Source of the DNA: an uncultured Methanosarcinales archaeon | GTDB taxonomy: Archaea > Nanobdellota > Nanobdellia > Woesearchaeales > JAGVZT01 | Reading direction: 5' to 3' | DNA length: 64,000 bases | Assembly (NCBI GenBank): GCA_964444505.1 | Contig: CAYUHF010000003.1 | Coordinates: 28,189-92,188, forward strand | In this document: piece by piece, positions 1 to 64,000 of the stretch | Position numbering within the stretch: position 1 is the first letter of the stretch | Layout of the letters: each line of letters begins with the position of its first letter | The notes under the pieces: generated by a model | Seen by the model: the letters and a program-made list of their open reading frames with translations, nothing else | The model's database searches: none | What the model was told of the DNA's origin: nothing | Program-made: the position numbers and the translations under genes

Positions 1-1383
1 AGGGCAGTTTGTCTCCGACTCAGATGAGCACGGATCCTCTTCAGTGCAGGTTCCCTGTATTTTGAAAGGGTCTGACTGAGCTGCATCAGTGTCAGAACAG
101 CTGTCTGTACACTCTTCATAAACTGAACCCTGCACATTGTCTCCTGAGTCTACGCAAACACCACCACCGCAGGTGTAATCATCAAAAAAAGAGTAGATGT
201 TTCCTGTTGAGATTCCGCATCCGTAATCGTCAAAATGAATGCCGTCCTCGTCATTACAGTCATAAGTTTCCAATACGCAGGTATCTTCAGTAGTTCCGGC
301 ATCTGTATTTGAGCACACATAATACGGGTCAATCTGATCTCCCGAACATGAGTCAGTCCCTGAAGTCTGGGAGGACTGCAACAAGTTTATGTTGCACTCC
401 CAGTTGTAAGCTGTACATGAGGTACCTGCCTTTGTACACAAGTCTCCTCTTTCAGTAAGCATTTGTGTACATGTGTCATCTCCATCAGCATTCCCGTCAT
501 TTTCCTCGCAAACGTAATAATCAACAGTCAGGTCATCATCTCCAGTGCAGACATCGCTTCCTCCTGTTGTTGTTGAATCACACTGGCCCTGGTCACAGAA
601 GTTGTCTGTTGCTGAGCAGGATCCTCCTCCATAATTTGTCCCGGTATCAGAGCAAGTGTCTGCAGGACAATCAGAATCTTCTGTACAACAGAGATTTCCT
701 CCTGGCCCTGGTTCCCCAAGACAGTCCTCGTCTGCACAATCAACATCACCATCACAGTCATTATCAACCCCGTCACCACATGTAACTTCGTTTGGAAGTT
801 CTGCGCCACAGAGTGCAGAACATACAGGATCGGGCTCAGTAATAGAACAGTCAGGAGTGCAGTCGGTGCACTCACAGCTACCCATGTCACAAGTGTTGCT
901 GCATGTATCAGAAACAGTCTCTGAACCCATATCTCCCTGTACACCATAATCCACAAGATAAGCACCATCACAATAATCAACATAAGTCTCGCTGCAGCTT
1001 TCTGTCCCGCAGTCATCATCTGCATCACACTGTGCCTCACACCTTCCAGCATCTGAAGTTGAAGGAGCACCATCATAATAAGGGTCAGTATTATCTGAAC
1101 AAACACTCTGGTAAACGCATGTTGCATCACAGATTCCTTCTGCAGTACATGTTCCCTGTACTAAAGGAGCCCAGTCCCAGGTATTCATGTCTCCATCAAT
1201 ATCACATCTGTCAGGACAGTCATAGGTACAGGTCTCACCAGTACAATCAGAATCAGCACAGTCAATGTCACCATCTCCGTCGTCATCAACAAAGTTTGCA
1301 CAATTTTCCTGGACTTGAGCAAACACAAAACCAGCCGCAAATACAAATACTATTAATAAGAAAACTAACTTACTCCACCTCAT
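1..1383 (-). CDS. Secreted cysteine-rich surface protein, partial (the C-terminus lies beyond the window edge)
   Basis: Own reverse translation from an ATG at 1383 gives MRWSKLVFLLIVFVFAAGFVFAQVQENCANFVDDDGDGDIDCADSDC..., i.e. a signal peptide followed by D-rich Ca-binding-like and Cys-rich sequence. A GAGGTGG SD lies 5 nt upstream. The ORF is open to position 1. It is absent from the ORF track only because there is no stop codon in the window. Confidence 0.7.
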   Translation of the reverse strand, partial: MRWSKLVFLLIVFVFAAGFVFAQVQENCANFVDDDGDGDIDCADSDCTGETCTYDCPDRCDIDGDMNTWDWAPLVQGTCTAEGICDATCVYQSVCSDNTDPYYDGAPSTSDAGRCEAQCDADDDCGTESCSETYVDYCDGAYLVDYGVQGDMGSETVSDTCSNTCDMGSCECTDCTPDCSITEPDPVCSALCGAELPNEVTCGDGVDNDCDGDVDCADEDCLGEPGPGGNLCCTEDSDCPADTCSDTGTNYGGGSCSATDNFCDQGQCDSTTTGGSDVCTGDDDLTVDYYVCEENDGNADGDDTCTQMLTERGDLCTKAGTSCTAYNWECNINLLQSSQTSGTDSCSGDQIDPYYVCSNTDAGTTEDTCVLETYDCNDEDGIHFDDYGCGISTGNIYSFFDDYTCGGGVCVDSGDNVQGSVYEECTDSCSDTDAAQSDPFKIQGTCTEEDPCSSESETNCP

Positions 1384-1523
1384 ATCAGCCACCTCTTTTT
1401 TAAATGGTAATATAACTTGTATGCTGATTTAATAAGTTTACTTATAAATTTTTCTACTCTAAGATAATCCTGACAGTAGATGACTACCAAGTCATTACAA
1501 AAATGGTTGAAGGAAGTAGTAAA

Positions 1524-2597
1524 TCAGCTGTACACTTCCTGGCCATTTGAGGCATATGGTTCTGTTGGCAGGCTTGATGTTTCTGCTCCTGAAAAGTCAT
1601 CAAATCTTGTACAGGTGCATGAGTTTCCCATCCTGCTTGAGACAACACACGGCTTGCTGTTCCAGACAACAACACAGTTTCCATATGGGTCTGTCAGCCT
1701 GCATGAAGGACAAAAGCTTATTGATGTTGTGTATTGTTTATGGTAGCCTTCTAGCTCTCCATCCTGGTCCACGTCCATTGCAAGCCATGAAGAGTACAAT
1801 GGGTAGTTTTCCGATTCCCCGTTTGTCCTGAATACAACTGTTTTTTCCTGGCATTCACCATTACTGCACTTGTAGCTGCATGTCTCAACTAATATTGGTT
1901 GTGTAGTCTGTGTGCACTCTGCATTGAGTGTTCGGGGATTTATGCAGGTGTGGATTGTTTTCTGCCTGTAGATTGAGTTTTGGTCACAGTATGCTTCGCC
2001 CACCCATTCATCTGTCCCGCACTGTGTGTTGTTTGTGCATGCATATTCCTCGCAGGATCCGTCTGTGCAGTAGCCCTCACAGCAGTCAACTGTTTTTTTT
2101 ACTGATTGTTTTTCGCAGTATGATTCTGCTGTTCCCGGATTTCTGCATGTGTAGTTTGAAAAGTCCTGGAATACCTGTTTTTGAACAGCACAGTATGTCT
2201 CATTATTGCATTCACACATGGGTGCTTGTGAACAATAGGAGTCATCTACTTTGTAGAGACCTTCATTAACACAGATTGTGCAGCATTCAGAACTGCATGT
2301 GAAAAACTGCAGTGTCTGTCCTTGTCTTAAGCAGATATATTGATAGTCTCTTTCAGATGCGCAGTAGGGTTGTTGTGGTTCAATACAGTCTGAATCTGTA
2401 CTGCATTCAGGTTGTTTCCATATTTCTATTGCTTCAAGAAGAATTGGCATTGAGACAATATTGTTTTTCCAGTCATCAACACACTCAATAACCTCCTGCA
2501 TAGTAATGGAGTTATCTGAATTGTAATCACACTCATTAGATAGTGCAGAGGGAAGAATAACTAGAAACATTGCAATAAAAAAAACTCTCTTTTTCAA
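1524..2597 (-). CDS. Secreted cysteine-rich protein (357 aa) with the conserved ~105-aa C-terminal NGQEVY domain
   Basis: Signal peptide MKKRVFFIAMFLVILPSALS. A probable TTG start is preceded by a GGGGGT SD. The protein has ~40 Cys and shares its C-terminal block VFRTNGESENYPLYSSWLAMDVDQDGELEGY...PTEPYASNGQEVYS with the genes at 2830 and 5965. It carries a WK motif (DDWKNNIVSMPILLEAIEIWK) just after the signal peptide. Confidence 0.75.
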   Translation of the reverse strand: MKKRVFFIAMFLVILPSALSNECDYNSDNSITMQEVIECVDDWKNNIVSMPILLEAIEIWKQPECSTDSDCIEPQQPYCASERDYQYICLRQGQTLQFFTCSSECCTICVNEGLYKVDDSYCSQAPMCECNNETYCAVQKQVFQDFSNYTCRNPGTAESYCEKQSVKKTVDCCEGYCTDGSCEEYACTNNTQCGTDEWVGEAYCDQNSIYRQKTIHTCINPRTLNAECTQTTQPILVETCSYKCSNGECQEKTVVFRTNGESENYPLYSSWLAMDVDQDGELEGYHKQYTTSISFCPSCRLTDPYGNCVVVWNSKPCVVSSRMGNSCTCTRFDDFSGAETSSLPTEPYASNGQEVYS

Positions 2598-2717
2598 TAT
2601 ATGACCCCCAAATTAGAACTGATTTACTATGTTATATATTTTTTGGGTTTAGAATATTTATATTTGGGTCTTTTGTGCAGTTTACAATAAATGAGATATG
2701 ATTTTTACCTCCTCCAT

Positions 2718-2777
2718 GGCACAGACGGCCATTTGCGCATAGCCTATTCCATTGCTTCGCAACTCCATCTGGCCAGG
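2718..2777 (+). repeat. 60-nt dispersed repeat (copy A), a relic of an HTH-MNT gene 5' end
   Basis: The sequence ggcacagacggccatttgcgcatagcctattccattgcttcgcaactccatctggccagg is about 90% identical to the reverse complement of 13341-13401. It lies in a spacer between two minus-strand genes. The spurious ORF 2691..3140 runs through it. Confidence 0.6.
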
Positions 2778-2829
2778 AGGCAAAAATCTCTGAATAATGA
2801 TAATTTTGTAGTAATATCAAAAAAAAAAT

Positions 2830-4482
2830 TTAGCCATAGACTTCCTGGCCGTTGGATGCGTATGGTTCTGTTGGACTTGTACTTGTTTCTGCTCCCCCAT
2901 ATGAATCAAACCTCTGGCAAGTGCATCCATATCCAAATCTGCTTGTCACCACACAAGGATCTCTATTCCAGACAACCACACAATTCCCGTAAGGGTCTGT
3001 TAATTTGCATGAAGGGCAGAAGCTTATTGAAGTGCTGTACTTCTTCTCATAACCCTCCAAATCTCCATCATCATCAACATCCATGGCAAGCCAAGAGCTT
3101 GAGTATAGTGGGTAATTCTTGCTCTGACCGTTTGTCCTGAAGATTACTTCATCCGGAGGATGTCCTACACACGCTCCATCAACACATTCAAAGTCACATG
3201 TTTCAACTTCTTCCACAGTTTCAGTATATTGACATGAGGCTTCAACTGTGTCTGGTTTATCACAATAATAGTCTCTATAATTATTGTTAACAGCATTTCC
3301 CACACAATACCTGCCTGTATAGGTGTCCTTAGGGCAGTCTGAATCTGAAGTACAATCCACAGGGAGGCATAGGCCATCGCTACATTTGGTATCTGTTGGA
3401 CAGTCATATTCTATTATGTCATAATAACCATCACCCTGAATCTCACAATTCCATCTTGTACTGGGATTAGTACAACCTTTATCCCCAGCATTACACTCGT
3501 CTTCAATAACACACTCCCCATTAACACATTCCTTCCCTGGGGGACAGGGTACAACTGTACTCCATTCAAGACATGTGTCATCGTCATAATCACCACAAGT
3601 GATATATCCATCACCAGAACATTCTCTCTCACCTACAGGAAAACACCCGTCTATGCAAGGCGGTGTATCTTCTTCACATTCAGATTGTATTGAATCACAA
3701 ATGTCATCATGTTGCCAAAAGAAAAGCCATTGTTTTAGTGCATTTATCTCTGTAACTAGACCAGTAACTGAAGATTCCATATCTGATCTCCAACCTTCCA
3801 ATGATGATATGCTATCCTCAATGTCATTTACTATCTCCTGGATATCTGATTTCCACGTTTGAAGAGAGGCTAGCTGGTTCCCCTGGGCTGTGTTCTCCGT
3901 TTCAACATCGGTAATCCTTCTAGATATGTCAGTGATATCAGTTTCTGAATATTGTCCCTTTCCTTCGATATATGATGCTGGACCATCCAAGTCGTATATT
4001 GCATGACCAGATACATAGTCAAGATATAACTTGATATTTAGTATCATATCTAAGTATTTATCATCAACACAATTCGTACAATGCATATAGGAACTACCAG
4101 TCAAATATACTTTTTTATCTGAAGAAAATGCGATGTTGTCGACGTGAAGTGTACCTGTAAAATAACCTTCGTATACGAACCCACTTTGTTCTGGAGTAAA
4201 ACTAACTGCTCCTGCAAAGGCATCTTCTTTTTCATTAAAATAGGATGTAGATAAACAGACCTCTGCATTTTGCATACTTGCAGTCTCTGAATCGTAATAT
4301 TCTGTTGAAAAACAAGTACTCATATAGTCTCCCGTAAAAAAAACATCTTGCTCCGTCGAAATATCGCTCCAGTCATACATTTCTATACTCTCATCACTCA
4401 TAGGAGAGGCCATAATTGTAGATGGAAAGAAACAGAACACACTAAGAAACATAATTACCAAAGAAAAAACTCTTTTGTTCAT
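2830..4482 (-). CDS. Secreted protein (550 aa) with an N-terminal non-Cys domain, a W-rich helical segment, Cys-rich repeats and the conserved C-terminal NGQEVYG domain
   Basis: The start was trimmed to the ATG at 4482 (MNKRVFSLVIMFLSVFCFFPSTIMA signal peptide, GGGGGTG SD 7 nt upstream). The C-terminal 105 aa are near-identical to the 5965 gene. The last ~50 nt are nearly identical at DNA level to 5965-6015. Confidence 0.8.
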   Translation of the reverse strand: MNKRVFSLVIMFLSVFCFFPSTIMASPMSDESIEMYDWSDISTEQDVFFTGDYMSTCFSTEYYDSETASMQNAEVCLSTSYFNEKEDAFAGAVSFTPEQSGFVYEGYFTGTLHVDNIAFSSDKKVYLTGSSYMHCTNCVDDKYLDMILNIKLYLDYVSGHAIYDLDGPASYIEGKGQYSETDITDISRRITDVETENTAQGNQLASLQTWKSDIQEIVNDIEDSISSLEGWRSDMESSVTGLVTEINALKQWLFFWQHDDICDSIQSECEEDTPPCIDGCFPVGERECSGDGYITCGDYDDDTCLEWSTVVPCPPGKECVNGECVIEDECNAGDKGCTNPSTRWNCEIQGDGYYDIIEYDCPTDTKCSDGLCLPVDCTSDSDCPKDTYTGRYCVGNAVNNNYRDYYCDKPDTVEASCQYTETVEEVETCDFECVDGACVGHPPDEVIFRTNGQSKNYPLYSSSWLAMDVDDDGDLEGYEKKYSTSISFCPSCKLTDPYGNCVVVWNRDPCVVTSRFGYGCTCQRFDSYGGAETSTSPTEPYASNGQEVYG

Positions 4483-4604
4483 AATCAACACCCCCAAAAT
4501 CTTTAATGATAAAAAAATATATATCTTTTTCCCTGTCACAATCTGATTAGGGACAACACAGATATTCAAGAAATTTTAAATACTCTTGTTTGTGGATTCA
4601 AGAT

Positions 4605-5795
4605 ATGACACACTATCTGATTGAGTTCAGATTCCAAGGAAAAGCTAAACATGAAATCAGAGAATTAGTCTATGATATAAGGAATAGATTCAATCTTCGT
4701 GGTAAGAGAGCAGTTCCCCATATAACCTTGGCAGGACCTTTAAGTACTAATGATGAAAAAAGATTAATTGGTGAATTAAATAGGCTATGCGGCAAATCTC
4801 CCCTTATGAGTTTCCAGGTTGAAGGTTTCAGTGTTTTCAAGGAAACTGGTGTTGTATTCCTTGATATTAAGCCAAGTGAAGAATTAAAGGAGTTTCGCTG
4901 GAAACTATCAAGAAAATTACAGTCATATTGTGAGTTGAGCAAATACGATTACGATAAAAATTTTGATTTCCATGCTACAATTGCTATGAAACTGCCAGAT
5001 AGAAAGCTTGAACAAATATCCAAATATCTAGAAGAAAAACACAAAGTTGGTTTTCGTCATATCCTGATCAGGGCAACAATAATTAAAAACAAGAAGATAT
5101 TGAGAGAATACGATTTTTTCCTTAGAAGGCCTCTTACGAGAAAGCTCGCATTAAACAGAAGAGTAAAGGCAAAAACCTTTTCTCTATTGGAAGCATATTT
5201 CATTGGCAGATTTAACCCAGATGAGTTTTTTGGTAGATTTAGCTTTAGGATAAAGAAGAAAAAAGCAATAGATAAGTTAATTGATATGTTCAGAAAACCC
5301 AAGATATTTATTACATCAGATCTGCATATGGATCACAAGAACATTATGAAATACTGTGTTAGACCTTTCTTAGCCGTGGAGGATATGAATCGTACTCTTG
5401 TAAACAACTGGAACAACACAGTAAGCAAAAAAGACACAGTGTACTTTCTGGGGGACTTAGCGTTCGGCAGAGGTAGCCGATCAACAGACTATTGGATGAA
5501 AAAGTTGAATGGTAAGATTGTTTTCCTTAAAGGCAACCATGATAAATCATCTAAGATAAAGTTTCATGACAATTACACTCTTGAATATCGTGGGTACAAA
5601 TTCTTTCTTACTCATGAACCCGAAAGCATTCCTGAAGAGTGGGATGGATGGGCTATCTGTGGGCATCATCACAATAACAAAATGGATGAATATCCTTTTT
5701 TTGATAGGGAAAATAGAAGATTCAATGTTTCAACAGAGTTGACTAAATTCTGTCCCATTGAGATGGATGATCTAATAAGACAGATTCAAGAGTGA
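4605..5795 (+). CDS. Two-domain phosphoesterase: N-terminal 2H (LigT-like, two HxTx motifs) fused to a C-terminal calcineurin-like metallophosphoesterase
   Basis: The 2H motifs are PHITLAG and FHATIAM. The MPP motifs are DLHMDH, GDLAFGRG, GNHD, THEPE and GHHH. The ATG at 4605 is preferred over the TTG at 4590. It is the only plus-strand gene inside the minus-strand island. Confidence 0.7.
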   Translation: MTHYLIEFRFQGKAKHEIRELVYDIRNRFNLRGKRAVPHITLAGPLSTNDEKRLIGELNRLCGKSPLMSFQVEGFSVFKETGVVFLDIKPSEELKEFRWKLSRKLQSYCELSKYDYDKNFDFHATIAMKLPDRKLEQISKYLEEKHKVGFRHILIRATIIKNKKILREYDFFLRRPLTRKLALNRRVKAKTFSLLEAYFIGRFNPDEFFGRFSFRIKKKKAIDKLIDMFRKPKIFITSDLHMDHKNIMKYCVRPFLAVEDMNRTLVNNWNNTVSKKDTVYFLGDLAFGRGSRSTDYWMKKLNGKIVFLKGNHDKSSKIKFHDNYTLEYRGYKFFLTHEPESIPEEWDGWAICGHHHNNKMDEYPFFDRENRRFNVSTELTKFCPIEMDDLIRQIQE

Positions 5796-5964
5796 TTTAG
5801 TTAATTAGAAAATAGACTTTTTTTATAAATCAAGTCCTTACAAGGCACTAAATTTACTGATAATAAAAGAAATCTCTGATTGCGTATTCTCATCAACAAA
5901 TTTGAATAAGAAAAGAAAAATATCTCAGCATACCAATCAGCCGACTCTTCAAATGATGAAAAGT

Positions 5965-7464
5965 CTAGCCATAGACTTCCTGGCCGTTGGAAGCGTATGG
6001 TTCTGTTGGACTGCTGGATGTTTCTGCTCCCCAATAATCTGTGAATCTTGAGCATGAGCATGAATATCCCATCCTGCTTGTTACAACACATGGGTCTCCG
6101 TTCCACACAATCACACAGTTTCCGTACGGGTCTGTCAGCCTGCATGATGGACAGAAGCTTATTGAAGTGCTGTATTTTTTCTGGTAGCCTTCCAATTCTC
6201 CGTTTCCATCTACGTCCATTGCCAGCCATGTTCCTGAATACAATGGATAATTTGCTGACTGGCCGTTTGTCCTGAAGATGACTGACTGTGATGTGTCGCA
6301 TTGTCCGTCAACACAATCTCCAGCGCATGTCTCTACCAGGACAGGATCTACACTGTCTGAACATGATGAATCCAGTGTTCCTGGATTTGAACATGTGTAT
6401 GTTCTCTGGTCTCTGTAGACGGCATTCCCGTCACAGTAATTTTCTGTGACCCATTCATCTGTTCCGCAGTCTGAGTCCTGTGTGCAGGTGAATGACTGGC
6501 ACTCACCGTCAACACATGCATCATTGCAGGTCATTATTGTTTCATCTGTGTCTGTGTATTCACATGCAGCAGATGGTGTTCCTGCGTTCTCGCAGGAATA
6601 ATCCCTGTAAGTGTCATGCACTTCAGCCCCGTCACAGTATCTTCCAAGATACCTGTCTGAAGGACAGTCTGAGTCTGAGTTGCAGCTCACTGCAACACAT
6701 TCTCCATCAAGGCATGCTTCTGCACAGTCTTCGACTAGTTCGTCTGTGTCTGTGTACTCGCATGATGACTGGAGTGTTCCTGGATTTGAACAATAATAAT
6801 CTCTTTGTGTATTGTAGACATCATTGTTCTGGCAGAACTCGCCAAGATAGGTGTCTGACAAACAATCTGAATCTGATTCACAGGCAACTCCTGAGCATGA
6901 GCCTGCTGCATCACACAAGTTTGAGTGTGATGAGAAACCAAGCCAGTCTTTTATTGCCTGGATTGTGTTATCAACAGTGGTCTTCCACTGCATCAGTAAA
7001 GATAAGTCCTGTTCTGCTGTTGTTTTCCAGTCTTCGAGTGCTGCAAGTCTTTCTTCAACATCTCCTGTCGGCTGGCAGTCAGCAACTGTTACATCTGTCA
7101 ATCCTCCAACATCTGTCTCACTCCCTCCTGAAAAACCATAGGTTCCTGAAAAAGAGGATGTGCCTGTTGACATTGGTGCCTGGACTGTATAAGTATGAGT
7201 TGTGTCCTCTGCTCCTGAGAGGATTGTCCAGAATATGTGTGGTGGATTTGTGGTTGAATCTCCGCCCCCGCTGTTCGTGACAGTAAATCCTGCCGGAACA
7301 ACTTCATCTATTAAATATGAAGATTCTGTATTGACATCCACATTCAAAGTCACGTCAAACTCTTCTCCCATGCAGGGTGTCTGCGTGGAAAAAGTTCTTG
7401 ACACTGTTCCTGCAAAAACTGCAGGTATCATCATCAAAAACATCAGATAATAAATTTTTTTCAT
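5965..7464 (-). CDS. Secreted protein (499 aa) with an Ig/CARDB-like N-terminal domain, a WK helical motif, 4 DSDC...NPGT Cys repeats and the C-terminal NGQEVYG domain
   Basis: The start was trimmed to the ATG at 7464 (MKKIYYLMFLMMIPAVFA, GGGGGAT SD). The unit DSDC(x)YLG.YC.GN.VY..RDY.C.NPGT is repeated four times. The C-terminal block ends EPYASNGQEVYG. Confidence 0.8.
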   Translation of the reverse strand: MKKIYYLMFLMMIPAVFAGTVSRTFSTQTPCMGEEFDVTLNVDVNTESSYLIDEVVPAGFTVTNSGGGDSTTNPPHIFWTILSGAEDTTHTYTVQAPMSTGTSSFSGTYGFSGGSETDVGGLTDVTVADCQPTGDVEERLAALEDWKTTAEQDLSLLMQWKTTVDNTIQAIKDWLGFSSHSNLCDAAGSCSGVACESDSDCLSDTYLGEFCQNNDVYNTQRDYYCSNPGTLQSSCEYTDTDELVEDCAEACLDGECVAVSCNSDSDCPSDRYLGRYCDGAEVHDTYRDYSCENAGTPSAACEYTDTDETIMTCNDACVDGECQSFTCTQDSDCGTDEWVTENYCDGNAVYRDQRTYTCSNPGTLDSSCSDSVDPVLVETCAGDCVDGQCDTSQSVIFRTNGQSANYPLYSGTWLAMDVDGNGELEGYQKKYSTSISFCPSCRLTDPYGNCVIVWNGDPCVVTSRMGYSCSCSRFTDYWGAETSSSPTEPYASNGQEVYG

Positions 7465-8051
7465 ACTGATCCCCCTTTCCATAATGTTATTGCGTCAAGC
7501 AAATTATTCATGTCTGCCTGGCCTGACTTCCAGACATTGATATAATCAAGAACTTCATCCATCTCAACTGAACTGCTGCAGTCTGTGTCTGAAAAGTGTG
7601 CTTTTGTCTCGTCTACCTGGCCGTTGCAGTTGTTGTCTTTGCCGTCGCAAAGCTCTGGTGCGCCTGGATAGACTTCTGGGTCGTAATTGTCGCAGTCTGT
7701 TTCTGTGTAGCCGTCTGCATCATAATCTGTTTCGCATGCATCTCCTACACCGTTGTTGTTTGAGTCCTGCTGGTCACGGTTCCATGTGTTCGGGCAGTTG
7801 TCCTGGTAATCAGGAAAACCGTCCAGGTCTTCATCATGTTCTGTGCAGCTGCAGCCATAAGCATCATTGCAGTACTGTGGAAGAGTCCACATTCCATTGT
7901 CCTTGACACACATGTAGCAGCACTCGCTCTCACAGACATAATAGCCTGAAAGAATCTGGCCCTGATCCATGCATACCCAGTAGTTAGCTGATACACTTGC
8001 AGCTAACACCAAGAAAGCAATTAATCCTATCAACATTCTTTTTGTTTTCAT
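7461..8051 (-). CDS. Secreted Ca-binding-like protein with thrombospondin type-3-like repeats and a CxGxDNxCxG motif
   Basis: The start was trimmed to 8051 (MKTKRMLIGLIAFLVLAASVSA). DGFPDYQDNCPNTWNRDQQDSNNNGVGDACETDYDADG fits the TSP3 DxDxDG...DNCP...N.DQ.D consensus. ELCDGKDNNCNGQVDE resembles the MopE-type putative metal-binding motif. A C-terminal WK motif (LDYINVWKSGQADMNNLLDAITLWKGG) is present. There is a 4-nt overlap with the upstream gene. Confidence 0.7.
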   Translation of the reverse strand: MKTKRMLIGLIAFLVLAASVSANYWVCMDQGQILSGYYVCESECCYMCVKDNGMWTLPQYCNDAYGCSCTEHDEDLDGFPDYQDNCPNTWNRDQQDSNNNGVGDACETDYDADGYTETDCDNYDPEVYPGAPELCDGKDNNCNGQVDETKAHFSDTDCSSSVEMDEVLDYINVWKSGQADMNNLLDAITLWKGGSV

Positions 8052-8201
8052 TTTGAAGCATGATGTCACAGGCCCCCCGTATTGGTTTGGGGTGGAGAAC
8101 GATAATCATGTTAGTTCTCACATGGAGAGCCTGTGACTTTAATAATCGTGATGTTATTTAAGTGTTTTTAAAAAAGAAAAAAAAAATTAAAAAAGTTGTC
8201 C

Positions 8202-9386
8202 TTAAACAGCCTCTCCCCAGAAGAAAATACTTCCTTGTGAAAAGTCGCCGTTACATGGCTCTGGCAAGTCAAGCTTGAATGTCAAAGACATCTCTGCGCC
8301 TGGTGCTAACAAGTTAGCCCCGTAGCCCATATCTGCATCTCCTGCAAATGGTCCATCAATTGGATTAGCCTGCAGGATTTCAGCTTCATTGTACATTGCT
8401 CTTGCAAAGTGATCGCCGTACTGGATGTTGACATAATTCTCTTGATCCAAAGTTCTTGTTGTTGCTGGATCGTAAGTGTTGTCATCATCTGTTGCATCAT
8501 CAGCACTTGAATAAGCGCCGTTTGTTGCAAAGTAAGCAAAGTTGTGCAAGTCAAGCTTGTTTGTTGTAGGACACTTAGCACCTGAGTGTGCTGGGTCATA
8601 AAAGTCTGTTCCTGATATAAACATATCAAGTAGTACTCCTGAACCATCCTCTGCGCCGTTACCTACTGTCAGAGTGTTTGAGTAAACCTGTGTTCCAGGT
8701 CTTACGCCATTCTCTCCGCCAAATGTAAGCTGAGATCCGTCAAGTGTCAATGAGATTGCTGGATTGAAGAACCAGTATTCGTTCTCGTCCATTGATCCCA
8801 TTAAACCATCAAGGTCAACAACATTTGCTGTTACCCAGTACTCACCATGGAAGATGTCGTCTCCTCCTTCTACCATCTGTGGACCTTCAACAGTTAGAGT
8901 ACATCTGTAGTAGTCCATTGTGTTTGCGTCAAAGTCTACTAACTGCTCTTCGTCAATTCTTGCATTACAAGAATCACAAATTTGTCCATTTGAATCATCA
9001 CATGGAGCACTTGTCTTGTCACAGTTCACTTCAATCTCGTTTCCGCTTCCCTGTACTTTGCCAACTGATACATAAACATCCTCGATCTTCTCGATTCCGT
9101 TCTTGTCCATGACAAGTACTGTCCAGGCAATCTGTTCTCCTTCAAAAGCGTAGTTGTTATTTCTCTCAAGAAGCTCTGCGCCTACCTCAGCGTCACCTAC
9201 TGCGCCTGCGGTAATTCTTCCCCACTCAACATTGTCATCTGACACAAATCTACTGTCACACATCCAAATTCGTGGTTCAAAGTCCTCTGTTGGTATGTCA
9301 ATGCCTACACTGCCGCCAATGCTATTTGCAAAAACAGCTGGTAGCAACATTGCCACAGCCATCAAAACTGCTATTAGTTTTTTCAT
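8202..9386 (-). CDS. Secreted acidic protein (394 aa), possibly a cell-surface or S-layer-like component
   Basis: The start was trimmed to the ATG at 9386 (MKKLIAVLMAVAMLLPAVFA). A strong GGAGGT SD lies 7 nt upstream. The protein is D/E/G/N-rich with few Cys. There is no recognisable catalytic motif. Confidence 0.6.
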   Translation of the reverse strand: MKKLIAVLMAVAMLLPAVFANSIGGSVGIDIPTEDFEPRIWMCDSRFVSDDNVEWGRITAGAVGDAEVGAELLERNNNYAFEGEQIAWTVLVMDKNGIEKIEDVYVSVGKVQGSGNEIEVNCDKTSAPCDDSNGQICDSCNARIDEEQLVDFDANTMDYYRCTLTVEGPQMVEGGDDIFHGEYWVTANVVDLDGLMGSMDENEYWFFNPAISLTLDGSQLTFGGENGVRPGTQVYSNTLTVGNGAEDGSGVLLDMFISGTDFYDPAHSGAKCPTTNKLDLHNFAYFATNGAYSSADDATDDDNTYDPATTRTLDQENYVNIQYGDHFARAMYNEAEILQANPIDGPFAGDADMGYGANLLAPGAEMSLTFKLDLPEPCNGDFSQGSIFFWGEAV

Positions 9387-9912
9387 GTTTTTTAACCTCC
9401 TTCCTATTCTATTCAAATCATTATCCAGCTTGCGCCGGATATTGTGGCCGATCATAAACCAACCACACCCCTATTAGATAGGGCCCTCTCCAACAAATCG
9501 GGTGAAATGTTGGGTCATGAAACTCATGACAATAATTTTGAGACTAGCTAAACGTAGAATCTTGTTTGGCTCCCCTCAAACCTTTGTACACCCCCTACCA
9601 ACACTAACATTTTTTTATCATCATAGAATGATGATTGTTTGTGATATCTATCGTAGAGTAGTATTCCATATAAATATATTGTTGTAAGACAATTTATATT
9701 CTAAAACACCGAAAAAATCGTTTATCACAAGTTGGATACGAACTGTTCTAAGACTAAAAAACAAGCTTTTAAGCACTTTTTGGTATTTTCAACACAAAAG
9801 TGTGACAACTCAGTTGATTTATAAAACTATTTGAAAATGACAACAAAAATCTATTACCACTAGAAAAAATAACAGAGTGTTTTATCCATGTAGATACGAG
9901 AGGGGGGAAATA

Positions 9913-10403
9913 TCAGCTGGTGAGCTTTGTGAACTGTTTTCTTAGTGATTTGACCACTTCATTTGTAAGGTTAGCTTTAATCAATTTTATATTAACAACA
10001 AACCCTTCTGCCATCTCCATTAGTTCTTCTGCTTTTTTTCTGACCTCACCTTCAGAAACATAGTACTGTTTTTCGATTCTTTCTTCCTTCACCAGTGTGC
10101 TAGCCAGTTCCTTGTCAACCCCCTAAGAATCAGAATCGAACCCAGATGATTTTCTGATTTAATACCTACCTTGTACAGAAGAGAGATTAAAATATTGTAC
10201 ATTGTATAATATGACATAGCCACAGAGTTCTCATAAAGAGAATTTTCATACAACAATCTGGCAGATTTCATGCAATTTGCCGATTTCTCAGCATAAGAAT
10301 TTGAAATATTCTCTGAAGGATCAATAAGACTTAACTTTTCCTCCTGTCTTAATCTCGCCAAAAATCTTGTCATAGTACTCTTCAAAACCCTTAACAATGA
10401 CAT
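9913..10403 (-). pseudogene. HEPN-domain toxin paralogue 1, disrupted by a frameshift in a C5/G5 homopolymer
   Basis: ORF 10089..10403 ends ...ILILRGLTRNWLAHW*. A second frame continues GVDKELASTLVKEERIEKQYYVSEGEVRKKAEELMEMAEGFVVNIKLIKANLTNEVVKSLRKQFTKLTS*, which aligns with the C-terminal half of HEPN paralogue 2 (GLSKEDL...). A +1 shift at the ccccc run (10110-10114) restores a ~160-aa protein. Confidence 0.55.
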
Positions 10404-10974
10404 GGTTTTTTATGATCTCCTGAATAAGAGCCGAATTCTTATCGAATCTTCCGGATTTTACATTAATCCCAGAAAGTGTTTTTTCGATTTTTTCTTCAAC
10501 ATAAAGGTCGATATCACTATTCTTTCGTGCAGTACCTTTTGCATAAGAGCCGAAAAGAATTACCATGCTGTCTGTCTTGATATCAGCAAATATCACCCTT
10601 AGATGTGGATACTTGGTGAGTGTTTTTTCCAATACGTAGAGCTCTGAAGTCAGCATGTAGACCTTTGAAAACATATTTTTCTTTACAAAATAGACTTTGT
10701 TTCTGCCCTTTTTTTCAAAATCAACCACCTGCTTACAATAAAGAGAATTCAGTCTTCTGGATACAGTGGAATGTGGCTCATCTAAAATCCTTGCCAACTC
10801 CCTGACATGCATCTCCTTCTTAACCAAGTAATGCACAATCTCCAGCTCAATATTGTTTCTATTTTGAACCATATGTACCAATAATGAACCAATAGTATTT
10901 AATGTTTTTGCTTTATAGCCAAACTGCCCTTCTTTGCCGTAGCTGTAAGAAAAGTGATCAATTAGAATTATCAA
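10321..10974 (-). CDS. wHTH + minimal nucleotidyltransferase (MNT) antitoxin-type protein, copy 1
   Basis: The NTase motif is LFGSYAKGTARKNSDIDLYV (GS...DxD). An N-terminal winged HTH (HVRELARILDEPHSTVSRRLNSL) is present. There is an apparent TTG start. The gene overlaps both flanking HEPN genes. Confidence 0.7.
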   Translation of the reverse strand: MIILIDHFSYSYGKEGQFGYKAKTLNTIGSLLVHMVQNRNNIELEIVHYLVKKEMHVRELARILDEPHSTVSRRLNSLYCKQVVDFEKKGRNKVYFVKKNMFSKVYMLTSELYVLEKTLTKYPHLRVIFADIKTDSMVILFGSYAKGTARKNSDIDLYVEEKIEKTLSGINVKSGRFDKNSALIQEIIKNHVIVKGFEEYYDKIFGEIKTGGKVKSY

Positions 10975-11521
10975 CCATATCCCTTAGCTTATTCACAAAC
11001 AAAACAGCTTTTATCCTAAGATTCTCAACTTCCATACTATCAAAAAGCGTCTTAGTTGAATATGTGGCATTCTCTCTTTTATTCTTTGACTCAACATAAA
11101 ACAGAACATCCTCATAGTCCAAAAAACCTGAGACAATTATCAGATCTTCTTTGGACAGACCCTTCTTATAGAACTTTTCTATCAGAACCAATAGTGTAGC
11201 TTCATGGTTTTTGGAGGAATAACCTTTTGTCTGTATCAATGCCAGTGCTGCATGATAGCAGGCATAATAGCATCCAGTAATTGCCCAATCATAGAATTTA
11301 TTTTCAGAAGCCAGTTTGATAAACCTAAGGTTGTTCTCTGCTTTTGAAATATGCCCTTCTATTTCTGCATGGTCAATCTCCTGTTTATTCAGCAGCCCCT
11401 CATTTCTATACTTTTTGATCCTCCCACTCACAATTTCAGGGTTGTCCAATAGTCTAAGAAGCTCATATTCTCTCATCAAGGACCTCATAATATGAGATGT
11501 GATTGACGATCGGATAACCAC
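10958..11521 (-). CDS. HEPN-domain protein (toxin partner of MNT), copy 2
   Basis: The size and all-helical sequence fit, and it overlaps the MNT genes on both sides. It is paralogous to 9913..10403. A KNH variant replaces the canonical Rx4-6H motif (YSSKNHEATLLVL). The true start is probably at an internal Met (MRSLMREYELL). Confidence 0.55.
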   Translation of the reverse strand: MVIRSSITSHIMRSLMREYELLRLLDNPEIVSGRIKKYRNEGLLNKQEIDHAEIEGHISKAENNLRFIKLASENKFYDWAITGCYYACYHAALALIQTKGYSSKNHEATLLVLIEKFYKKGLSKEDLIIVSGFLDYEDVLFYVESKNKRENATYSTKTLFDSMEVENLRIKAVLFVNKLRDMVDNSN

Positions 11522-12131
11522 TGTTTATTGCAGACTGTATTACCTTATCCTCTTTAAGTTTAAGTTCAATAACAAAATCATTGTATTCAATCTGGAAAGT
11601 ATTAATCTTAACTGCAGCAAGAGCATCTGCTTCATTTTCTGCATCTTTTGTTGAAATCTTTTTGTTTGTGACAAGCAGTATATCCATATCAGACTCTTTC
11701 TTTTGCGTGCCTTTGGCAGTTGAACCAAAAAGAACCGCAAAGACAGGTACTTGGTCAAGCTTTTCCATGTATGCCTTTATCGCTTTTTTTCTTATTCTGG
11801 GCAGTTTCTGATACCTTTCAACATCAAAAGAAGTAAACACAAGATACGCTTGTCTTGTCTTCTTAACTCTAAAGAGTTTTAGATTCCCTTTCCTGTCTGA
11901 CTTTAGTATTTGGTCCTCTTCCAGTCTTTCAAGAAATCTGGTTACGCTTGGTAGATGCATATCTGCCCTTCTTGCAATTTCTCTTAGATGCAATTCCCTG
12001 CCCATATCATCATAGAATAACTGCATTATTTCCATATAGCCGTTTTTTAATATTGTTACCATTATTATATCAATCGTTATAATATCTTTATCATATATAA
12101 ACCTTTCTAACTGTTTCATATGATTAATCAA
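11463..12131 (-). CDS. wHTH + minimal nucleotidyltransferase (MNT), copy 2
   Basis: LFGSTAKGTQKKESDMDILLV matches the NTase motif. An N-terminal HTH (LHLREIARRADMHLPSVTRFLERL) is present. The protein is paralogous to 10321..10974. Confidence 0.7.
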   Translation of the reverse strand: MINHMKQLERFIYDKDIITIDIIMVTILKNGYMEIMQLFYDDMGRELHLREIARRADMHLPSVTRFLERLEEDQILKSDRKGNLKLFRVKKTRQAYLVFTSFDVERYQKLPRIRKKAIKAYMEKLDQVPVFAVLFGSTAKGTQKKESDMDILLVTNKKISTKDAENEADALAAVKINTFQIEYNDFVIELKLKEDKVIQSAINSGYPIVNHISYYEVLDERI

Positions 12132-12214
12132 TCCATAGCTCTTTTTATGACATAACCAAGAAAAATCGGAATAAAGTCGGATTAAACAAAAAATCTCCAG
12201 TAAGTGAAATCCAC

Positions 12215-12850
12215 CTATATTTTGGCCTTTATGTTTCCAATAAGCTTCTGGGAGAACATATTCCAGAATAATGCCTCTCTAATATATGGTGCCTCTGGTA
12301 TTGCATCACTTGCAGAATATTTGTTAATAAGGCTCCTATACACTCTCTGAGACTTATCATAAGCCTGTTTTACTGTTTTTCCCTTTAGAATTGATCTTGG
12401 AATAATATTACTTGGTGTCATAAAAATTGAGCCAATTTCATCTTTCTCAGGTGTACATTCTTTGTTTTTATCAGTCAGGAAAACAAAAGGTGCTTTGTAA
12501 CCAATGAATGCCTTGCATTTCTTATTAACAGCAGATACACCTAAACTCTTTGCTGAGTTGCATGAGAGAGAATAGCATATCTTACCAGAGAGCAGTTTGT
12601 CATTCACATTTTCCTCAATCAGCTTCATATTATCATATCCGCATATGACAGAGTTACTCCCGTGCCCATTAAACCAGACAAAATCAATGTTCCTCTTTTT
12701 CAGAAAGCTTTCAACAGTAGTCCTATCCGACCTTTCTCCATCTAAAAGATAAATTGACGGTTCAAATTCACAAATAACCTCTGAAGCCCAGCATGCAAGG
12801 TATTGAGTAGTCAGGTCTGAATTAGGCAAGGTTACTAAGGTTTTGTTCAT
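12215..12850 (-). CDS. Stand-alone caspase-like (clan CD, C14-like) cysteine peptidase domain protein, 211 aa, cytoplasmic
   Basis: FVWFNGHGSNSVICGYDN...LSGKICYSLSCNSA matches the caspase His-Gly...Gly-Lys-(hydrophobic)5-x-C-x-G/S-A dyad pattern. Compare caspase-3 SHGEEGIIFGTNG...GKPKLFIIQACRG. There is no signal peptide. A 4-nt ATGA overlap joins it to the upstream small gene. Confidence 0.55.
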   Translation of the reverse strand: MNKTLVTLPNSDLTTQYLACWASEVICEFEPSIYLLDGERSDRTTVESFLKKRNIDFVWFNGHGSNSVICGYDNMKLIEENVNDKLLSGKICYSLSCNSAKSLGVSAVNKKCKAFIGYKAPFVFLTDKNKECTPEKDEIGSIFMTPSNIIPRSILKGKTVKQAYDKSQRVYRSLINKYSASDAIPEAPYIREALFWNMFSQKLIGNIKAKI

Positions 12851-13050
12851 TCTATCCCTTTCTTAAAAGATCTCAAATAGTTCAGCTGCATCTCAATCAC
12901 AAGCTTTCCAAACTCATCCTTTCTCTTGACAGCAGCTATAAGCTCATCTCTGTCAAAACTGCCGTAATTGCCAAGATGAGTCTTGATATTATTAGGCATT
13001 GACTCTAGTCTTTTTACAACAAGCTGTACAATATCTTCTGAATAATCCAT
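12847..13050 (-). CDS. Small hypothetical protein (67 aa), middle gene of the 3-gene cassette
   Basis: Its ATG directly abuts the TAA of the upstream ORF (TAAATG), suggesting translational coupling. No motif was recognised. Confidence 0.45.
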   Translation of the reverse strand: MDYSEDIVQLVVKRLESMPNNIKTHLGNYGSFDRDELIAAVKRKDEFGKLVIEMQLNYLRSFKKGIE

Positions 13051-13386
13051 TTAGATCAAATCCATCCCCTTGAGTTTTTCAAGTATTCTCCTCCCAAGTT
13101 CAGTCCCATTATCAACTTCTATGTAAGCTGCATTCCATGAATACGGCTTGTCATCAACAACTACTATTATCTCATTTCTTACATCTTCAGGAAGATTTGA
13201 ATAAACCCTCAAAAACCTGTCTTTTGACATCTGAAGCATATTACATTTCTCATCTATATAAAGATTATTAAAACATAACATAAAATATCCAAAAAACTTT
13301 CGAGAAAAAGTGTGGTTCCACCAATTAAAATCACATACAGCCTCGGCCAGATGAAGTTGCGAAGCAATGGAATAAGCCATGAGCAA
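13051..13386 (-). CDS. Small hypothetical protein (111 aa, or 62 aa from the internal ATG at 13239)
   Basis: The first ~17 codons (MLMAYSIASQLHLAEAV) come from the 60-nt MNT-derived repeat and are probably not native. A likelier start is MLQMSKDRFLRVYSNLPEDVRNEIIVVVDDKPYSWNAAYIEV. It is in the same frame as the 67-aa ORF, separated by a single TAA. Confidence 0.4.
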   Translation of the reverse strand: MLMAYSIASQLHLAEAVCDFNWWNHTFSRKFFGYFMLCFNNLYIDEKCNMLQMSKDRFLRVYSNLPEDVRNEIIVVVDDKPYSWNAAYIEVDNGTELGRRILEKLKGMDLI

Positions 13387-13401
13387 ATGGCCTTCTGTGC
13401 C
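13341..13401 (-). repeat. 60-nt dispersed repeat (copy B), continuous with ~27 nt homologous to the 5' end of MNT copy 1
   Basis: The reverse complement is ~90% identical to 2718-2777. Positions 13391-13417 (ccttctgtgccgtagctgtaagaaaaa) match 10926-10953 at the start of the MNT gene at 26 of 27 positions. Confidence 0.6.
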
Positions 13402-13419
13402 GTAGCTGTAAGAAAAAAA

Positions 13420-16400
13420 TTAAACAACAATGATTGGCCTGTGCCTTACCCTTCTCAAGCCTTCATTGTATAATTCAAGCTTGACCATGTAAAACCCTGG
13501 CCTTGCATCATCAGGTATTTCCAGCAACAAGTCTCTTGTCAACTCACCGTCAGCATTCACACTCATTGGACCGAGTCTTCTGCTCTTGATTCCAAGTCCC
13601 TGGACAAATGCCTCTATTTCTAGATTCTTCATCTCACAATAACCCATGTTCCTGAAGTTTACTGTTATCTGGAGCTCTTCTCCCGGCTCTACAACCTCAT
13701 CATACACAAACCCGATTCTGTCGATTCTTATCTTTGCCTTTGGCTCGTTTATGTAGTTGTAGTCGCACTCTGTTTTTTCATACTCGCACATGCAGTCGCT
13801 GCAGATATCTATTGTTGTCGGGTTGTCATCAAAGCAGTCTGCATCTGTTGCACACTCTGCTCCGCATCTTCCAGCTACACACTGTGTTTTTGTCTCAAAT
13901 TCACCAAAAACACACATACACTGTGAACTGCAGTCACCATAGCCCTGTGCTACTGACAGCTTGTTTCCAACACACTCTTCTTCTTTTGCAAAGCAGTTTT
14001 CATTCCCGGAAGTTCCAGGTAGTTCACATTCCTCTCCTGCATCAATGTTTCCATCACCGCAGTAAGGAACATACTCGTGCTCACACATACAACCGCTGCA
14101 TGTGTCTATTGTGTGCTCGTTCAGGTCATTGCAGTCATCATCTGAGTCACACTCAGCACCGCATGATCCCTGCACACATTCTGCTACTGGCCATACATCC
14201 TGCAGACAGCCGCAGTTTGGATCACAGTAACCAAATTCATCCCTGGTTGCTGTTTTCTTGCCTTCGCACTTTTCTGTGCTTTGTTCACAATATGAGTTGT
14301 CCTGTGTATCAGGCAGCTCACATTCTTCACTTGATGAATCAACCATCCCGTCACCACAATATCCATTGTGGGTGTATTCACATACACAGCTGTCTGTACA
14401 GACATCATCTGTTAATGGGTCTGAATCATCACAGTCTGAATCTGTCTCGCACTCTGCATTACATCTTGACATGTCACATGTATGAGTAAGTGTATCATCT
14501 TCTGTTGTACATTCACCTGGCTCTACACATTCTGATTCAAAACCTTCTCTTTTGTCCCATGTGTATGGGTTGCTATCAGGTATATTGTTACATGTCATTA
14601 TCTCTTCTATATCATATTCTGAGCAGTCTATTGGCTCTCCTGGTACACAGAATGCTGAATCATTATCTTCTTCACATGACTCCTGGCCATTGCAGCCAAG
14701 TCCGTCATCACAGTCCTGTTTTAGTGTATCTGAAAAAACACACTCTGCATTAGAACATGTCCCATCTCTTCCCCAGTGTTCTGTTCCTACACAGTAGCCG
14801 CTGTCAAGCTCATTGCAATCCTCTGTGGTTGTTTCTGTTTCACATTGGTTTTCTATACATACTCCTTGGTCATGTTTTACAAAGTCTCCATCACAGTAAT
14901 CATCATCTAAATAATCACAGTCTGAGTCTTCCATACATTCATATGGCTGGCACATCTCATCACAGCCATTTGTTCCTGGTGCAAACTCATCACATTCTGG
15001 TGCTGAAAGACATCCTGCATAGTCATCTTCACAGTGGTTGTCCTGCAGTTTGCAGTTTGCATCACAGTAGTCCTGCAGATATGGTGAACCATGCTCATCA
15101 CATGAAGCCAAAACTGTATTTGGCAGCTCACACTCCTCTCCAGCATCAGGATCAACTATTCCGTCACCACAGTAGCCATTATGGGTGTATTCACATGTAC
15201 AGCTGTCTGTACAAATATCATCTGTTAAAGGATTTGAATCATCACAATCAGAGTTTCTCTCGCACTCTGCATTACATCTTGAGATGTCACAGCTGTGCGT
15301 TATCATTTCGTCTCCAGTTGTACATTCTCCTGGTTCTACACATTCTGATTCAAAACCTTCTCTTTTGTCCCACGTGTATGGGTTGCTGTCAGGCATATTG
15401 TTACATGTCATTATCTCTTCTATATCATATTCTGAGCAGTCTATTGGCTCTCCTAAAACACACTCTGCCTGGTGATCAGCTCCTGGTGTTTCTTCACATG
15501 TCTCCTGGCCGTTGCAAGCAAGCCCGTCATCACAACTATAACTGTCTGAATCTATTATTACACACTTTGCAGAGTCACATGAATACAATTCTGTTACAAT
15601 GGAATTTCCTGAACAGTATTCTGTGTCAAGCTCACTGCAGTCCTCTGTTGTGGTCTCAACTTCACATTTATTTTCTATACATACTCCTTGGTCGTGCCTG
15701 ATCAAATCTCCAGCACAGTAATCATCATCCAGATAATCACAGTCTGAATCATCCATACACTCGTATGGCTGGCATGTCAAGTCACAGCCTTCTGTTCCAG
15801 GGATCACTTCATCACACTCTGGGTGAGCTGAACATCCTGGATAATCATCTTCACAGTGCTCATCCTGAAGCTGGCAGTTCGCATCACAATAGTCTCCAAG
15901 ATAGCTGCTTCCATAATCACATGATGCCAAAGCTGTATTTGGCCTCTCACATTCTTCGCCTGCATCAGGATCAACTATGCCGTCTCCACAGTAGCCTTGC
16001 TTAATATGCTCACATTCGCATTCTACACATATATCATCAGTAAGAGGATTTGAATCGTCACAATCAGAGTTTTTCTCGCATTCTGCATTACACCTTGATA
16101 TATCGCATGCGTGTGTAATTATTCCTCCCCATGTTGTACATTGGCCTGGCTCTATACATTCTGATTCAAAGCTTTCTCTATAGTCCCATGAAAATGGATT
16201 ATCATCTGGTATATTGTTGCAGGTTGAAATCTCTTCTTTATCATTATATGAACAGTCGATTGGTTCTCCTGGTACACAGAATGCTGTATCAAGGTCTTCT
16301 TCACATGACTCCTGGCCATTGCATGCAAGGCCATCATCACATTGTTCAACTAAACTTGTTGAAACTGAACACTGTGCATTACTGCATGTTCCATCATCTT

Positions 16401-17676
16401 CCCAGACTTTTGAATTTGAGCAATATTCCTGATCATACTGGTTGCAGTCCTCAGTTGTTGTTTCAACTTCACATTCAAAATTAATACATACTCCTTCATC
16501 ATGTTTTACAAAGTCACCAGTACAGTAATCATCATCTAAATAATTACAGTCTGAATCATACTGGCATTCTGTGCATCTTGGGTCGTTGTAGCTTACTGTT
16601 GGGTTTGAACAACTGTTCTCCTCGCACATACAGTTTCTGCAGTCATTAACTTTGTCTGAATAATCATAATAATCATTTCCAACACACCCGTCAAGATGGT
16701 CGCATTCTGTATTGTCACAGTCATAGTTTGAGTCACAATCAGCACCACATCTGCCCTCAACACACTGGAAATTAAAACTGTCAAATATACATCCGCAGTA
16801 GTGGCCGCAGTCTCCATAATAGTCTCTTGTTCCCAGTTTGTTTCCTTCACACCTTTCTGTGCTCTGGACACAATAGTGGTTGTTGTAGGTATCTGGATAT
16901 TCACAACTCTCTGTATAGTCTACATGTCCGTCACCACAGTAAGACTGCTGTTCTATTGTAAAGCTGCTGTCTGCACATGGAATGTTGTGGTCTTTGTAGA
17001 ACATTGCATAATATATTCCTGTCTGGGTTGGTGTGTATTCCCAGTCCCAGTAGCCTTTCTGGCCTGCTTTGTGATGGTTACCCATCCTATCTGGTCCTCC
17101 AAGACTCACTATAGTGCCTGAAGGATTTCTTACTTTAACAATTACATTTGTATAAGGAACATATGATCTTATTCTTATGTAGAATTTCTGGTCTAAAGAA
17201 GGTGTTACCTGGTTTCCATACTGGTCAACAAAGAGCATCTCTTCGTGTGCATCTGGGTCGCAACTCTGCACTTCACCGCCGTCTCCCACCCACACAATAA
17301 AGTCATTAACTGTGTTGTCATATCCAGGAGCATTGAATATATCTATCTGCTGTGTCTGGTCTCCATTTGCATTTATACAAAAAGACCCTGATGTCTTGAC
17401 TTCAGGTGTTGAATCCCTGCACTCTATGCCTGTATCTCCCTGGCAGGTGTGTCTTTCTACTCTCCAGCCGCTGTAAGGTACTGTACAGCACATTGTGTCT
17501 TCATTACATCCAATACAGTTTGGATCATTTTCATATGCACCGCAGATATTTACTATCTCTCCCCATGCACCGCTCTGGCTCTGGTGAGGTATTGGCGGGT
17601 TCGGGTATCCTATTACTGCCTGTAAGGCTATTAGAAATAATACTGAGTAAATTACAAATCTTGTTTTTTTATCCAT
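13420..17676 (-). CDS. Giant secreted cysteine-rich modular surface protein 1 (1418 aa), with 3 copies of a ~270-aa module and a C-terminal CARDB-like beta-sandwich
   Basis: The start was trimmed to the ATG at 17676 (MDKKTRFVIYSVLFLIALQAV signal peptide). Repeated motifs are CMDDSDCDYLDDDYC, CDDGLACNGQETCEE and CGDGIVDPDAGEECE (Myxococcus-type Cys-rich repeat-like). The C-terminus GEELQITVNFRNMGYCEMKNLEIEAF...GFYMVKLELYNEG is CARDB-like. Confidence 0.85.
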   Translation of the reverse strand: MDKKTRFVIYSVLFLIALQAVIGYPNPPIPHQSQSGAWGEIVNICGAYENDPNCIGCNEDTMCCTVPYSGWRVERHTCQGDTGIECRDSTPEVKTSGSFCINANGDQTQQIDIFNAPGYDNTVNDFIVWVGDGGEVQSCDPDAHEEMLFVDQYGNQVTPSLDQKFYIRIRSYVPYTNVIVKVRNPSGTIVSLGGPDRMGNHHKAGQKGYWDWEYTPTQTGIYYAMFYKDHNIPCADSSFTIEQQSYCGDGHVDYTESCEYPDTYNNHYCVQSTERCEGNKLGTRDYYGDCGHYCGCIFDSFNFQCVEGRCGADCDSNYDCDNTECDHLDGCVGNDYYDYSDKVNDCRNCMCEENSCSNPTVSYNDPRCTECQYDSDCNYLDDDYCTGDFVKHDEGVCINFECEVETTTEDCNQYDQEYCSNSKVWEDDGTCSNAQCSVSTSLVEQCDDGLACNGQESCEEDLDTAFCVPGEPIDCSYNDKEEISTCNNIPDDNPFSWDYRESFESECIEPGQCTTWGGIITHACDISRCNAECEKNSDCDDSNPLTDDICVECECEHIKQGYCGDGIVDPDAGEECERPNTALASCDYGSSYLGDYCDANCQLQDEHCEDDYPGCSAHPECDEVIPGTEGCDLTCQPYECMDDSDCDYLDDDYCAGDLIRHDQGVCIENKCEVETTTEDCSELDTEYCSGNSIVTELYSCDSAKCVIIDSDSYSCDDGLACNGQETCEETPGADHQAECVLGEPIDCSEYDIEEIMTCNNMPDSNPYTWDKREGFESECVEPGECTTGDEMITHSCDISRCNAECERNSDCDDSNPLTDDICTDSCTCEYTHNGYCGDGIVDPDAGEECELPNTVLASCDEHGSPYLQDYCDANCKLQDNHCEDDYAGCLSAPECDEFAPGTNGCDEMCQPYECMEDSDCDYLDDDYCDGDFVKHDQGVCIENQCETETTTEDCNELDSGYCVGTEHWGRDGTCSNAECVFSDTLKQDCDDGLGCNGQESCEEDNDSAFCVPGEPIDCSEYDIEEIMTCNNIPDSNPYTWDKREGFESECVEPGECTTEDDTLTHTCDMSRCNAECETDSDCDDSDPLTDDVCTDSCVCEYTHNGYCGDGMVDSSSEECELPDTQDNSYCEQSTEKCEGKKTATRDEFGYCDPNCGCLQDVWPVAECVQGSCGAECDSDDDCNDLNEHTIDTCSGCMCEHEYVPYCGDGNIDAGEECELPGTSGNENCFAKEEECVGNKLSVAQGYGDCSSQCMCVFGEFETKTQCVAGRCGAECATDADCFDDNPTTIDICSDCMCEYEKTECDYNYINEPKAKIRIDRIGFVYDEVVEPGEELQITVNFRNMGYCEMKNLEIEAFVQGLGIKSRRLGPMSVNADGELTRDLLLEIPDDARPGFYMVKLELYNEGLRRVRHRPIIVV
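14361..16572 (-). repeat. Array of three ~810-nt coding tandem modules inside giant gene 1
   Basis: The module boundaries are derived from the repeated YECM(D/E)DSDCDYLDDDYC anchors at aa ~375, 646 and 919. Long stretches are identical in DNA to modules of giant gene 2. For example, 14907-15155 and 19080-19358 give identical alternate-frame peptides. Confidence 0.75.
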
Positions 17677-17723
17677 TTTTATTGTCCACCTCAAATGTTA
17701 TAACCATTAAGTGACTACTATCA

Positions 17724-17753
17724 TTACTACGTAGTAACAACCAATATTTAAAT
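17724..17753 (-). promoter_or_regulatory. Putative promoter of giant gene 1: TATA-like box (17744-17753) plus a perfect 14-nt palindrome TTACTACGTAGTAA (17724-17737) just downstream of it
   Basis: In gene orientation the order is TTTAAATAT, 7 nt, TTACTACGTAGTAA, ~48 nt, ATG. That is the classical archaeal operator position, overlapping the TSS. A related motif occurs at 63338-63356. Confidence 0.4.
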
Positions 17754-17916
17754 CTTTTGGTAAAAGAAGAGAAATACAGATCAAATTAGCAAATTCTCTG
17801 TTGCCAGATAGAGTTTTGAGTTTAGAAACGAAATAGGGCGGGGAGCTACAGTCTGTACCCTGGAAGTGTGATTCCAACATAGTTGTTAAAGAAAATATTC
17901 CAAGAAGTAAAAAGAA

Positions 17917-20900
17917 TCAAATTACAATGATTGGCCTGTGCCTTACTCTTCTCAAGCCTTCATTGTATAATTCAAGCTTGACCATGTAAAACCCTGGCCT
18001 TGCATCATCAGGTATTTCCAGCAACAAGTCTCTTGTCAACTCACCGTCAGCATTCACACTCATTGGACCGAGTCTTCTGCTCTTGATTCCAAGTCCCTGG
18101 ACAAATGCCTCTATCTCAAGGCTCTTCATCTCGCAGTAGCCCATGTTTTTGAAATTGACAACTATCTGGAGCTCTTCGCCGGGTCTTACTATCTCATCAT
18201 GCACAAAGCCGATTCTGTCAATTTTTATCTTGGCTTTTGGGTCTTTTATATAGTTGTAGTCGCACTCTGTTTTTTCATACTCACACATGCAGTCGCTGCA
18301 GATATCTATTGTTGTTGGGTTGTCATCAAAGCAGTCTGCATCTGTTGCACACTCTGCCCCGCATCTTCCAGCTACACACTGTAGTTCTGATTCAAACTCG
18401 CCAAAGGTACACTTGCACTGATAACTGCAGTCACCGTAGCCCTGTGCTACTGACAACTTGTTTCCAACACACTCTTCTTCTCTTGCAAAGCAGTTTTTGT
18501 TGTCTGATGTTCCAGGTAGTTCACACTCTTCACCTGATGCTGTATCAACTATCCCATCACCACAGTATCCAATGTGGGTGTATTCACATACACAGTCTTT
18601 ACAGACCTCATCTGTTAATGGGTCTGAATCATCGCAGTCTGAGTTTGTTTCGCACTCTGCATCACACTCTGAAATATCACATGTGTGCTCTATTGTTTCA
18701 TCTTCTGTTGTACATTCTCCTGGCTCCACACATTCTGACTCAAAGCTTTCTCTATAGTCAAATGTGTATGGGTTATCATCAGGTATATTATTACAGGTTG
18801 AAATTCCTTCTATATCATATTCTGAGCAGTCTATTGGCTCTCCAGATACACAGAATGCTGAATCATTATCTTCTTCACATGACTCCTGGCCATTGCAGCC
18901 AAGTCCGTCATCACACTCTTCCTGCATATAATCGTTAACAATACACTGGGCATCTGAACAGGTTCCTTCTGATACCCAAATCTCTGTGCCCTGGCATGAT
19001 TCTTCGTCATACTGGCTGCAATCTTCTGCTGTGGTCTCGACTTCACATTGGTTTTCTATACATACTCCATTATCATGTTTTACAAAGTCTCCATCACAGT
19101 AATCATCATCCAGATAGTCACAGTCTGAGTCTTCCATACACTCATATGGCTGGCACATCTCATCACAGCCATTTGTTCCTGGTGCAAACTCATCACATTC
19201 TGGTGCTGAAAGACATCCTGCATAGTCATCTTCACAGTGGTTGTCCTGCAGTTTGCAGTTTGCATCACAGTAGTCCTGCAGATATGGTGAACCATGCTCA
19301 TCACATGAAGCCAAAACTGTATTTGGCAGCTCACACTCCTCTCCAGCATCAGGGTCAACTATTCCGTCACCACAATATCCATTGTGGGTGTATTCACATA
19401 TACAACTGTCTGTACAAATATCATCTGTCAATGGGTCTGAATTATCGCAGTCTGAATCTGTTTCGCACTCTGCATTACATCTTGATATGTCACATGTGTG
19501 AGTAAGTGTATCATCTTCTGTTGTACACTCCCCTGGCTCTACACATTCTGATTCAAAACCTTCTCTTTTGTCCCATGTGTATGGGTTGCCATCAGGTATA
19601 TTATTACAAGTTAATATTTCTTCTATATCATATTCTGAGCAGTCGATTGGCTCTCCTGATACACACTCTGCCTGGTGATCAGCTCCTGGTGTTTCTTCAC
19701 ACGTTTCCTGGCCATTACATGCAAGGCCATCATCACAATTATAACTGCCTGAACCTGCTATTACACATTCTGCATTGCTGCATGTATGGTCCTCTGTTAT
19801 AATGGAAGTTCCTGAACAGTATTCTGTGTCAAGCTCATTACAATCCTCTGTGGTTGTTTCTGTTTCACATTTGTTTTCTATACATACCCCATGGTCATGT
19901 TTGACCAAGTCACCTTCACAATAATCATCATCCAGATAATCACAGTCTGAATCATCCATACACTCGTATGGCTGGCAGGTCAAATCACAGCCAGCTGTCC
20001 CTGGGATCACTTCATCACAATCTGGATGTGCTGTACACCCTGGATAGTCATCTTCACAGTGGTCATCCTGGAGCTTACAGTTTGAATCGCAGTAGTCCTG
20101 CAGATAATCTTCCCCATAATCACATGATGCCAGGACTGTGTTTGGAAGCTCACACTCTTCACCTGCATCTGGATCAACTATGCCGTCACCACAGTAGCCT
20201 TGCTTAATATGCTCACATTCGCATTCTACACATATATCATCAGTAAGAGGATTTGAATCGTCACAATCAGAGTTTTTCTCGCATTCTGCATTACATCTTG
20301 AGATATCGCATGCGTGTGTAATTATTCCTCCCCATGTTGTACATTCTCCTGGTTCAATACATTCTGATTCAAAGCTTTCTCTATAGTCCCATGTGTATGG
20401 ATTATCATCTGGTATATTGTTACAGGTTGAAATCTCTTCTTTATCATTATCTGAACAGTCTATTGGTTCTCCTGGTAAACAGAATGCTGTAGCAAGGTCT
20501 TCTTCACATGACTCCTGGCCATTGCATGCAAGGCCATCATCACAGTCCTGTTTTAATGTATCTGAAACAACACACTCTGCATTAGAACATGTCCCGTCTC
20601 TTCCCCAGTGTTCTGTTCCTACACAGTAGCCGCTGTCAAGTTCATTACAATCATTTGTGGTTGTTTCTGTTTCACATTTGTTTTCTATACATACCCCTTG
20701 GTCATGTTTGACCAAGTCACCTTCACAATAATCATCATCTAAATAATCACAGTCTGAGTCATCCATGCACTCGTATGGCTGGCATGTCAAGTCACAGCCA
20801 GCTGTCCCAGGAATTAATTCATCACATTGAGAATCAGCTGTACATCCTGGATAATCATCTTCACAGTGGTTGTCCTGCAGTTTGCAGTTTGCATCACAGT

Positions 20901-23115
20901 AATCCTGCAGATAATCTTCCCCATAATCACATGATGCCAGGACTGTGTTTGGAAGCTCACACTCTTCACCTGCATCTGGATCAACTATGCCGTCACCACA
21001 GTAGCCTTGCTTAATATGCTCACATTCGCATTCTACACATATATCATCAGTAAGAGGATTTGAATCGTCACAATCAGAGTTTTTCTCGCATTCTGCATTA
21101 CATCTTGAGATATCGCATGCGTGTGTAATTATTCCTCCCCATGTTGTACATTCTCCTGGTTCAATACATTCTGATTCAAAGCTTTCTCTATAGTCCCATG
21201 TGTATGGATTATCATCCGGTATATTGTTACAGGTTGAAATCTCTTCTTTATCATTATCTGAGCAGTCTATTGGTTCCCCTGGTACACAGAATGCTGTATC
21301 AAGGTCTTCTTCACACGTTTCCTGGCCATTGCATGCAAGGCCATCATCACATTGTTCAACTAAACTTGTCGCTACTGAACATTCTGCATTATCACAAATG
21401 CCGTCATCTTCCCAAACCTGGGTTCCTGAACAATATTCCTGATCATACTGGTTGCAATCCTCTGTTGTTGTTTGCACCTGACATGCATAATCAACACACA
21501 CTCCTTGGTCATGCTTAACTAAATCACCCACACAGTAATCATTATCTAAATAATTACAATCTGAATCATCCTGGCATTCTGTACATCTTGGGTCATCTTC
21601 ATAAATAGTTGGATTTGAACAGCTGTTATCCTCGCACATACAATTTCCCATGCAGTCATTAACCTTGTCTGAATAGTCATAATAATCTTTTCCAATACAC
21701 CCATCAAGATGGTCGCATTCTGTTGCAAAACAGTCATCATCCGAATCACACTGTGCTCCGCAAACATTCTGGACACAGTACTCGTTCTGCGGCTCTGCAA
21801 AGCAGTCAACAGAACAGTTTTCACAAGTGCAGTCTGAAAAACAGCTGTTGTCGCATGACTCTCTTACAACTGTTGAGTCCAGTACTTTATCAGAATCATA
21901 TTCAACCAGTTTGTTTCCATTACAATAATCTTCATAGGTTTCTTCACATGAGTTTTCAGGACAATCACCATCTGAATCACACTGTGCTTCGCAGCTGTCC
22001 TCTACACACAGGGCAGTGTTCCAGTTGTCATCTACACATCCGCATGATGAATCACAATATCCAAACTCATCTCTTGTTGCTGTTTTTAGGCCAACACATT
22101 TTTTTGTGGATTGGTCGCAATAAGTATTATCTTCTGTTTCCGGAAGCTCACATTCTTCATCTGGATCAACAAAACCGTCTCCACAGTAAGCAAGTGGCTG
22201 GCACTCTTGGTCACAACCTCCTGTTCCAGGGATTAATTCATCGCAATCAGGATGAGAGCTGCATCCAGGATAGTCATCCTCACAATGTTCATCCTGCAGC
22301 TGGCAGTTGGAATCACAGTAGTCTCCAAGATAACTGTTTCCATGATCACATGTTGAGAGTGCATGGTTTGGAGGGTCGCACTCTTCTCCTTCTTCTATAA
22401 TTCCGTTTCCGCATACTGGCTCTGTTATTTCAAAATGCAGGTATTTGTCCTGCCATATTGTGGACTCACACTGGCATTCATTAGGCAGCCATGTATGAAC
22501 AGAGAAGTTATGTTCTCCTGGTTCTGTGATTGTATAAGTATAAGTGAATTCTTTTTTGACTCCGAATGGAATCTGGGCCATCCCGCTTTCCTGAAGTTCA
22601 TCGTCTGCATAGAAATGCACATCTACTGTTGATGCAAAATGAGGATAAACAAGATCTGATGGTACTGACTGCGGACCTGTTTCAGCAGGAAAGTCATGTG
22701 ATGCTTCAACTTTTGCTGTTATTGTGACTGTGTCACCAATTTCAGGGTTTTGCGGCTCCATTGTAATTTCTCTTACAGGAGCTGCACAGTCCGTTGCTTT
22801 TTCAAAATCAACATTATATGACCATGGACCTTCTCCTGTCTGGTCATCTGTGCTAACAATATATGTCTGGGGCATGTAGCAATCTTTGTAGTTGTACTCT
22901 CCAAAGTACTGTTGTCCAGAACCATCCAGAACATACTCGTTTGAACTGCCGTAGTAATTACCCAGCTCTTCTGTCAGATAATAACAGTCATCACCCCAGC
23001 ATTTCCACACATTTGTGTGAAAGTCTGAATCAGATTCTACAATTATTCTCACTGGATAAGCTGAAACTGATGCAACCAGAATCAGCATCCAAAATAAGTA
23101 AACAAGTTTTTTCAT
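17917..23115 (-). CDS. Giant secreted cysteine-rich modular surface protein 2 (1733 aa), with 4 module copies, an N-terminal Ig-like region and the same C-terminal CARDB-like domain
   Basis: The start was trimmed to the ATG at 23115 (MKKLVYLFWMLILVASVSAYP). GAGGTC lies 10 nt after the stop of the upstream gene. The last ~320 nt are nearly identical to 13420-13740. Confidence 0.85.
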   Translation of the reverse strand: MKKLVYLFWMLILVASVSAYPVRIIVESDSDFHTNVWKCWGDDCYYLTEELGNYYGSSNEYVLDGSGQQYFGEYNYKDCYMPQTYIVSTDDQTGEGPWSYNVDFEKATDCAAPVREITMEPQNPEIGDTVTITAKVEASHDFPAETGPQSVPSDLVYPHFASTVDVHFYADDELQESGMAQIPFGVKKEFTYTYTITEPGEHNFSVHTWLPNECQCESTIWQDKYLHFEITEPVCGNGIIEEGEECDPPNHALSTCDHGNSYLGDYCDSNCQLQDEHCEDDYPGCSSHPDCDELIPGTGGCDQECQPLAYCGDGFVDPDEECELPETEDNTYCDQSTKKCVGLKTATRDEFGYCDSSCGCVDDNWNTALCVEDSCEAQCDSDGDCPENSCEETYEDYCNGNKLVEYDSDKVLDSTVVRESCDNSCFSDCTCENCSVDCFAEPQNEYCVQNVCGAQCDSDDDCFATECDHLDGCIGKDYYDYSDKVNDCMGNCMCEDNSCSNPTIYEDDPRCTECQDDSDCNYLDNDYCVGDLVKHDQGVCVDYACQVQTTTEDCNQYDQEYCSGTQVWEDDGICDNAECSVATSLVEQCDDGLACNGQETCEEDLDTAFCVPGEPIDCSDNDKEEISTCNNIPDDNPYTWDYRESFESECIEPGECTTWGGIITHACDISRCNAECEKNSDCDDSNPLTDDICVECECEHIKQGYCGDGIVDPDAGEECELPNTVLASCDYGEDYLQDYCDANCKLQDNHCEDDYPGCTADSQCDELIPGTAGCDLTCQPYECMDDSDCDYLDDDYCEGDLVKHDQGVCIENKCETETTTNDCNELDSGYCVGTEHWGRDGTCSNAECVVSDTLKQDCDDGLACNGQESCEEDLATAFCLPGEPIDCSDNDKEEISTCNNIPDDNPYTWDYRESFESECIEPGECTTWGGIITHACDISRCNAECEKNSDCDDSNPLTDDICVECECEHIKQGYCGDGIVDPDAGEECELPNTVLASCDYGEDYLQDYCDSNCKLQDDHCEDDYPGCTAHPDCDEVIPGTAGCDLTCQPYECMDDSDCDYLDDDYCEGDLVKHDHGVCIENKCETETTTEDCNELDTEYCSGTSIITEDHTCSNAECVIAGSGSYNCDDGLACNGQETCEETPGADHQAECVSGEPIDCSEYDIEEILTCNNIPDGNPYTWDKREGFESECVEPGECTTEDDTLTHTCDISRCNAECETDSDCDNSDPLTDDICTDSCICEYTHNGYCGDGIVDPDAGEECELPNTVLASCDEHGSPYLQDYCDANCKLQDNHCEDDYAGCLSAPECDEFAPGTNGCDEMCQPYECMEDSDCDYLDDDYCDGDFVKHDNGVCIENQCEVETTAEDCSQYDEESCQGTEIWVSEGTCSDAQCIVNDYMQEECDDGLGCNGQESCEEDNDSAFCVSGEPIDCSEYDIEGISTCNNIPDDNPYTFDYRESFESECVEPGECTTEDETIEHTCDISECDAECETNSDCDDSDPLTDEVCKDCVCEYTHIGYCGDGIVDTASGEECELPGTSDNKNCFAREEECVGNKLSVAQGYGDCSYQCKCTFGEFESELQCVAGRCGAECATDADCFDDNPTTIDICSDCMCEYEKTECDYNYIKDPKAKIKIDRIGFVHDEIVRPGEELQIVVNFKNMGYCEMKSLEIEAFVQGLGIKSRRLGPMSVNADGELTRDLLLEIPDDARPGFYMVKLELYNEGLRRVRHRPIIVI
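18423..21576 (-). repeat. Array of four ~810-nt coding tandem modules inside giant gene 2
   Basis: Anchors lie at aa ~569, 838, 1107 and 1381 of the ORF. ORF-track alternate-frame peptides recur at 19968, 20775 and 15765. Confidence 0.75.
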
Positions 23116-23125
23116 ATTAAGACCT

Positions 23126-24280
23126 CTATTGTCCTTCCCTGCCAGGAGTTCTTGTTGGTCCTGGAGCTGGTTCACTATCATCAGGTGTATTCTCTGGCGG
23201 CACAGGGGTATCAGGGATATCACCCATATCACCTGTTGGTGTTGGTCCTGGTTGTGGTGCCGGTTTTGTCTGTATTGCACCCTCTGTGGGTTCAGGTACT
23301 ACAGTTGGTATAGGTGTTCCTTCTCTGCTTGGATCCCTTTCTTTTTGCTCTCTTGTTTTTTGAGGTGTGATTGTCGGGAATACATAAGTTGGAGATGTTG
23401 GTGTTGGGAGCACATAGACTGGAGTATTTGTAGCCCTTGGACTTTGACCTCTTGGGATAGACACCATAAATTGTTCATATACACTCTGGCAGCCTTCCTG
23501 GTTTTCAAACATCCCTATGAAATCAGCAAATTCATACAATCCACAAGTAAGACCCTGCATTCTGAGTCTATCAAGCATTCCTCCTTCAAAAACATACATT
23601 CTAATACCATTAATATCCTTGACATCAACTGGTTCTGCTTCTTCACATTCCTTGTACTTGAAGGTTTGGCTGTCAATTGGTGTTTTTGTGTATCCGCAAA
23701 TCTTAAAGTCTACCCAGTCATCTTTGTCTGTTATCAAATAAAGACTTAGTTTCTGATCCAGACCAGCACACGAGTTTATTATTCTTGATGCATCTCCAAG
23801 CTCTCTGAAAATACTCTCTCTGGCTTCACTTGGACTGCCGCTTTTTCCAATTATTGCCTCTAATTTCTCCTCTCTCCCCATAATATTTGAACCAAAAAGA
23901 ACAGTCATTGCATTGTTTCCAGAACAACAATAATCTGAAGAAACTGTATCTGATACTGCCTGTGTTGGCTCGTATGTTGCTGATGGCTCTGGTGTTAGGC
24001 TCTGCCAGGCTCTTGTTGCCTCCTCTGCTATTGAAGCCTCAGCTGTTCCCCAAACAGCAGTCTCTAAATTTGAAGTACTCATATCAGAAGCATCAGCCTG
24101 GTGAGATGACTCATCTTCCACCTCATACTTTGTAGGAGTTACACTCATTCCAAGACATCCAAAAGTACCAAAAGAGGCTCCAGCCAAAGCAAGTAATATC
24201 GCGTTTTTAGGATTTTCTCTAATATTATTGATAACTCTACCTGCCCTATAACCAAAATTAGCCAAACCATACTGTTCCAT
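23126..24280 (-). CDS. N-terminally membrane-anchored protein with a Cys-containing globular domain and a C-terminal Pro/Thr-rich tail. It is co-operonic with giant gene 2.
   Basis: The start was trimmed to the ATG at 24280 (MEQYG..., GGAGGT SD 7 nt upstream). The TM segment is AILLALAGASFGTFGCLG. The tail is PTPTSPTYVFPTITP...PAPQPGPTPTG. The stop lies 10 nt before the giant gene start. Confidence 0.7.
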   Translation of the reverse strand: MEQYGLANFGYRAGRVINNIRENPKNAILLALAGASFGTFGCLGMSVTPTKYEVEDESSHQADASDMSTSNLETAVWGTAEASIAEEATRAWQSLTPEPSATYEPTQAVSDTVSSDYCCSGNNAMTVLFGSNIMGREEKLEAIIGKSGSPSEARESIFRELGDASRIINSCAGLDQKLSLYLITDKDDWVDFKICGYTKTPIDSQTFKYKECEEAEPVDVKDINGIRMYVFEGGMLDRLRMQGLTCGLYEFADFIGMFENQEGCQSVYEQFMVSIPRGQSPRATNTPVYVLPTPTSPTYVFPTITPQKTREQKERDPSREGTPIPTVVPEPTEGAIQTKPAPQPGPTPTGDMGDIPDTPVPPENTPDDSEPAPGPTRTPGREGQ

Positions 24281-24613
24281 TTTACATACCTCCATTGAAC
24301 ATGTTCTAAAAGTCAAAACAACTTGTTTCTTTATTACTTTAGAGTACTAAACCACTTATATAAATGTTTCGGTTACTTGGAAACCCGAGCTAATAGTCAT
24401 TTGATGCACGACAGTAATTATGCCACCTGTGGATAATTCAGAAATGCTTTTCTTAATTCCTGAACATAGTGACGGGACAGCCCGGGCTTCACCTCGGATT
24501 TTCAAGTCAGCAAATCCGCTTTCTAAAACCAAGAAGTACCCTGCAATTCAGTGTGGGAGCATCAGAAGCATATTTACGTTATTTATTTATACCAAGACAA
24601 TTATACTTTTTTT

Positions 24614-25654
24614 ATGATCGCAATAATTGGAGCAGGGCCTGTTGGGTGCTATACTGGCTATCTTCTGGCGAAAATGGGCTATGATATTGAAATCTTTGAG
24701 CAGGCATCAGTTATTGGAAAACCTGTTCAGTGCACAGGAATTGTCTCCACAAGGTTAAGAAAAATTGTTGAGGGGGATTTCGTGATAAACACAACAACAA
24801 AGGCAAAAATCTCCTGCGGCAAAGAACTTTTTCTTGATACCAAAAATCTTGTTATTGACAGGACACTTTTTGATATGCATCTTGCTGAGATGGCAGAAAG
24901 TGAAGGTGCACAAATACACCTCAAACACAAACTCACAAAAATCAATAAAGAGCTTTATTTTGGAAAAAACAAGAAAAAAGCAGATATCATTATTGGTGCT
25001 GATGGTCCAAACAGTGTTGTTGCAAAGCATATCGGTGTCAAACATGATTATTTTTTAGGGATGCAAGTTAGAGCAAGATATCCTAATGAGAACATTGTTG
25101 AGTTTTATCCTGGTGCTGGTGATTTTGGCTGGGTTGTTCCTGAATCAAAAAAGACTGCAAGAATTGGTATTGTATCAAGAAATCCGAAAAGAGAATTTGA
25201 TAAATTCCTAGAACTCATTAAGCCTGGAAAGATTCTTGAGCACAACGCAGGGTTAATACCAATATACAATCCAAAAATCCAGACAAAAAAAGACAATATA
25301 TACATTGTTGGTGATGCTGCAGGAATGGTCAAGCCGACAACTGCGGGAGGAATTGTGCAGGGACTTTTAGGGGCAGAAGCGCTTGCAGAATCAATTGATA
25401 AAAACACAGATTACGAGAGAGAATGGAGAAAACGCATTGGAAAAGACCAATATATTTCTTTGATGATGAGAAAAATAATGGACAAGTTCTCAAAAAGAGA
25501 TTATGAAATCCTGATTGATATTTTTGATAGTCCTTCAGGCAGAAGAATACTTGAGACAAAAAACAGGGATAATATTTCCTCTTTTATCCCCGAGTTAATT
25601 CTATTATCAATCAAGGACCCGAGAATGTTTGGTTACTTGAGATATTTGTTTTAG
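24614..25654 (+). CDS. FAD-dependent geranylgeranyl reductase family oxidoreductase
   Basis: MIAIIGAGPVGCYTGYLLAKMGYDIEIFE is an FAD Rossmann GxGxxG motif. The start was trimmed to the ATG at 24614. The rest of the sequence is GGR-like. Confidence 0.75.
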   Translation: MIAIIGAGPVGCYTGYLLAKMGYDIEIFEQASVIGKPVQCTGIVSTRLRKIVEGDFVINTTTKAKISCGKELFLDTKNLVIDRTLFDMHLAEMAESEGAQIHLKHKLTKINKELYFGKNKKKADIIIGADGPNSVVAKHIGVKHDYFLGMQVRARYPNENIVEFYPGAGDFGWVVPESKKTARIGIVSRNPKREFDKFLELIKPGKILEHNAGLIPIYNPKIQTKKDNIYIVGDAAGMVKPTTAGGIVQGLLGAEALAESIDKNTDYEREWRKRIGKDQYISLMMRKIMDKFSKRDYEILIDIFDSPSGRRILETKNRDNISSFIPELILLSIKDPRMFGYLRYLF

Positions 25655-26024
25655 GGTCTAAAATCAGCAGTATTTCTTTTGGGTCGCTTGCTCAGTGCTC
25701 TTCACTGATAGGAGCAAGCTCCGCAATAGTGCACCATCACAAAACTGAATTGACCACAAATCCTTCCGTGGCCAGACGTAATTGCGATGTTTTGAGCAAT
25801 GAAGTAGGACACTCGCAAGTGGCCGTCTGTGCCATGGGACGGAAGGATTTCTAAAGCATTAACATCTGTGCATTGGGTGCGGATGTCAAGAGTTCAAAGG
25901 TGATTCCAGAAATAAAGTAAATCTTGGATCCTCACCCTGCCTGTGGGGTATTGACGCCTCCATTTCTGCGAGGGAGATTTTTAAATAGCTTTTTTTCGCA
26001 ATATTTATAAATTATCTAAAGTTC
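25655..26024. ncRNA. Candidate structured non-coding RNA of unassigned class
   Basis: This spacer has no ORF and is visibly GC-enriched relative to its flanks. It has multiple long complementary segments: gcttgctc/gagcaagc (8 bp), ccttccgt...acggaagg (8 bp), gacg/cgtc and cactcgca/tgcgag. RNase P P4 (GGAAAGUCC) and SRP helix-8 (GGAAGCAGC) signatures were not found. Confidence 0.35.
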
Positions 26025-26045
26025 ATGCAAACAAGGGGGTATATC

Positions 26046-28721
26046 ATGGCTGACGATGAGATTGCTATTGATTTGAGTAAGATAAAGGACTTTTTTAAAG
26101 GGAAAAAAGATAAAAAACCTAAAGATGATGAGATAGCAATTGATCTCGGACAGATTGGAGATTTCTTCAGCAATCTGAAATTCCAAAAATATCACATACT
26201 TCTTCTAATATTAATTCCAATGCTTGCAGGTGTTTTTTTAAGAGCACAGCCTGCATATCTTCCTATAACTGATGAATGGGCAGAGAGCAGTGTGCATGGT
26301 TTTTACAGAAACAACATACTCCAGGAGATAAACAGGAACTATCCCAACCTGCCGGATTCCAGAAAGCAGGCAATGGTTGAAGAAAACTTCCAAGAACTTC
26401 TGAAGCAGCAGGGAGGACAGATAGAACAGCAAGTCCAGCAGACATCAAACCAGTTCAAAGAGAGAATGCAGGATGACAATGGACAGACTTATCTTCTTGC
26501 ACTTGATCCTTATTTCTGGCTAAGATATGCAGAAAATATTGATGAGAATGGCCATCCTGGTGATACTCTTGTTGATGGAAGACCCTACAGTACATTATTT
26601 TTGGCACCTGTCGGAAGATTTGTTGGACAGGATATTTTCCACCCTTATTTTGAATATTATTTCTATAAGTTGTTGAGTATTTTTGATGGTGATATGTATC
26701 TTATGAAGGCAGCTTTTTATGTGCCCATTATTCTCGCGGCACTGTGTGTTATTCCTGCTTTTTTTATTGCCAAGAAAATTAGCGGCAATATTGGTGGGTT
26801 TTTTGCGGCTATGCTTGTTGCAATCCACCCATCATTTTTGACCAGGACTGCAGGCGGTTTTGCAGATACTGATGCATATAATGTCTTGTTCCCTCTGATG
26901 ATTGCCTGGCTATTTATGGAAGCTTTTGATGCAAGGAAAAAGAAATTCACCATGCTCTTAAGTGCTGGAGCTGGCCTCTTGGTTGGCATATACAGCTTTA
27001 CATGGGGCGGCTGGTGGTATATACTTGACTTTTTGCTTGCTGTTGCTGGACTTTATACTGTATATTATCTTGTGATTCATAGAAATGACCTGAAAAACAG
27101 AAATACTCTTACAAAAATAAAAGATGTCCTCATATTGATTGCTGTGTTTTTTGTTTCTTCAGCCATCTTTACAACAGCATTTAGCAGTTTTGGAAATTTC
27201 AAAAGTATTGTTAGGTCTCCAATTAGTTTCACCCAGATAAAGGATGTTGGTACAAAGAGTATCTGGCCCAATGTGTATACAACTGTTGCTGAACAGAATG
27301 AGATATCAATAAGAGGGGCAATTAACCAGATTGGCGGAACTCTGATGTTTCTCTTGTCTGTTATCGGTATTGGACTTACGCTCAGGAAAAAAGACAAGCA
27401 CGGGAATATTGACCCTAAATACTCAATCCTGCTTGCGGTTTGGTTTGGTGCAACTTTGTACGCAAGCACAAAAGGAGTAAGATGGGTTCTTCTGCTTGTT
27501 CCTGCGTATGCAATTGCATTTGGTGTTTTTGCAGGAATTGCTGTAAAGTATATTGGCAAACAGATGTCAAAAGAACTTAAGATTAGTGAGATGATATCAA
27601 GAGCATCACTGGTACTGATAATTGGGCTTTTACTCATCTCGCCATTTAATGGGGCTCTAAACACTGCAAAAAGAGAGATTCCAAGTATGAATGATGCATG
27701 GGTTAATACACTTACAAAAATCAAAGACAACTCCACAGAAGATGCAATTATTAGCAGCTGGTGGGACTTTGGACACTGGTTCAAGTACTGGGCTGACAGG
27801 GGTGTTACTTTTGATGGAACATCACAGACTGGAGACAGGGCGCATTTTATTGGACTTACTCTTTTAACTGATGATGAAGAGCAGGCAGTTTCTCTTCTAA
27901 GAATGCTTAACTGCGGCGGTAACAATGCATTTGAAACTCTTGATGAGGAAAACCAGGATCCACTTGAATCAGTACAGGTGATAAAACACATAATCATGCT
28001 TGAACAAGATGATGCCAGGGATTATCTTACCGACTATGTAAGCGAAGAGACTGCTGATGAGGTCATACAATACACTCACTGTGATGCACCAAGAGACTAC
28101 TTTATTGCAAGCGAGGATATGGTCGGGAAATCAGGTGTGTGGGCGCACTTTGGTAGCTGGAACTTCACAAGAGCATCAATGGTCTTTGATGTTAGGCAGA
28201 AATCCAGAACAGAAGGAGTACAGATTCTTCAGGAGAAATATGGACTATCTGCCCAGGATGCTGAAACATATTATTATGAGATACGAACACAGGATCCAAA
28301 CAACTGGATTGCACCATGGCCAAGTTATTTTTCACAGACTGCTGCATGCTCAAGAACAAATGAAACAGTGAGATGCAACAATGGACTAATACTAAACCTG
28401 ACCAGTGAAGAAGCTTATGTTGAGACACCACAGGGCAGACAGTATCCAAAAGAGATTTCTTTTGTAAAAAATGATACATTCAGGCACAAGGTTTTTGAAG
28501 AAAACATATGGGTTGGGCAGAACAACCAGGAGATTGGTGCTGCATTCTTCCCGGCAGGAGACTCTTACCAGAGTATAATTATGGCACCGGAGCTTACTGC
28601 AAGTATGTTTACAAGACAGTTCTTTTTCAAAGGAGAGCATCTTGAGTATTTTGAGCCATTCCATCATGAAACTGATCTTACTGGTCTTGATATTTATGTC
28701 TACAAGGTTGACTGGGAATGA
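26046..28721 (+). CDS. aglB: Archaeal oligosaccharyltransferase AglB (STT3 family)
   Basis: The protein has a 13-TM N-terminal half and a WWDFGHW (WWDYG) motif. The start was chosen at the ATG at 26046 after a GGGGGT SD. The N-terminus carries a duplicated DDEIAIDL(x)I(x)DFF motif. Confidence 0.85.
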   Translation: MADDEIAIDLSKIKDFFKGKKDKKPKDDEIAIDLGQIGDFFSNLKFQKYHILLLILIPMLAGVFLRAQPAYLPITDEWAESSVHGFYRNNILQEINRNYPNLPDSRKQAMVEENFQELLKQQGGQIEQQVQQTSNQFKERMQDDNGQTYLLALDPYFWLRYAENIDENGHPGDTLVDGRPYSTLFLAPVGRFVGQDIFHPYFEYYFYKLLSIFDGDMYLMKAAFYVPIILAALCVIPAFFIAKKISGNIGGFFAAMLVAIHPSFLTRTAGGFADTDAYNVLFPLMIAWLFMEAFDARKKKFTMLLSAGAGLLVGIYSFTWGGWWYILDFLLAVAGLYTVYYLVIHRNDLKNRNTLTKIKDVLILIAVFFVSSAIFTTAFSSFGNFKSIVRSPISFTQIKDVGTKSIWPNVYTTVAEQNEISIRGAINQIGGTLMFLLSVIGIGLTLRKKDKHGNIDPKYSILLAVWFGATLYASTKGVRWVLLLVPAYAIAFGVFAGIAVKYIGKQMSKELKISEMISRASLVLIIGLLLISPFNGALNTAKREIPSMNDAWVNTLTKIKDNSTEDAIISSWWDFGHWFKYWADRGVTFDGTSQTGDRAHFIGLTLLTDDEEQAVSLLRMLNCGGNNAFETLDEENQDPLESVQVIKHIIMLEQDDARDYLTDYVSEETADEVIQYTHCDAPRDYFIASEDMVGKSGVWAHFGSWNFTRASMVFDVRQKSRTEGVQILQEKYGLSAQDAETYYYEIRTQDPNNWIAPWPSYFSQTAACSRTNETVRCNNGLILNLTSEEAYVETPQGRQYPKEISFVKNDTFRHKVFEENIWVGQNNQEIGAAFFPAGDSYQSIIMAPELTASMFTRQFFFKGEHLEYFEPFHHETDLTGLDIYVYKVDWE

Positions 28722-29389
28722 AAGTTTTTATTGTTATTCCTGCCTACAATGAAGGCGGGATGATAAAAAATGTTCTAGATGATCTGCATAAACACGGCTA
28801 TGACAATATTGTTGTTGTAGATGACGGGAGTTCTGATGACACTTTCAAGACTGCTTCAAAACATGCAGACACATTAAGACATGTTATTAACAGGGGGCAG
28901 GGCGCAGCTTTACAGACAGGTATTACTTATTCTCTTCAAAAAAGTGCAGACATTATTGTAACGTTTGATGCTGACGGCCAGCACAGGACATCTGAGATTG
29001 AGAAAATGATAAAACCAATAAAAAACGGCGAGGTTGATGTTACTTTTGGTTCAAGGTTTTTGACAAAGTCAGATATTCCTTTCTTAAGAAAAGTCTATCT
29101 AAAGATAGGTGTTGTAGTGATGTTTGTTATGTACGGTGTTGCAATGACAGATTCTCATAACGGTTTTCGTGCTTTTTCAAGAAAAGCTGCACAACAGATT
29201 GATATCAGGTCAGACGGCATGGAGCATGCATCAGAGATTCCAGAGCAGGTCAAAAACAAGAACATTTCATTTAAAGAGGTTCCTGTGCACATAGATTACA
29301 CTGATTATTCACAAAAGCACGGCCAGAATTTCAAGTTAAACGCTTTCAGGATTTTTTTCAGGATGCTATTAAAAAAGCTTATGAGGTGA
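28718..29389 (+). CDS. GT2 polyprenol/dolichyl-phosphate glycosyltransferase (DPM/DPG synthase-like)
   Basis: The motifs are VIPAYNEGGMI, VVVDDGSSDDT and DADGQH. An ATGA overlap joins it to aglB. Confidence 0.8.
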   Translation: MKVFIVIPAYNEGGMIKNVLDDLHKHGYDNIVVVDDGSSDDTFKTASKHADTLRHVINRGQGAALQTGITYSLQKSADIIVTFDADGQHRTSEIEKMIKPIKNGEVDVTFGSRFLTKSDIPFLRKVYLKIGVVVMFVMYGVAMTDSHNGFRAFSRKAAQQIDIRSDGMEHASEIPEQVKNKNISFKEVPVHIDYTDYSQKHGQNFKLNAFRIFFRMLLKKLMR

Positions 29390-29393
29390 CAAT

Positions 29394-29720
29394 ATGGATC
29401 TTATACACATCATTATTTTGGTTGTTGGTTTGTTTGCAGTGAGCAGGGCTTATCTTAGGATGAGAGAATCAAAAATTTCTCTTGGAGAGTTTATTTTCTG
29501 GTTTTTTCTATGGCTTGGGGCAGCAATAATATCTTTTTTCCCCGATATTTTATCATATCTGTCTGACAGGACTGGTTTTGGGAGAGGTATGGATTTTTTG
29601 CTAGCAGTAAGCATCATTGTACTCTTCTATCTGCTCTTCAGACTGTATGTCAAGGTTGATGAGACAAACAAGGAGGTTACAAAGCTTGTCAGGGAAATTG
29701 CAATAATGAAGAAAAAATGA
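29394..29720 (+). CDS. Small 3-TM membrane protein (DUF2304/GtrA-like partner of GT2)
   Basis: The sequence is hydrophobic with 3 predicted helices. It is wedged between GT2 and GT4 with overlaps. Confidence 0.55.
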   Translation: MDLIHIIILVVGLFAVSRAYLRMRESKISLGEFIFWFFLWLGAAIISFFPDILSYLSDRTGFGRGMDFLLAVSIIVLFYLLFRLYVKVDETNKEVTKLVREIAIMKKK

Positions 29721-30802
29721 ATATCCTCTTTATAACAGAATATTTTCCTGAAGATCCTGGAGATATAACAGGGGGTGTTGAGGCGAGAGCTTTTTTTGTT
29801 GCAAAAGAACTTGCCAAAAAACACAGTGTTACTGTTCTTACATCATGCAGAAAAAAACCAAAAAAGTACACTATTGAAAATATAAGAGTTGTGCAGATTG
29901 GGCCTGCATATCCTTATACCCAGAAAGGTCATCTTTTCAAAAGAATGTTGTTTGGTCTTAATTCTGTGTTTTTTTCAAGAAAAATCAAAGCAGATGTTGT
30001 TGAGGGTTGCAGTTTTTTCACTTACCTTTCTTCAATACTTCACCCTGCAGAGTCGTTTATCACTTATCATGAAGTGTGGCTGGGTGAATGGGTGAAAAAC
30101 ACAAACAAGCTTGGTTTTATTGGGGAGATTGCGGAAAGAGCTGTTCTTTTGGGAGCAAAACTTTTCAGGACAAATATAATTGCAGTCTCAAACTTTACCA
30201 AAGATAAGCTTGTGGATGCGGGTGTTTCTGAAAAACAGGTAAGAGTGATTCATAATGGTGTTGATCTTTCAAAATACAATGTCAGGGTAAAAAAGTTTGA
30301 TAAGAAAACAGTGTGCTATGTAGGAAGATTAACAAAGCACAAAAGAGTTCAGGACTTAATAAAAGCGGTTGATGGTCTTGATGTGGAGTGCAAGATTGTT
30401 GGCAAAGGTCAGGAGAAAGAATATCTTGAAAGTATTGCTGGTAGTAATGTAGAGTTTCTTGGATTTCTGCCTTCATATATGGATGTGATTAAGACATTGA
30501 AAAAATCCCATGTTTTCTGTTCTCCAAGTGTTGTAGAGGGTTTTGGGATAACTCTTCTTGAGGCAATGGCCTGCAATGTTCCTTTTGTGTGTTCAGACAT
30601 TGCTCCATTCAGGGAGGTTAGTGATGGAAGGGGCGGGCTTTTTTTCAAGCCAAAAGACCATAAAGAGCTAAGACAAAATATTAAAAGGCTTCTGGAGCAT
30701 GAAAAGTTTTACAAGACATGTGTAGAAGAAGAAAAATTAAGGGTTTCTGAGTTTGACTGGAATATTATTGCAAAGAAAGTTGAGGAGTATTACAAGGATT
30801 AG
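29717..30802 (+). CDS. GT4 family glycosyltransferase
   Basis: The C-terminal EGFGITLLEAMACNVP is an E-x7-E motif. Confidence 0.8.
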   Translation: MNILFITEYFPEDPGDITGGVEARAFFVAKELAKKHSVTVLTSCRKKPKKYTIENIRVVQIGPAYPYTQKGHLFKRMLFGLNSVFFSRKIKADVVEGCSFFTYLSSILHPAESFITYHEVWLGEWVKNTNKLGFIGEIAERAVLLGAKLFRTNIIAVSNFTKDKLVDAGVSEKQVRVIHNGVDLSKYNVRVKKFDKKTVCYVGRLTKHKRVQDLIKAVDGLDVECKIVGKGQEKEYLESIAGSNVEFLGFLPSYMDVIKTLKKSHVFCSPSVVEGFGITLLEAMACNVPFVCSDIAPFREVSDGRGGLFFKPKDHKELRQNIKRLLEHEKFYKTCVEEEKLRVSEFDWNIIAKKVEEYYKD

Positions 30803-31554
30803 TTTTTCTCTGGGAAATGCCTGTGTTTTGTTGGTATTATGTAGCCGTTTATTTCTCCTTTTTTTGCAATAGCCGGGAAAAATTGTCTTTCAAGTGAAGA
30901 GTTGTCAATTTCTGAAAAAACAATTGGCCTCATTATGTATATTCCTGCATTTACTATGTGGGATCCTTTTTCTGCCTTTTCATCAAATTCAATTATCTTG
31001 TCACCTTCCATTACAACAGAGCCATAAAGAGATAATTCACTTGATGTGTTTAGTCCCATTGTCACCCATGCCTCTGACTGCATATGCATCTTTCTCATTT
31101 TTGAAAAATCAAAATGGTTAAATGTATCACCGTTTATCACAACAAATGAAGAGAATATCTTATCCTTCAGAAGTCTTAATGCCTGTGCATTACCTCTGCT
31201 TTCTTTCTCAAATACCCATTCAATATCTAATCCATACTGTTCCAGAAGCTCGCTGACTTTTTTTATTGCTGGTGTTTTTTTGGTGACAACATATATTCTA
31301 CCCACACCGTAATTCTCAAGAAATTCAATCTGTGATACTATAAGTGGTTTCTCTTTAAAATCACTTATCATCAGTTCCTGGTCATTTTCATGTACCAAAA
31401 TCACTGCTGTAGTGAGAGGCTGTTTTTTAAGTCCTTTTGATATGAGCTCTTCAATTGCCTGCGACCTGCTTCTTATAGAAGAACCGTCAATCATCATATC
31501 AACCATTGCCAGAAGAGAAGGATCAACTGAGATTGCAATCTTTTTTTTGTTCAT
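30799..31554 (-). CDS. Ribbon-helix-helix (CopG/NikR-like) domain fused to a degenerate sugar-nucleotidyltransferase-like domain
   Basis: The N-terminus MNKKKIAISVDPSLLAMVDMMIDGSSIRSRSQAIEELI is RHH-like. The C-terminus ...VVINGDTFNHFDFSKMRKMH... resembles NTP_transferase but lacks the GxGTRL motif. Confidence 0.5.
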   Translation of the reverse strand: MNKKKIAISVDPSLLAMVDMMIDGSSIRSRSQAIEELISKGLKKQPLTTAVILVHENDQELMISDFKEKPLIVSQIEFLENYGVGRIYVVTKKTPAIKKVSELLEQYGLDIEWVFEKESRGNAQALRLLKDKIFSSFVVINGDTFNHFDFSKMRKMHMQSEAWVTMGLNTSSELSLYGSVVMEGDKIIEFDEKAEKGSHIVNAGIYIMRPIVFSEIDNSSLERQFFPAIAKKGEINGYIIPTKHRHFPEKN

Positions 31555-31680
31555 GAGTATAATGTGAGAGAGGTATATTATAAGTTTTTTGATATGGTAT
31601 TAACAATGCATACTTTAGAAAATTTTATATATCAGTTTGGTTTGAGTATGAACACTTCATACTGGAGGAGATGATGCATT

Positions 31681-32691
31681 ATGATAATAAAGAGCAGAGC
31701 ACCTGTTAGAATTAGTTATGGTGGTGGAGGTACAGATGTTTCACCGTATACAGAGGATCACGGCGGTGTTGCACTGAATGTAACAATCAACAAATATGTT
31801 TCTGGTTCTCTGGAGCTCTCTCCAGACAACAGGATTATTCTACATTCTTATGACTACAATAAGACTATTTGTCTTGATAATGGTGATGAGCTCAAATATA
31901 ACAATGAACTTGACCTTCTCAAGGCTGTTGTCAAACACAGCCATAAGAGCAAGAAAGGGCTTAAGATGAAGCTTGCAAGTGATGTTCCTCCCAGAAGCGG
32001 TCTTGGCGGGAGTGCGACAGCTTTTGTTGCTGCACTTGGATTGTTTAATCATCTTAAGGATTCAAACAAGTTCACACCTTATGAACTGGCAGAGTTTGCC
32101 TACAAACTGGAGAGAAGAGAACTGAGAATTCCTGGTGGTAGACAAGACCAGTATGCTGCTTCTTTTGGCGGACTTAATTTTATTGAATTCAAAGGAGATG
32201 ATTTTGTGAGAGTCACTCCACTCAACCTAAAGAGAGATTACATGCTTGAGTTAGAGGAGAACACTCTTTTGTTCAGGGTGCCTCCAAGAAAAAAAACAGA
32301 TGACATACTTGCAGACCAGAAGAAAAACCTGAAGACAGGAAAGAGCCTGAGCAGCATGCACAGAAACAAGGAGATTGCATACAAGATGAAAGATGCTCTT
32401 TATGCTGGAGATTTTCAATGTTTTGGAGGGCTTTTACATGAGGCATGGGAGACAAAAAAACAGTTCAGCAGTCTTATATCAAATCCTATGATTGACAAAC
32501 TATACAACACTGCAATAAAGAATGGTGCATTGGGAGGCAAGATAACAGGGGCTGGCGGTGGAGGGCATATGATCTTTTTTTGTGATTCAGACAAGAAAAG
32601 AGATGTTATGAAAAGTCTAACTAAAATGGGTGCAAGACCAGTAAGCTTTAGTTTTAATTTTGAGGGACTTGAAACCTGGGAAGTGAACTAA
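31681..32691 (+). CDS. hddA: GHMP kinase, D-glycero-alpha-D-manno-heptose 7-phosphate kinase-like (HddA)
   Basis: The motifs are PVRISYGGGGTD and PPRSGLGGSATAFVAAL. A GGAGGAG SD is present. The heptose pathway genes are adjacent. Confidence 0.7.
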   Translation: MIIKSRAPVRISYGGGGTDVSPYTEDHGGVALNVTINKYVSGSLELSPDNRIILHSYDYNKTICLDNGDELKYNNELDLLKAVVKHSHKSKKGLKMKLASDVPPRSGLGGSATAFVAALGLFNHLKDSNKFTPYELAEFAYKLERRELRIPGGRQDQYAASFGGLNFIEFKGDDFVRVTPLNLKRDYMLELEENTLLFRVPPRKKTDDILADQKKNLKTGKSLSSMHRNKEIAYKMKDALYAGDFQCFGGLLHEAWETKKQFSSLISNPMIDKLYNTAIKNGALGGKITGAGGGGHMIFFCDSDKKRDVMKSLTKMGARPVSFSFNFEGLETWEVN

Positions 32692-32692
32692 G

Positions 32693-33268
32693 ATGGAAGG
32701 ATATGCCCAGGATATTGCCCAGGAAATAAGAGAAAGCATTCTTGTCAAACAGCAGACCTTAAGACTGTCACCAATTATTGCAAAAGCAGCAGACTCAATA
32801 GTCAAATCTTACAAAAAAGGTGGAAAACTTGTTGTTTTTGGAAATGGCGGGAGTGCTGCAGATGCACAGCACATTGTTGGAGAGCTTGTGAACAAACTTC
32901 ATATGGACAGGGATATGCTAAATGCTCTCGCGCTCAATGTAAACACATCTGTTATTACTGCTATTGGGAATGATTCAAGTTATGATAATATTTTTTCCAG
33001 GCAGATTGAGTTTCTTGTTGATGAAAGAGATGTTGTCATGGGGATAAGCACAAGCGGAAATTCCGAAAATGTAATAAGAGGTCTAAAAAAAGCAAAAGAG
33101 AGGGGTGCACTCACAATTGGTCTTACCGGCAAAACTGGCGGCAGGATGAAAGGACTGCCTGATATAATAGTTAATATTCCTTCTGACAAGGTTACAAGAA
33201 TACAGGAAGCACATATTACTATCGGGCATATTATTTGCGGCCTGGTCGAGAGGGAGCTTTTCCAATGA
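32693..33268 (+). CDS. gmhA: SIS-domain sedoheptulose-7-phosphate isomerase (GmhA)
   Basis: The motifs are VVFGNGGSAADAQH and GISTSGNSENV. Confidence 0.8.
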   Translation: MEGYAQDIAQEIRESILVKQQTLRLSPIIAKAADSIVKSYKKGGKLVVFGNGGSAADAQHIVGELVNKLHMDRDMLNALALNVNTSVITAIGNDSSYDNIFSRQIEFLVDERDVVMGISTSGNSENVIRGLKKAKERGALTIGLTGKTGGRMKGLPDIIVNIPSDKVTRIQEAHITIGHIICGLVERELFQ

Positions 33269-33822
33269 AGGCAGTTTTTCTTGACAGGGATGGTGTGATA
33301 AATTTGCACAAATCAAGGATTGATTCACCTGGAAAGCTTGAGATTTTTGATTTTTCTGCTGATGCCATAAAAAAACTAAGTGATGCAGGCTTTGGTGTGT
33401 ATGTTGTCACTAACCAGCCTGAAGTTGCAAAGGGTTTTTTTAGTCTTGAGGATCTGGAAAAAGTTCACAATTATTTGAAAAAAAAGATTCCTGAGATTGA
33501 TGAGATTTATTTTTGCCCGCACCATCCGGAAAAGGGGTGGCCGGGTGAGGTTCCTGAACTCAAGAAAGAGTGCGAGTGCAGAAAACCAAATCCAGGTCTC
33601 TTGCTGAGAGCTGCAGAAGAGCATGGTATTGACCTTGGTGATTCATGGATGGTAGGAGATTCAATAAGCGATATTGTTGCAGGTAACAGGGCAGGGGTCA
33701 GAACAATCTATGTTACAGAAGGGGGCGGATCTGGAGCAAAACAAGAAGCTAATCTGGAACTTAAACCAGATTACACCTGCAAAAACCTTAAAGATGCTTC
33801 CGAAATAATTAGGAGGGAGTAA
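33265..33822 (+). CDS. gmhB: HAD-family D,D-heptose 1,7-bisphosphate phosphatase (GmhB)
   Basis: The motifs are FLDRDGVIN, VVTNQ and GDSISD, with a Zn-binding CPHHP...CECRKPNPG. The start was trimmed to the ATG at 33265 (ATGA overlap). Confidence 0.8.
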   Translation: MKAVFLDRDGVINLHKSRIDSPGKLEIFDFSADAIKKLSDAGFGVYVVTNQPEVAKGFFSLEDLEKVHNYLKKKIPEIDEIYFCPHHPEKGWPGEVPELKKECECRKPNPGLLLRAAEEHGIDLGDSWMVGDSISDIVAGNRAGVRTIYVTEGGGSGAKQEANLELKPDYTCKNLKDASEIIRRE

Positions 33823-33823
33823 T

Positions 33824-34810
33824 ATGGATTTAATTAATTATGAAAAAGCACTAGAAGAACACAGCAAAGGAACAACTTACTTTATGTGCCAGGCTGCAAG
33901 AATAGAGGCAAAAAAAGATTGGTGGGGCTCCAGGTATCAAGTTGTACTTGCTCATCCATATGAGAATTGCTTTGCTGTCGACAAGGAAGGCAGACAGTAT
34001 ATTGAAAGCCAGAGAAATGATCTTGATTTGATTGACACAAGTAATCATGTTTCATTAGGTTTCCAGAGTATGAAATGCTGGGGAGCTGGAACAGTGATAC
34101 TGCCTAGTTTTCCAGAAAACAGTGTTCTTGTGCAGCTCAAGGTTTATGGTGATGATGCTTATATGTCTCCTTTCACAGGCATAACCGAGAATCCTGAAGA
34201 ACTCTTAAACCCTGAACTTTGTGCTGTAAGGGAGGCAGCAGAAGAACTTGGGGTATGCACTCCAGAGGGGGAGATACTTACACCTGGATTTCACAGACTG
34301 CCATTTTCAAGTATAAATAAAAGATATGACCAAAAAGAGCTTCAGGATATTGTTCAGGAGAGCATGCAGGCAAGTGGTCTTGGATTTGAGAATATGGGCG
34401 GTTATTTGAGTACTTCATTCTACCAAGGTGAAGCCGGAGTAAAAGACCAGCTGGAAATAGTATTTCCTGAGATTGGAGAAAATACTCTTGAAGGAGTTGC
34501 TCTTGCTACAAGCAACCCATCAAATTCAGGAGATGTTCTTATTCCAGTGAATATGGAGCTGCCGCAAGATGCACTTGTCTGGGCAACAGAAGGGAGAAAG
34601 TGGGGAGGTTTTCCTATTATTTTGGGATTTGATCAATTACACAGTCTGCAGAATAGCAAGTGGGGACACGATATTGAGGTTATTGGTTTTGATTCAAGTA
34701 CAGGAAAAAGAACAAAGATGTTGATTCCAGGGTATTGTGATATCTTGCTTCAGAAATGGTTTGGGTGGACAGAGATTAGGACTGATTACAAAGACCATGC
34801 ATCAATCTGA
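33824..34810 (+). CDS. Nudix-box-containing protein (328 aa) embedded in the heptose operon
   Basis: PELCAVREAAEELGV matches the Nudix box REx2EExGU. The remainder of the protein is unassigned. A GGAGGGAG SD is present. Confidence 0.5.
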   Translation: MDLINYEKALEEHSKGTTYFMCQAARIEAKKDWWGSRYQVVLAHPYENCFAVDKEGRQYIESQRNDLDLIDTSNHVSLGFQSMKCWGAGTVILPSFPENSVLVQLKVYGDDAYMSPFTGITENPEELLNPELCAVREAAEELGVCTPEGEILTPGFHRLPFSSINKRYDQKELQDIVQESMQASGLGFENMGGYLSTSFYQGEAGVKDQLEIVFPEIGENTLEGVALATSNPSNSGDVLIPVNMELPQDALVWATEGRKWGGFPIILGFDQLHSLQNSKWGHDIEVIGFDSSTGKRTKMLIPGYCDILLQKWFGWTEIRTDYKDHASI

Positions 34811-34849
34811 TGCAAAACATATAAATAACCTACAGAATGCACTCTTGAT

Positions 34850-35542
34850 ATGAAATCACTGATTATTGCTGGGGGAAAAGGAACACGGATGAAAGATGTT
34901 TCCAAAGAAATCCCAAAGGCACTTCTGCCTGTAAACGGAAAACCTGTTTGTGTGCACCAGATAGATTTCTTAAGAGAGCACGGGATCAAAGATATTGTTT
35001 TTTGCATTGGTCATCTCGGGGACCAGATTGTGGAGTTTATTGGTGATGGGTCTCTTTTTGGTGTAAATGTTTCCTATGCAGAGGAGAAAGAACCTCTTGG
35101 TACTGGTGGGGCAATAAGAAACGGCTATGAATTTGTCAAAGATGAAGAGGATTTTGTTGTCTTGTTTGGAGACATTATGATTGATATGGACCTTTCAGAA
35201 TTTATCGAATTTCACAAACAAAACAAAGCTGTAATCACTTTTGCTGTCCACAAGTCTGATCATCCTGAAGACAGCTCCAATGTCAAGCTTGATAATGGCA
35301 GGATTGTTAGTATTGGAAGACCAAAACACGGCCATCCTATCACTGGTATTACAAGAACCTCAATACAGATCATGAACAAGAGGTGTTTTGATTATATACC
35401 TGAAAGAAAGATTTCATTAGAGGACGAGGTAATACCCAACATGCTTGAGTCAGGCGAGAGGGTTTTTGGTTATTATACCGATGAATTTATCAAGGACATG
35501 GGTACTCCTGAAAGATACAAAAAAGTTGGTGGTGACATATGA
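34850..35542 (+). CDS. hddC: D-glycero-alpha-D-manno-heptose 1-phosphate guanylyltransferase-like nucleotidyltransferase (HddC)
   Basis: The motifs are MKSLIIAGGKGTRM (GxGTRM) and GDIMID. Confidence 0.75.
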   Translation: MKSLIIAGGKGTRMKDVSKEIPKALLPVNGKPVCVHQIDFLREHGIKDIVFCIGHLGDQIVEFIGDGSLFGVNVSYAEEKEPLGTGGAIRNGYEFVKDEEDFVVLFGDIMIDMDLSEFIEFHKQNKAVITFAVHKSDHPEDSSNVKLDNGRIVSIGRPKHGHPITGITRTSIQIMNKRCFDYIPERKISLEDEVIPNMLESGERVFGYYTDEFIKDMGTPERYKKVGGDI

Positions 35543-36624
35543 GAGTAGCAATTCTTCATGATTATTTCAATAAAATGGGCGGCGGGGAAAGGGTTGTTCT
35601 TGGGATGGCTAAAGCGTTTGATGCTGATATATATACTGGGTTTGTCAACCATGAGAATACTTATGAAAGTATAAAAGATTACAATGTAAAAGAGATAGCC
35701 AGGGATATTGGGATTGGAGGGATTAGAAATATCCATCTTATGAACAGGTTTTCCAAGCTTGAGCTTGATTATGATTTTTTTATTTTTTCAGGAAACATGT
35801 GCATTTCTGCTGTTGAGAAAAACAAGCCAAGTCTGCTTTACTGCCACACACCTCCAAGATTCATGTATGACTTACGTGAATGGTTTATGAAAAACTCCAA
35901 CTTTTTCCAGAGGGTTTTTCTGGAGCTTTTGACAATGTATATGAAGCCAAAAGACCAGCATTACATGAGACAGTTTGACAGGATTGTGGTCAATTCCAAA
36001 AATGTCCAGCAGAGACTCTTAAAATACTATGGAAAAGATGTTTATGACAAAGATGAAGTTGTATACTCAATGATTGACCAGAGCAAGTTCACTTACAAGA
36101 AAACAGGAGATTTTTTCCTCTCTTTTGGCAGGTTAGACAAACTCAAAAGAGTTGATGTTATTGTCAGGGCTTTCCAGAAAATGCCTGAGAAAAAACTGGT
36201 TGTTGTTTCTGGGGGGCCAGAACTTGAAAACATAAAAGAGATGGCAAAAGATTATGCTAATATTGAGGTTTTGGGTTATGTTAGTGACCAAAAGCTGTTT
36301 AATCTTGTCGGCACGTGTCTTGCAACAATATACATCCCAGTTAATGAGGATATGGGTCTTACTCCGCTTGAGAGCAACTCAGCAGGAAAACCATGCATAG
36401 GTGCAAATGAGGGTGGTCCTACAGAGCTCATAAAGCACAATAAGACTGGCTGGTTGATTGAGCCTGATGAAAAGAGTTTGATTGAGACTGTCCAAAAAAT
36501 AACACCTGAAAAAGTAAATAACATGCGAAAGGATTGTGAAGAGTGGGCTGACAATTTTAGTGAGGACAAGTTTATTGCAAGGATAAGAAAAGTCATGGAC
36601 AGCATGGGCATTGACAACTCATAA
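35539..36624 (+). CDS. GT4 family glycosyltransferase
   Basis: EDMGLTPLESNSAGKPCI is an E-x7-E motif. An ATGA overlap joins it to hddC. Confidence 0.75.
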   Translation: MRVAILHDYFNKMGGGERVVLGMAKAFDADIYTGFVNHENTYESIKDYNVKEIARDIGIGGIRNIHLMNRFSKLELDYDFFIFSGNMCISAVEKNKPSLLYCHTPPRFMYDLREWFMKNSNFFQRVFLELLTMYMKPKDQHYMRQFDRIVVNSKNVQQRLLKYYGKDVYDKDEVVYSMIDQSKFTYKKTGDFFLSFGRLDKLKRVDVIVRAFQKMPEKKLVVVSGGPELENIKEMAKDYANIEVLGYVSDQKLFNLVGTCLATIYIPVNEDMGLTPLESNSAGKPCIGANEGGPTELIKHNKTGWLIEPDEKSLIETVQKITPEKVNNMRKDCEEWADNFSEDKFIARIRKVMDSMGIDNS

Positions 36625-36850
36625 AAACGGGTTAATTTTTTGACTATGGCCTTTTTCAATATTGTCTCTACTTTGTTACTTTAAGAGTTAAGCAGACCAA
36701 TTCTTCATCGCCCCTCCCCATACAAATACCATCTCAATTTGGAGAAAAATATCACCAGAACCAAGTCTCTTACCACTTAGAGATTCATCATAGCATTATC
36801 GAAGTTGGAGAATCAAAAGATTATTTAACAAATATGATTAACCTGATCCC

Positions 36851-38296
36851 ATGAAAGTATACCGGAGGATTGCAAACCAAATCAGCATAACATTTTTCTT
36901 TCAAGTTTTAACTTTCTTTACAGGGCCCTTACTTTTATTTATTTTGACACGAAATCTCTCCACAGAATCTTATGGAGCTTATTCAATTTTCTCTTCTACA
37001 ACACATTTTCTCTCCGTATTTCTATCTCTTGGCTTGTATAGTTACATAATCACTAAGTTTTCAGGTTTCTCTTATAAAGAGAGAGCTGAAGAGACTGGAA
37101 GTATTTCACTATTCTTAGTTTTCTACTTCATTGTATTATTTGTTGTTTTTCTACTCATAAAACATAAGTTTCTATCAATATTTAATCTGATAAATTATGG
37201 ATCAGAATACAACATCATAATAGTTTTGATAATAGTGGGGATCTTGAGACGTATATTAATCGGCCGCCTAACATCAAAAAAACTACTGGAATTGACTTCG
37301 ATACTTCAATTCTTGAGAAATTCTGGATGGGTTTACGGCCTTTTTTTAGTTATGATTTTCACTACAATTAATTTGAAGATAGTTTTAGGAATGTGGCTAC
37401 TAATGGTTATACTGACAACAATTATTGCTTTGCCAAAAATAAATATCAGATTTTGCAAGCGATTTCCGAAAAAAGCTCTGCTTTTCGGTTCTCCACTTAT
37501 GTTATACCACATCGGTTATTGGCTTATAAGAGTGGCTGACAGATATGTTCTCTCTTATTACCTGACCCTAGAGAGAGTTGGCATTTATAGCCTGGGTGAC
37601 TCGCTAGTAACGGCTCTGGTCATGTTTTCCGATGTAATAAGTGGTGTAATATATCCTTACTATTCTGAGAGCTTTAACAAAAAGAAGAAACACAAAGTTT
37701 TCAGTAATGTAGCAATCAAATACACACTTTTGATACTCCTTCCCGCAATTGCAGGTTTAACTGTGATGGGAAAGGCCATCATCACAATGGTTTCCGGTCC
37801 GCGATATCTGGAGTCTGCTTCTGTGATTCCCTGGCTGGCACTCTACCCACTTTTAGTCGGTCTTTCAAAAGTATTCTATCAGAATTTGATGGTGAGAGAC
37901 AAGACCAAACAGGCAGGAATGATTTTCTTCTCTGCAGGGATATTAAATATTCTCCTCAACATGTTGATGGTTCCCAAAATAGGCATAATAGGTGCCGCCA
38001 TTTCCATCAATGTTTCCTATCTTCTCATATTTTGTTCAACCTTCTATCTTTCAAAGGGCTGGAAAGTTGACTGGAGGTTTGTTAGACCATTGCGTATCAT
38101 GGGTGCAACTGCTATAATGAGTATTGTTGTGTACCTTATCCAACCACAAAGACTACTAACCAAAATATCGACTGTAATAGTAGGTGGTTTACTTTACTTT
38201 GTAGCTCTTCTGATTCTAGATGCAATAAGCAAAGAGGAACTAAAGTTTTTTAAGGAGCTCCTCACTACAATAGGTAAGAAATATAAAATAGTGTAG
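36851..38296 (+). CDS. Wzx-like polysaccharide/oligosaccharide flippase (MOP superfamily)
   Basis: A 481-aa protein with ~12-14 hydrophobic helices, sitting in a glycan cluster. Confidence 0.65.
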   Translation: MKVYRRIANQISITFFFQVLTFFTGPLLLFILTRNLSTESYGAYSIFSSTTHFLSVFLSLGLYSYIITKFSGFSYKERAEETGSISLFLVFYFIVLFVVFLLIKHKFLSIFNLINYGSEYNIIIVLIIVGILRRILIGRLTSKKLLELTSILQFLRNSGWVYGLFLVMIFTTINLKIVLGMWLLMVILTTIIALPKINIRFCKRFPKKALLFGSPLMLYHIGYWLIRVADRYVLSYYLTLERVGIYSLGDSLVTALVMFSDVISGVIYPYYSESFNKKKKHKVFSNVAIKYTLLILLPAIAGLTVMGKAIITMVSGPRYLESASVIPWLALYPLLVGLSKVFYQNLMVRDKTKQAGMIFFSAGILNILLNMLMVPKIGIIGAAISINVSYLLIFCSTFYLSKGWKVDWRFVRPLRIMGATAIMSIVVYLIQPQRLLTKISTVIVGGLLYFVALLILDAISKEELKFFKELLTTIGKKYKIV

Positions 38297-38320
38297 GGTA
38301 AAGCAAGAGATGGTTTTAAT

Positions 38321-39277
38321 ATGAGGACATTGGTAACTGGAGGTGCAGGGTTTATTGGTTTTCATGTGTCAAAAGGGCTTCTAAAAAGAGGTGAGGAAGT
38401 AACAATTATTGATAATTTTAATCAATATTATGATCAAAAACTAAAGATAGACAGGATTAAGCAATTGAAAACTAATAAACTGGAAGTAATCAAAGAAGAC
38501 ATAAGTGATTTTGACGCATTATTTCGAAAGATAAAAGATAAGAGAATAGACAAAATCTGCCACTTAGCAGCCCAAGCTGGAGTAAGATACTCCATAGAGA
38601 ACCCTTTTATATATGAAAAGACAAATGTTAGGGGAACTCTAAATATTTTTGAATGTGCCAGAAGACTAGACATAAATAAGGTAGTTTTTGCTTCAAGTAG
38701 TTCTGTTTACGGTAACCACTCACAAACCCCGTATAATGAAGAACAAAAGGTTAACCAGCCTGAGTCAATATATGCAGCTACAAAAATAAGTAACGAAACA
38801 ATGGCTTACACATATCACAGAATACACGATATTCAAGTGGTTGGGCTCCGTCTTTTCACTGTATATGGACCGTGGGGAAGACCAGACATGGCAATGCATT
38901 TATTTACGGACAAAATCATGAATGGCCATCCCATAGATCTTTTTAATCATGGAGATCTAAAGAGAGATTTCACATTTGTATCAGATATAAGAGAAGGACT
39001 TTTGTCAGCCTTGGATAAAAACTTAGGTTTCGAGATAATTAACCTGGGATGTGGAGAACCGGTCGAACTTAGATATTTTGTGAAATGCATCGAAAAGAGT
39101 ACCAATAAGAAAGCCAAGATAAGATTACTACCAATGCAGAAAGGAGACGTATATGAAACTTTTGCAGATATAAAGAAAGCAAAAAGTCTTCTGAATTATG
39201 AACCCCAAGTAAGCATTGAGGAAGGTGTATCCTATTTTGTGGAGTGGTTCAAAAAATATTATGAAATCAAAAAATGA
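38321..39277 (+). CDS. NAD-dependent nucleotide-sugar epimerase/dehydratase (SDR; UDP-glucuronate/UDP-GlcNAc 4-epimerase-like)
   Basis: The motifs are TGGAGFIGFH and YAATK (YxxxK). Confidence 0.8.
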   Translation: MRTLVTGGAGFIGFHVSKGLLKRGEEVTIIDNFNQYYDQKLKIDRIKQLKTNKLEVIKEDISDFDALFRKIKDKRIDKICHLAAQAGVRYSIENPFIYEKTNVRGTLNIFECARRLDINKVVFASSSSVYGNHSQTPYNEEQKVNQPESIYAATKISNETMAYTYHRIHDIQVVGLRLFTVYGPWGRPDMAMHLFTDKIMNGHPIDLFNHGDLKRDFTFVSDIREGLLSALDKNLGFEIINLGCGEPVELRYFVKCIEKSTNKKAKIRLLPMQKGDVYETFADIKKAKSLLNYEPQVSIEEGVSYFVEWFKKYYEIKK

Positions 39278-40503
39278 AAATTGCGATAACATCTACTTTT
39301 TTGGGACAAAAAACTTCGGGAGCAGAGATTAGTACTTATCATCTTTGCAAAAATCTAAGCCAAAAAAACCAAGTCTTTGCAATAACAACTAAAATGGATA
39401 AAAAGCTTCCCTTTAAATGTTTTAGTCTGAAACTTGGTTTTGTTCCCAATATAGTATTGATGATTGGAATTTGGCCAACAGATTACCTAATGTATAAAAA
39501 AATACTGAAAATTTTTAGACGAGAAAAACCAGACTTAGTGCATATACAAGATTTTTCAATACTGGAACCAAGCTTAAGAGCAGCCAAAGAGCTCGAGATA
39601 CCAACGGTATTGACTGTCCGGGACTACAGATTCCATTGCAACTTATCTATTGATCTAGAACAGAACCGAATAGAAAGAGAGTATTCCAACAAAACCTATT
39701 ATAAATGGCTTTACAAAACCCTAAAAGAAACTAAAGGTCTGGGTTTTATGACTCCAGTATTCTATCCAATATTTAAAATTTCAAATGAAAAAAACATCAA
39801 GAATGTAAAACTAGTCGATAAAATAATAACTGTATCAGACTTTGTGAAAAAAGAACTGATTAAAAGTGGGATTTGCAGGGAAAAAATACAAACAATAAAT
39901 GTTCCAAAGCCAGACTGGAATTATAAAAAACCAATTAATAAGAATAAAATGACATTTTTCGCAGCTGGAGTCTTTACAAAGTCTAAAGGATTTGGTTACC
40001 TGATTGAATCCTTCATCAAAGCTTTGGAGGATAATGACGAAATCGAATTAAGAATAGCTGGAGATGGATCCCACAGAAAATCAGTAAAGAAAAAAATCAC
40101 AAAAAACCAAAAAAACATCAAATTGATAGGCCGAATAAGGCCTGAAGACATGAGAGGAGAATACGAAAAGGCAGATGTTGTGGTAGTTCCTTCTCTTTGG
40201 CCAGAACCATTAAGTAGAATAATATTTGAAAGCTTTTCTGTAGGTAGACCTGTGATAGCAACAAAAACTGGAGGAAGCCCAGAACTAGTCAAAGACAATG
40301 AAACAGGATTTTTGGTTGGACCCCAAAATATTAATGAAATGAGAGATGCAATAGAGAAATTTATCCACACTCCAGACCTTGCTGAAAAACTAGGATTAAA
40401 AGCAAATAATATTATAAATAACAGAGCAAACCCAGGAAGAGTAATTAAAGAACACATGAAGGTATATAAAAGGATGCAAAATGAAAAGTCTAGACAAGGA
40501 TAA
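39274..40503 (+). CDS. GT4 family glycosyltransferase
   Basis: EPLSRIIFESFSVGRPVIAT is an E-x7-E motif. Confidence 0.75.
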   Translation: MKIAITSTFLGQKTSGAEISTYHLCKNLSQKNQVFAITTKMDKKLPFKCFSLKLGFVPNIVLMIGIWPTDYLMYKKILKIFRREKPDLVHIQDFSILEPSLRAAKELEIPTVLTVRDYRFHCNLSIDLEQNRIEREYSNKTYYKWLYKTLKETKGLGFMTPVFYPIFKISNEKNIKNVKLVDKIITVSDFVKKELIKSGICREKIQTINVPKPDWNYKKPINKNKMTFFAAGVFTKSKGFGYLIESFIKALEDNDEIELRIAGDGSHRKSVKKKITKNQKNIKLIGRIRPEDMRGEYEKADVVVVPSLWPEPLSRIIFESFSVGRPVIATKTGGSPELVKDNETGFLVGPQNINEMRDAIEKFIHTPDLAEKLGLKANNIINNRANPGRVIKEHMKVYKRMQNEKSRQG

Positions 40504-41113
40504 AAAGATATTAACCCTGTGTGCAAACAAGAAAGTTCTACATTTGGGAGCTACAGATAGTCCCCACCATATAGAGAAAGCGGAAAACAGAGAGTTACTT
40601 CATCAAAAACTCCAGAGAGTAGCAGAAAAGCTGATAGGCATAGACTTGGATCAGAGATCAATTAGAGAATTACAGAGATATGGAATCACAAATATATATA
40701 AGCATGACATTACAAAAAAATTCCCAGATGAGTTTTCTAATTTTGACATTATTATTATGGGGGATGTATTTGAGCATTTATCCAACCCAGGTCTTGCCAT
40801 CGAGAATGTTAAGAAAATTATGACCGATAAAACAAAACTAATCATAACAGTTCCAAATATTTATTGCTACTTTAATATTTTTAACATTTTTACCAAAAAA
40901 GAAGATGTGCATTCAGATCACATGTTCTGGACATCAAAACAGACTATGACGCAGTTTTTAAATAGACACAAATTGGAGATAGTAAATTTTGAGTATCTAA
41001 ATTTTGGATCGTATGATGATATAAAAACAATAAAGGGAAAAATATTCTATAATGTATTTCTTAAATCTATTGCTAAGATAAGAAGTGTTTTATTCTTCGA
41101 ATTAAAAAAATAA
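40481..41113 (+). CDS. Class I SAM-dependent methyltransferase
   Basis: The motifs are VLHLGATDS and DIIIMGDVFEHL. Confidence 0.6.
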   Translation: MKSLDKDKKILTLCANKKVLHLGATDSPHHIEKAENRELLHQKLQRVAEKLIGIDLDQRSIRELQRYGITNIYKHDITKKFPDEFSNFDIIIMGDVFEHLSNPGLAIENVKKIMTDKTKLIITVPNIYCYFNIFNIFTKKEDVHSDHMFWTSKQTMTQFLNRHKLEIVNFEYLNFGSYDDIKTIKGKIFYNVFLKSIAKIRSVLFFELKK

Positions 41114-41242
41114 TTCTCAAATAAGCTAAATATACTGGAAATCAGAAGTATCTACAATTACAGAATGAAAAAACACATTTTTCAAAATCAAAAGAGAAAC
41201 CTTTCAAAAACTTTAAAAGATGTCATCTATTTAATTATTTAA

Positions 41243-42316
41243 ATGAAAATAAGTTACATAGGCAATTTAAAGGAGAAAAAGTCTGAAGGTTCGATAACCA
41301 TACTGAATATACTTAAGGATCACTTCAGGAAGTATGAGCTAAAGATAAATAAAATAGACAAAGATACTCAGATTGTTAACTTGCATTCAAACGGTTTTTT
41401 TGAATCAATAATATATGGCCGGATAAAAAACAATAAAATATACTCTCTACACTCAAATGTTAATAACGATTTCTTTAAAACCCTTAAATGCTATTTTCAA
41501 TTCCTAAGTTATTTTTATTCCTCCAAAAAAGATTTTATAGATAGAAAGGAAAGAGTAAAAAAAATAGCTATGATAATATTAAGCAATCTAACACCCATAT
41601 TTTTAAAAAGGTATTTCTTGAGCAAGATGGACTATGTAATAGTTCCAAACAAAATCACTTACGATAGATTAAAATTGGAAAACAGCCAAATAATCAGACA
41701 TGGGATAAATATTGAAAAATTCAGATTGAAAAAGCCTCGAAAGAATATATTACTGAAAATAAGATTTTTCGGACACATGAGTCCTACAAAGGGGCTGATT
41801 GAAGTTATCAAAGCATTCGGAGAGCTAGAAAAAAAGTATCAAACAGAATTATTTTTAACCATTACGAGTCCACAGCTAATGCAATTTGTAAAAAAACATT
41901 CACCAAAAACAAAAATTCATGGAGAAATAGACAACATGCCTGAAGAATACAACAATTCAGACATAGTTGTTCTTCCTTACAGGCATAGTGGTGGTGCTAT
42001 TGCAAATCCCTTAGTATTACTGGAAGCAATGGCATGTGAGTGTGCAGTTATTACTACAGATCTCCCCCATTTAAAAGAAATCTGTGGAGATAGTGTCTTG
42101 TATGTCAAACCGTATAGTGTAAAAGAAATAGTTGAAAAGGTAAACCTACTAGCAAACAAGCCTGAATTAAGAAAAAAACTTGGGAAAAAGGCAAGGCAAA
42201 GGATAATCAAGTATTACAGTGAAGAGAAAATGATAGATAAATATGAAAAATTATACAGAAAAGAATCATTTTTTATTTATAACAACAAAGAAAATGGTTC
42301 TAAACCTCACAGGTAA
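41243..42316 (+). CDS. GT4 family glycosyltransferase
   Basis: The C-terminus reads GGAIANPLVLLEAMACECAVITT. Confidence 0.7.
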   Translation: MKISYIGNLKEKKSEGSITILNILKDHFRKYELKINKIDKDTQIVNLHSNGFFESIIYGRIKNNKIYSLHSNVNNDFFKTLKCYFQFLSYFYSSKKDFIDRKERVKKIAMIILSNLTPIFLKRYFLSKMDYVIVPNKITYDRLKLENSQIIRHGINIEKFRLKKPRKNILLKIRFFGHMSPTKGLIEVIKAFGELEKKYQTELFLTITSPQLMQFVKKHSPKTKIHGEIDNMPEEYNNSDIVVLPYRHSGGAIANPLVLLEAMACECAVITTDLPHLKEICGDSVLYVKPYSVKEIVEKVNLLANKPELRKKLGKKARQRIIKYYSEEKMIDKYEKLYRKESFFIYNNKENGSKPHR

Positions 42317-42985
42317 TTTTAGATTGTCTTCCAGAAAACTGATGAAATGCTTTATTATTGGTATTTTGTATAATGTTCTCGGATAAGAAAGTATACCTGT
42401 TATTCTATATTCGTAACCTTTCAGAAAAGTCTTCAGCTCGGATAAAGAGTAGAGCTTTGTCCTCTTTCTTTTTGGGTTTAAAAGTATCGATAAACGAGTC
42501 CATAAACAATTCTTATTAGGAACATCAAATACCAAAACCCCATTCTCTTCAGTAACTCTATATAGTTCTTTGAAAGCCTTTTTAATGTCGGGAAGGTGCA
42601 TCAACACAGTTACTGAATAAACAAAATCGAAACTATTTTTCTCATAGGGAATGTTTTCAATATCTCCCACCTTTGTCTTGACGGAGGCATCTTTTTTCTT
42701 TAATTGGGCCAGCATATTTTTGGACAAATCAAACCCCTGAATATCATAACCTTTCTTTGATAGGGGTATCAAAATTCTGCCTGTACCACAACCAGCTTCC
42801 AGAATTTTTTTAGGTTTATACTTACTTAATAAATGTGAAAGTGTCCTTATTTGCTCTGATAATATCTTTCTGTGTTCGAAAGTACTTAACCTATTAAAAT
42901 CGTAATCTGGAGCTTCCTTTTCGTAAGTATCCAGGAATTCTTCCTTTGTTTTAAATCTTAGTTCGACCATCAAAATAAAGTTCAC
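42266..42985 (-). CDS. Class I SAM-dependent methyltransferase
   Basis: ILEAGCGTGRILIPL is SAM motif I. Confidence 0.7.
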   Translation of the reverse strand: MNFILMVELRFKTKEEFLDTYEKEAPDYDFNRLSTFEHRKILSEQIRTLSHLLSKYKPKKILEAGCGTGRILIPLSKKGYDIQGFDLSKNMLAQLKKKDASVKTKVGDIENIPYEKNSFDFVYSVTVLMHLPDIKKAFKELYRVTEENGVLVFDVPNKNCLWTRLSILLNPKRKRTKLYSLSELKTFLKGYEYRITGILSYPRTLYKIPIIKHFISFLEDNLKLPVRFRTIFFVVINKK

Positions 42986-43117
42986 AAGGTTTCATTTATA
43001 AAGATTGTTAATTTCTTTTCCTCGGCTCATTTCAATTCAAAATAATGTAAAGAGCACTTGTGGAAAGGAATACAAAAAACTCTAAAGTCCGAAAAATCGG
43101 CTGGTTCTATGAGACTG

Positions 43118-44791
43118 TTAGTTGCATTCAAAGATGTATCCCAGTTTATATCCCTTGTCTTCAAAAGTTAATGTTTCTCTACAGTTTTTTGTGATTGTTA
43201 TCCATAGAGGACTTTGTTTGTTTATTTGTGGGAAGTCCAAAATAATAATTGTGGAATCTAGTACAATTGAATTTGCAAGTGTGGTATTGAATTCGTCTTC
43301 AAAATCAAGAATTTCTGTCTGTGTATAATTCCCAGTATCTATAAGGTAATAATCCATAGCCTTATTCCTGAAAATATAAACTGGCTCCTGCAGTTTATTT
43401 TCTTTGGCATAATCAATCATATCAAAAGTTACCTTATTAATATCCTGCCCAGCAAAGGAGAAAAGATACTCTTCCATCATAAAAAGACTATATCCTGATG
43501 AAACTGCCAAGAATAGCGTTAGTGATAAAACTGCAAGCTTTCTTTGCTTTTTAAATTTCATAATTAAGTGTGTTGAGAGAGAAAGAAGTGAAATCAAAAA
43601 ACAAAAGAGAATCACAATGAAATTCACATAAAATCCCTGTGGACCTGAGCTCATTTGGATGGGTATAAGAAAAGAAAAATCCAGACCAAAAAGCTTATTT
43701 ATGAAATTTGACTTTGGATAGAAATCAACTGTTTCTGAACTCTGTCTGGTGAGAAACATGAAAGAAACAACCAGGACAACTGCTATGAATATCCCAACAA
43801 AAATATGTTTTTTTCTAAGATTCTGTTTAGATAAATAATGTGCAGAAAGTATTGACAAAGGTGGTGCTATTGCAAGAAGATATCTTTCTATTGGCCTGTA
43901 CGGATCAGAGTTGACAAATAGAAAAAAGAAAATGACAACAGCTGTCCAGATAAAAAAATAATTTGTGAATTTTGCTTTATATGCAGAATCGATTTTTTTC
44001 TCCATCAAATACAACAAGAATGTACCAGATAGTAAAGGTCCTATCCAAACAATAGCATTCAATAACTGTATCAACAGAGGAAATAGATTTGAGGTATAAG
44101 AAACAGTTAGCTTCCTACTATGAGTTAATGACGTAAAAAAGTTATCAGAGTTTGCAAAATGTGCAGCCAAAGGAAACAGAGAAAAAACAAGCAGAGCAAC
44201 TAATGTAATGACAAAACCAATTTTAACAGTTGAAATTAAATCCTTATTTCTTACTAGATTATGAAGTATTATAATTGGAATTATTAACACACAAGTATAT
44301 TTTGAAAGTATCCCCAATCCAGTAAAAAGACCTGTGAGGTATATATTTTTTGATTTATTATTATCCAGATATCTTGAGTAGAACAAAGTTGAAAGAAGAA
44401 AGAAGAGGGATACAAAAAAAGCATCGTTATCAAGTTGCAAAGTGCCTGCAAGCAACCAGCTACTTGTTGCAAGAATTAACACTGAAATATTTGCAACTTT
44501 CCAATTAAAATGCTTGTTTGCCAAATAATATACCAAAAAGAGATTAACCAATCCAATTATTGCCACAGAAATTCTCAAAGACAAAGCGCTCCTGCCCAGG
44601 GCAAGATAAGAAAGATTCTGAAAAATGAAAGCCAATGGCGGATGGGGTGAGTGGTAAGATAAATATCTCTGATCAATCGCTGAATGCACCCAGACATATT
44701 CGTCAGCATAAAGTGGTTGGCAAAAGCCAAGAATATGTGTGACCACATATACAATAACTGCCATCCAAAGAAAAATTCTTTTCCTATTCAT
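43118..44791 (-). CDS. GT-C fold polytopic membrane glycosyltransferase (ArnT/PMT, GT39/83-like)
   Basis: There are ~12 TM helices. An N-terminal loop DEYVWVH is present. Confidence 0.6.
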   Translation of the reverse strand: MNRKRIFLWMAVIVYVVTHILGFCQPLYADEYVWVHSAIDQRYLSYHSPHPPLAFIFQNLSYLALGRSALSLRISVAIIGLVNLFLVYYLANKHFNWKVANISVLILATSSWLLAGTLQLDNDAFFVSLFFLLSTLFYSRYLDNNKSKNIYLTGLFTGLGILSKYTCVLIIPIIILHNLVRNKDLISTVKIGFVITLVALLVFSLFPLAAHFANSDNFFTSLTHSRKLTVSYTSNLFPLLIQLLNAIVWIGPLLSGTFLLYLMEKKIDSAYKAKFTNYFFIWTAVVIFFFLFVNSDPYRPIERYLLAIAPPLSILSAHYLSKQNLRKKHIFVGIFIAVVLVVSFMFLTRQSSETVDFYPKSNFINKLFGLDFSFLIPIQMSSGPQGFYVNFIVILFCFLISLLSLSTHLIMKFKKQRKLAVLSLTLFLAVSSGYSLFMMEEYLFSFAGQDINKVTFDMIDYAKENKLQEPVYIFRNKAMDYYLIDTGNYTQTEILDFEDEFNTTLANSIVLDSTIIILDFPQINKQSPLWITITKNCRETLTFEDKGYKLGYIFECN

Positions 44792-45540
44792 ATTCTTCTA
44801 AAAACTAGTAAGTTCTCTGGCAGATACCAAACTACCTTTTTTTCTGACATCATACTTTTAAGCTTTTTTGTGGTATCTGAGTCATATTTGTAGTTCCCAT
44901 GCTCAAACAAATCTATCCAAAACCTTGGCGGTTTTTCATTTATGTGGTCTTTACCCCCCTGTCCTGGAGGTGCGGCAGTAAAAACAATTTGATCACTATA
45001 AGAAGTTAGGATTTCAACCAAGTTTTCAGAATATTTTTCAGGGATGTGCTCTGCAACTTCAAAACACATGCAGATATCATATTTGGAGTTAGAATCGTGC
45101 TGATTTCTCAAATCAAAAAGCATAAACTCTGATTCTGATATTTTTAGGTTATCTTTAGCAGATTTACTTCCATCTATCCCAAAAACACTAGCTCCATTCT
45201 TCTTGAAAATCGACAGATATACTCCTATACCACACCCAACATCAACAACACTTTCGGGTTTAAACTCTGACATAAGTATTGAAACAACAGCTTCTGCAGA
45301 TGGAGCTGTCTGCATTTCAATATCTTCAAAAAAATCATCGTTGTAAACAGCTTCAATGTCTGAACGGGACTGCAGTCTAAAAATTGCTTTTTTTACTGAC
45401 AAGAATAATGCATATGTTTTATTTACAAGATTCATTATCCCAAGACGCCTGGCAAGCCGAATCAGTTTTCTTCTCATTTTCACTTCAAAATCTGGTGAAA
45501 CAAAGTATAATATAAGTCTTTTCAATTTTCCGAGAGGCAA
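44788..45540 (-). CDS. Class I SAM-dependent methyltransferase
   Basis: The motif is VVDVGCGIGVYLSIF. Confidence 0.7.
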   Translation of the reverse strand: MPLGKLKRLILYFVSPDFEVKMRRKLIRLARRLGIMNLVNKTYALFLSVKKAIFRLQSRSDIEAVYNDDFFEDIEMQTAPSAEAVVSILMSEFKPESVVDVGCGIGVYLSIFKKNGASVFGIDGSKSAKDNLKISESEFMLFDLRNQHDSNSKYDICMCFEVAEHIPEKYSENLVEILTSYSDQIVFTAAPPGQGGKDHINEKPPRFWIDLFEHGNYKYDSDTTKKLKSMMSEKKVVWYLPENLLVFRRI

Positions 45541-45618
45541 TAAAATTCATAAGTCTTTTTGGCATATTATGTGATGCAGTAAAAAGATATTTAAACCAAT
45601 ATGCATTGGAAATTCAAA

Positions 45619-46566
45619 ATGAAAATTCTAGTCACGGGCGGGGCAGGTTATATTGGAAGTGCAGCTGCAAAGGCATTAGTTGATGAAGGTCATAAGATTG
45701 TTGTTGTTGATAATCTTTCAAATGGAGTTAGAGATCTGGTTCCAGAACAAGCTGTTTTCTATGAAATGGATCTTACCCAAAAAGAAAAGCTCAAGAAGGT
45801 CTTTGAGGATCATAAATTTGATGCCATACTGCATTTTGCTGCTTACAAGGCAGTCGGAGAATCAATGAGAAACCCAGTAAAATACAATGACAATATTGTT
45901 GGGACTTGTAATCTTGCAGAATTTGCAGAGGAATTTAAAGTAAAAAAAGTTGTATACTCTTCAAGTGCTGCTGTTTATGGCATCCCTGAGAAAATGCCTG
46001 TAACAGAGGATACTCCAACAGACCCAATAAACTACTATGGGTACACCAAGCTGACTGGAGAAAAGATTCTGATGTGGTTTGCGCAGATACATGATTTTTC
46101 GTGTGTTTCTTTAAGATACTTCAATGTTGCTGGAGATGCTGGTCTTAATTATATTGACCCAAATGCAAAAAATATTCTTCCAATACTAATGGAAGTTATT
46201 TTTGGACAAAGAGAAAAATTAGTGATTTTTGGTGATGACTATCCTACAAGAGATGGGACTTGCATCAGAGACTACATTGACTTAAAAGATCTGGTAAGAG
46301 CACATGTTCTTGCCCTTGATTCAGATGAAAACCACATTGTGAACCTTGGTACTTCAAAAGGTGTGAGTGTAAAAGAACTTGTTGAGCTCACAGAAGAGGT
46401 AACAGGAGAGAAAATCCCAAGAGAGATGGGTCCCAGAAGGCCTGGGGATCCTGCTGTTCTCGTTGCATCAAAACAAAAGGCAAAAAAAGTTCTTGGATGG
46501 GAGCCTGAAGTTGACATAAGAGATACAATCAGGGGGATTTTTAAGGCATACAAAGAATCAACATAA
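45619..46566 (+). CDS. galE: UDP-glucose 4-epimerase (GalE family)
   Basis: The motifs are MKILVTGGAGYIGS and YGYTK. The start was trimmed to the ATG at 45619. Confidence 0.8.
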   Translation: MKILVTGGAGYIGSAAAKALVDEGHKIVVVDNLSNGVRDLVPEQAVFYEMDLTQKEKLKKVFEDHKFDAILHFAAYKAVGESMRNPVKYNDNIVGTCNLAEFAEEFKVKKVVYSSSAAVYGIPEKMPVTEDTPTDPINYYGYTKLTGEKILMWFAQIHDFSCVSLRYFNVAGDAGLNYIDPNAKNILPILMEVIFGQREKLVIFGDDYPTRDGTCIRDYIDLKDLVRAHVLALDSDENHIVNLGTSKGVSVKELVELTEEVTGEKIPREMGPRRPGDPAVLVASKQKAKKVLGWEPEVDIRDTIRGIFKAYKEST

Positions 46567-46598
46567 ACTATTTATACTATTGTTAATCTAACTCTGAT

Positions 46599-47492
46599 AT
46601 GGCTGTTTCAATTATTGTTCCTGCTTACAATGAAGAAGAGAACATTTCTCTTATTTACAAAAAGATAAGGGAAGTTACAAAAGATGAGATTATCTTTGTT
46701 GATGATGGTTCTACTGACAAAACACTGGAAGAGATAAAAAAACTCTCAGACAGAAAAGTAAGATACATCAGCTTCCAGAGAAACTATGGAAAGGCTGCTG
46801 CACTTGATGCTGGTTTCAAGGAAGCTTCAAATGATATAATTATTACAATGGATGCTGATCTCCAGGATGACCCAAAAGAAATTCCACGGTTTGTTGAAGC
46901 CTTAGAAAATTATGACCTGGTTTCTGGATGGAAAAAGAACAGAAAAGACCCTATAACAAAGACACTACCTTCAAAAATCTTTAACTTTTTGACTTCAAGA
47001 CTTGTAGGTCTAAAATTACATGACTACAACTGTGGTTTCAAGGGTTATAGAAAAAAAGTTGTTGAAAATATTGAACTTTATGGGAGTCTTCATAGGTATA
47101 TTCCTGCTCTAGCTTACTGGAAGGGATTTAGTGTTGCTGAAATCCCGGTAAAACACCACAAGAGAAAACATGGCAAGAGCAAGTATGGTATGGCAAGATT
47201 ACTCAAAGGTTTTTTTGATCTTATGAGTGTTAAATACTTATCAGTTTACAACAAGAGACCCCTTCATTTTTTTGGTCTTCTTGGATTTATGAGTTTTGGA
47301 CTTGGTTTTATTGCAGGTCTCTACATTGTTTACCTTAAGCTAATCGGGTTGAATGTTGGTGACAGGCCAATATTAATGTTAAGTGTTCTTCTGATCGTTA
47401 TTGGTGTTCAGTTTTTTTCACTTGGGCTGTTGGGAGAAATGTTTGCAAGGCAAAACAATAAAAGAGAATATATTGTAAGGGAGGAAAAATGA
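46599..47492 (+). CDS. GT2 polyprenol-phosphate glycosyltransferase with C-terminal TM helices (ArnC/GtrB/AglD-like)
   Basis: The motifs are IIVPAYNEEENI, DDGSTDKT and DADLQDDP, followed by 2 C-terminal TM helices. Confidence 0.8.
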   Translation: MAVSIIVPAYNEEENISLIYKKIREVTKDEIIFVDDGSTDKTLEEIKKLSDRKVRYISFQRNYGKAAALDAGFKEASNDIIITMDADLQDDPKEIPRFVEALENYDLVSGWKKNRKDPITKTLPSKIFNFLTSRLVGLKLHDYNCGFKGYRKKVVENIELYGSLHRYIPALAYWKGFSVAEIPVKHHKRKHGKSKYGMARLLKGFFDLMSVKYLSVYNKRPLHFFGLLGFMSFGLGFIAGLYIVYLKLIGLNVGDRPILMLSVLLIVIGVQFFSLGLLGEMFARQNNKREYIVREEK

Positions 47493-48913
47493 GAGTTCTG
47501 GTTATTAATCCGTTTACTGAAGAAACAAAAAACATAACAAGAGATTTGATCTACGGCAGTTGGTGCAAGGGAAAGAGAATTGGAGGCACATCTACTCCTC
47601 CGCTGAATCTATTATATGTTGCAACTGTCTTGAAAGATGGTGGCATTGATGTTGATTTCTATGATGCAATGGCTGAGCAGAAACACCCTGAAACAAAAAG
47701 ATATGACGCTGTTGTTATCTCAACTTCAACAATGAGTTTTAAGAGTGATGTACGTTTTCTGCAAAAACTCAAAAAAGAGAACCCATGTATAAAAACAGTC
47801 GTTTTTGGTTCTCATCCTACTTTTATGCCTAAATTCTGTCTCTCAGAGGAGGCGGTTGATTTCATTGCCTTAAGAGAACCTGAATATGTAATCAAAGACC
47901 TTATCTTAGCATTAAAGAAAGGAAAAGATGTCTCAAAAGTAAAAGGGATAGGCTACAAAGATGAAAAAATAAAGATAAACAAGCCTCATGAATTCATAAA
48001 AGATCTTGACGATATGCCTTTTCCTGACAGGACAATGCTTCCTGATGATATTGATTACTTTAATCCAATAATAAAGAGACTTCCCTACACAACAACTATG
48101 ACATCCCGAGGATGTCCGAGTGTCTGCACATACTGCAATGTTCCTGATTTCTATGGTAAATGCTTAAGGTTCAGGAGTGCAGAAAATGTTATCAAAGAAA
48201 TCGAATTGATTGTTAAACAGGGATACAGAGAAATTTGGTTTAGGGACGAAACTTTTACTGTTTTCAAGAAAAGAAATGAAAAAATATGTGATTACCTGAT
48301 TGATAACGATGTTGACATCACATGGATATGTAATGCCCGTATTGGGACAGTCACCAAGGAAAGTATGAGAAAGATGAAAAAAGCCGGCTGCCATATGATA
48401 AAGTTTGGTGTTGAATCAGGTGTGCAGAGAATACTTGATAATGTCAAGAAAAACATAAAGATTACAAACACAAGAAAAACTTTTAGGTGGGCCCATGAAG
48501 TTGGTATCGACACTCACGCGCATGTCATGCTTGGAATGCCGGGTGAAAACAAGAAAACAGTAAACCAGACAATTAATTTCATAAAAGAGATTGATCCTAC
48601 AACAGCTACTTTTGGAATCTGTACGCCGTATGCAGGAACTCCACTATTCGAAGAGGTCAAGAAGAAAGACCCTTCCATAAAAGACGGAAGCTCAATTGAT
48701 TTAAGCAAACTTCATACAACTGGTCTTTTCAACAAGTATTTCACTGACCTTTCTCCTGAAGAGCTTGAAAGATATGAGAGGATGGCTTACAGGAAATTCT
48801 ATCTCAGGCCGTCATATATTTTGAAGTGGCTCGGTAGAATCAAAAGTGTTGATGAGTTTAAAAGAGTCACTCTTGCAGCAACTAATGTTTTTAGCTTTGG
48901 GATGGGAAATTGA
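47489..48913 (+). CDS. B12-binding radical SAM enzyme
   Basis: A Rossmann-like B12-binding N-terminal domain is present. CPSVCTYCNV is a CxxxCxxC motif. Confidence 0.75.
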   Translation: MRVLVINPFTEETKNITRDLIYGSWCKGKRIGGTSTPPLNLLYVATVLKDGGIDVDFYDAMAEQKHPETKRYDAVVISTSTMSFKSDVRFLQKLKKENPCIKTVVFGSHPTFMPKFCLSEEAVDFIALREPEYVIKDLILALKKGKDVSKVKGIGYKDEKIKINKPHEFIKDLDDMPFPDRTMLPDDIDYFNPIIKRLPYTTTMTSRGCPSVCTYCNVPDFYGKCLRFRSAENVIKEIELIVKQGYREIWFRDETFTVFKKRNEKICDYLIDNDVDITWICNARIGTVTKESMRKMKKAGCHMIKFGVESGVQRILDNVKKNIKITNTRKTFRWAHEVGIDTHAHVMLGMPGENKKTVNQTINFIKEIDPTTATFGICTPYAGTPLFEEVKKKDPSIKDGSSIDLSKLHTTGLFNKYFTDLSPEELERYERMAYRKFYLRPSYILKWLGRIKSVDEFKRVTLAATNVFSFGMGN

Positions 48914-50546
48914 AATAATAAACAGGGTATTTTCCCGTAGTCATCTCATAGTTCTTTTGCAGTGTCTGTTTTCCCTGGATTCTCTGACTTATATTATCAA
49001 AAGAGAAGCTTCCTCCTTTCTCAAGTACAATATGCAGAATATTTGTATTTTGTCCCTGCTGCTGGAAAGCAACCTGTCTTAATGCATAGTTCTCTTCAAA
49101 GTACTGCCATACATCAGGATGCTCCTGTATTGTGCTAAATCCCCACTGGTAAATATGCACCCATCTTACATTTTTGTTTTCAAGAAATTTTACTTTAGAG
49201 AGATTATCATGACCTCCATATCCTTTTCTTGAAGCATGCCATAAAATACCATACGACTGGTGACCTGAAAAAATTATTCTTTCGTCAGATGATGAGTGCT
49301 CCCTTATGTATTCTCCGGCAATATCCAGTCCAGGAAACTGTGTGTTAAATTGTCTTTTCCAAGCTTTTGCACTTGGACTGTAGAGCAAGACCACAAAAAG
49401 TACTCCTATGACAAGATGACTGTATTTGAAATCCACAAGTCCCTGAATTATCTTGCCTGCATTCTTTGAAACCACATAGATAAAATAAGACATGAACAGA
49501 ATAATTAATGGTGCAATCGGATACTGGTGATAATTATGACCTCTTAGTTTGTGGCTCACAACAAAAGTGAAAACCACTATTCCTGCAATAGAACCAACAA
49601 GAAACTTGTTCTTAATGCTCTTTTTGTGTGTGAAGAAATAAACAGAAGCAATCATTCCCGGAACTGCAAGCCAGAATCCAAACATTGTGTAATTATCTCT
49701 TATATATGCTTTAACAGGTGTCCAAAAACTTTTCCTGAAAACAAGACCAAAATCAAATTTCAAACCTTCCTGAAATGAAGAGAAAGTAGTGTTTTCAAGG
49801 TTGCTCCTGTAATTTTCTGTGTATAAAACATAGATTGGAGCAAGCAGCAGTATGAGTACACATGCTCCGAAATACTTCCAGTACTTTTTCTGTGTTACCT
49901 TCTTGTAGGGAAATGTCAATAGTATTGGGAATGCTGCTGAAAAAAATGAGTATTTTGTAAGAAATGATATTACAAAGGAAACTGTGCTGAAAATAAGCAA
50001 ATATGATTTGTTTGTCTTGAGCCACTTTACGTAAAGATAAAGACAAAGCATCATGAAGAACACTCCTGGATTGATAAGCTGTGTGTTATGGCTAAAAAAC
50101 ACAAATAGAGGATTGATTGAAGTAAGTGCTGCAGCCAGAAGTGAAATGTATTCGTTTTCAAAGAGTTCTTTTACCACAAGATACATGAGTGGTACAACCA
50201 TTATATTGAAAAATATGTTTGCCAGACGTGCTAAAAAGAGTTTCTCTCCAAACAGTTTAAAAAGGATTGCCACAACAACAGATATTGTGGGAAAAGTATC
50301 TGTGTGAACTCCATCAAGGTTATCAGTCCTCTCATAATGAAATTCATAATCATATTCAGGCATGAAGAAACCATGCTTGAAAAAACCATCTTCTGCAAAG
50401 TTTCTTGCTTCTGTCAGATAATGGGTTTCTTTCCAGTTGTGATACCCTATGACAGGATAGTCTAAGTGATACCAGCGTAAATTAAGTCCAAATAAAGTAA
50501 TAATTAACATCATTCCCAAAAAAACCCATTTTGTCTTAAACTTCAT
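48891..50546 (-). CDS. GT-C fold polytopic membrane glycosyltransferase (ArnT/PMT-like)
   Basis: A 551-aa protein with ~12 TM helices, sitting in a glycan cluster. Confidence 0.55.
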   Translation of the reverse strand: MKFKTKWVFLGMMLIITLFGLNLRWYHLDYPVIGYHNWKETHYLTEARNFAEDGFFKHGFFMPEYDYEFHYERTDNLDGVHTDTFPTISVVVAILFKLFGEKLFLARLANIFFNIMVVPLMYLVVKELFENEYISLLAAALTSINPLFVFFSHNTQLINPGVFFMMLCLYLYVKWLKTNKSYLLIFSTVSFVISFLTKYSFFSAAFPILLTFPYKKVTQKKYWKYFGACVLILLLAPIYVLYTENYRSNLENTTFSSFQEGLKFDFGLVFRKSFWTPVKAYIRDNYTMFGFWLAVPGMIASVYFFTHKKSIKNKFLVGSIAGIVVFTFVVSHKLRGHNYHQYPIAPLIILFMSYFIYVVSKNAGKIIQGLVDFKYSHLVIGVLFVVLLYSPSAKAWKRQFNTQFPGLDIAGEYIREHSSSDERIIFSGHQSYGILWHASRKGYGGHDNLSKVKFLENKNVRWVHIYQWGFSTIQEHPDVWQYFEENYALRQVAFQQQGQNTNILHIVLEKGGSFSFDNISQRIQGKQTLQKNYEMTTGKYPVYYFNFPSQS

Positions 50547-52876
50547 TTTTCCACCCTGTCTTTTAAAGGAGTAAATATCATCAAAATCATTATTAAAGGA
50601 AGCACAGCCAAGACCTTTTGAAATCCATATCTCTCGTGCTTTAATGTTATTGTGTTTCCAGATTCTGATTTAATCAAAAGGATTCCGAGATTTGATTCTT
50701 GTATCTCAAGCTCTTTTCCATCCTGATAAGCGTGCCATGTCGGAAAATAGTGGTCTTTTACAAGCACCCATTCTCCTTTAAATAACCCATATATCTCCAT
50801 ATGGCCCGGCTCAACAATGGTGTACTCAAGTGGTTGTGGTTTTGGCACTTCACTTACCTGTTCAATACTTTCAAGGATATAATCAGATGAGTTTAAAACA
50901 TGAACCTTCCAGCCGCCAGGGGCAGAATAAATCTCTTTTCGTGTAAGTTGTGTAGAGACAGGAACAACTTTTTCAATATAATTGGAATCAGGAATAACAA
51001 ATACTGCTGCCTGCTCATTGTCAATTACAAGAGAGTCGTTTGACAAATACTGTTTAAAACTCTGGTATGTTTGTGGTCCTTTTCTTCTGGGGTCTTTTAT
51101 TACCATCACATATCTTGTAAAGGTTGTTCTCATCCTGTTTACTATATAGGTCATGTTGTAGTCAGTGTTGAGAGCTGACTCTGATCCGTCTTTTAGCTCA
51201 TACTGTGGTATTGTTCTGGCCCCTATTGCTGTAGTGTGAGATATCATCCATAGCTTTTCTGACAGCACAGGAATAATTGGTTCAGTTGCATAACAAAATA
51301 TTCCATAATTGATCAGTCTGCCCGGACCAAGCTGGTCAAGTGCAAGGTAGTATTCCTGAAACATGCCATTCTGTGCCTGTTCATTTACCCATGCATCTGT
51401 CTGCTTTAGTGTTGTAGGTGTGTATATTACAAATAGAAATACAAACAACAATGGAACAGCGTATTTGAGTTTGCCCTTGACTAAATCAAATATCCTTGCA
51501 ATAAACATAGAGAAAATCATAAGTGTGATGAATATGAGTCTGTGTGATGTCACTTTGTTCATGGGGTAGTTTAAAACAGGGACAAGATACAACAATAGCA
51601 TTCCCCAGAAACCAAGAAGGAGATAATTTTCTTTTGACCAGAATTTTCTAAGACTAAGAACCATTCCCAAAACTGCTGCTATTCCAAACCAAAGCCCCAT
51701 GTTGTGGGTGTAAGTCATAGGTTTAGGCTGTGAGAACATTGGCTTTATTATCTGCTGGAAAAAGTTGCTTCTGTAGTCAAAGCTCCATCTTCCGGAAGTA
51801 GTATATTCCAGAGATAATGCCATCGGGATCAGCCTGAAAGACACAAAAAAGAGTACAACAAAAACCAGCACCCCGTAAGAAATTAACTCTTTTTTGAATA
51901 GTTTTTTCTCTTTTATCTTATAGAGTAAAAAGAATATAACCATCATCACACCATGTGCTATCAGTGGTACAAAATTGGTCATGTAATACGCTGAAACAAC
52001 CACTCCTAAGAGTATGGCGTATTTTAGTTTTCTTTCCTTTAAGAGAAGCAGGAAAACTATCAAGAGAGGCATCAATAGCGCAAAAGATGACTGTTCTTTC
52101 ATATCACCAGAATAGCCGCACTTTGATGCCAGAACAGGATTTATCATAAAAAGCGTAATTGTGACCAATGCTGCAATCTTGCTCCATCCCAGTCTTCTAA
52201 CCAGTGCGTACAAACCAATTAATAGTATAAAAAAACAGAAGAAATTGTAATAGTTCATGTGAAGAGTTGCATTTCCAGGAAGAAGCATCCAGTTGAGAAC
52301 AACACGTTCATAATAAACAGGAGAGTCAAACATTTTCAGGGGAAATCCCTGGGAGTATTCTGATGTCCAGTAAGGATACCTGTTGTAATTTTCTATTGTT
52401 TCTTTGTATGTTCTGATATATGACTGGTGCACGACCTGGTCTGTTAACGGAAGTTTGTTTCCCTGAAGCAGTGTTCCCCATGTAAACCAGGAAATAAAAA
52501 GAGCAAAGCCAACAACAAATAATGCATAACAAACTTCTGAGCTCTTAAGAGACAAAATTTCTTTTTTGAATTTGCTGAAGTTAAAGAAACTAAGTATTAA
52601 TGGAAGAACTATTGAACTTGCAACAATGATTGTCTTGTTTATTGGTATGCCAATCACAGAAAAGGAGTTTGGTATTAATAGAAAGATGGTTGAAATCGGA
52701 AGGCTTAGTGCAGCCCTCTCAAAAAAAGTGAACTTGTTGAAAAATGCTAATAAAAAACCAGGAACAAACATTAACAAGATAGGAAAAAAGATAGGATTCT
52801 TGAACAGAAAATACAAGATAAAAGCCCCTCCAACTGCACCTAGTGCTTTGTGCAGACCCCCCACACTAATCTTCAT
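50543..52876 (-). CDS. Large polytopic membrane protein (777 aa) with a C-terminal extracytoplasmic domain, possibly GT-C or OST-like
   Basis: The N-terminal ~480 aa are multi-TM. The C-terminal ~280 aa are soluble. No WWDYG motif was found. Confidence 0.5.
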   Translation of the reverse strand: MKISVGGLHKALGAVGGAFILYFLFKNPIFFPILLMFVPGFLLAFFNKFTFFERAALSLPISTIFLLIPNSFSVIGIPINKTIIVASSIVLPLILSFFNFSKFKKEILSLKSSEVCYALFVVGFALFISWFTWGTLLQGNKLPLTDQVVHQSYIRTYKETIENYNRYPYWTSEYSQGFPLKMFDSPVYYERVVLNWMLLPGNATLHMNYYNFFCFFILLIGLYALVRRLGWSKIAALVTITLFMINPVLASKCGYSGDMKEQSSFALLMPLLIVFLLLLKERKLKYAILLGVVVSAYYMTNFVPLIAHGVMMVIFFLLYKIKEKKLFKKELISYGVLVFVVLFFVSFRLIPMALSLEYTTSGRWSFDYRSNFFQQIIKPMFSQPKPMTYTHNMGLWFGIAAVLGMVLSLRKFWSKENYLLLGFWGMLLLYLVPVLNYPMNKVTSHRLIFITLMIFSMFIARIFDLVKGKLKYAVPLLFVFLFVIYTPTTLKQTDAWVNEQAQNGMFQEYYLALDQLGPGRLINYGIFCYATEPIIPVLSEKLWMISHTTAIGARTIPQYELKDGSESALNTDYNMTYIVNRMRTTFTRYVMVIKDPRRKGPQTYQSFKQYLSNDSLVIDNEQAAVFVIPDSNYIEKVVPVSTQLTRKEIYSAPGGWKVHVLNSSDYILESIEQVSEVPKPQPLEYTIVEPGHMEIYGLFKGEWVLVKDHYFPTWHAYQDGKELEIQESNLGILLIKSESGNTITLKHERYGFQKVLAVLPLIMILMIFTPLKDRVEK

Positions 52877-52959
52877 GAATCTGTAAAAACAGGCTCGGTT
52901 ATATAAACCTTATGTGTATTTCCGATTGATTTATTAATACCAGTAAAACAAACTTAAAT

Positions 52960-53685
52960 ATGGAGCCGTTCTACAAGGATAAGTACCATGAAATTGAAAA
53001 AGATTTCTGGATCTTTAATTCAAGACGTGACTTTATCAAGAGGCTTCTAAAAAAGTATCCAAAAACTTCCAATATTCTTGACATCGGCTGTTCAGGTGGG
53101 GTGCTCATAGAGGAACTAAATAAGATGGGTTTTAGAAAAACATACGGTATAGATATTAGTGAGAAAAGTGTAAAGGTTGCAAAGAACAAAGGCATTAAGA
53201 ATGTAAGTTTAATGGATGCTGCAGAAACCAGTTTCTCAGAAAATGAATTTGATATTATTGTCTCCTCTGATGTTCTTGAACACATAGAAGATGATATTTC
53301 TGCATTAAAGGAGTGGAGAAGAATACTTAAGCCGAATGGTAGGCTATTCTGTTTTGTCCCGGCTTTTCAGTGGCTGTGGAGCCACCATGATGAAATAAAC
53401 GGGCATTACAGAAGATACAAAAGAGGAGAACTAGAACAAAAAATAAAAAGATCCGGATTTAAAATCAAAAGAAACTCTTACTGGAATATCATGATTCTTT
53501 TCCCAGCATATATTTATATCAAAGGTCAGAAAGTCCTGGGAATCCAATCTAAAAAAGATAACTTGATCGGGAGGTCACTCATAATAAACAATATCGCAAA
53601 AACCTATTTGAGGATTGAAAACTTTGTTCTTAAAAGAGTTGATTCTCCAATTGGAGTAACGTCATTTGTGATTGCTACTGCTTGA
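52960..53685 (+). CDS. Class I SAM-dependent methyltransferase
   Basis: The motifs are ILDIGCSGGVLIEEL and DIIVSSDVLEHI. Confidence 0.7.
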   Translation: MEPFYKDKYHEIEKDFWIFNSRRDFIKRLLKKYPKTSNILDIGCSGGVLIEELNKMGFRKTYGIDISEKSVKVAKNKGIKNVSLMDAAETSFSENEFDIIVSSDVLEHIEDDISALKEWRRILKPNGRLFCFVPAFQWLWSHHDEINGHYRRYKRGELEQKIKRSGFKIKRNSYWNIMILFPAYIYIKGQKVLGIQSKKDNLIGRSLIINNIAKTYLRIENFVLKRVDSPIGVTSFVIATA

Positions 53686-54396
53686 TTTTGAGATTTTGAA
53701 CGGGAATCTGAAAAACACATAAGGAAGCATTCTCATCTCACGCAGCACACTAAATGTACTGGTTTCTCCTTCTTCCCATGAAACAGGTATCTCACCGATC
53801 CTGTATCCGAGTTTTTGGGCTATGACCATGACCTCAACATCCCAAAACCATCCCCTTGTAAATGAGCTGTCATATCCTGCAATTCTTCCGATTCTTTTGA
53901 AAGCTTCTGTTTTAAAACCCTTGAAACCGCACTGGTGATCTTTAAGTCTTGAACCAAAAAATAGTCTGATAAAAGAGTTATAACATTTACTGATAATAAG
54001 TCTCTGTGCTGTTCGTTTTGTATCTGAATCTTTGTGGTACCGACTGCCGATTACAATTGGATATGTTTTCAGCTTGGAAACTAGTTTTCCAAAAGCTTGC
54101 ATATCTGTTGCTAAATCAACATCCATCAGGATAACAAATTCCTCTTCTGCATCCATCATGGCACGAGAAAGGTTTTCTCTTCTTGAAGGTCCGTTCTTGT
54201 ATGTTTTGTACCCAAAGTTTTTGATATCTTTTTCGAGTTTTTTTAGAATTTTAGGTGTATTATCAGTTGAGTTGTCATTTACTGCCCAGATATTGGCACT
54301 AATATCAAGATCTTTTACCTCACTCTGAATTTTTCTTATATTTTTCTCGACCATGTCTTCTGCATTGTAGACAGGCACATATAAACCGTATTTCAT
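53662..54396 (-). CDS. GT2 family glycosyltransferase
   Basis: The start was trimmed to the ATG at 54396 (AGGGGAA SD). The motifs are VNDNSTDNT and MDVDLATD. Confidence 0.7.
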   Translation of the reverse strand: MKYGLYVPVYNAEDMVEKNIRKIQSEVKDLDISANIWAVNDNSTDNTPKILKKLEKDIKNFGYKTYKNGPSRRENLSRAMMDAEEEFVILMDVDLATDMQAFGKLVSKLKTYPIVIGSRYHKDSDTKRTAQRLIISKCYNSFIRLFFGSRLKDHQCGFKGFKTEAFKRIGRIAGYDSSFTRGWFWDVEVMVIAQKLGYRIGEIPVSWEEGETSTFSVLREMRMLPYVFFRFPFKISKSSSSNHK

Positions 54397-54482
54397 TTCC
54401 CCTAACAACCTGCAATTGCCACAGAATATATATTTGTTTTGTTTCAAAAATATTAAATATTACCACCTACCTACCCAACAAT

Positions 54483-56141
54483 ATGCCAAAAAATATACCA
54501 GAAACTCTGAAAAAATTTGGGCCACTAATTCTAATAATATTGCTAACAGCTGTAATCAATAACAGGTACTTTTTTAGCGGCACATCTAATCAGGGATATC
54601 CCAGAAGTTTTCTTGCCCAGGACACTTATTGGGATCTTTGGCGAATAAATCAAATTGAAGACACAGGATCAATAAATATACAAGCAAAGGTTTTAACTGC
54701 ATTTCATCCAGAAAAATTTGTTACTGCAGACGGACCAATACTACATTATGCTGTGTTCTGGTTCGGTGAATTGTTGGGGGTTGAGAACTATGTTTCTGTA
54801 CATGTCCTACTTGTCTTTGCCTATATTGCAATAATCTCCATTCTCTATGTACTAATACACAGAGTAAGTCAAACTTGGGCATGGCTTAGTCTACCCTTCA
54901 TGCTTGCATGCTTCCAATTTCCCTTCGTTTCAACCATAACATGGGGATTTTGGAGATCTTTTTTTGCAATGTTCATTTTCTTCACTCTGTTAATTTTTTA
55001 CCCCTTTAGATTTGGATGGAGACATGTTATACTTTTCAGCTTTCTTCTGGGAACATTCCTGATAGCTCACCCCTTCATTGCTCCTTATATCATAATGCTT
55101 CTGGCCTTTAGTATATTTTCAAAACATAAATTAAAGGAAGGAATAATCAAATTTGTGTCAATTGGTATCGGGTCTGCCGTATTGTTTTTTGACTATCTTA
55201 TGAACTTTATTGCCTATAGACATGGACGTCCAAAAGGGGACATTTTAAGCAATCTTGGATTTTTTAAATATACATTGTACGGTGCTGATGCAAAGTTTAG
55301 TACATTAGGTATTTGGTGGTGGGTGGCTCTTCTAGGTTTTATGGCTTCGACAATAATCCTAATGCAGAAGAAAAAGATGGACATATACAAGAAACAACTG
55401 ATTGTGATCATGAGCATTGTATTTTTAATCTACCCTCTGCAGGAGATTATTCCAAGACTAATGCAGTTCAGACTTTCGTGGCCACTAATCCTTGGAGTTT
55501 TTATAGGATTTTTATTATTCCAGGTTTTCTCGTTAATCAGAGTACCAAAAGATCTGAGTGGTCTAGCCGGGTTTTTCTGTTTATTAATCATACTAAGTCT
55601 TAGCTTCTTTAGTTTCCCAAAAATGAACACTTCCATTATTTCAAGAGACTTGTACGGAGTTTTCAATTACGTGAAACAAAATACAAATAGTGATTCTACT
55701 GTTCTTCTAATTGACCCCACCCTTACCCAAGGAGTAGCCACATTAGGTACATATAGACACACCAGATATATTCCCGCTGGCGAATTCACAAAACTTCCAG
55801 AGTTAAATTACAACCTATCAAATATCACAACAAATAGAGCATGTCAATTTTCTAAGTCGCTTAGAAAACCAACAAATCTTAAAAAGAGTGGTCTTGGTTA
55901 TGGGTTTATTCCCCAGAACTTAAGTGATAACCTTTGCAAAAAAAAGCAAGTTAGATTATGTGAAAATGATTACCTAATTTTGAATTTCCAGTATTACGAT
56001 CAAAGACAGGTGGATATTATGAAGAATATTGTTGAGAATCTTGAGAATTCAAGCTTTACCGAAGTATTGTCAAGAGGAAATGCTCTTCTTTTGAAAAACA
56101 ATGATCCCTGTGGCACCTGGATGCCGGAGTATATAACATGA
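54483..56141 (+). CDS. Polytopic membrane protein (552 aa), GT-C or polymerase-like
   Basis: More than 12 hydrophobic helices. No catalytic motif could be assigned. Confidence 0.5.
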   Translation: MPKNIPETLKKFGPLILIILLTAVINNRYFFSGTSNQGYPRSFLAQDTYWDLWRINQIEDTGSINIQAKVLTAFHPEKFVTADGPILHYAVFWFGELLGVENYVSVHVLLVFAYIAIISILYVLIHRVSQTWAWLSLPFMLACFQFPFVSTITWGFWRSFFAMFIFFTLLIFYPFRFGWRHVILFSFLLGTFLIAHPFIAPYIIMLLAFSIFSKHKLKEGIIKFVSIGIGSAVLFFDYLMNFIAYRHGRPKGDILSNLGFFKYTLYGADAKFSTLGIWWWVALLGFMASTIILMQKKKMDIYKKQLIVIMSIVFLIYPLQEIIPRLMQFRLSWPLILGVFIGFLLFQVFSLIRVPKDLSGLAGFFCLLIILSLSFFSFPKMNTSIISRDLYGVFNYVKQNTNSDSTVLLIDPTLTQGVATLGTYRHTRYIPAGEFTKLPELNYNLSNITTNRACQFSKSLRKPTNLKKSGLGYGFIPQNLSDNLCKKKQVRLCENDYLILNFQYYDQRQVDIMKNIVENLENSSFTEVLSRGNALLLKNNDPCGTWMPEYIT

Positions 56142-56470
56142 AAGAGTGGAGAGATGAGGCAATCGGAACACTTGCTGTACTGTTTGTCATATTTGAAATC
56201 TTTTTTTACAAAGATGGCTTAAAGCCACTTATCATGACACTTAGCACATTTGCATTTGTTGTTCTCCCTGGAACACTTGTTGCTCTTTATGTTTTCAAGA
56301 ACAGATTTAAAAAAGTTGAGACAATAATAATTGGTTTTGCTTTGGGAATTATTATTATTCCTTCATTAATCTACTTTGTCAATATTTTTGAAGTAATGCA
56401 TGCAAGGTATCTTGGTTTTGTAATACCAATAATCTTAAATATTGTATTTGGATGGCTGAATTTCAAATGA
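56138..56470 (+). CDS. Small 4-TM membrane protein (GtrA-like)
   Basis: A 110-aa protein with 4 hydrophobic segments, overlapping the downstream GT2. Confidence 0.5.
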   Translation: MKEWRDEAIGTLAVLFVIFEIFFYKDGLKPLIMTLSTFAFVVLPGTLVALYVFKNRFKKVETIIIGFALGIIIIPSLIYFVNIFEVMHARYLGFVIPIILNIVFGWLNFK

Positions 56471-57147
56471 TTTCAATTGTTGTTCCAGCTTACAATGAAG
56501 AAGATAGAATAGAGCCTTTTCTGGACGATTTGTTTGAATCATGCAAGGATCTTAATAGAGAGATTATTTTTGTTAATGACGGAAGCACAGACAACACACT
56601 AAAGATTATAAAAGATGTCTCAAAGGGAAAAAAGAAAACAGAGATAATAAGTTATAAGAAAAACAAAGGGAAGGGCGCTGCTGTAAGGAAGGGTGTACTT
56701 GCATCAAATGGAGATAAGATAGTTTTTATTGATGCGGATGGCTCAATTCACCCAAGACAGATAAAAAAGATGGGTGAGTTACTTGACAATTATGAAGTTG
56801 TTGTAGGAAGCAGAGCCCATAAAAAATCTGATGTGACCCAGCCAGGACTTAGAAAACTGACAGGTATTTGTTTTAATACCTATGCAAATATCTTATTTAA
56901 CATACGAGTTGATGACACACTTTGTGGTTTCAAGGGATTCAAGGCAGATGTTGGGAAAAATCTTTTTGGAAAATTGAAATCAAGTGGCTGGACTTTTGAT
57001 GTTGAGCTGTTTTATCTTATCAGAAAAAAAGGTTACTCAATGTATGAGATGCCAATAAAGTGGGTCCACAAAGAAAAGTCAAAAATGAATATTCTTGACC
57101 CTGTGAAAATGGCTTATGAACTCTTGAGTCTAAGACTCAAGATTTAG
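56467..57147 (+). CDS. GT2 polyprenol-phosphate glycosyltransferase
   Basis: The motifs are MISIVVPAYNEEDRI, VNDGSTDNT and DADGS. The ATG at 56467 overlaps the previous stop (ATGA). Confidence 0.8.
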   Translation: MISIVVPAYNEEDRIEPFLDDLFESCKDLNREIIFVNDGSTDNTLKIIKDVSKGKKKTEIISYKKNKGKGAAVRKGVLASNGDKIVFIDADGSIHPRQIKKMGELLDNYEVVVGSRAHKKSDVTQPGLRKLTGICFNTYANILFNIRVDDTLCGFKGFKADVGKNLFGKLKSSGWTFDVELFYLIRKKGYSMYEMPIKWVHKEKSKMNILDPVKMAYELLSLRLKI

Positions 57148-58445
57148 AGAAACTTCATGACTTTTGCTAACTTTGTTACTGCTTTTCCTATTGGTCCTGA
57201 CTCTAGTTTTATTGCATCATACCTGCATATCTCATGGCAGCAGTAGCAGCTTACGCATTTTTCTTTTGTTAACTCTGGTTTTTGTTTCATTTGTATTGCA
57301 TCAACTGGGCAGATATTTGCACACTCTCCACAGCTAACACATTTGCTCTTGAATTTTGGTTTTTTTGTGACCTGTGCAAAGAAAAATCCTATTAATGGTT
57401 CCGGGATAAACTTCTGCAGACTTGTGAATGCTTCTGCTTTTTTGAAGTTGAGGTTTTCAATTTCTCCGTCAATTTCGATTTCAGGGAGCAGTTTTCTCTT
57501 GATTGCCTGCTGGGTTACTGCTGTGTGTCCAAAGCCCATGACTTTTTCTGCTACATAATCTAGTGCATACCCGTCTTTTGATGCAATGATGTAGCTGCTT
57601 TTTATTGGTTTTCCTCCTGTTCCCGGACCGTTTCCTTCAAGTCCAATAACACCATCCATTATTGAGACAGACGATTTATTGGCCTCATAGATATCTATCA
57701 GAAGATCTGCAAAATCATCTACTTTTGAATAATGATGGTATTTTTGTTTCTGGCCTCCTGAAATGCAGCCGAACATGTTCTTGACTGCTCCCGTCATTCC
57801 AACCAGAGAGTGTGTTTTTAGTTTTGGAAGATTTATTATGTAATCCACTTCATCCAGGATTTTTGGCCGCATTATTGTGTGAAGTATTTCTCCCTTGATT
57901 TGTGTGGTTTCCTGTTCTTTGTGCTCAAAAGGAAAGATTTCTACATCTTCCTGCCTGCAGACTTCTGCTATGCCTGACTTTTCAAACGCAAGCTGTGTTG
58001 CTCCTTTGATAGTATGGCCTGAAGAATCTGCAACAACAATCTCACATTTCTTTTGCTTAAAGTATTTGATTACTCCCCTTAAAAACTCTGGGTGTGTTGT
58101 TACTGCTTTTTCCGGGACCACTCCTGTAAGTACATTTGGCTTCAAAAGAATCTTTGAATCAGAAATATCAAAGTCAATCTTTTTTAATAGTTTTGAAACT
58201 GTCTTTTTTGTTTTGCTGTAATCCTTACATCTCTCTAGTGCAACTTTGATAATATCACCTGATAAAAACACTGTGCTTGGGTTTATAACTTTTTCTAGAT
58301 ACCTTTGTTTTTCATCCTGCCAGATGGAGGTTCGGTGTTTAAGGGATGGCAGCCTGTTTTCATGGCTGACAGTCTGTGCAGGGAGGAAAAAGTAGAGTTG
58401 TAATCTGTTACATTCTTTATATCCAAAATTCGCTTTTTCCAACAT
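57144..58445 (-). CDS. DUF362-like domain protein with two C-terminal 4Fe-4S ferredoxin motifs
   Basis: The motifs are CVSCGECANICP and CVSCYCCHEICR. The N-terminal start is uncertain. Confidence 0.6.
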   Translation of the reverse strand: MLEKANFGYKECNRLQLYFFLPAQTVSHENRLPSLKHRTSIWQDEKQRYLEKVINPSTVFLSGDIIKVALERCKDYSKTKKTVSKLLKKIDFDISDSKILLKPNVLTGVVPEKAVTTHPEFLRGVIKYFKQKKCEIVVADSSGHTIKGATQLAFEKSGIAEVCRQEDVEIFPFEHKEQETTQIKGEILHTIMRPKILDEVDYIINLPKLKTHSLVGMTGAVKNMFGCISGGQKQKYHHYSKVDDFADLLIDIYEANKSSVSIMDGVIGLEGNGPGTGGKPIKSSYIIASKDGYALDYVAEKVMGFGHTAVTQQAIKRKLLPEIEIDGEIENLNFKKAEAFTSLQKFIPEPLIGFFFAQVTKKPKFKSKCVSCGECANICPVDAIQMKQKPELTKEKCVSCYCCHEICRYDAIKLESGPIGKAVTKLAKVMKFL

Positions 58446-58475
58446 TATTTAAATTTTGATTGATTTACATTCTTC

Positions 58476-60119
58476 ATGCAAGGCTTTTACAAAGAGATAA
58501 TCAAGAGAATCAAGAAAGAAAAACCCACAAAGAGTGAGCTCTCTAAAATAAAGCTTAAGCTCTGCAAAAAGTACAACATGCAAAAAATCCCCAATGATTA
58601 TGACATCTTTATTCATGCAGATGAAGAGGATTACCAGAAGGTCAGGTATCTTCACACAAAGCCAGGAAGAACTTCTTCCGGGGTTGCTGTTGTTGCTCTT
58701 ATGACAAAGCCTTCAAAATGCCCGCACGGCAAATGCACTTACTGTCCTGGTGGTCCTGATTCAGAGTTTGGAGATGTACCCCAGAGTTATACTGGAAAAG
58801 AGCCTGCTTCAATGAGAGGAGAGAGAAACAATTTTGATCCTTATCTTCAGGTTTTTAACCGGCTTGAGCAGTACACTGTTCTCGGGCATAATTATGACAA
58901 GGCAGAAGTTATTGTTATGGGCGGGACATTTCCTTCGCTTTCCGATGACTACAAGAGAAACTTTGTTGGCTATACTTTCAAGGCTTTTAATGATTTTTCT
59001 GATTATTTTTTCAACACCTCTATAAATTTCTCAAAATTCAAGGAGTTTTTTGAACTTCCTGGAGAAATTGGCTCTAAAAAAAGAGTGGAGAGCATACAAA
59101 AAAAAGCTCTTGCAATGAAAGGTGAAACAGACTTGAAAAAAGAGCAGGAAAAAAATGAAAGTTCAAAAATAAGGTGTGTTGCTCTGTGTATTGAAACAAG
59201 ACCTGATTACTGCAAAAAGCCTGAGATAAATGACATGCTTGACTACGGCTGTACAAGGGTTGAGCTTGGTGTACAGAGCCTAAATAACAATGTTTTAGAG
59301 TATGTTGAGCGCGGACACAAAGTTGAAGACAGCATATATGCAACAAAGCTTCTGAAAGATTCTCTTTTCAAGGTTGGTTACCACATGATGCCTGGTCTTC
59401 CGCTGACATCAGAAAAAGAGGATAGTGAAATCCTAAAAAGATTGTTTTCTGATGATGACTTCCGGCCGGATGCTCTCAAGATTTATCCATGCATGGTGAT
59501 GCCTGGAACCAAACTTCATAAAAAATACTTAAACGGTGATTTTGTGCCGATGACAACACAAAAGGCAGAAAGAGTAATATCCGAGTTTAAAGAACATGTT
59601 CCTGAATACTGCAGGATAATGAGAGTGCAGAGAGACATCCCCACAAAGGTTATCTCTGCTGGTGTTGACAGGACAAACCTCCGCCAGAGAATCCACAGGA
59701 AAGATGTGAACTGCAGGTGCATAAGGTGCAGGGAGCCAAGGGGAAAAGAGATTGACTGGAATAATGTAGAAATCAATGAGAAAAAATACAAAGCTTCTGG
59801 TGGTGAAGAGTATTTTATCAGTGCAGAACAGGATGATACACTTATTGGTTTTTGCAGGCTGAGAATACTAAATGAACCGTTCAGAGAAGAACTCCATGGA
59901 GCTGCAGGCATAAGAGAACTTCATGTTTATGGAAAGCTCGCTCCAATACATAAAAAAGGAAAAGTGCAGCACAGAGGAATTGGCAAAAAACTTATGAACA
60001 GGGCTGAACAAATAGGCTATGACAAGGCTGAAAAGATTGCTGTTATCTCTGGTGTGGGAGTCAGGGGATATTACAGAAAGCTTGGCTACAAAAGACAAGG
60101 TCCTTATATGATAAAATGA
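58476..60119 (+). CDS. elp3: Elp3-type radical SAM/GNAT tRNA wobble-uridine modifying enzyme
   Basis: KCPHGKCTYCPGGPDS is the radical SAM motif. The C-terminal GNAT motif is HRGIGKKLM. The length (547 aa) fits. Confidence 0.85.
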   Translation: MQGFYKEIIKRIKKEKPTKSELSKIKLKLCKKYNMQKIPNDYDIFIHADEEDYQKVRYLHTKPGRTSSGVAVVALMTKPSKCPHGKCTYCPGGPDSEFGDVPQSYTGKEPASMRGERNNFDPYLQVFNRLEQYTVLGHNYDKAEVIVMGGTFPSLSDDYKRNFVGYTFKAFNDFSDYFFNTSINFSKFKEFFELPGEIGSKKRVESIQKKALAMKGETDLKKEQEKNESSKIRCVALCIETRPDYCKKPEINDMLDYGCTRVELGVQSLNNNVLEYVERGHKVEDSIYATKLLKDSLFKVGYHMMPGLPLTSEKEDSEILKRLFSDDDFRPDALKIYPCMVMPGTKLHKKYLNGDFVPMTTQKAERVISEFKEHVPEYCRIMRVQRDIPTKVISAGVDRTNLRQRIHRKDVNCRCIRCREPRGKEIDWNNVEINEKKYKASGGEEYFISAEQDDTLIGFCRLRILNEPFREELHGAAGIRELHVYGKLAPIHKKGKVQHRGIGKKLMNRAEQIGYDKAEKIAVISGVGVRGYYRKLGYKRQGPYMIK

Positions 60120-61018
60120 TAAAGCCAGAGTTTGAAAAAAGGTACAGGAAACTTCTTGGAGAGAGGTATGAAGAGTTTATTGAGATCTCAAAAACATATC
60201 TTAGAAAGAGTATAAGGGTAAACACCCTTAAAACAACAGTCAATGATGTTAAAAAAAGGATGAAAGAGTGGAGTTTTGAGCCTGTACCCTGGTGTGAAGA
60301 AGGGTTTTTTGTTGAGCATAAGAATAAGAGAAGGGATATTGGGAACCTTTTAGAGCACACTTTAGGTTATATTTATGTTCAGGAGGCTGCATCTATGATC
60401 CCTCCTGTTGTTCTTGACCCAAAACCAGGGGATATTGCGCTTGATATGTGCGCATCTCCCGGATCAAAATCAACACAGTTAGCCCAGTACATGAAAAACC
60501 AGGGTGTTTTGTTCTGCAATGATGTTAATGCAGGCAGGATGGCTCCCTTGGATATTAATCTTCAGCGTTGTGGTGTGAGAAATTCTGTTATCACATTAAT
60601 GCCGGGAAGAGTTTATTCAGGTACATTTGACAAGGTTCTTGTTGATGCTCCTTGTTCTGGAACAGGGGCAATAAGAAAGTCATTCAAGACTTTTGAGATA
60701 TGGAACCCTGATATGATAAAAAGATTATCTGCAACCCAAAAACAGCTGATCAAGACAGGCTACAGGATTCTATGTAGAGGCGGGACTCTTGTATACAGCA
60801 CCTGCAGTGTCGAGCCAGAAGAAAACGAGGAAGTTGTCCAGTATCTTTTGGATAATACAGATGCTAAGCTTGAGAAAATTAATCTTGATATAAACCCGAG
60901 CCCAAACATCAAAAGTTTTCAGGGCAAAACTTATCCTGATATTGACAGAACTCTTAGAATATGGCCGCAGGATAATAACACAGAGGGATTTTTTGTTGCT
61001 AAAATCAAAAAACCCTAG
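60116..61018 (+). CDS. NOL1/NOP2/Sun family RNA (cytosine-C5) methyltransferase
   Basis: The motifs are DMCASPGSKS, DAPCSGTG and YSTCS. An ATGA overlap joins it to elp3. Confidence 0.8.
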   Translation: MIKPEFEKRYRKLLGERYEEFIEISKTYLRKSIRVNTLKTTVNDVKKRMKEWSFEPVPWCEEGFFVEHKNKRRDIGNLLEHTLGYIYVQEAASMIPPVVLDPKPGDIALDMCASPGSKSTQLAQYMKNQGVLFCNDVNAGRMAPLDINLQRCGVRNSVITLMPGRVYSGTFDKVLVDAPCSGTGAIRKSFKTFEIWNPDMIKRLSATQKQLIKTGYRILCRGGTLVYSTCSVEPEENEEVVQYLLDNTDAKLEKINLDINPSPNIKSFQGKTYPDIDRTLRIWPQDNNTEGFFVAKIKKP

Positions 61019-61731
61019 AGGTTTTCTTCATTTAACTCAAACTTGATTATACTGTTGATCTCTTTTTCTGAGATTGCACAGCCATTTAGCTTAGCTCCCC
61101 ACAGAACTGATTCCAGCAGTGTCTTGTTAAGGTCTGGGACCTGGCATTTTTCTTTTTCTGTGACATAGAACTCAAGAAGACCCATTTCATAAGCTATTGT
61201 CACAAGCTCAACTGAGCGGATTACCTTAAGGTCTTTAAACATTTGTTTTAGCTTATCAAGGTTGTGTTTGTTTACAGAAACTTTTGTGTGGAGTTTTGAT
61301 GCCATGAGCTCCTGCAATTGATCTGGTTTTTCAATCAGGTATCTTGTGGTTCTCTCATCAACAACAATTGCGTTTGAATTCATATGAAGTGCAAGTGCAA
61401 CTGCTCCCACTTCTCCTGAATGCACAATTTTTACATCATGACCTTTTGCCCTGAATGTTGAGTTTGCTACTTCTATTATCTGTTGTGCTTTTTCTCTGAC
61501 TTCCTTTTCATCAACTTCTTTAAGGACTCCTTTGCATATGTATTTTAGGACTTGTAGTGCTTCAAACTTGTATTTTCTTGTTTTTAATGGTTTATCTACA
61601 AGCTCATTTCTGACCTCTGGGCTGATGCAGAACTCACCATTGAATTTTGTCTTAAGCGGCTCTAGAATCCAGAGCAGGTTATTCAGACTCAATGTTATAA
61701 TTGGGCCGGCATCAAAAACAAGACTTTTCAT
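61015..61731 (-). CDS. PIN-like domain protein
   Basis: LVFDAGPIITL is a beta1 Asp motif. IVVDERTTRYL follows later. Confidence 0.45.
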   Translation of the reverse strand: MKSLVFDAGPIITLSLNNLLWILEPLKTKFNGEFCISPEVRNELVDKPLKTRKYKFEALQVLKYICKGVLKEVDEKEVREKAQQIIEVANSTFRAKGHDVKIVHSGEVGAVALALHMNSNAIVVDERTTRYLIEKPDQLQELMASKLHTKVSVNKHNLDKLKQMFKDLKVIRSVELVTIAYEMGLLEFYVTEKEKCQVPDLNKTLLESVLWGAKLNGCAISEKEINSIIKFELNEENL

Positions 61732-62267
61732 TTAAACAACTCCCTTGTGTATTTTACTTTCTCAACTGCATCAGGTCTTTTGTAGTTGTAGTCAATAAAC
61801 TCTGTTTTTCCAACATAATTCATTAGCTCCCACTGTGATATTCCCAGGATATTTGCTGCCTGTCCAAGCGAGATTCCGTGGTCATATATTTTTGTGCTCT
61901 TTTTGATTTCTGCCTGCCTTACAACCTCTTCTATGAAAAGCTTGAGTCTTGAATCAACATCAGCTATGTACTTGAATATCTGCTTTATGATTGCCTTATA
62001 GCTTTCAACATCATCTTTCTGCAAGAACACAACAGCATGGTTCATAAGCTCTTTTATTTTCTCTACTTTTGGTTTTCCTCTTTCTAAGATTTTTGATAAA
62101 GAATAGATAATTACTGCAATAGAGACAGAGTATTCATCCTGGAAAATACTTGCATTGTGGATTGTGTGGTTTGATAGTCTTTTAAGGTAAAAGAAATCCT
62201 GTTTTTCAATTATACCCAATGCCTCTTTTATAATGCGTATGATATCCTGCTTCACTATATCATTCAT
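61728..62267 (-). CDS. Hypothetical protein with a C-terminal HTH-like segment
   Basis: ISLGQAANILGISQWELMNYV is HTH-like. The gene sits in an overlapping operon with the PIN gene. Confidence 0.45.
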   Translation of the reverse strand: MNDIVKQDIIRIIKEALGIIEKQDFFYLKRLSNHTIHNASIFQDEYSVSIAVIIYSLSKILERGKPKVEKIKELMNHAVVFLQKDDVESYKAIIKQIFKYIADVDSRLKLFIEEVVRQAEIKKSTKIYDHGISLGQAANILGISQWELMNYVGKTEFIDYNYKRPDAVEKVKYTRELFK

Positions 62268-62386
62268 AAGAAGAGTTGAACAGCCTTTTCTTATAAATTT
62301 TTTGTAAATTAAATCAGCTGCTTTCAGCCCGACATTCTGGAAAATTAAAAGAATCTAAGGTTGATGCTCTTGAATCTGAATCATTA

Positions 62387-63322
62387 TCAATCAACAAAGT
62401 ATACAGGCGTTAATCTTAAAAAATCATAGAGGATCTCTTCAGGGTTTCTCGGCCTCTCCTCTTCAATAAACTGCACAATCTCAGTTATATCCTCTATTCC
62501 GGCAGTGGAGAAACATTCTGCAAAGTCACGCAATACACTGCTTCTGATCCCCAGATGCGGAGTGGATTCAGATTTATGAAAGTATCCTTGTCTGCCTCTG
62601 AGCCATGTCTTTTCAATAATTATACGATCAGGATCATCTTGTCTTATGACTTGCGGGGATCCTTCAATATCATCTACATACACAGCAAGCTCAAATAGTT
62701 CATCCAGGTAAGATGATGAAACTTCAAATTGTAATATTCTTTCCTGACCTTTCTTGTGACCCCAATTCGATCTCCAAAGCATCCATAAGAGAGATGTTTT
62801 TAGCCAGGACATCCTGTCCAGCCTAAGTTTCTCAGAAAAACTGTTTCCATCCAGGTATTCAGGTGAAAATGCCATGAATAAAGCATAAGTGTCCTGGTCA
62901 GCACGAAGAAATTTAAAGAATTTTCTTGATGAGAACTCTTCTATTGGGTAAGTCTCCAACTCCTCAATCCTCCCATTAAACTCTTCTCTTAAATCACATG
63001 TGATTCCAAACGTATGTGTGGGTCCTTCTTGCTTTACTTTAGTTCCAATATTTTTTTCCAGCCAATCAATAGTGCCTGGTTGAACATAAAAAGCAACTAA
63101 TCTGGCATATGCATCTGGATTTACACCTGAAGGTCGATAATCTCTTGCATAGAGTGGATTTTGTGTTATCCAGGTGTCTGGATGACTCCTAACAGAATGC
63201 CCATTAACTCTATAGCAAAGTCTACCATCAGTCACTCCATTTGCTGCCATAATCTCTTCAGCTTCGATTTCAGAACAGCGTCGGTACAACACCTCAACAG
63301 TTCCATCAAGTGTCTTTAACAT
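62387..63322 (-). CDS. Hypothetical protein (312 aa)
   Basis: The ATG at 63322 is preferred over the GTG at 63331. The promoter carries a TATA box and the ATTACTACGTA palindromic motif. Confidence 0.55.
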   Translation of the reverse strand: MLKTLDGTVEVLYRRCSEIEAEEIMAANGVTDGRLCYRVNGHSVRSHPDTWITQNPLYARDYRPSGVNPDAYARLVAFYVQPGTIDWLEKNIGTKVKQEGPTHTFGITCDLREEFNGRIEELETYPIEEFSSRKFFKFLRADQDTYALFMAFSPEYLDGNSFSEKLRLDRMSWLKTSLLWMLWRSNWGHKKGQERILQFEVSSSYLDELFELAVYVDDIEGSPQVIRQDDPDRIIIEKTWLRGRQGYFHKSESTPHLGIRSSVLRDFAECFSTAGIEDITEIVQFIEEERPRNPEEILYDFLRLTPVYFVD

Positions 63323-63337
63323 ATATACCACATAATA

Positions 63338-63377
63338 ATTACTACGTACAAGTAATCATAACCCCTATATAAATATT
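63338..63377 (-). promoter_or_regulatory. TATA box (63366-63377) plus an imperfect palindrome ATTACTACGTACAAGTAAT (63338-63356), the promoter/operator of the 62387 gene
   Basis: The site shares ATTACTACGTA...GTAA with the giant gene 1 promoter site at 17722-17738. It lies ~10 nt downstream of the TATA box. Confidence 0.4.
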
Positions 63378-63657
63378 AAGAAATCATACGCATTAAAATT
63401 AGTGAGCAGGGCAATTGGAAACCGTAAAACATTAAAAAAACTAATCCAACCTCCCCTCCTTTTGGAATATTCTTATCAGGCTAAGTGTATTGCCCATTAA
63501 CAGTCAAACATGTACAATATCTATTCTGTCATCTTGTTTTTATTTCTTCCAAGCGAAATCTTTTTAAATTTACTCCAAATACAGAAACCTAATGGCAAAT
63601 TGGTTTAAGAACTTTTTTCAAAAACTCTTTGGGAATTTCTTTAAAAAGAGGGGGCAG

Positions 63658-64000
63658 ATGAAATTGGGACTTTATGGTCCTCCTAATGGCGGAAAGACTA
63701 CTCTTGCCAACAGAATCTGCAAAGACTGGCTCGGGGAAGAGATGGGTTCTGTTTCTAATATTGCTCATGAAACCCGAGAGATCCAGATAAAAGAAGAAGT
63801 CCACATCAAGTCTGACGGCAAGGAATTGACTTTTAACATTGTTGACACACCTGGAATTGCCACAAAGATTGATTATGAGGATTTTATCAAAGTTGGTATG
63901 AAAGAAGATTTGGCAAAAGAGCGTGCAAAAGAAGCCACAAAGGGTGTAATTGACGCTATCAAGTGGCTTGATGACATGGACGCTGTCATTATTGTTCTTG
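63658..64000 (+). CDS. P-loop GTPase, partial (runs off the window)
   Basis: G1 is GPPNGGKTT and G3 is DTPG. The ATG at 63658 follows AGAGGGGG, and is preferred over the in-frame ATG at 63592. Confidence 0.65.
   Translation, partial: MKLGLYGPPNGGKTTLANRICKDWLGEEMGSVSNIAHETREIQIKEEVHIKSDGKELTFNIVDTPGIATKIDYEDFIKVGMKEDLAKERAKEATKGVIDAIKWLDDMDAVIIVL

Follow-up and report, generated by a model that had tools for sequence, protein, structure and literature searches.

Caspase-like proteases and operons with small partners

Caspase-fold proteases play central roles in the cell death and immunity of eukaryotes and, as is increasingly recognized, of bacteria. Those examined to date in prokaryotes either carry a fused sensor domain or are coupled to CRISPR, CBASS, TIR or gasdermin partners. 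CHAT proteases, among them SAVED-CHAT, TPR-CHAT/Csx29 of Craspase and the DdvA anti-sigma factor, are fused to SAVED, TPR or transmembrane domains and linked to CRISPR or CBASS genes. The gingipains RgpB and Kgp (MEROPS C25, clan CD) exceed 400 aa, are secreted and comprise several domains, including a prodomain, Ig-like domains and a sorting domain at the C-terminus. In the eukaryotic separase-securin pair (C50), the protease is very large, its helical regulatory domains alone exceeding 1,000 aa, and securin is a disordered protein. A comparable gene arrangement is found in tripartite toxin-antitoxin (TA) operons such as omega-epsilon-zeta and paaR-paaA-parE, in which the genes follow a small-small-large order, overlap or abut, and are horizontally spread; to our knowledge, no TA toxin is a clan-CD protease.

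PCaspase is encoded in a type III-B CRISPR locus of Haliangium together with PCi and PCc-sigma. Its annotation is Peptidase C14, and a SAVED-CHAT protease acting upstream of it brings about its activation. PCi is a small inhibitor of PCaspase as well as its substrate and was reported to be without homologs elsewhere (bioRxiv 10.1101/2023.06.23.546230).

The window, the whole 64,000-nucleotide stretch of DNA analyzed here, contains a cassette of three genes, ORF-A, ORF-B and ORF-C, for which no description was found in the literature. Its arrangement differs from that of the prokaryotic caspases studied so far, as a very small putative catalytic domain (211 aa) is combined with two separately encoded, apparently obligate partners of 60 aa. 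PCaspase and PCi resemble the cassette in that a stand-alone prokaryotic caspase is accompanied by small co-encoded proteins and, by analogy, are the nearest functional precedent for a protease with small, putatively gating partners. Unlike the PCaspase locus, the cassette lacks CRISPR, CBASS, kinase and sigma-factor genes, and the partners in it make up a large conserved family. Compared with the gingipains, ORF-C is a cytoplasmic single domain with 8-14% identity and no Pfam C25 match, and the cassette has two separate small partner genes. Unlike the CHAT proteases, ORF-C has neither an extra domain nor neighbors of the CRISPR or CBASS type, and the CHAT HMM did not match. Securin is unrelated to the cassette partners. 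With tripartite TA operons the cassette shares gene order, overlapping or abutting genes, autonomy, horizontal spread and variable neighbors, and it has other TA pairs (HEPN/MNT) alongside; it departs from them in its partners, which lack a recognized antitoxin or DNA-binding domain (HMM scans) and evolve more slowly than the putative toxin. We are highly confident that the cassette is a real operon encoding a real clan-CD protease and two obligate partners.

Organization of the cassette

The three tightly coupled ORFs are located on the minus strand in the order ORF-A, ORF-B, ORF-C (Table 1). Both junctions described in the original prediction can be read straight from the sequence: ORF-A and ORF-B are coupled by TAAATG at 13053-13048, and ORF-B and ORF-C overlap by ATGA at 12850-12847. 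Across 18 loci, the gaps at the junctions between cassette genes range from -38 to +29 nt. A 111-aa version of ORF-A, extended to a TTG at 13386, had been considered as well, but this extension is not conserved in any homolog, and the ATG at 13230 matches the MSKDRF... start of the closest homologs. The suggestion that ORF-A and ORF-B are a single gene interrupted by a TAA, to be modeled as a read-through fusion, was rejected because the frame relation between the two ORFs varies from locus to locus.

Table 1 Coordinates of the cassette genes and of nearby sequence features in the window
Feature	Position	Strand	Remarks
ORF-A, small partner 1	13239-13051	-	62 aa from ATG 13239; probably 59 aa from ATG 13230
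ORF-B, small partner 2	13050-12847	-	67 aa; start abuts ORF-A stop; stop overlaps ORF-C start
ORF-C, predicted stand-alone clan-CD (caspase-fold) cysteine peptidase	12850-12215	-	211 aa
ORF-C key codon His63	12664-12662	-	
ORF-C key codon Cys97	12562-12560	-	
ORF-C key codon Asp137	12442-12440	-	
TATA-like box TTTATATA	13255..13262	-	Read from sequence
T-run TTTTTTGTTT (minus-strand letters)	12186..12195	-	20-29 nt past ORF-C stop; read from sequence
30-nt repeat copy	13385..13414	-	In spacer between the stop of a 1424-aa ORF and the cassette
Second repeat copy	10922-10951		Upstream of second MNT-HEPN pair

The TATA-like box lies 16-23 nt upstream of ATG 13239 and 25-32 nt upstream of ATG 13230, and several other archaeal loci have boxes of the TTTATATA type a short distance upstream of ORF-A. 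It is probably the archaeal promoter of a leaderless operon transcript. The T-run past ORF-C is a possible archaeal terminator that would close the operon ahead of the MNT gene. A scan of 12000-13500 for sigma-70 promoters and hairpin terminators, signals not expected in an archaeon, yielded nothing above chance.

The 5' end of the cassette had been described as a junction carrying a 60-nt repeat derived from an MNT gene. Neither the length nor the derivation held: the repeat measures about 30-32 nt, and its second copy lies upstream of what is probably the true start of the neighboring MNT gene, not within the gene. The two copies differ by 3 mismatches and are the only ones within the window, where 0 are expected by chance. 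RNA structure in the repeat was not significant (fold z-scores -0.9 and -0.6), and its affiliation with the cassette is uncertain.

ORF-C probably represents a new clan-CD family

The AlphaFold model of ORF-C is a single compact domain spanning all 211 residues. It has the alpha/beta/alpha sandwich of clan CD, in which five strands of the central sheet run parallel and one runs antiparallel. His63 comes immediately after strand 55-61 (FVWFNGH63G) and Cys97 immediately after strand 91-95 (ICYSLSC97); judged by strand position, and not by residue-level superposition, these are the places where the catalytic residues of clan CD sit. In the motifs NGHGS and SC, His63 and Cys97 stand at a distance of 34 residues. 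All of 150 ORF-C homologs share His63, Gly64 and Cys97, and in most of 160 homologs inspected the cysteine is found at His+34, with spacings of +33 to +35 in most others. The caspase-fold model and the conserved dyad agree with the original prediction of a stand-alone caspase-like protein with a His-Gly ... Cys signature. The expected lack of a signal peptide and of a fused sensor or repeat domain was likewise confirmed, the former by inspection of the N-terminus, where no hydrophobic segment was seen, the latter by the one-domain model.

Peptidase_C14 (PF00656), CHAT and C25 had been named as the HMM families in which to look for this protein; judged by HMM match, it belongs to none of them. 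The window ORF-C matched 0 Pfam families at E <= 1, and Peptidase_C14, CHAT (PF12770), Peptidase_C25, C11 and C13 were absent from the HMM matches of 10 family members. Scans of all three cassette proteins and their family members against Pfam, NCBIfam, PADLOC and PHROG returned nothing significant. In the PDB, no peptidase chain was matched by sequence with a 150-sequence ORF-C profile, and searches with single sequences and with 10-, 27-, 17- and 150-sequence profiles produced chance matches only (e.g. aspartate aminotransferase, E 0.075). The ORF-C family is large, with about 2,700 clusters at 50% identity. On the basis of the model, ORF-C is a clan-CD (caspase-fold) protein with a His/Cys dyad and a putative peptidase, and the cassette establishes two new families of small proteins and at least one new family within clan CD.

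Two further conserved acidic residues, Asp12 and Asp137, are located in the loops after strand 1 and strand 5. By their position in the model these loops correspond to the P1-binding loops of other clan-CD enzymes, and for this reason ORF-C is proposed to cleave probably after Arg or Lys.

The small proteins are conserved partners of ORF-C

ORF-A and ORF-B precede ORF-C in 84 of the 87 informative public loci, i.e. those with enough upstream DNA. Two of the three exceptional loci are natural fusions, of ORF-A with ORF-B in L022 and of ORF-B with ORF-C in L079. Since the same three-gene order recurs in so many loci, the cassette is not a chance arrangement, and the small ORFs, initially proposed from one locus, are real, conserved partners co-inherited with the peptidase.

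Conservation is highest in ORF-A, the mean identities being 48.6% for ORF-A, 40.0% for ORF-B and 37.9% for ORF-C, and the pairwise divergences of the three are correlated (r 0.64-0.72). By these sequence comparisons, the rate of evolution of the small proteins does not exceed that of the protease, a point in favor of obligate subunits over ordinary antitoxins. Such a conservation pattern appears unlike that of typical, fast-evolving antitoxins, and stable subunits of a housekeeping complex would fit it equally well. ORF-B may be a distant paralog of ORF-A (hhalign P 4e-4, probability 34%). The model of ORF-A is an alpha/beta structure with a hairpin to which no fold match could be assigned. 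A likeness of ORF-A and ORF-B to the sigma-70 region 4 HTH (LPxxxR...), noticed by eye, found no HMM match, and the ORF-A model has a beta-hairpin in place of an HTH.

Hosts and genomic neighborhood

The hosts of the cassette include DPANN archaea, methanogens and CPR bacteria, and in a neighbor-joining tree the archaeal and CPR sequences are intermixed. In the window, two HEPN/MNT pairs stand beside the cassette, as the original prediction had it when placing the cassette next to TA genes. Besides the window, 8 loci have MNT genes close to the cassette, and in 7 loci it is accompanied by AAA_14/DUF4143 ATPases; apart from these minorities and from ORF-A and ORF-B, no neighbor recurs in 99 loci. 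When flanking ORFs, first 75 and later 299, were compared all against all by BLAST, no general fourth partner emerged. The genes closest to the cassette mostly have housekeeping functions (FtsZ, RNase J, DnaG, MraZ, PriS, ParA/MinD), and recurrent linkage to gasdermin, CD-NTase, SAVED, TIR or CRISPR-Cas genes was not detected in the 99 loci. With the PADLOC-DB v2 HMMs, none of the three proteins matched a family at E <= 1, and PHROGs gave no match.

A viral or plasmid origin was considered and rejected, as two peptide patterns retrieved no relatives from IMG/VR and tblastn retrieved no phage or plasmid records.

Possible functions of the cassette

We weakly favor a self-contained protease module that is gated by its partners and has a TA-like or conflict role; taken as a whole, this statement is tentative and somewhat short of probable. 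A conflict role may be indicated by the spread over both domains with an intermixed tree, the adjacency to MNT and AAA_14/DUF4143 genes and the occasional decay of ORF-C. Against it speak the missing PADLOC match, the absence of copies from phages, plasmids and viral contigs, the housekeeping neighbors, the conservation of the small proteins and the lack of a sensor domain. The comparison with TA modules is similarly divided: the compact operon, the small genes upstream of and overlapping the larger gene, the occurrence in both domains and the variable neighbors are features of such modules, whereas no antitoxin or DNA-binding fold was recognized and the small partners are not faster-evolving than ORF-C.

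Alternatively, the cassette could encode a housekeeping heterotrimeric protease for maturation or quality control, with ORF-A and ORF-B as permanent adaptor or regulatory subunits or as dedicated substrates. An analogy is the Prp protease, which processes ribosomal protein L27 in Firmicutes. We regard this reading as rather unlikely. It accommodates small proteins that are better conserved than ORF-C and diverge in parallel with it, a catalytic dyad kept in 100% of the 150 homologs, the retention of the cassette in strongly reduced CPR and DPANN genomes, the predominance of housekeeping genes around it, a context that is stable in the Methanoperedens group (L007, L023, L024, L032), and the failure to find links to phages, plasmids or defense databases. 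It accounts less well for hosts that are scattered over unrelated phyla of both domains and whose intermixed tree points to horizontal transfer, for the disruption of ORF-C in several loci (L011, L082, L090/L092, L096) and for the recurrent MNT/HEPN and AAA_14/DUF4143 genes next to the cassette; moreover, neither a conserved partner nor a gene for a candidate substrate was found among the flanking ORFs.

A proteolytic transcription switch, in which ORF-A and ORF-B are a DNA-binding repressor pair cleaved by ORF-C upon a signal, is improbable. It would be akin to ImmR/ImmA or to CalpL/T/S and Craspase-Csx30-RpoE, modules that combine a protease with a sigma or anti-sigma factor; sigma factors controlled by caspase-like proteases provide a precedent, and the small-small-large gene order is like that of regulator-first operons. 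ORF-B profiles repeatedly matched the recognition-helix region of OmpR/PhoB winged helices, but these matches are weak and far below significance (E 0.3-1 in the PDB; Trans_reg_C in 3 of 17 ORF-B members, with E at least 0.002). In addition, the alpha/beta and hairpin model of ORF-A has no HTH match, conserved regulated neighbor genes are absent and the promoter and terminator scan described above yielded no signal. A transpeptidase or ligase activity of ORF-C (like GPI8, PorU or legumain-type enzymes) that attaches or processes ORF-A or ORF-B as a tag might explain why the C-terminus of ORF-A (..E-I/L-I) is conserved to the last residue in most homologs and why a basic-basic-Gly motif is often conserved in ORF-B ahead of a variable tail, but it is very improbable, as neither the structure nor the sequence of ORF-A hints at a ubiquitin-like fold, the cassette has no linked target or acceptor genes, the nearest structural matches of the ORF-C model are hydrolases, and the variability of the ORF-B tail may simply mirror its overlap with the start region of ORF-C.

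In the partner-gated module that we favor, ORF-A and ORF-B, as possible distant paralogs, would pair as a heterodimer. This heterodimer would bind ORF-C close to its N-terminus and would gate or target it as inhibitor, pseudo-substrate or adaptor. Once the partners are lost, cleaved or modified, ORF-C would cut cellular proteins and cause growth arrest, and the module would then resemble a tripartite TA or abortive-infection module, not a housekeeping enzyme. A new three-component proteolytic switch, in which two paralogous 60-aa proteins restrain a minimal caspase-fold protease and which moves among DPANN, methanogens and CPR as an autonomous TA or abortive-infection module, is a doubtful proposition. 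If true, the cassette would introduce the first caspase-like toxin among TA-type systems and could show regulated caspase activation in a minimal form. The module is small enough for reconstitution, crystallization and tests in E. coli. The biology of its host lineages, CPR, DPANN and methanogens, is mostly dark matter, and whatever the role of the cassette in them, be it toxin-antitoxin, defense or housekeeping, it may serve as a minimal model for the in-trans gating of a caspase-type active site.

Gene organization of the cassette

The cassette consists of three minus-strand ORFs in head-to-tail order: ORF-A and ORF-B, the two small partner proteins, and ORF-C, the caspase-like protein. The TAAATG and ATGA junctions of the original prediction were read in the sequence (plus strand CATTTA at 13048-13053 and TCAT at 12847-12850). 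The box TTTATATA upstream of ORF-A leaves no room for a leader before the ATG at 13239, and its spacing suits a leaderless archaeal transcript beginning at the second ATG (13230). A start at this codon yields the same N-terminus (MSKDRF...) as in the closest ORF-A homologs, which are 59 aa long. A repeat occurs in only two copies in the window (chance expectation none), each beginning a few bases beyond the preceding gene's stop codon and lying upstream of the cassette that follows. This repeat had been predicted as a 60-nt, MNT-derived element and proved to be about half as long and not part of the MNT coding region. No significant or stable RNA fold was found for it; it may represent a mark or scar of the cassette boundary or a shared regulatory element.

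Features of the cassette and of other genes in the window (coordinates within the window)
Feature	Position	Strand	Remarks
ORF-A	13239-13051	minus	ATG start; TTG-extended 111-aa variant begins at 13386
ORF-B	13050-12847	minus	67 aa
ORF-C	12850-12215	minus	211 aa
Box TTTATATA	13262-13255		upstream of ORF-A; read from sequence
T-run TTTTTTGTTT	12195-12186		past ORF-C stop
His63 codon	12664-12662	minus	in ORF-C
Cys97 codon	12562-12560	minus	in ORF-C
Repeat	13385-13414 and 10922-10951	minus	30-32 nt, 3 mismatches
Pair 1, wHTH-MNT	11463-12131	minus	overlaps HEPN gene
Pair 1, HEPN	10958-11521	minus	
Pair 2, wHTH-MNT	10321-10974	minus	overlaps HEPN gene
Pair 2, HEPN	10089-10403	minus	
LigT-metallophosphoesterase	4590-5795	plus	2'-5' RNA ligase-like domain fused to metallophosphoesterase
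Giant ORF	13420-17694	minus	1424 aa
Giant ORF	17917-23280	minus	1787 aa
FAD-dependent reductase	24551-25654	plus	
AglB/STT3	26025-28721	plus	archaeal oligosaccharyltransferase
GT4 glycosyltransferase	29717-30802	plus	

ORF-C, a separate family of clan CD

ORF-C and its relatives matched no model in Pfam, NCBIfam, PADLOC or PHROG, so that recognition by a family HMM, to which the original prediction had looked, failed throughout. A sequence search of the PDB with a 150-sequence ORF-C profile likewise retrieved no peptidase. Relatives are numerous: a word-indexed search yielded 9, and a full profile search 2,696 cluster representatives (50% identity) at E <= 1e-3, 404 of them reaching E <= 1e-30. 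Nearly all of the best 150 are 200-220 aa long and hence stand-alone single-domain proteins.

The structural model of ORF-C matched gingipains RgpB (16.3) and Kgp (15.6), activated SAVED-CHAT (15.3), separase (13.2 / 12.8), Craspase TPR-CHAT (13.2), metacaspase-9 (12.5) and legumain (11.9), followed by paracaspase, caspases and C11 enzymes. An independent Foldseek search placed SAVED-CHAT (E 4e-6), RgpB, separase, Craspase, CED-3 and C11 at the top. Gingipains and CHAT proteases are structurally closest, but ORF-C fails every family HMM. The motifs FNGH63GS and SC97NSA are spaced 34 residues apart. In the model, His63 immediately follows strand 55-61 and Cys97 strand 91-95, which are the catalytic positions of clan CD. 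The predicted His-Gly and Cys signature was borne out by an alignment of 150 diverged homologs, in which no columns other than H63, G64 and C97 are invariant. D137 is 99% conserved, P9 94% and D12 84%. Both GHG and the downstream Cys are kept in all 95 loci covering that region. This conservation pattern supports the predicted catalysis. By fold and dyad, ORF-C belongs to clan CD, as a separate family outside the curated libraries.

In caspases, Arg179 and Arg341 sit in the loops after strand 1 and strand 5, and in metacaspases and gingipains these loops carry the acidic S1 residues. Since Asp12 and Asp137 of the ORF-C model occupy the same two loops, a P1 specificity for Arg/Lys is predicted.

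ORF-A and ORF-B accompany ORF-C

The first three homolog-bearing contigs all displayed the order small-small-large, with small proteins aligning to ORF-A and ORF-B. By HMMs of both small families, both genes lay directly upstream of ORF-C in 84 of the 87 public loci (L-numbers) whose upstream DNA spans 450 nt or more, the co-occurrence on which the original prediction depended. From these sequences, the small proteins appear to be obligate partners of ORF-C. Of the exceptions, L022 (2597-2998) encodes ORF-A and ORF-B as a single 134-aa ORF and L079 (604-1464) ORF-B and ORF-C as a single 287-aa ORF; these fusions suggest physical association, although they may be sequencing errors. In L099, unrelated GC-rich DNA precedes ORF-C, and this locus is probably a chimeric assembly. 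Intergenic junctions vary between -38 and +29 nt. The relative frame of ORF-A and ORF-B varies among loci; they are therefore two genes, and not one gene interrupted by a TAA as had been proposed as an option.

Among 72 complete cassettes, mean pairwise identity was 48.6% for ORF-A, 40.0% for ORF-B and 37.9% for ORF-C, and the divergences of the three proteins correlate (r 0.64-0.72). In ORF-A, Arg21 and Trp35 are absolutely conserved and Glu41 and Thr46 nearly invariant. No recognizable domain was found in ORF-A or ORF-B. Their profiles align weakly (P 4e-4, probability 34%; earlier profiles P 0.003), and they may be distant paralogs.

Several ORF-C copies are damaged. An internal deletion in L011 (275-847) removes the catalytic Cys region, and an identical in-frame TAA separates the His region from the Cys region in L090 (2974-3636) and L092 (606-1268), from two different samples; ORF-A and ORF-B of L090 are intact. 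Frameshifts occur in L082 and L096. Part of this damage may be assembly error, and the TAA-carrying or Cys-less forms may be pseudogenes or an unusual two-chain form.

Genomic context and distribution

As predicted, the cassette lies beside toxin-antitoxin genes: two tandem TA-type wHTH-MNT/HEPN pairs (10089-12131, minus strand) directly follow it. Across loci, no further gene travels with the cassette; the nearest neighbors include FtsZ, RNase J, DnaG, MraZ, PriS, ParA/MinD, ArsA and one Schlafen-type helicase. An AAA_14/DUF4143-type ATPase gene, on either side of the cassette and 25-94% identical between loci, adjoins it in 7 loci (L015, L016, L026, L030, L068, L074, L082), and MNT-type nucleotidyltransferase genes are near it in 8 (L034, L062, L068, L075, L076, L081, L090, L091). 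Both recurrences are limited to a minority of loci.

The GTDB species genomes contained 16 cassette loci, in archaea (Methanosarcinales, Methanoperedens, Methanobacteriota, Aenigmatarchaeota, Micrarchaeota, Nanoarchaeia, Pacearchaeota) and CPR bacteria (Parcubacteria, Saccharibacteria, Moraniibacteriota, Nomurabacteria, Woesebacteria and one unassigned Patescibacteria genome), and metagenomes contributed a further 80. A rough neighbor-joining tree partially mixed archaeal with CPR sequences. No copies were found in phage records, plasmid records or IMG/VR contigs.

The window itself is archaeal, as it encodes AglB/STT3. Unannotatable genes are abundant in it: at E <= 1e-5, Pfam gave no match for the minus-strand ORFs 8202-9455, 5965-7482, 2830-4569 and 1524-2597 (357-579 aa), nor for the 1424-aa ORF. 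The latter, extremely rich in Cys and Asp with long internal repeats (e.g. CDSDCDYLDDDYC...GLACNGQESCEE), probably encodes a repeat protein that is secreted or displayed on the cell surface. Across the whole 64 kb, neither tRNA genes nor Rfam matches were detected.

Proposed function

The cassette is a conserved operon for two partners and a protein of caspase fold whose dyad is invariant and with which the partners co-evolve; natural A-B and B-C fusions are rare. The three proteins would form one complex, in which the A/B pair would dock near the N-terminus of ORF-C, a position suggested by the B-C fusion. This N-terminus runs into the S1-forming loop, and the pair may govern access to the active site. 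We tentatively favor a toxin-antitoxin-like or conflict module, on account of the compact and autonomous architecture, the spread over both domains, the location in variable regions beside other TA genes, the occasional decay of ORF-C and the precedent of PCaspase, held back by a small co-encoded protein that serves it as both inhibitor and substrate (bioRxiv 10.1101/2023.06.23.546230). A housekeeping protease complex is somewhat unlikely, though favored by the slow rate at which ORF-A and ORF-B evolve, neighbors of housekeeping type, retention in reduced genomes and the lack of any link to defense databases, phage or plasmids. A proteolytic transcription switch is distinctly improbable; ORF-B gave repeated but sub-threshold matches to the OmpR/PhoB recognition helix. 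That ORF-C acts as a transpeptidase can hardly be expected.

The nearest functional precedents of the module are PCaspase/PCi, separase/securin and tripartite TA operons, from each of which it departs in defining features. A literature search found no description of the cassette, which we rate as a clan CD protease system whose architecture is new, as are its two families of small proteins. The observation is firm, recurs widely and lends itself to experiment.

Follow-up and report, generated by a model that had tools for sequence, protein, structure and literature searches.

The intergenic spacer between the GGR and aglB genes carries one 93-nt copy (c1, 25758–25850, + strand) of a dispersed hairpin repeat. 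Five copies of this repeat were found in the 64-kb window, that is, in the whole stretch of DNA analysed here. The copy is very probably the sole real structural signal in the spacer, and we firmly conclude that the spacer consists of one repeat copy plus ordinary spacer sequence and is not one RNA gene. The original prediction had presented the region as a single heavily base-paired 370-nt RNA candidate of unknown class, with SRP RNA, RNase P RNA, an intron-containing tRNA or a 5′ leader of aglB among the suggested identities. A structured non-coding element does exist there, but its structured unit measures only about 90 nt and has four further copies, and the named RNAs (SRP RNA, RNase P RNA, tRNA or aglB leader) are not supported as the identity of the spacer.

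The upstream neighbour, GGR (24614–25654, + strand), encodes a 346-aa geranylgeranyl (digeranylgeranylglycerophospholipid) reductase with Pfam matches to FAD_binding_3, NAD_binding_8 and Lycopene_cycl. Its product is identical to P0001, and homologues from Woesearchaeota bear the name GGR. Gene calls in a Logan contig (L001, 6.3 kb, identical to the window) include GGR and an 891-aa AglB, which matches Pfam STT3 and maps to the ATG at 26046. The start and predicted promoter of aglB (26004–26048, + strand) comprise a TATA box, TTTATAAA, at 26004–26011 and a Shine-Dalgarno sequence, GGGGG, at 26035–26039, and transcription of aglB is predicted to begin near 26036. Because aglB starts at ATG 26046, the spacer is 391 nt long, not 370 nt. 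The intergenic location was confirmed: 25655–26024 lies between the GGR stop at 25654 and aglB, and its longest ORF does not exceed 41 codons. The elevated GC content was confirmed as well, at 0.435 overall and 0.46–0.48 in 300-nt windows, compared with a window mean of 0.381 (sd 0.044), which places the spacer in the top 1–4% of windows.

The folding signal was confined to the centre of the spacer. Compared with shuffled sequences, the whole 370 nt gave a moderate signal of about equal size on the two strands (z = −2.4 on the + strand and −2.9 on the − strand), and the heavy pairing that had been ascribed to the entire region resides in the 93-nt element. Folded alone, 25758–25850 reached a minimum free energy of −41.1 kcal/mol (z = −5.2, 0 of 200 shuffles), and z was −6.1 when DNA parameters for single-stranded DNA were used. 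The 5′ (25655–25757) and 3′ (25851–25990) flanks gave z values of −1.75 and −0.24, respectively. Nearly all of the excess pairing in the spacer came from c1, with a small contribution from 25862–25886.

In c1, a perfect 12-bp outer stem is formed by AAATCCTTCCGT (25758–25769) and ACGGAAGGATTT (25839–25850), which enclose GGCCAGACG/CGTCTG-T-GCC, as had been pointed out from the sequence. The next pairs inward are GGC/GCC (25770–25772 with 25831–25833), a bulged U at 25830, and a CAGACG/CGUCUG helix (25773–25778 with 25824–25829). The tip holds hairpin A (25781–25800), the junction GAAGUAG (25801–25807) and hairpin B (25808–25823), all on the + strand. A further proposed pairing, cactcgca...tgcgag, was not borne out; it is a 6-bp match between segments 150 nt apart, and the folds pair it locally in the central element.

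The remainder of the spacer contains ordinary signals. A T-rich tract, TATTTCTTTT, lies directly past the GGR stop (25671–25680, + strand) and, as read from the sequence, is possibly an oligo-T archaeal terminator of GGR. It is followed by a local hairpin, GCUUGCUC/GAGCAAGC, that encloses AGUG/CACU (inverted repeat I1, 25686–25719, + strand). The complementary arms of this hairpin, GCTTGCTC (25686–25693) and GAGCAAGC (25712–25719) around AGTG/CACT, are present as originally described, and the fold of 25681–25726 was not significant (z = −1.55). The hairpin occurs only in this spacer, and nothing related to it was found in the flanks of the other repeat copies or elsewhere in the window. On the other side of c1, a 10-bp hairpin, ACAUCUGUGC-AUUGG-GUGCGGAUGU (25862–25886, + strand), has three G·U pairs on the + strand and folded with z = −3.5. 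Its 5′ arm is a direct repeat (D1) of the c1 3′ arm (TCTGTGCCATGGG/TCTGTGCATTGGG, 39 nt apart) and may therefore be a partial duplication of that arm; the nhmmer match of 25862–25886 to the family 3′ end was not significant alone (E = 6.8). Towards aglB, a weak CCUCC...GGGAG stem is followed by T5 (25978–25982) and T7 (25990–25996). This segment (25958–25996, + strand) is likely a transcription stop for + strand read-through of the spacer. The fold of 25930–25985 was not significant (z = −1.2).

These features bear on the view that the whole 300–370-nt spacer is a single structured ncRNA (a divergent SRP RNA, an RNase P RNA or a novel large RNA) with the hairpin as one of its domains. The significant extra hairpin with its + strand G·U pairs would suit such an RNA, as would the T5/T7 runs, which could end a + strand transcript of about 300 nt, and the GC-rich flanks of c1 (0.51 in 25681–25757 and 0.46 in 25851–25975), unlike those of the other copies. 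However, these flanks fold no better than shuffles, the sole strongly structured part is a multi-copy repeat, and a convincing promoter is absent. No Rfam match to SRP RNA, RNase P RNA or any other family was obtained even at E ≤ 10, and a homologous spacer is absent in about 38 syntenic relatives, 15 of which showed no Rfam RNA. We regard this view as very improbable.

The first copies of the repeat were obtained by self-BLAST of the spacer against the window, in which the centre of the spacer matched 2714–2775 on the − strand (E = 2e-8) and 13345–13401 on the + strand. A covariance model (CM R1) was built from c1 (89.8 bits), c2 (2706–2788, − strand; 91.4 bits, fold z = −3.6) and c3 (13335–13412, + strand; 94.4 bits, z = −3.9). 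The model also detected c4 and c5, although both were absent from it. The first of these (17785–17875, + strand) is a diverged or decayed copy with a fold z of about 0, supported by a CM match at 17791–17871 (E = 0.018), a pattern match and nhmmer. Copy c5 (58305–58392, + strand) belongs to a diverged subfamily and was found by CM at 58307–58391 (E = 0.14) and by nhmmer. It retains the outer stem, the GC-CAGAU/GUCUG-U-GC helix and one apical hairpin, and its fold gave z = −2.1 as RNA and −3.8 as DNA. No sixth copy was found in the 64-kb window by the nhmmer profile or by relaxed patterns.

The copies are 78–93 nt long, intergenic in all five cases, and present at about 78 copies per Mb (5 in 64 kb). 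Their GC content is about 0.5, compared with a background of 0.38. Copies c1–c3 share a core of about 56–63 nt, GGCCAGAYG.ARUUGCGA..AGCAAUGRARUAGG.....GCAA.UGGCC.UCUGUGCC, with 80–91% identity; c2 and c3 have a core identity of 91% even though they lie 10 kb apart. The flanks of c2–c5 are AT-rich (GC 0.15–0.27; 0.15–0.25 for c2), and c1 alone has GC-rich flanks. No significant shared sequence was detected among the flanks of the copies, nor any significant family fragment in the flanks of c1. Since the flanks of the other copies are AT-rich and unrelated to those of c1, the repeated unit is the hairpin only. A structured unit of about 90 nt with four further copies in unrelated AT-rich flanks does not behave as a single-copy housekeeping RNA.

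The repeat is a long imperfect palindrome, in which the 5′ strand of the outer stem is pyrimidine-rich and the 3′ strand purine-rich. The helix GC-CAGAY/GUCUG-U-RC, with the same single bulged U, was invariant in all five copies. The inner arms were invariant (GCCAGAY...GUCUGUGC; GCCAGAY/GUCUGURC), whereas the outermost sequence differed between copies. In the outer stems of the copies that share the core, the sequence varied but pairing was kept, and indels were compensated (CCUCC/GGAGG in c2 versus CCUUCC/GGAAGG in c1). Terminal complementarity is long in every intact copy, with the 12 perfect base pairs of c1 as an example. The tip is Y-shaped, with two small hairpins, and varies between subfamilies.

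A manual structural alignment of the inner part comprised 92 cells, with 76 Watson-Crick pairs, 10 G·U pairs, 1 A·C pair and 5 others. Wobble-to-Watson-Crick switches were seen in its stems, and double compensatory changes included a switch of G-C to U-A in hairpin A of c4 and one of U-A to C-G in hairpin B of c1. Between divergent copies, the unpaired junction nucleotides (GA, GGAAUAG and the NNGCAA loop) were conserved at least as well as the paired ones; between c1 and c4, 17 of 22 unpaired positions and 20 of 34 paired positions were conserved. In each of the five copies, folding was more stable for the named strand than for the complementary one, and the hairpins were equally significant under DNA and RNA parameters.

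We searched for known RNA classes with cmscan against Rfam 15, the check suggested at the outset. No match was obtained at gathering thresholds in the whole 64-kb window. At E ≤ 10, no SRP, RNase P or tRNA match was found on 25500–26200 or 25745–25865, and three single copies gave nothing relevant or recurrent. The spacer resembles archaeal SRP RNA and RNase P RNA in size (about 300–370 nt) and in its elevated GC content within an AT-rich archaeal genome, but it lacks their universal motifs, and its structured part is 93 nt long and multi-copy. For archaeal SRP RNA (RF01857/RF00017 clan), there was no CM match, the structured unit is five-copy rather than single-copy, and the GGAA of the element is part of the outer stem and not a helix 8 GNAR tetraloop. 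No match to archaeal RNase P RNA (RF00373) was obtained at gathering thresholds or at E ≤ 10, and the motif search in the original prediction was negative as well. The SRP RNA/RNase P RNA reading of the whole spacer is largely refuted already. A tRNA, including an intron-containing one, was likewise rejected: ARAGORN predicted 0 genes in the window, Rfam gave no tRNA match, and a 3′ complement to the candidate acceptor stem was absent.

Several other classes were considered and rejected. For a C/D box sRNA, the box positions read CAGAYG and CUGU, which form ordinary Watson-Crick and G·U pairs, and the GA dinucleotides are not conserved. A hammerhead core, a K-turn or K-loop, an H/ACA pocket with an ACA box, a bulge-helix-bulge splice motif and a SECIS element were dismissed on inspection, as were IS200/IS605 left- or right-end hairpins, DGR template or variable repeats and integron attC sites. 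Bacterial-type terminators did not fit either, as the copies carry their U-runs on the 5′ side and their A-runs on the 3′ side, which is the wrong way round.

We then compared the genomic setting of the copies. Copy c1 begins 104 nt past the GGR stop. Copy c2 has the same sense as both flanking genes and lies about 40 nt past the stop of a 579-aa gene and its T10 run, about 109 nt ahead of the next start. Copy c3 lies 8 nt beyond the stop of a 1424-aa minus-strand gene and is antisense to it, and c4, which matches c3 in position and orientation, is found 46 nt past the stop of that gene's 1787-aa paralogue. These tandem giant paralogues (1424 and 1787 aa) share 88% identity at their 3′ coding ends, whereas the likeness between c3 and c4 is only about 58%, and c4 no longer folds. 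Copy c5 sits between divergent DUF362/4Fe-4S and ELP3-like genes, and an analysis of the DUF362 N-terminus placed it outside the coding sequence. Four of the five copies lie 8–104 nt past a stop codon and ahead of the predicted promoter of the next gene. Both orientations relative to neighbouring genes occur, with c3 and c4 antisense to every neighbouring gene.

For c1, c2 and c5, a TATA box is predicted between the element and the downstream start codon (distances 85–197 nt). Upstream of the elements themselves, well-placed TATA-like boxes at 25–45 nt were present for c4 and c5 only; no promoter was found within 60 nt of c1, and a small gene on the minus strand accounts for the TATA box near c3. 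An oligo-T run 3′ of the element on the sense strand was absent in all five copies.

If the repeat were a riboswitch or another cis-regulatory leader acting on aglB and further cell-envelope genes, this arrangement would be hard to explain, and we consider such an identity most unlikely. Copies c1, c2 and c5 do lie upstream and in sense of aglB, a 357-aa protein gene and the ELP3-like gene, respectively, and the core has a three-way junction with conserved junction bases, as a leader might. However, the predicted TATA boxes fall between element and start codon in precisely these three copies, together with T-runs in the case of c1, while c3 and c4 are antisense to all of their neighbours and the downstream genes have no common function. 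The aglB leader put forward in the original prediction is unlikely on the same grounds.

Databases contain no close relative of the host, a Woesearchaeota-like DPANN archaeon, and the nearest non-self GGR match is 50% identical. GGR-aglB synteny was found in about 38 of 80 representative related loci, and none of their spacers carries the element. These spacers are mostly 24–120 nt long, with a few of 150–375 nt, and measure 24 nt in the closest relative (L050). The element was not found anywhere in the 80 related Woesearchaeota loci (1.75 Mb). Searches of the 370 nt against the 80 GGR loci by nhmmer, blastn and tblastx gave no homologue and no coding remnant, and Rfam at gathering thresholds detected no RNA in the loci of 15 syntenic relatives. 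Some relatives bear their own, unrelated hairpins downstream of GGR.

In a JGI metagenome scan, a 21-base-equivalent pattern gave 28 matches, near the approximately 50 expected by chance according to a prior estimate; none of the 28 fitted the family models beyond the pattern used to select it (best E = 0.23 by CM and 0.21 by nhmmer). A pattern scan of viral contigs yielded only chance-level scores against the family HMM, the pattern being too degenerate to be useful. As neither the element nor a similar spacer was found in the relatives or in the metagenome and viral scans, the element is seemingly confined to its lineage. By these sequence comparisons, the long GGR-aglB spacer is a lineage-specific insertion.

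The same searches bear on whether the region is the remnant of a decayed gene, or a GC-rich patch whose complementarity arose by chance. In the c1 flanks, the GC content is coding-like (0.46–0.51) without significant structure, and one frame is open for 65 codons, as a remnant might show. Against this, tblastx of the spacer against the 80 related loci gave nothing below E = 1, and the 41-aa ORF had no Pfam match. The recurrence of the element (E = 2e-8) together with its z of −5.2 indicates that it is not due to chance, and for the element itself the remnant reading is already refuted. For the region, we regard it as highly improbable.

Taking five copies in one genome as the family, we favour the interpretation that the repeat is a lineage-specific selfish or mobile hairpin element of REPIN- or MITE-like type located just past gene 3′ ends, and we give this interpretation about an even chance of being correct. 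The invariant inverted arms, the variable tip, the compensatory changes, the density, the intergenic sites and the coexistence of decayed and near-identical copies favour a REPIN/MITE/ERIC layout. The repeat is non-coding, multi-copy and within the 50–800 bp size range of MITEs, and it shows the inverted motifs, variable spacer, long ssDNA hairpin and compensatory changes of the REP/REPIN layout. REPINs commonly show compensatory changes in their hairpins (PMC3116915), and for one Woesearchaeal genome a MITE density of about 105 per Mb has been reported, which ranks among the highest in archaea (PMC11602168).

Several observations count against a mobile element. No target-site duplication (2–10 bp) was found by inspection of the flanks of c1, c2, c3 and c5, and no transposase, RAYT, integrase or Y1 transposase domain was found by Pfam among the approximately 50 ORFs of the window. 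The outermost stems vary between copies, unlike the conserved terminal inverted repeats of MITEs. No terminal GTAG tag is conserved, and CGTC occurs in c1 and c2 only, with CTTC and AGTC in the others. Descriptions of REP/REPIN families and RAYTs come from bacteria and not from archaea (PMC3733652). In addition, conserved unpaired junction nucleotides and compensated tip hairpins are seen more typically in functional RNAs than in selfish repeats undergoing decay.

The main rival of the mobile interpretation is a new small-RNA family, of which c1 would be the paralogue in the GGR-aglB spacer. The copies would be RNA genes or modules (about 75–95 nt) of a new functional class, whose stem, bulged-U helix and three-way junction bind a protein or ligand; we consider this possible but doubtful. 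The drift of the stems by wobble and compensation while junction and loop nucleotides stay conserved fits such a family, as do the strong strand asymmetry (10 G·U against 1 A·C, with the sense strand more stable in 5/5), the GC content of about 0.5 in a 0.38 genome and the TATA-like boxes 25–45 nt upstream of c4 and c5. The 91% core identity of c2 and c3 over a distance of 10 kb, combined with the decay of c4 at the position paralogous to c3, would fit selection on some copies. However, the promoters are inconsistent, given the lack of one within 60 nt of c1 and the assignment of the c3 TATA box to the minus-strand small gene, and no copy is followed by an oligo-T terminator on its sense strand. 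Five paralogues with near-identical cores in 64 kb would be unusual for a non-guide cellular ncRNA, no homologue was found in 1.75 Mb of related loci, the JGI metagenome scan or Rfam, and mobile REPINs also show compensatory changes. That the five elements form an undescribed small structured RNA class of one Woesearchaeal lineage, defined by a long helix with an invariant bulged-U recognition site and, as its cap, a three-way junction with conserved unpaired bases, is in our estimate rather unlikely. An RNA of this kind could be the RNA partner in an RNP, or it could punctuate intergenic transcripts as a catalytic or processing signal.

Returning to the favoured mobile hairpin repeat, we infer that a small non-autonomous element may have spread into intergenic DNA just beyond gene 3′ ends. 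A protein encoded elsewhere in the genome would recognise the single-stranded repeat through its bulged-U helix. As an incidental effect, read-through from GGR would give its message a very stable 3′ stem-loop ahead of the aglB promoter. This stem-loop might serve as a barrier or insulator at the 3′ end, and not as a trans-acting RNA.

These results remove a false lead, as the contig holds no cryptic DPANN SRP RNA or RNase P RNA. They also indicate that a GC-rich, well-folding patch between genes of an AT-rich DPANN genome can be a dispersed hairpin repeat and not a housekeeping RNA. If the element is mobile, it would be an archaeal counterpart of REPIN/MITE repeats whose design is unusual in that the internal bulged-U helix is invariant, the outer stems vary and target duplication is absent; the enzyme responsible for its movement would then merit a search. 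As a functional RNA, the element would represent a new lineage-specific family. The element lies at the boundary between a lipid reductase gene and an N-glycosylation island and may therefore shape transcript ends there.

Among known repeat families, ERIC/IRU, Correia (NEMIS), BOX and RUP are bacterial imperfect palindromes of 70–150 nt that occur in both orientations and are co-transcribed with flanking genes. They fold as stable RNA stem-loops and affect the 3′ ends or processing of mRNAs; Correia additionally has a TA duplication and conserved terminal inverted repeats. The repeat described here is similar to these families in its size and imperfect-palindrome form but has no sequence relationship to them.

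Bacterial REPINs (REP doublets; Bertels & Rainey 2011, PMC3116915) differ from the repeat in several respects. The repeat lacks GTAG and a consistent CGTC tag, its arms are not themselves small palindromes, its tip is a conserved two-hairpin junction instead of a free spacer, and no RAYT (IS200/IS605-type Y1 transposase) gene is present in the window. Like REPINs, it is of about 70–110 nt and exclusively intergenic, has two inverted conserved arms around a less conserved spacer, and forms a single long imperfect hairpin when single-stranded. Compensatory stem changes, tens of copies per Mb, a frequent position just downstream of genes and the use of either orientation are further shared features. 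Unlike MITEs, the repeat has no target-site duplications, its internal helix is invariant while its outermost inverted repeats vary, and no related autonomous IS was seen in the window. Nevertheless, it resembles prokaryotic MITEs in being small, non-coding, multi-copy and intergenic and in the inverted complementarity of its ends, which spans at least 10 bp, and its host belongs to a MITE-rich lineage (PMC11602168).

The 3' arm of the hairpin-repeat copy c1 in the GGR–aglB spacer (25758-25850, + strand), TCTGTGCCATGGG (25826-25838), recurs 39 nt downstream as TCTGTGCATTGGG (25865-25877), and this second copy is the 5' arm of a small hairpin at 25862-25886. The 5' arm of c1, GGCCAGACG, could serve as an alternative pairing partner for the downstream copy. 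The arrangement may have arisen by partial duplication or may act as a structural switch.

A mechanically called DUF362/4Fe-4S ORF (57144-58445, − strand) carries approximately 50-60 surplus N-terminal codons that overlap repeat copy c5 (58305-58392); the conserved beginning of DUF362 (..KVALERCKDY..) implies that the gene starts near 58260-58295. For the ORF listed as 111 aa at 13051-13386 (− strand), which had no Pfam match, the true gene is probably ~60 aa long, with a start near 13236 (MSKDRFLRVYSNLPEDV...) and a TATA box of its own at 13263-13254 (CTTTATATAG, minus strand).

A repeat copy also follows each of two giant genes (13420-17694 and 17917-23280, both − strand), tandem paralogues encoding proteins of 1424 and 1787 aa. 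No Pfam domain was detected in either protein. The two genes share internally repeated segments of ~820 bp with 73-85% identity, and the C-termini of their products are near-identical (...RRVRHRPIIV). The pair probably encodes surface proteins that grow through internal duplication. Adjoining it is an HTH-MNT, HEPN, HTH-MNT row (minimal nucleotidyltransferase and HEPN; 10321-12131, − strand), which resembles a toxin-antitoxin-type cluster.

Across the whole 64-kb window nothing reached the Rfam gathering threshold, whether tRNA, rRNA, or another family. Two long stretches, 9456-10320 (865 nt) and 23281-24550 (1270 nt), contained neither a non-overlapping ORF of at least 80 aa nor an Rfam match; the latter is overlapped by a 396-aa ORF (23126-24316, − strand) in which no Pfam domain was found. 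At 4590-5795 (+ strand), a 2'-5' RNA ligase/LigT-like domain is fused to a calcineurin-like metallophosphoesterase, a protein of the RNA-end-processing type. Downstream of aglB lies a large protein-glycosylation island (26046-57147) encoding many GT2 and GT4 glycosyltransferases, three PMT_2-type transferases, a Wzx-like flippase, nucleotide-sugar enzymes (epimerases/dehydratases, NTP transferases, GHMP kinase, SIS, and HAD), several methyltransferases, and a B12-radical SAM enzyme.

Strong hairpins were also observed directly downstream of GGR, the geranylgeranyl reductase gene, in other Woesearchaeota, at loci L032 (5072-5160, a region with the unit GGGGGCUUUGCCCCCUUUUU in tandem repeat), L009 (5141-5200), and L003 (5310-5350). 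These hairpins are unrelated, each being its lineage's own. Such observations suggest that this site often carries a lineage-specific 3' hairpin element.

Follow-up and report, generated by a model that had tools for sequence, protein, structure and literature searches.

The locus analysed here raises the question of which activated sugar a compact five-gene operon makes, for which glycan, and what a rare protein encoded in its middle contributes. The operon occupies positions 31681 to 35542 of the window, the whole 64-kb stretch of DNA that was analysed, and the initial annotation had read it as a complete GDP-heptose pathway with an embedded Nudix protein. In our view, the best explanation of the whole, and one in which we have reasonable confidence, is that it is the module that activates the sugar for an archaeal N-glycosylation locus conserved across the lineage. 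All five co-oriented open reading frames (ORFs) were borne out, in their coordinates, their Pfam domains (GHMP kinase, SIS, HAD, and NTP_transferase), and their signatures:

31681 to 32691, + strand: hddA, D-glycero-D-manno-heptose-7-phosphate 1-kinase, GHMP family, alpha-anomer forming (336 aa; NCBIfam, PDB matches, motifs)
32693 to 33268, + strand: gmhA, sedoheptulose-7-phosphate isomerase, SIS (191 aa; NCBIfam and PDB matches)
33265 to 33822, + strand: gmhB, heptose-1,7-bisphosphate 7-phosphatase, HAD-IIIA with zinc loop (NCBIfam, E. coli GmhB, motifs)
33824 to 34810, + strand: 328-aa protein from a very rare family in which a Nudix-box-like RE-x-x-EE is invariant (similarity, integration, a relative near an HddC-CBS-HddA fusion)
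34850 to 35542, + strand: hddC-like sugar-1-phosphate nucleotidyltransferase (230 aa; Pfam, NCBIfam, PDB, operon-linked HddC orthologs)

The genes are tightly packed: gaps of 1 nt separate hddA from gmhA and gmhB from the 328-aa ORF, a gap of 39 nt precedes hddC, and overlaps of 4 nt join gmhA to gmhB and hddC to the next glycosyltransferase gene. The gmhB frame opens at a TTG at 33235 (33235 to 33822, 195 aa), but its likely start is the ATG at 33265 (185 aa), which forms an ATGA overlap with the gmhA stop and was also the start assigned on an independent contig.

The kinase matched the NCBIfam HddA model over its full length with 281 bits (next family, 88; equivalog cutoff, 600) and carries the signatures GGGTD and PPRSGLGGSA. 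Against the PDB it grouped with heptose kinases (211 to 231 bits), with galacto- and fucokinases at 70 bits at most; the solved heptokinases 4n3o, 3k85, and WcbL were by far its best matches. The SIS protein is GmhA: it scored 188 bits against the phosphoheptose isomerase model (cutoff, 276) and 141 to 176 bits against GmhA structures, and has the signatures GNGGS, STSGNS, and QEAH. GmhB reached 152 bits with its NCBIfam model (cutoff, 178) and 107 bits with E. coli GmhB, passed the HAD-IIIA and histidinol-phosphatase-domain cutoffs, and contains DRDGV and the anticipated zinc loop (C-x-H-x17-C-x-C). Equivalog-level cutoffs were thus missed by these three proteins, as they were by the HddC-like protein (107 bits versus 300), and no source of sedoheptulose-7-phosphate was seen within the 64-kb window. 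We nevertheless regard it as very likely that the operon encodes a heptose pathway. The same four enzyme families form one operon in the known alpha-type pathway, in which a GHMP-type kinase fixes the alpha anomer, as here; unlike in that pathway, the host is archaeal (DPANN), the operon sits inside an AglB locus, an additional 328-aa gene lies between gmhB and hddC, and a dedicated, divergent ribbon-helix-helix (RHH)-type gene and a palindrome are present.

The initial annotation was correct in placing a protein with REAAEELGV (residues 136 to 144) between gmhB and hddC, but its Nudix label is a lead only. Of the Nudix box, the ORF has the second half only, the G-x5-E-x7-RE pattern does not match, and the Pfam NUDIX score was 19.0 bits (E = 0.0015), below the gathering score of 21.1; both AlphaFold models were unusable (pLDDT 32 and 35), and a single-sequence PDB search with the protein core found no Nudix protein. 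Three family relatives were found among 1.84 billion representative proteins. The four members share 22 to 33% identity and 28 invariant columns, which include R136, E137, E140, and E141, so that RE-x-x-EE is kept in 4/4. We tentatively favour a Nudix-type hydrolase acting on an NDP-sugar; the alternative is a different or new fold with a chance acidic helix motif, belonging either to an enzyme that modifies heptose or NDP-heptose (as an epimerase, mutase, or transferase) or to a noncatalytic partner of HddA/HddC. Consistent with a non-Nudix fold, three of the four members had no Pfam NUDIX match at E ≤ 1, the protein is 328 aa long versus about 130 aa for a Nudix domain, and conserved residues outside the motif (G56-R57, W280-G281, D306, Q310, and R319-D321-Y322) match nothing. 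The sole relative with long context, P0004 of locus L012, is flanked by two SDR sugar-modifying genes in a glycan cluster, two genes from an HddC-CBS-HddA fusion. A profile comparison with Nudix by hhalign gave a probability of 12% and a confident alignment of just 23 columns, but also P = 0.0024, a score reached by 0 of 300 column shuffles. Nudix was moreover the only annotated weak match in four independent libraries, always in the same register (about residues 90 to 170; the family profile versus PDB 1sjy at E = 2, PHROG MutT/NUDIX at E = 0.28), a relaxed alignment places an upstream strand, K106, and F-x-G in canonical order, and the motif is invariant despite the low identity within the family. 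A non-Nudix fold therefore seems rather unlikely to us, though it is a serious contender.

As a Nudix-type enzyme, the protein would most likely bind a divalent metal through R-E-x-x-E-E on a predicted helix and may act as a pyrophosphatase on NDP-heptose (or an NDP-sugar), trimming or regulating the supply of activated sugar. Gmm (NudD, WcaH), the E. coli GDP-mannose mannosyl hydrolase whose gene lies among the GDP-sugar genes for colanic acid, has a noncanonical Nudix box and a presumed role in regulating the amount of donor. Here, too, a putative Nudix-type gene with a noncanonical box lies among candidate GDP-sugar genes for a surface glycan and adjoins a candidate guanylyltransferase gene; in contrast to Gmm, the 328-aa protein has double the length, retains the complete EE pair, is known from sequence alone, and shows no detectable relationship to Gmm beyond the box helix. 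The suggestion that it makes heptose-1-phosphate from ADP-heptose is unsupported, because the window has no HldA, HldC, or GT9 gene. Since the alpha-type loci L004 and L007 lack a homolog, the gene is dispensable for the pathway; its very small family occurs in association with HddA/HddC-type enzymes.

The operon is embedded in a probable archaeal N-glycosylation locus spanning about 24.5 to 42 kb:

24551 to 25654, + strand: FAD-dependent reductase, geranylgeranyl-reductase-like, left edge of the conserved locus (Pfam FAD_binding_3; 41 to 42% identical to the same-position gene in L014 and L018)
26025 to 28721, + strand: AglB/STT3 oligosaccharyltransferase (Pfam STT3, 159 bits, plus STT3-PglB core domain; WWDFG at residue 579)
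28718 to 29389, + strand: GT2 polyprenyl-phosphate glycosyltransferase, PpgS/AglJ-like (NCBIfam PpgS 196 bits, AglJ 116; syntenic, 32 to 36% identity)
29394 to 29720, + strand: DUF2304 small membrane protein (Pfam DUF2304, 94 bits; syntenic in L014 to L018)
29717 to 30802, + strand: GT4 glycosyltransferase in the relatives' GT9 slot, candidate alpha-heptosyltransferase (Pfam Glycos_transf_1, Glyco_transf_4)
35539 to 36624, + strand: GT4 glycosyltransferase, translationally coupled to hddC by an ATGA overlap (Pfam; junction)
36851 to 38296, + strand: Wzx/Polysacc_synt-type flippase (Pfam Polysacc_synt_3, Polysacc_synt)
38321 to 39277, + strand: SDR NDP-sugar epimerase/dehydratase (Pfam; NCBIfam galE 178, LegB 163, heptose 6-epimerase 131, each below cutoff)

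The order FAD reductase, AglB, GT2, DUF2304, glycosyltransferase, RHH gene, and divergent heptose operon is common to the sampled Woesearchaeota-type relatives (six loci, L014 to L019). Identities to L014 to L018 were 40 to 47% for AglB over its full length, 41 to 42% for the FAD reductase, 32 to 36% for GT2, 25 to 33% for DUF2304, 42 to 50% for the RHH gene, 33 to 38% for GmhB, and 43% for GmhA. In all six relatives, however, the heptose operon at this position is of the ADP-β-heptose type, with HldA (379 bits, above cutoff), HldC (181), HldD (268), and a GT9 heptosyltransferase (heptosyltransferase II, 113) that occupies the position of the GT4 gene at 29717 to 30802; functional archaeal versions of this pathway have been described (Tang et al. 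2024, summarised in PMC11461863). Homologs of HldA, HldC, GT9, and cupin and an in-operon HldD were not found in the 64-kb window, where the GHMP kinase, the NTP_transferase-fold enzyme, and GT4 stand in for HldA, HldC, and GT9, and where GmhA and GmhB orthologs are common to both types. Alpha-type four-gene sets also occur in archaeal metagenome-assembled genomes, as GT4-hddC-hddA-gmhA-gmhB in L004, whose GT4 directly upstream of hddC is a 42%-identical ortholog of the one at 29717 to 30802, and as hddA-SDR-gmhA-gmhB-hddC in L007. It is thus highly probable that an alpha-type module (HddA/HddC plus GT4) replaces the relatives' ADP-β-heptose module at a conserved AglB locus; kinase, nucleotidyltransferase, and transferase have been exchanged together in the source genome.

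Adjacency to AglB suggests that the heptose is destined for the N-glycan. It could instead enter a lipid-linked surface polysaccharide or lipoglycan, with AglB adjacency reflecting a general envelope-glycan island: bacterial GT9 enzymes assemble LPS cores, and the island goes on for more than 20 kb (more GT4 and GT2 genes, methyltransferases, PMT_2-type proteins, an Agl23-like protein, and a B12-radical-SAM enzyme), exceeding the needs of one short N-glycan. We consider this unlikely, as 5/6 sampled relatives retain the gene order AglB-GT2-DUF2304-glycosyltransferase-RHH-heptose operon despite protein identities of 40 to 50% and a heptose-containing archaeal N-glycan is documented, that of Thermoplasma acidophilum (review PMC11407970). 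Thermoplasma belongs to a different phylum, and the precedent concerns the presence of heptose in the glycan.

Of the claimed complete GDP-heptose pathway, the HddA, GmhA, and GmhB steps are well supported, but GDP is not established, as the nucleotidyltransferase is ambiguous by sequence and, compared with the known pathway, too divergent to be called GDP-specific. It matched Pfam NTP_transferase with 101 bits and has a GKGTR signature; the best NCBIfam model was mannose-1-phosphate guanylyltransferase (154 bits), with HddC fourth, and the best PDB match was UTP-glucose-1-phosphate uridylyltransferase (104 bits), with Yersinia HddC at 98. These rankings would fit a hexose-1-phosphate enzyme (e.g., GDP-mannose pyrophosphorylase) serving another glycan sugar, with heptose-1-phosphate activated by another enzyme or not at all. 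We find this improbable: the protein is the operon's only nucleotidyltransferase, without which the three upstream enzymes would yield a dead-end sugar phosphate; operon-linked HddC proteins of L004, L007, and L012 are 34 to 36% identical to it, those of L004 and L007, where all four genes likewise occur together, score best with the HddC model (164 and 147 bits), and L012 has a domain of this type joined to an HddA-like kinase in one protein. Family models cannot place this sugar-1-phosphate nucleotidyltransferase; operon context and the fusion elsewhere tie it to the heptose kinase, and we lean slightly toward GDP as the nucleotide of the activated heptose.

We regard as largely refuted the possibilities that the 328-aa ORF is a spurious frame or one in decay, that it was recently inserted from a foreign source, or that it arose in assembly: although no close homologs were found in 5.8 billion proteins and other alpha-type archaeal operons lack it, it has three full-length relatives sharing its invariant positions, its composition (GC 0.410, GC3 0.325, codon-usage divergence 0.114) is indistinguishable from that of hddA, gmhA, gmhB, and hddC, its ATG lies 1 nt past the gmhB stop behind a Shine-Dalgarno-like GGAGGGAG, and positions 32962 to 35033, spanning both of its junctions, are 100% identical in an independent Logan assembly. 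The gene is a genuine operon member, probably cotranscribed with the others.

An unforeseen result was that an RHH-pseudo-nucleotidyltransferase gene and a palindrome upstream of the operon look like a regulator-operator pair:

30799 to 31554, - strand: RHH domain fused to a nucleotidyltransferase-like domain without the GGxGTR loop, candidate heptose-operon regulator (Pfam RHH_1 subthreshold, 19.0 bits; NTP_transferase from profile position 30)
31624 to 31631, + strand: TTTATATA, archaeal TATA-box-like element upstream of hddA, putative function (sequence)
31646 to 31662, no strand: perfect palindrome GTATGAA-cac-TTCATAC, candidate operator (one copy in the window; conserved in relatives)

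The family of the RHH fusion protein comprises at least 236 clusters, source-named only from Woesearchaeota/Nanoarchaeota; the loop is absent in 14/14 aligned members, and the gene is the divergent neighbour of the heptose operon in 6/6 sampled loci. GTATGAA-N3-TTCATAC occurs once in the 64-kb window versus 0.05 expected, and exactly once in each of L014 to L019, always at the corresponding site ahead of the heptose operon, with a TTTATA/TTTAAA element at the equivalent place; L007, with an RHH homolog, had no significant copy. NikR, a ribbon-helix-helix regulator with a C-terminal ligand-binding domain whose models weakly match the RHH part, offers a parallel in its domain order (an N-terminal RHH ahead of a sensor domain), in the divergent orientation of gene and target, and in a palindromic site that overlaps the promoter. 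Unlike in NikR, the putative sensor is a sugar-nucleotidyltransferase fold that lost GGxGTR, a combination for which no description was found in the searchable literature. The protein probably binds the palindrome as an operator and would thereby control the heptose operon.

In the proposed route, GmhA would convert sedoheptulose-7-phosphate to D-glycero-D-manno-heptose-7-phosphate, HddA would phosphorylate C1 to give the alpha-1,7-bisphosphate, and GmhB would remove the 7-phosphate; after nucleotide activation, a retaining GT4 (29717 to 30802 or 35539 to 36624) may add heptose to a dolichol-linked glycan, which would be flipped and handed to protein by AglB. By CAZy mechanism rules, an alpha-heptoside would result both from an inverting GT9 that uses a beta donor and from a retaining GT4 that uses an alpha donor. 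The view that heptose is uncommon for archaea holds in general, with one characterised N-glycan (Thermoplasma; PMC11407970), but not in the sampled DPANN lineage, where a heptose operon adjoins AglB in all six relatives; the unusual feature is the alpha-type replacement, not heptose in this lineage.

The five co-oriented open reading frames from which the initial annotation had reconstructed a heptose pathway are present exactly at the positions claimed for them:

31681-32691, plus strand: hddA
32693-33268, plus strand: gmhA
33265-33822, plus strand: gmhB
33824-34810, plus strand: gene for a 328-aa protein
34850-35542, plus strand: hddC

Their packing as an operon was also borne out by the junctions: a single nucleotide lies between hddA and gmhA; taking ATG 33265 as the gmhB start, as called on an independent contig, gives an ATGA overlap with gmhA; 1 nt separates gmhB from the 328-aa gene; and a 39-nt gap precedes hddC, which overlaps the downstream glycosyltransferase gene by 4 nt. 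Pfam detected GHMP, SIS, HAD, and NTP_transferase domains in the four pathway ORFs. A contig from an independent read-set assembly matches window positions 32962-35033 at 100% identity, so neither binning nor assembly error accounts for where the 328-aa gene lies, and an assembly chimera at this gene is ruled out. The 328-aa ORF is a real gene, with its own Shine-Dalgarno-like site and with composition and codon usage indistinguishable from those of its neighbours; its composition rules out recent insertion. Scans for sigma-70 promoters and intrinsic terminators returned sites no more numerous than in shuffled sequence, none of them convincing within the operon, and there are no rRNA or tRNA genes within the 64-kb window. 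Placement among DPANN/Woesearchaeota archaea is based on synteny and on the source names attached to the closest RHH-family and HddA homologs.

Three of the pathway assignments are well supported by profile and structure comparisons. HddA carries GHMP N- and C-terminal domains (59 and 51 bits in Pfam) with the motifs GGGTD at residue 15 and PxxSGLGxSA at residue 103, and it scores 281 bits on the full-length NCBIfam HddA model versus 88 for the next family. Clustering with mannose or galactose pathway enzymes would have spoken against this identity; against the PDB it matches heptose kinases at 211-231 bits, compared with 70 for fucokinase and 58 for galactokinase. GmhA (SIS_2, 94 bits in Pfam) has the active-site motifs GNGGS, STSGNS, and QEAH and matches GmhA structures in the PDB at 141-176 bits versus 118 for the paralog DiaA; the SIS protein is thus a phosphoheptose isomerase and not an unrelated one. 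GmhB scores above the NCBIfam HAD-IIIA cutoff (96 versus 44.6) and the histidinol-phosphatase-domain cutoff (127 versus 84), reaches 107 bits with E. coli GmhB, and contains DRDGV and a zinc loop, C84-x-H-x17-C-x-C, confirming the zinc finger proposed for it. All four pathway enzymes miss their NCBIfam equivalog cutoffs, as expected of a deep archaeal lineage: GmhA does so narrowly (188 versus 276 and 176 versus 209) and HddA more widely (281 versus 600). The HddA model appears to have been trained narrowly on bacterial sequences; the HddC-CBS-HddA fusion protein of another locus, L012, likewise scores just 268 bits on it. GHMP kinases lead to the alpha anomer and PfkB kinases to the beta anomer, and HddA and HldE, which the initial annotation had suggested comparing, have unrelated folds. 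The window operon is of the alpha type.

The identity of the HddC-like enzyme is less straightforward. It has the NTP_transferase fold (101 bits in Pfam) with GKGTR at residue 9, but in the NCBIfam ranking mannose-1-P guanylyltransferase comes first (154 bits), followed by MurU (122) and archaeal GlmU (113), with HddC fourth at 107 bits versus an equivalog cutoff of 300; the closest solved relative is a UTP-glucose-1-P uridylyltransferase, slightly above Yersinia HddC. By sequence, then, the HddC label is ambiguous, and it is genomic linkage with HddA, GmhA, and GmhB that speaks for it. The same four genes also occur together in two archaeal MAG loci, L004 and L007, whose nucleotidyltransferases are 34-36% identical to the window enzyme and have HddC as their best-scoring model, and at L012 HddC-like and HddA-like domains are joined in one protein; on the strength of this gene context we uphold the assignment. 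The features concerned are as follows:

L012, 4908-6941, minus strand: 677-aa fusion protein in which an HddC-like domain (36% identical to the window enzyme) is joined to CBS domains and an HddA-like GHMP kinase (38% identical)
L007 (MAG ARS1178), 7017-7952, plus strand: SDR between hddA and gmhA of an alpha-type operon, best model GDP-mannose 4,6-dehydratase
L007, 4535-6004, plus strand: B12-binding radical-SAM gene just upstream of that operon

No GmhA or GmhB gene lies within 8 kb of the L012 fusion, the substrate of which may be heptose made elsewhere in the genome or another sugar. The L007 SDR reaches 154 bits on the GDP-mannose 4,6-dehydratase model, under its cutoff, and together with the radical-SAM gene it points tentatively to a GDP-heptose that is 6-deoxy or modified in some other way. 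Overall, the GDP-heptose pathway originally proposed was largely right: the identities of HddA, GmhA, and GmhB stand, and GDP is plausible as the nucleotide, with indirect support from the L007 SDR.

The operon belongs to a conserved glycosylation locus, the window members of which include

26025-28721: AglB/STT3, with WWDFG at residue 579, 3 kb upstream of the operon
29717-30802: GT4 glycosyltransferase
30799-31554, minus strand: ribbon-helix-helix (RHH) gene, divergent from hddA
35539-36624: GT4 glycosyltransferase

AglB scores 159 bits on Pfam STT3 and 33 bits on the core domain; on the NCBIfam archaeal and PglB models it falls far short of the cutoffs. For synteny, we sampled six members of the RHH family on long contigs (L014-L019). 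The same frame, consisting of an FAD reductase, STT3/AglB, a GT2, DUF2304, a glycosyltransferase, the RHH gene, and a divergent heptose operon, is common to all six, with STT3 within range in five. Identities to the window proteins are 40-47% for AglB (full length), 41-42% for the FAD reductase, 32-36% for the GT2, 25-33% for DUF2304, 42-50% for the RHH protein, 43% for GmhA, and 33-38% for GmhB; window GmhB is orthologous to that of these relatives and reaches 152 bits on the NCBIfam model of the beta type, more than the 102 bits on that of the alpha type. The operon of the relatives encodes the route known from bacterial LPS, with HldA (379 bits, above cutoff), HldC (181), HldD (268), and GmhB, and their glycosyltransferase is a GT9 heptosyltransferase. 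Heptose had been considered uncommon for archaea, a view that does not hold in this lineage: with a heptose operon in the AglB frame of every sampled locus, heptose beside AglB is the norm among Woesearchaeota-type archaea. This agrees with the functional beta-heptose enzymes reported in archaea (PMC11461863) and with the heptose contained in the Thermoplasma N-glycan (PMC11407970).

What distinguishes the window locus is a module exchange. The PfkB kinase of the relatives is replaced by a GHMP kinase, the cytidylyltransferase-fold HldC by the NTP_transferase-fold HddC, and the GT9 by a GT4, and the in-operon 6-epimerase is lost; no homolog of HldA, HldC, GT9, or the small cupin found in several relatives is present in the 64-kb window. 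Despite this exchange, the SIS isomerase, the phosphatase, the RHH gene, and a palindrome in front of the operon stay in place. Under the CAZy mechanism rules, GT9 enzymes invert a beta-linked donor and GT4 enzymes retain an alpha-linked donor. A beta donor with GT9 and an alpha donor with GT4 would therefore both yield an alpha-heptoside, which would account for the transferase having changed together with the pathway. At L004, the gene immediately preceding the alpha-type operon is a 42%-identical ortholog of the GT4 at 29717-30802, making this GT4 the first candidate heptosyltransferase; the GT4 at 35539-36624, translationally coupled to hddC, is the second.

Several further features were noted in the beta-type loci:

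L014 6507-6875, L015 5679-6032, L017 7320-7700, and L018 7457-7867, all minus strand: Cupin_2 protein of 117-136 aa (four of the six loci)
L015, 6019-6849, minus strand: LAGLIDADG homing-endonuclease-like ORF between the cupin gene and the RHH gene
L016, 1-3641, minus strand: intein-containing protein of >2360 aa flanking the heptose operon

The Cupin_2 gene fills the first-gene slot held by SIS-type GmhA in L016 and in the window, and its product, with faint matches to mannose-6-P/lyxose isomerase, is possibly a sedoheptulose-7-phosphate isomerase not orthologous to GmhA. The homing-endonuclease-like ORF and the intein suggest that mobile elements visit the heptose/AglB locus.

The RHH gene and the palindrome lie at the following positions in the window and in the beta-type loci:

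Window 30799-31554, minus strand, and L014-L019 at about 7001-8760, plus strand: RHH gene, divergent neighbour of the heptose operon in all six loci
Window 31624-31631: TTTATATA, first element of the intergenic region
Window 31646-31662: perfect palindrome GTATGAA-cac-TTCATAC, after TTTATATA
L014 6886-6902, L015 6886-6902, L016 6891-6907, L017 7714-7730, L018 7880-7896, L019 7896-7912: palindrome

The RHH protein consists of a predicted ribbon-helix-helix segment (19.0 bits on Pfam RHH_1 versus 20.5, E=0.0014, with weak NikR matches in NCBIfam) followed by a nucleotidyltransferase-like domain. The family is best conserved over the N-terminal 45 residues, whereas the GGxGTR NTP-binding loop is absent in 14 of 14 aligned members, with the sugar-binding half of the fold kept. 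The family comprises at least 236 clusters of ~250-aa proteins, with source names almost only of Candidatus Woesearchaeota and Nanoarchaeota MAGs. The divergent intergenic region is 126 nt long, with a GGAGGAG ribosome-binding site between the palindrome and the hddA ATG and extra AAGTATGA half-sites near the start of the RHH gene. GTATGAA-N3-TTCATAC occurs once in the 64-kb window (0.05 expected) and exactly once in each beta-type locus, where it invariably follows a TATA-like box and closely precedes the leading gene of the heptose operon, so that alpha- and beta-type operons have it in common. Since identity among the flanking proteins is down to 40-50% and the pathway itself differs, this conservation indicates a functional operator. 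At L007, where the RHH homolog is more divergent, no copy above chance was found. The RHH-pseudo-enzyme is the obvious candidate to bind the palindrome, a heptose metabolite is its likely ligand, and the protein is a candidate metabolite-sensing regulator of archaeal glycosylation.

The 328-aa protein has very few relatives. A word-indexed search of 5.8 billion clustered proteins returned only the protein itself, and an exhaustive HMMER pass over 1.84 billion representatives found three true relatives (296-333 aa); a further hit, P0002, a repetitive adhesin-like protein of 2519 aa, was rejected as a match on composition. The family profile retrieved nothing beyond these members, profile scans of genome, metagenome, and viral contigs found no others, and the family has no NCBIfam match. 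Across the four proteins, whose identity is 22-33%, 28 columns are invariant, among them F-x-G, a proline, and R-E-x-x-E-E. Genomic context is the strongest functional clue: P0004, the sole relative on a long contig (L012), is encoded between two SDR sugar-modifying genes and two genes away from the HddC-CBS-HddA fusion; a flippase, a glycosyltransferase, an aminotransferase, and a sugar isomerase are further members of this cluster. On their short contigs, the other two relatives adjoin an inositol-monophosphatase-family gene and a carbamoyltransferase. The alpha-type operons of L004 and L007 lack the 328-aa gene, so its product is an accessory and not a pathway step.

This protein had been called a Nudix-box protein, a claim that stands in part. 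REAAEELGV is present, but the full box G-x5-E-x7-R-E-U-x-E-E-x-G-U is not, the G-x5-E-x7 half being missing: the spacing from the conserved Gly to the Arg is 17 residues instead of 14, and Leu occupies position -8. The relatives keep RE-x-x-EE without the final Gly. On Pfam NUDIX, the protein scores 19.0 bits versus a gathering score of 21.1 (E=0.0015, residues 129-172), and the other three members are unmatched at E≤1. The family profile matched the MutT/Nudix structure 1sjy in the PDB (E=2, 55 columns), with strand, Lys, x-G, and helix in canonical order, and PHROG gave MutT/NUDIX over the same residues (E=0.28) as its sole annotated weak match; a single-sequence PDB search with the core segment returned no Nudix protein. 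hhalign to five Nudix exemplars, validated as Nudix domains by Pfam (44-92 bits), gave P=0.0024, a probability of 12%, and 23 confident columns, and its score of 28.1 was reached in 0 of 300 column shuffles (mean 12.3, maximum 21.0). AlphaFold models are of low confidence (pLDDT 32 alone and 35 with the four-sequence alignment). This evidence is consistent but weak; we call the protein Nudix-box-like, and it probably adopts a Nudix fold. An earlier idea that it generates heptose-1-P from ADP-heptose, as in salvage, was set aside, as the window is without any beta-pathway gene. The closest known analogy to this protein, itself with an incomplete box amid heptose genes, is Gmm/NudD, a Nudix enzyme whose box is atypical and whose gene lies among colanic-acid GDP-sugar genes. 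By that analogy, it might be a metal-dependent NDP-heptose hydrolase limiting or editing the donor pool, a role that we regard as possible but somewhat doubtful.

The operon and AglB lie in a larger glycan island:

13420-17694 and 17917-23280, minus strand: two ORFs of 1424 and 1787 aa, both very large, next to the glycosylation island on its upstream side
39274-56141: continuation of the island, ~17 kb past the operon, with more GT4 and GT2 genes, three methyltransferases, a PMT_2-type membrane protein, and a second SDR
47489-48913: B12-binding radical-SAM enzyme
48891-50546: Agl23-like protein

The two large ORFs could encode surface or S-layer-type proteins that are substrates of glycosylation. 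GC falls to 30-33% around 40-44 kb of the window, which may be a variable, exchanged part of the island.

The pathway itself is of a known kind; the new features are the accessory family, the coordinated swap of kinase, nucleotidyltransferase, and transferase, and the conserved putative regulator-operator pair, for none of which did we find a description in the searchable literature. These could be combined in one tentative reading, which as a whole we consider rather unlikely: the 328-aa protein would represent an unrecognised, extremely divergent Nudix-type family dedicated to NDP-heptoses made by HddA/HddC and acting as a donor-pool regulator or proofreader, or else an entirely new heptose-modification enzyme, and heptose supply for N-glycosylation in DPANN archaea would be controlled by a new kind of regulator, the RHH domain fused to a catalytically dead sugar-nucleotidyltransferase, which would sense a heptose metabolite and bind GTATGAA-N3-TTCATAC. 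This regulator-operator pair would have been retained as the entire pathway behind it changed from ADP-beta to alpha.

To our knowledge, N-glycosylation in DPANN archaea is essentially uncharacterised. DPANN cells depend on surface contact with their hosts, and heptose is better known from bacterial LPS cores and S-layers. Our results suggest that the AglB-linked glycan of Woesearchaeota-type archaea contains heptose as a standard component. They also show that donor chemistry can be exchanged with the kinase, nucleotidyltransferase, and glycosyltransferase moving as a unit, which makes the locus a clean natural case of non-orthologous module displacement. They provide candidates for an archaeal heptosyltransferase, a metabolite-sensing glycosylation regulator, and an accessory enzyme family linked to HddA/HddC. 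Because NDP-heptoses are innate-immune agonists (PMC11461863), which archaea make which anomer is of wider relevance.
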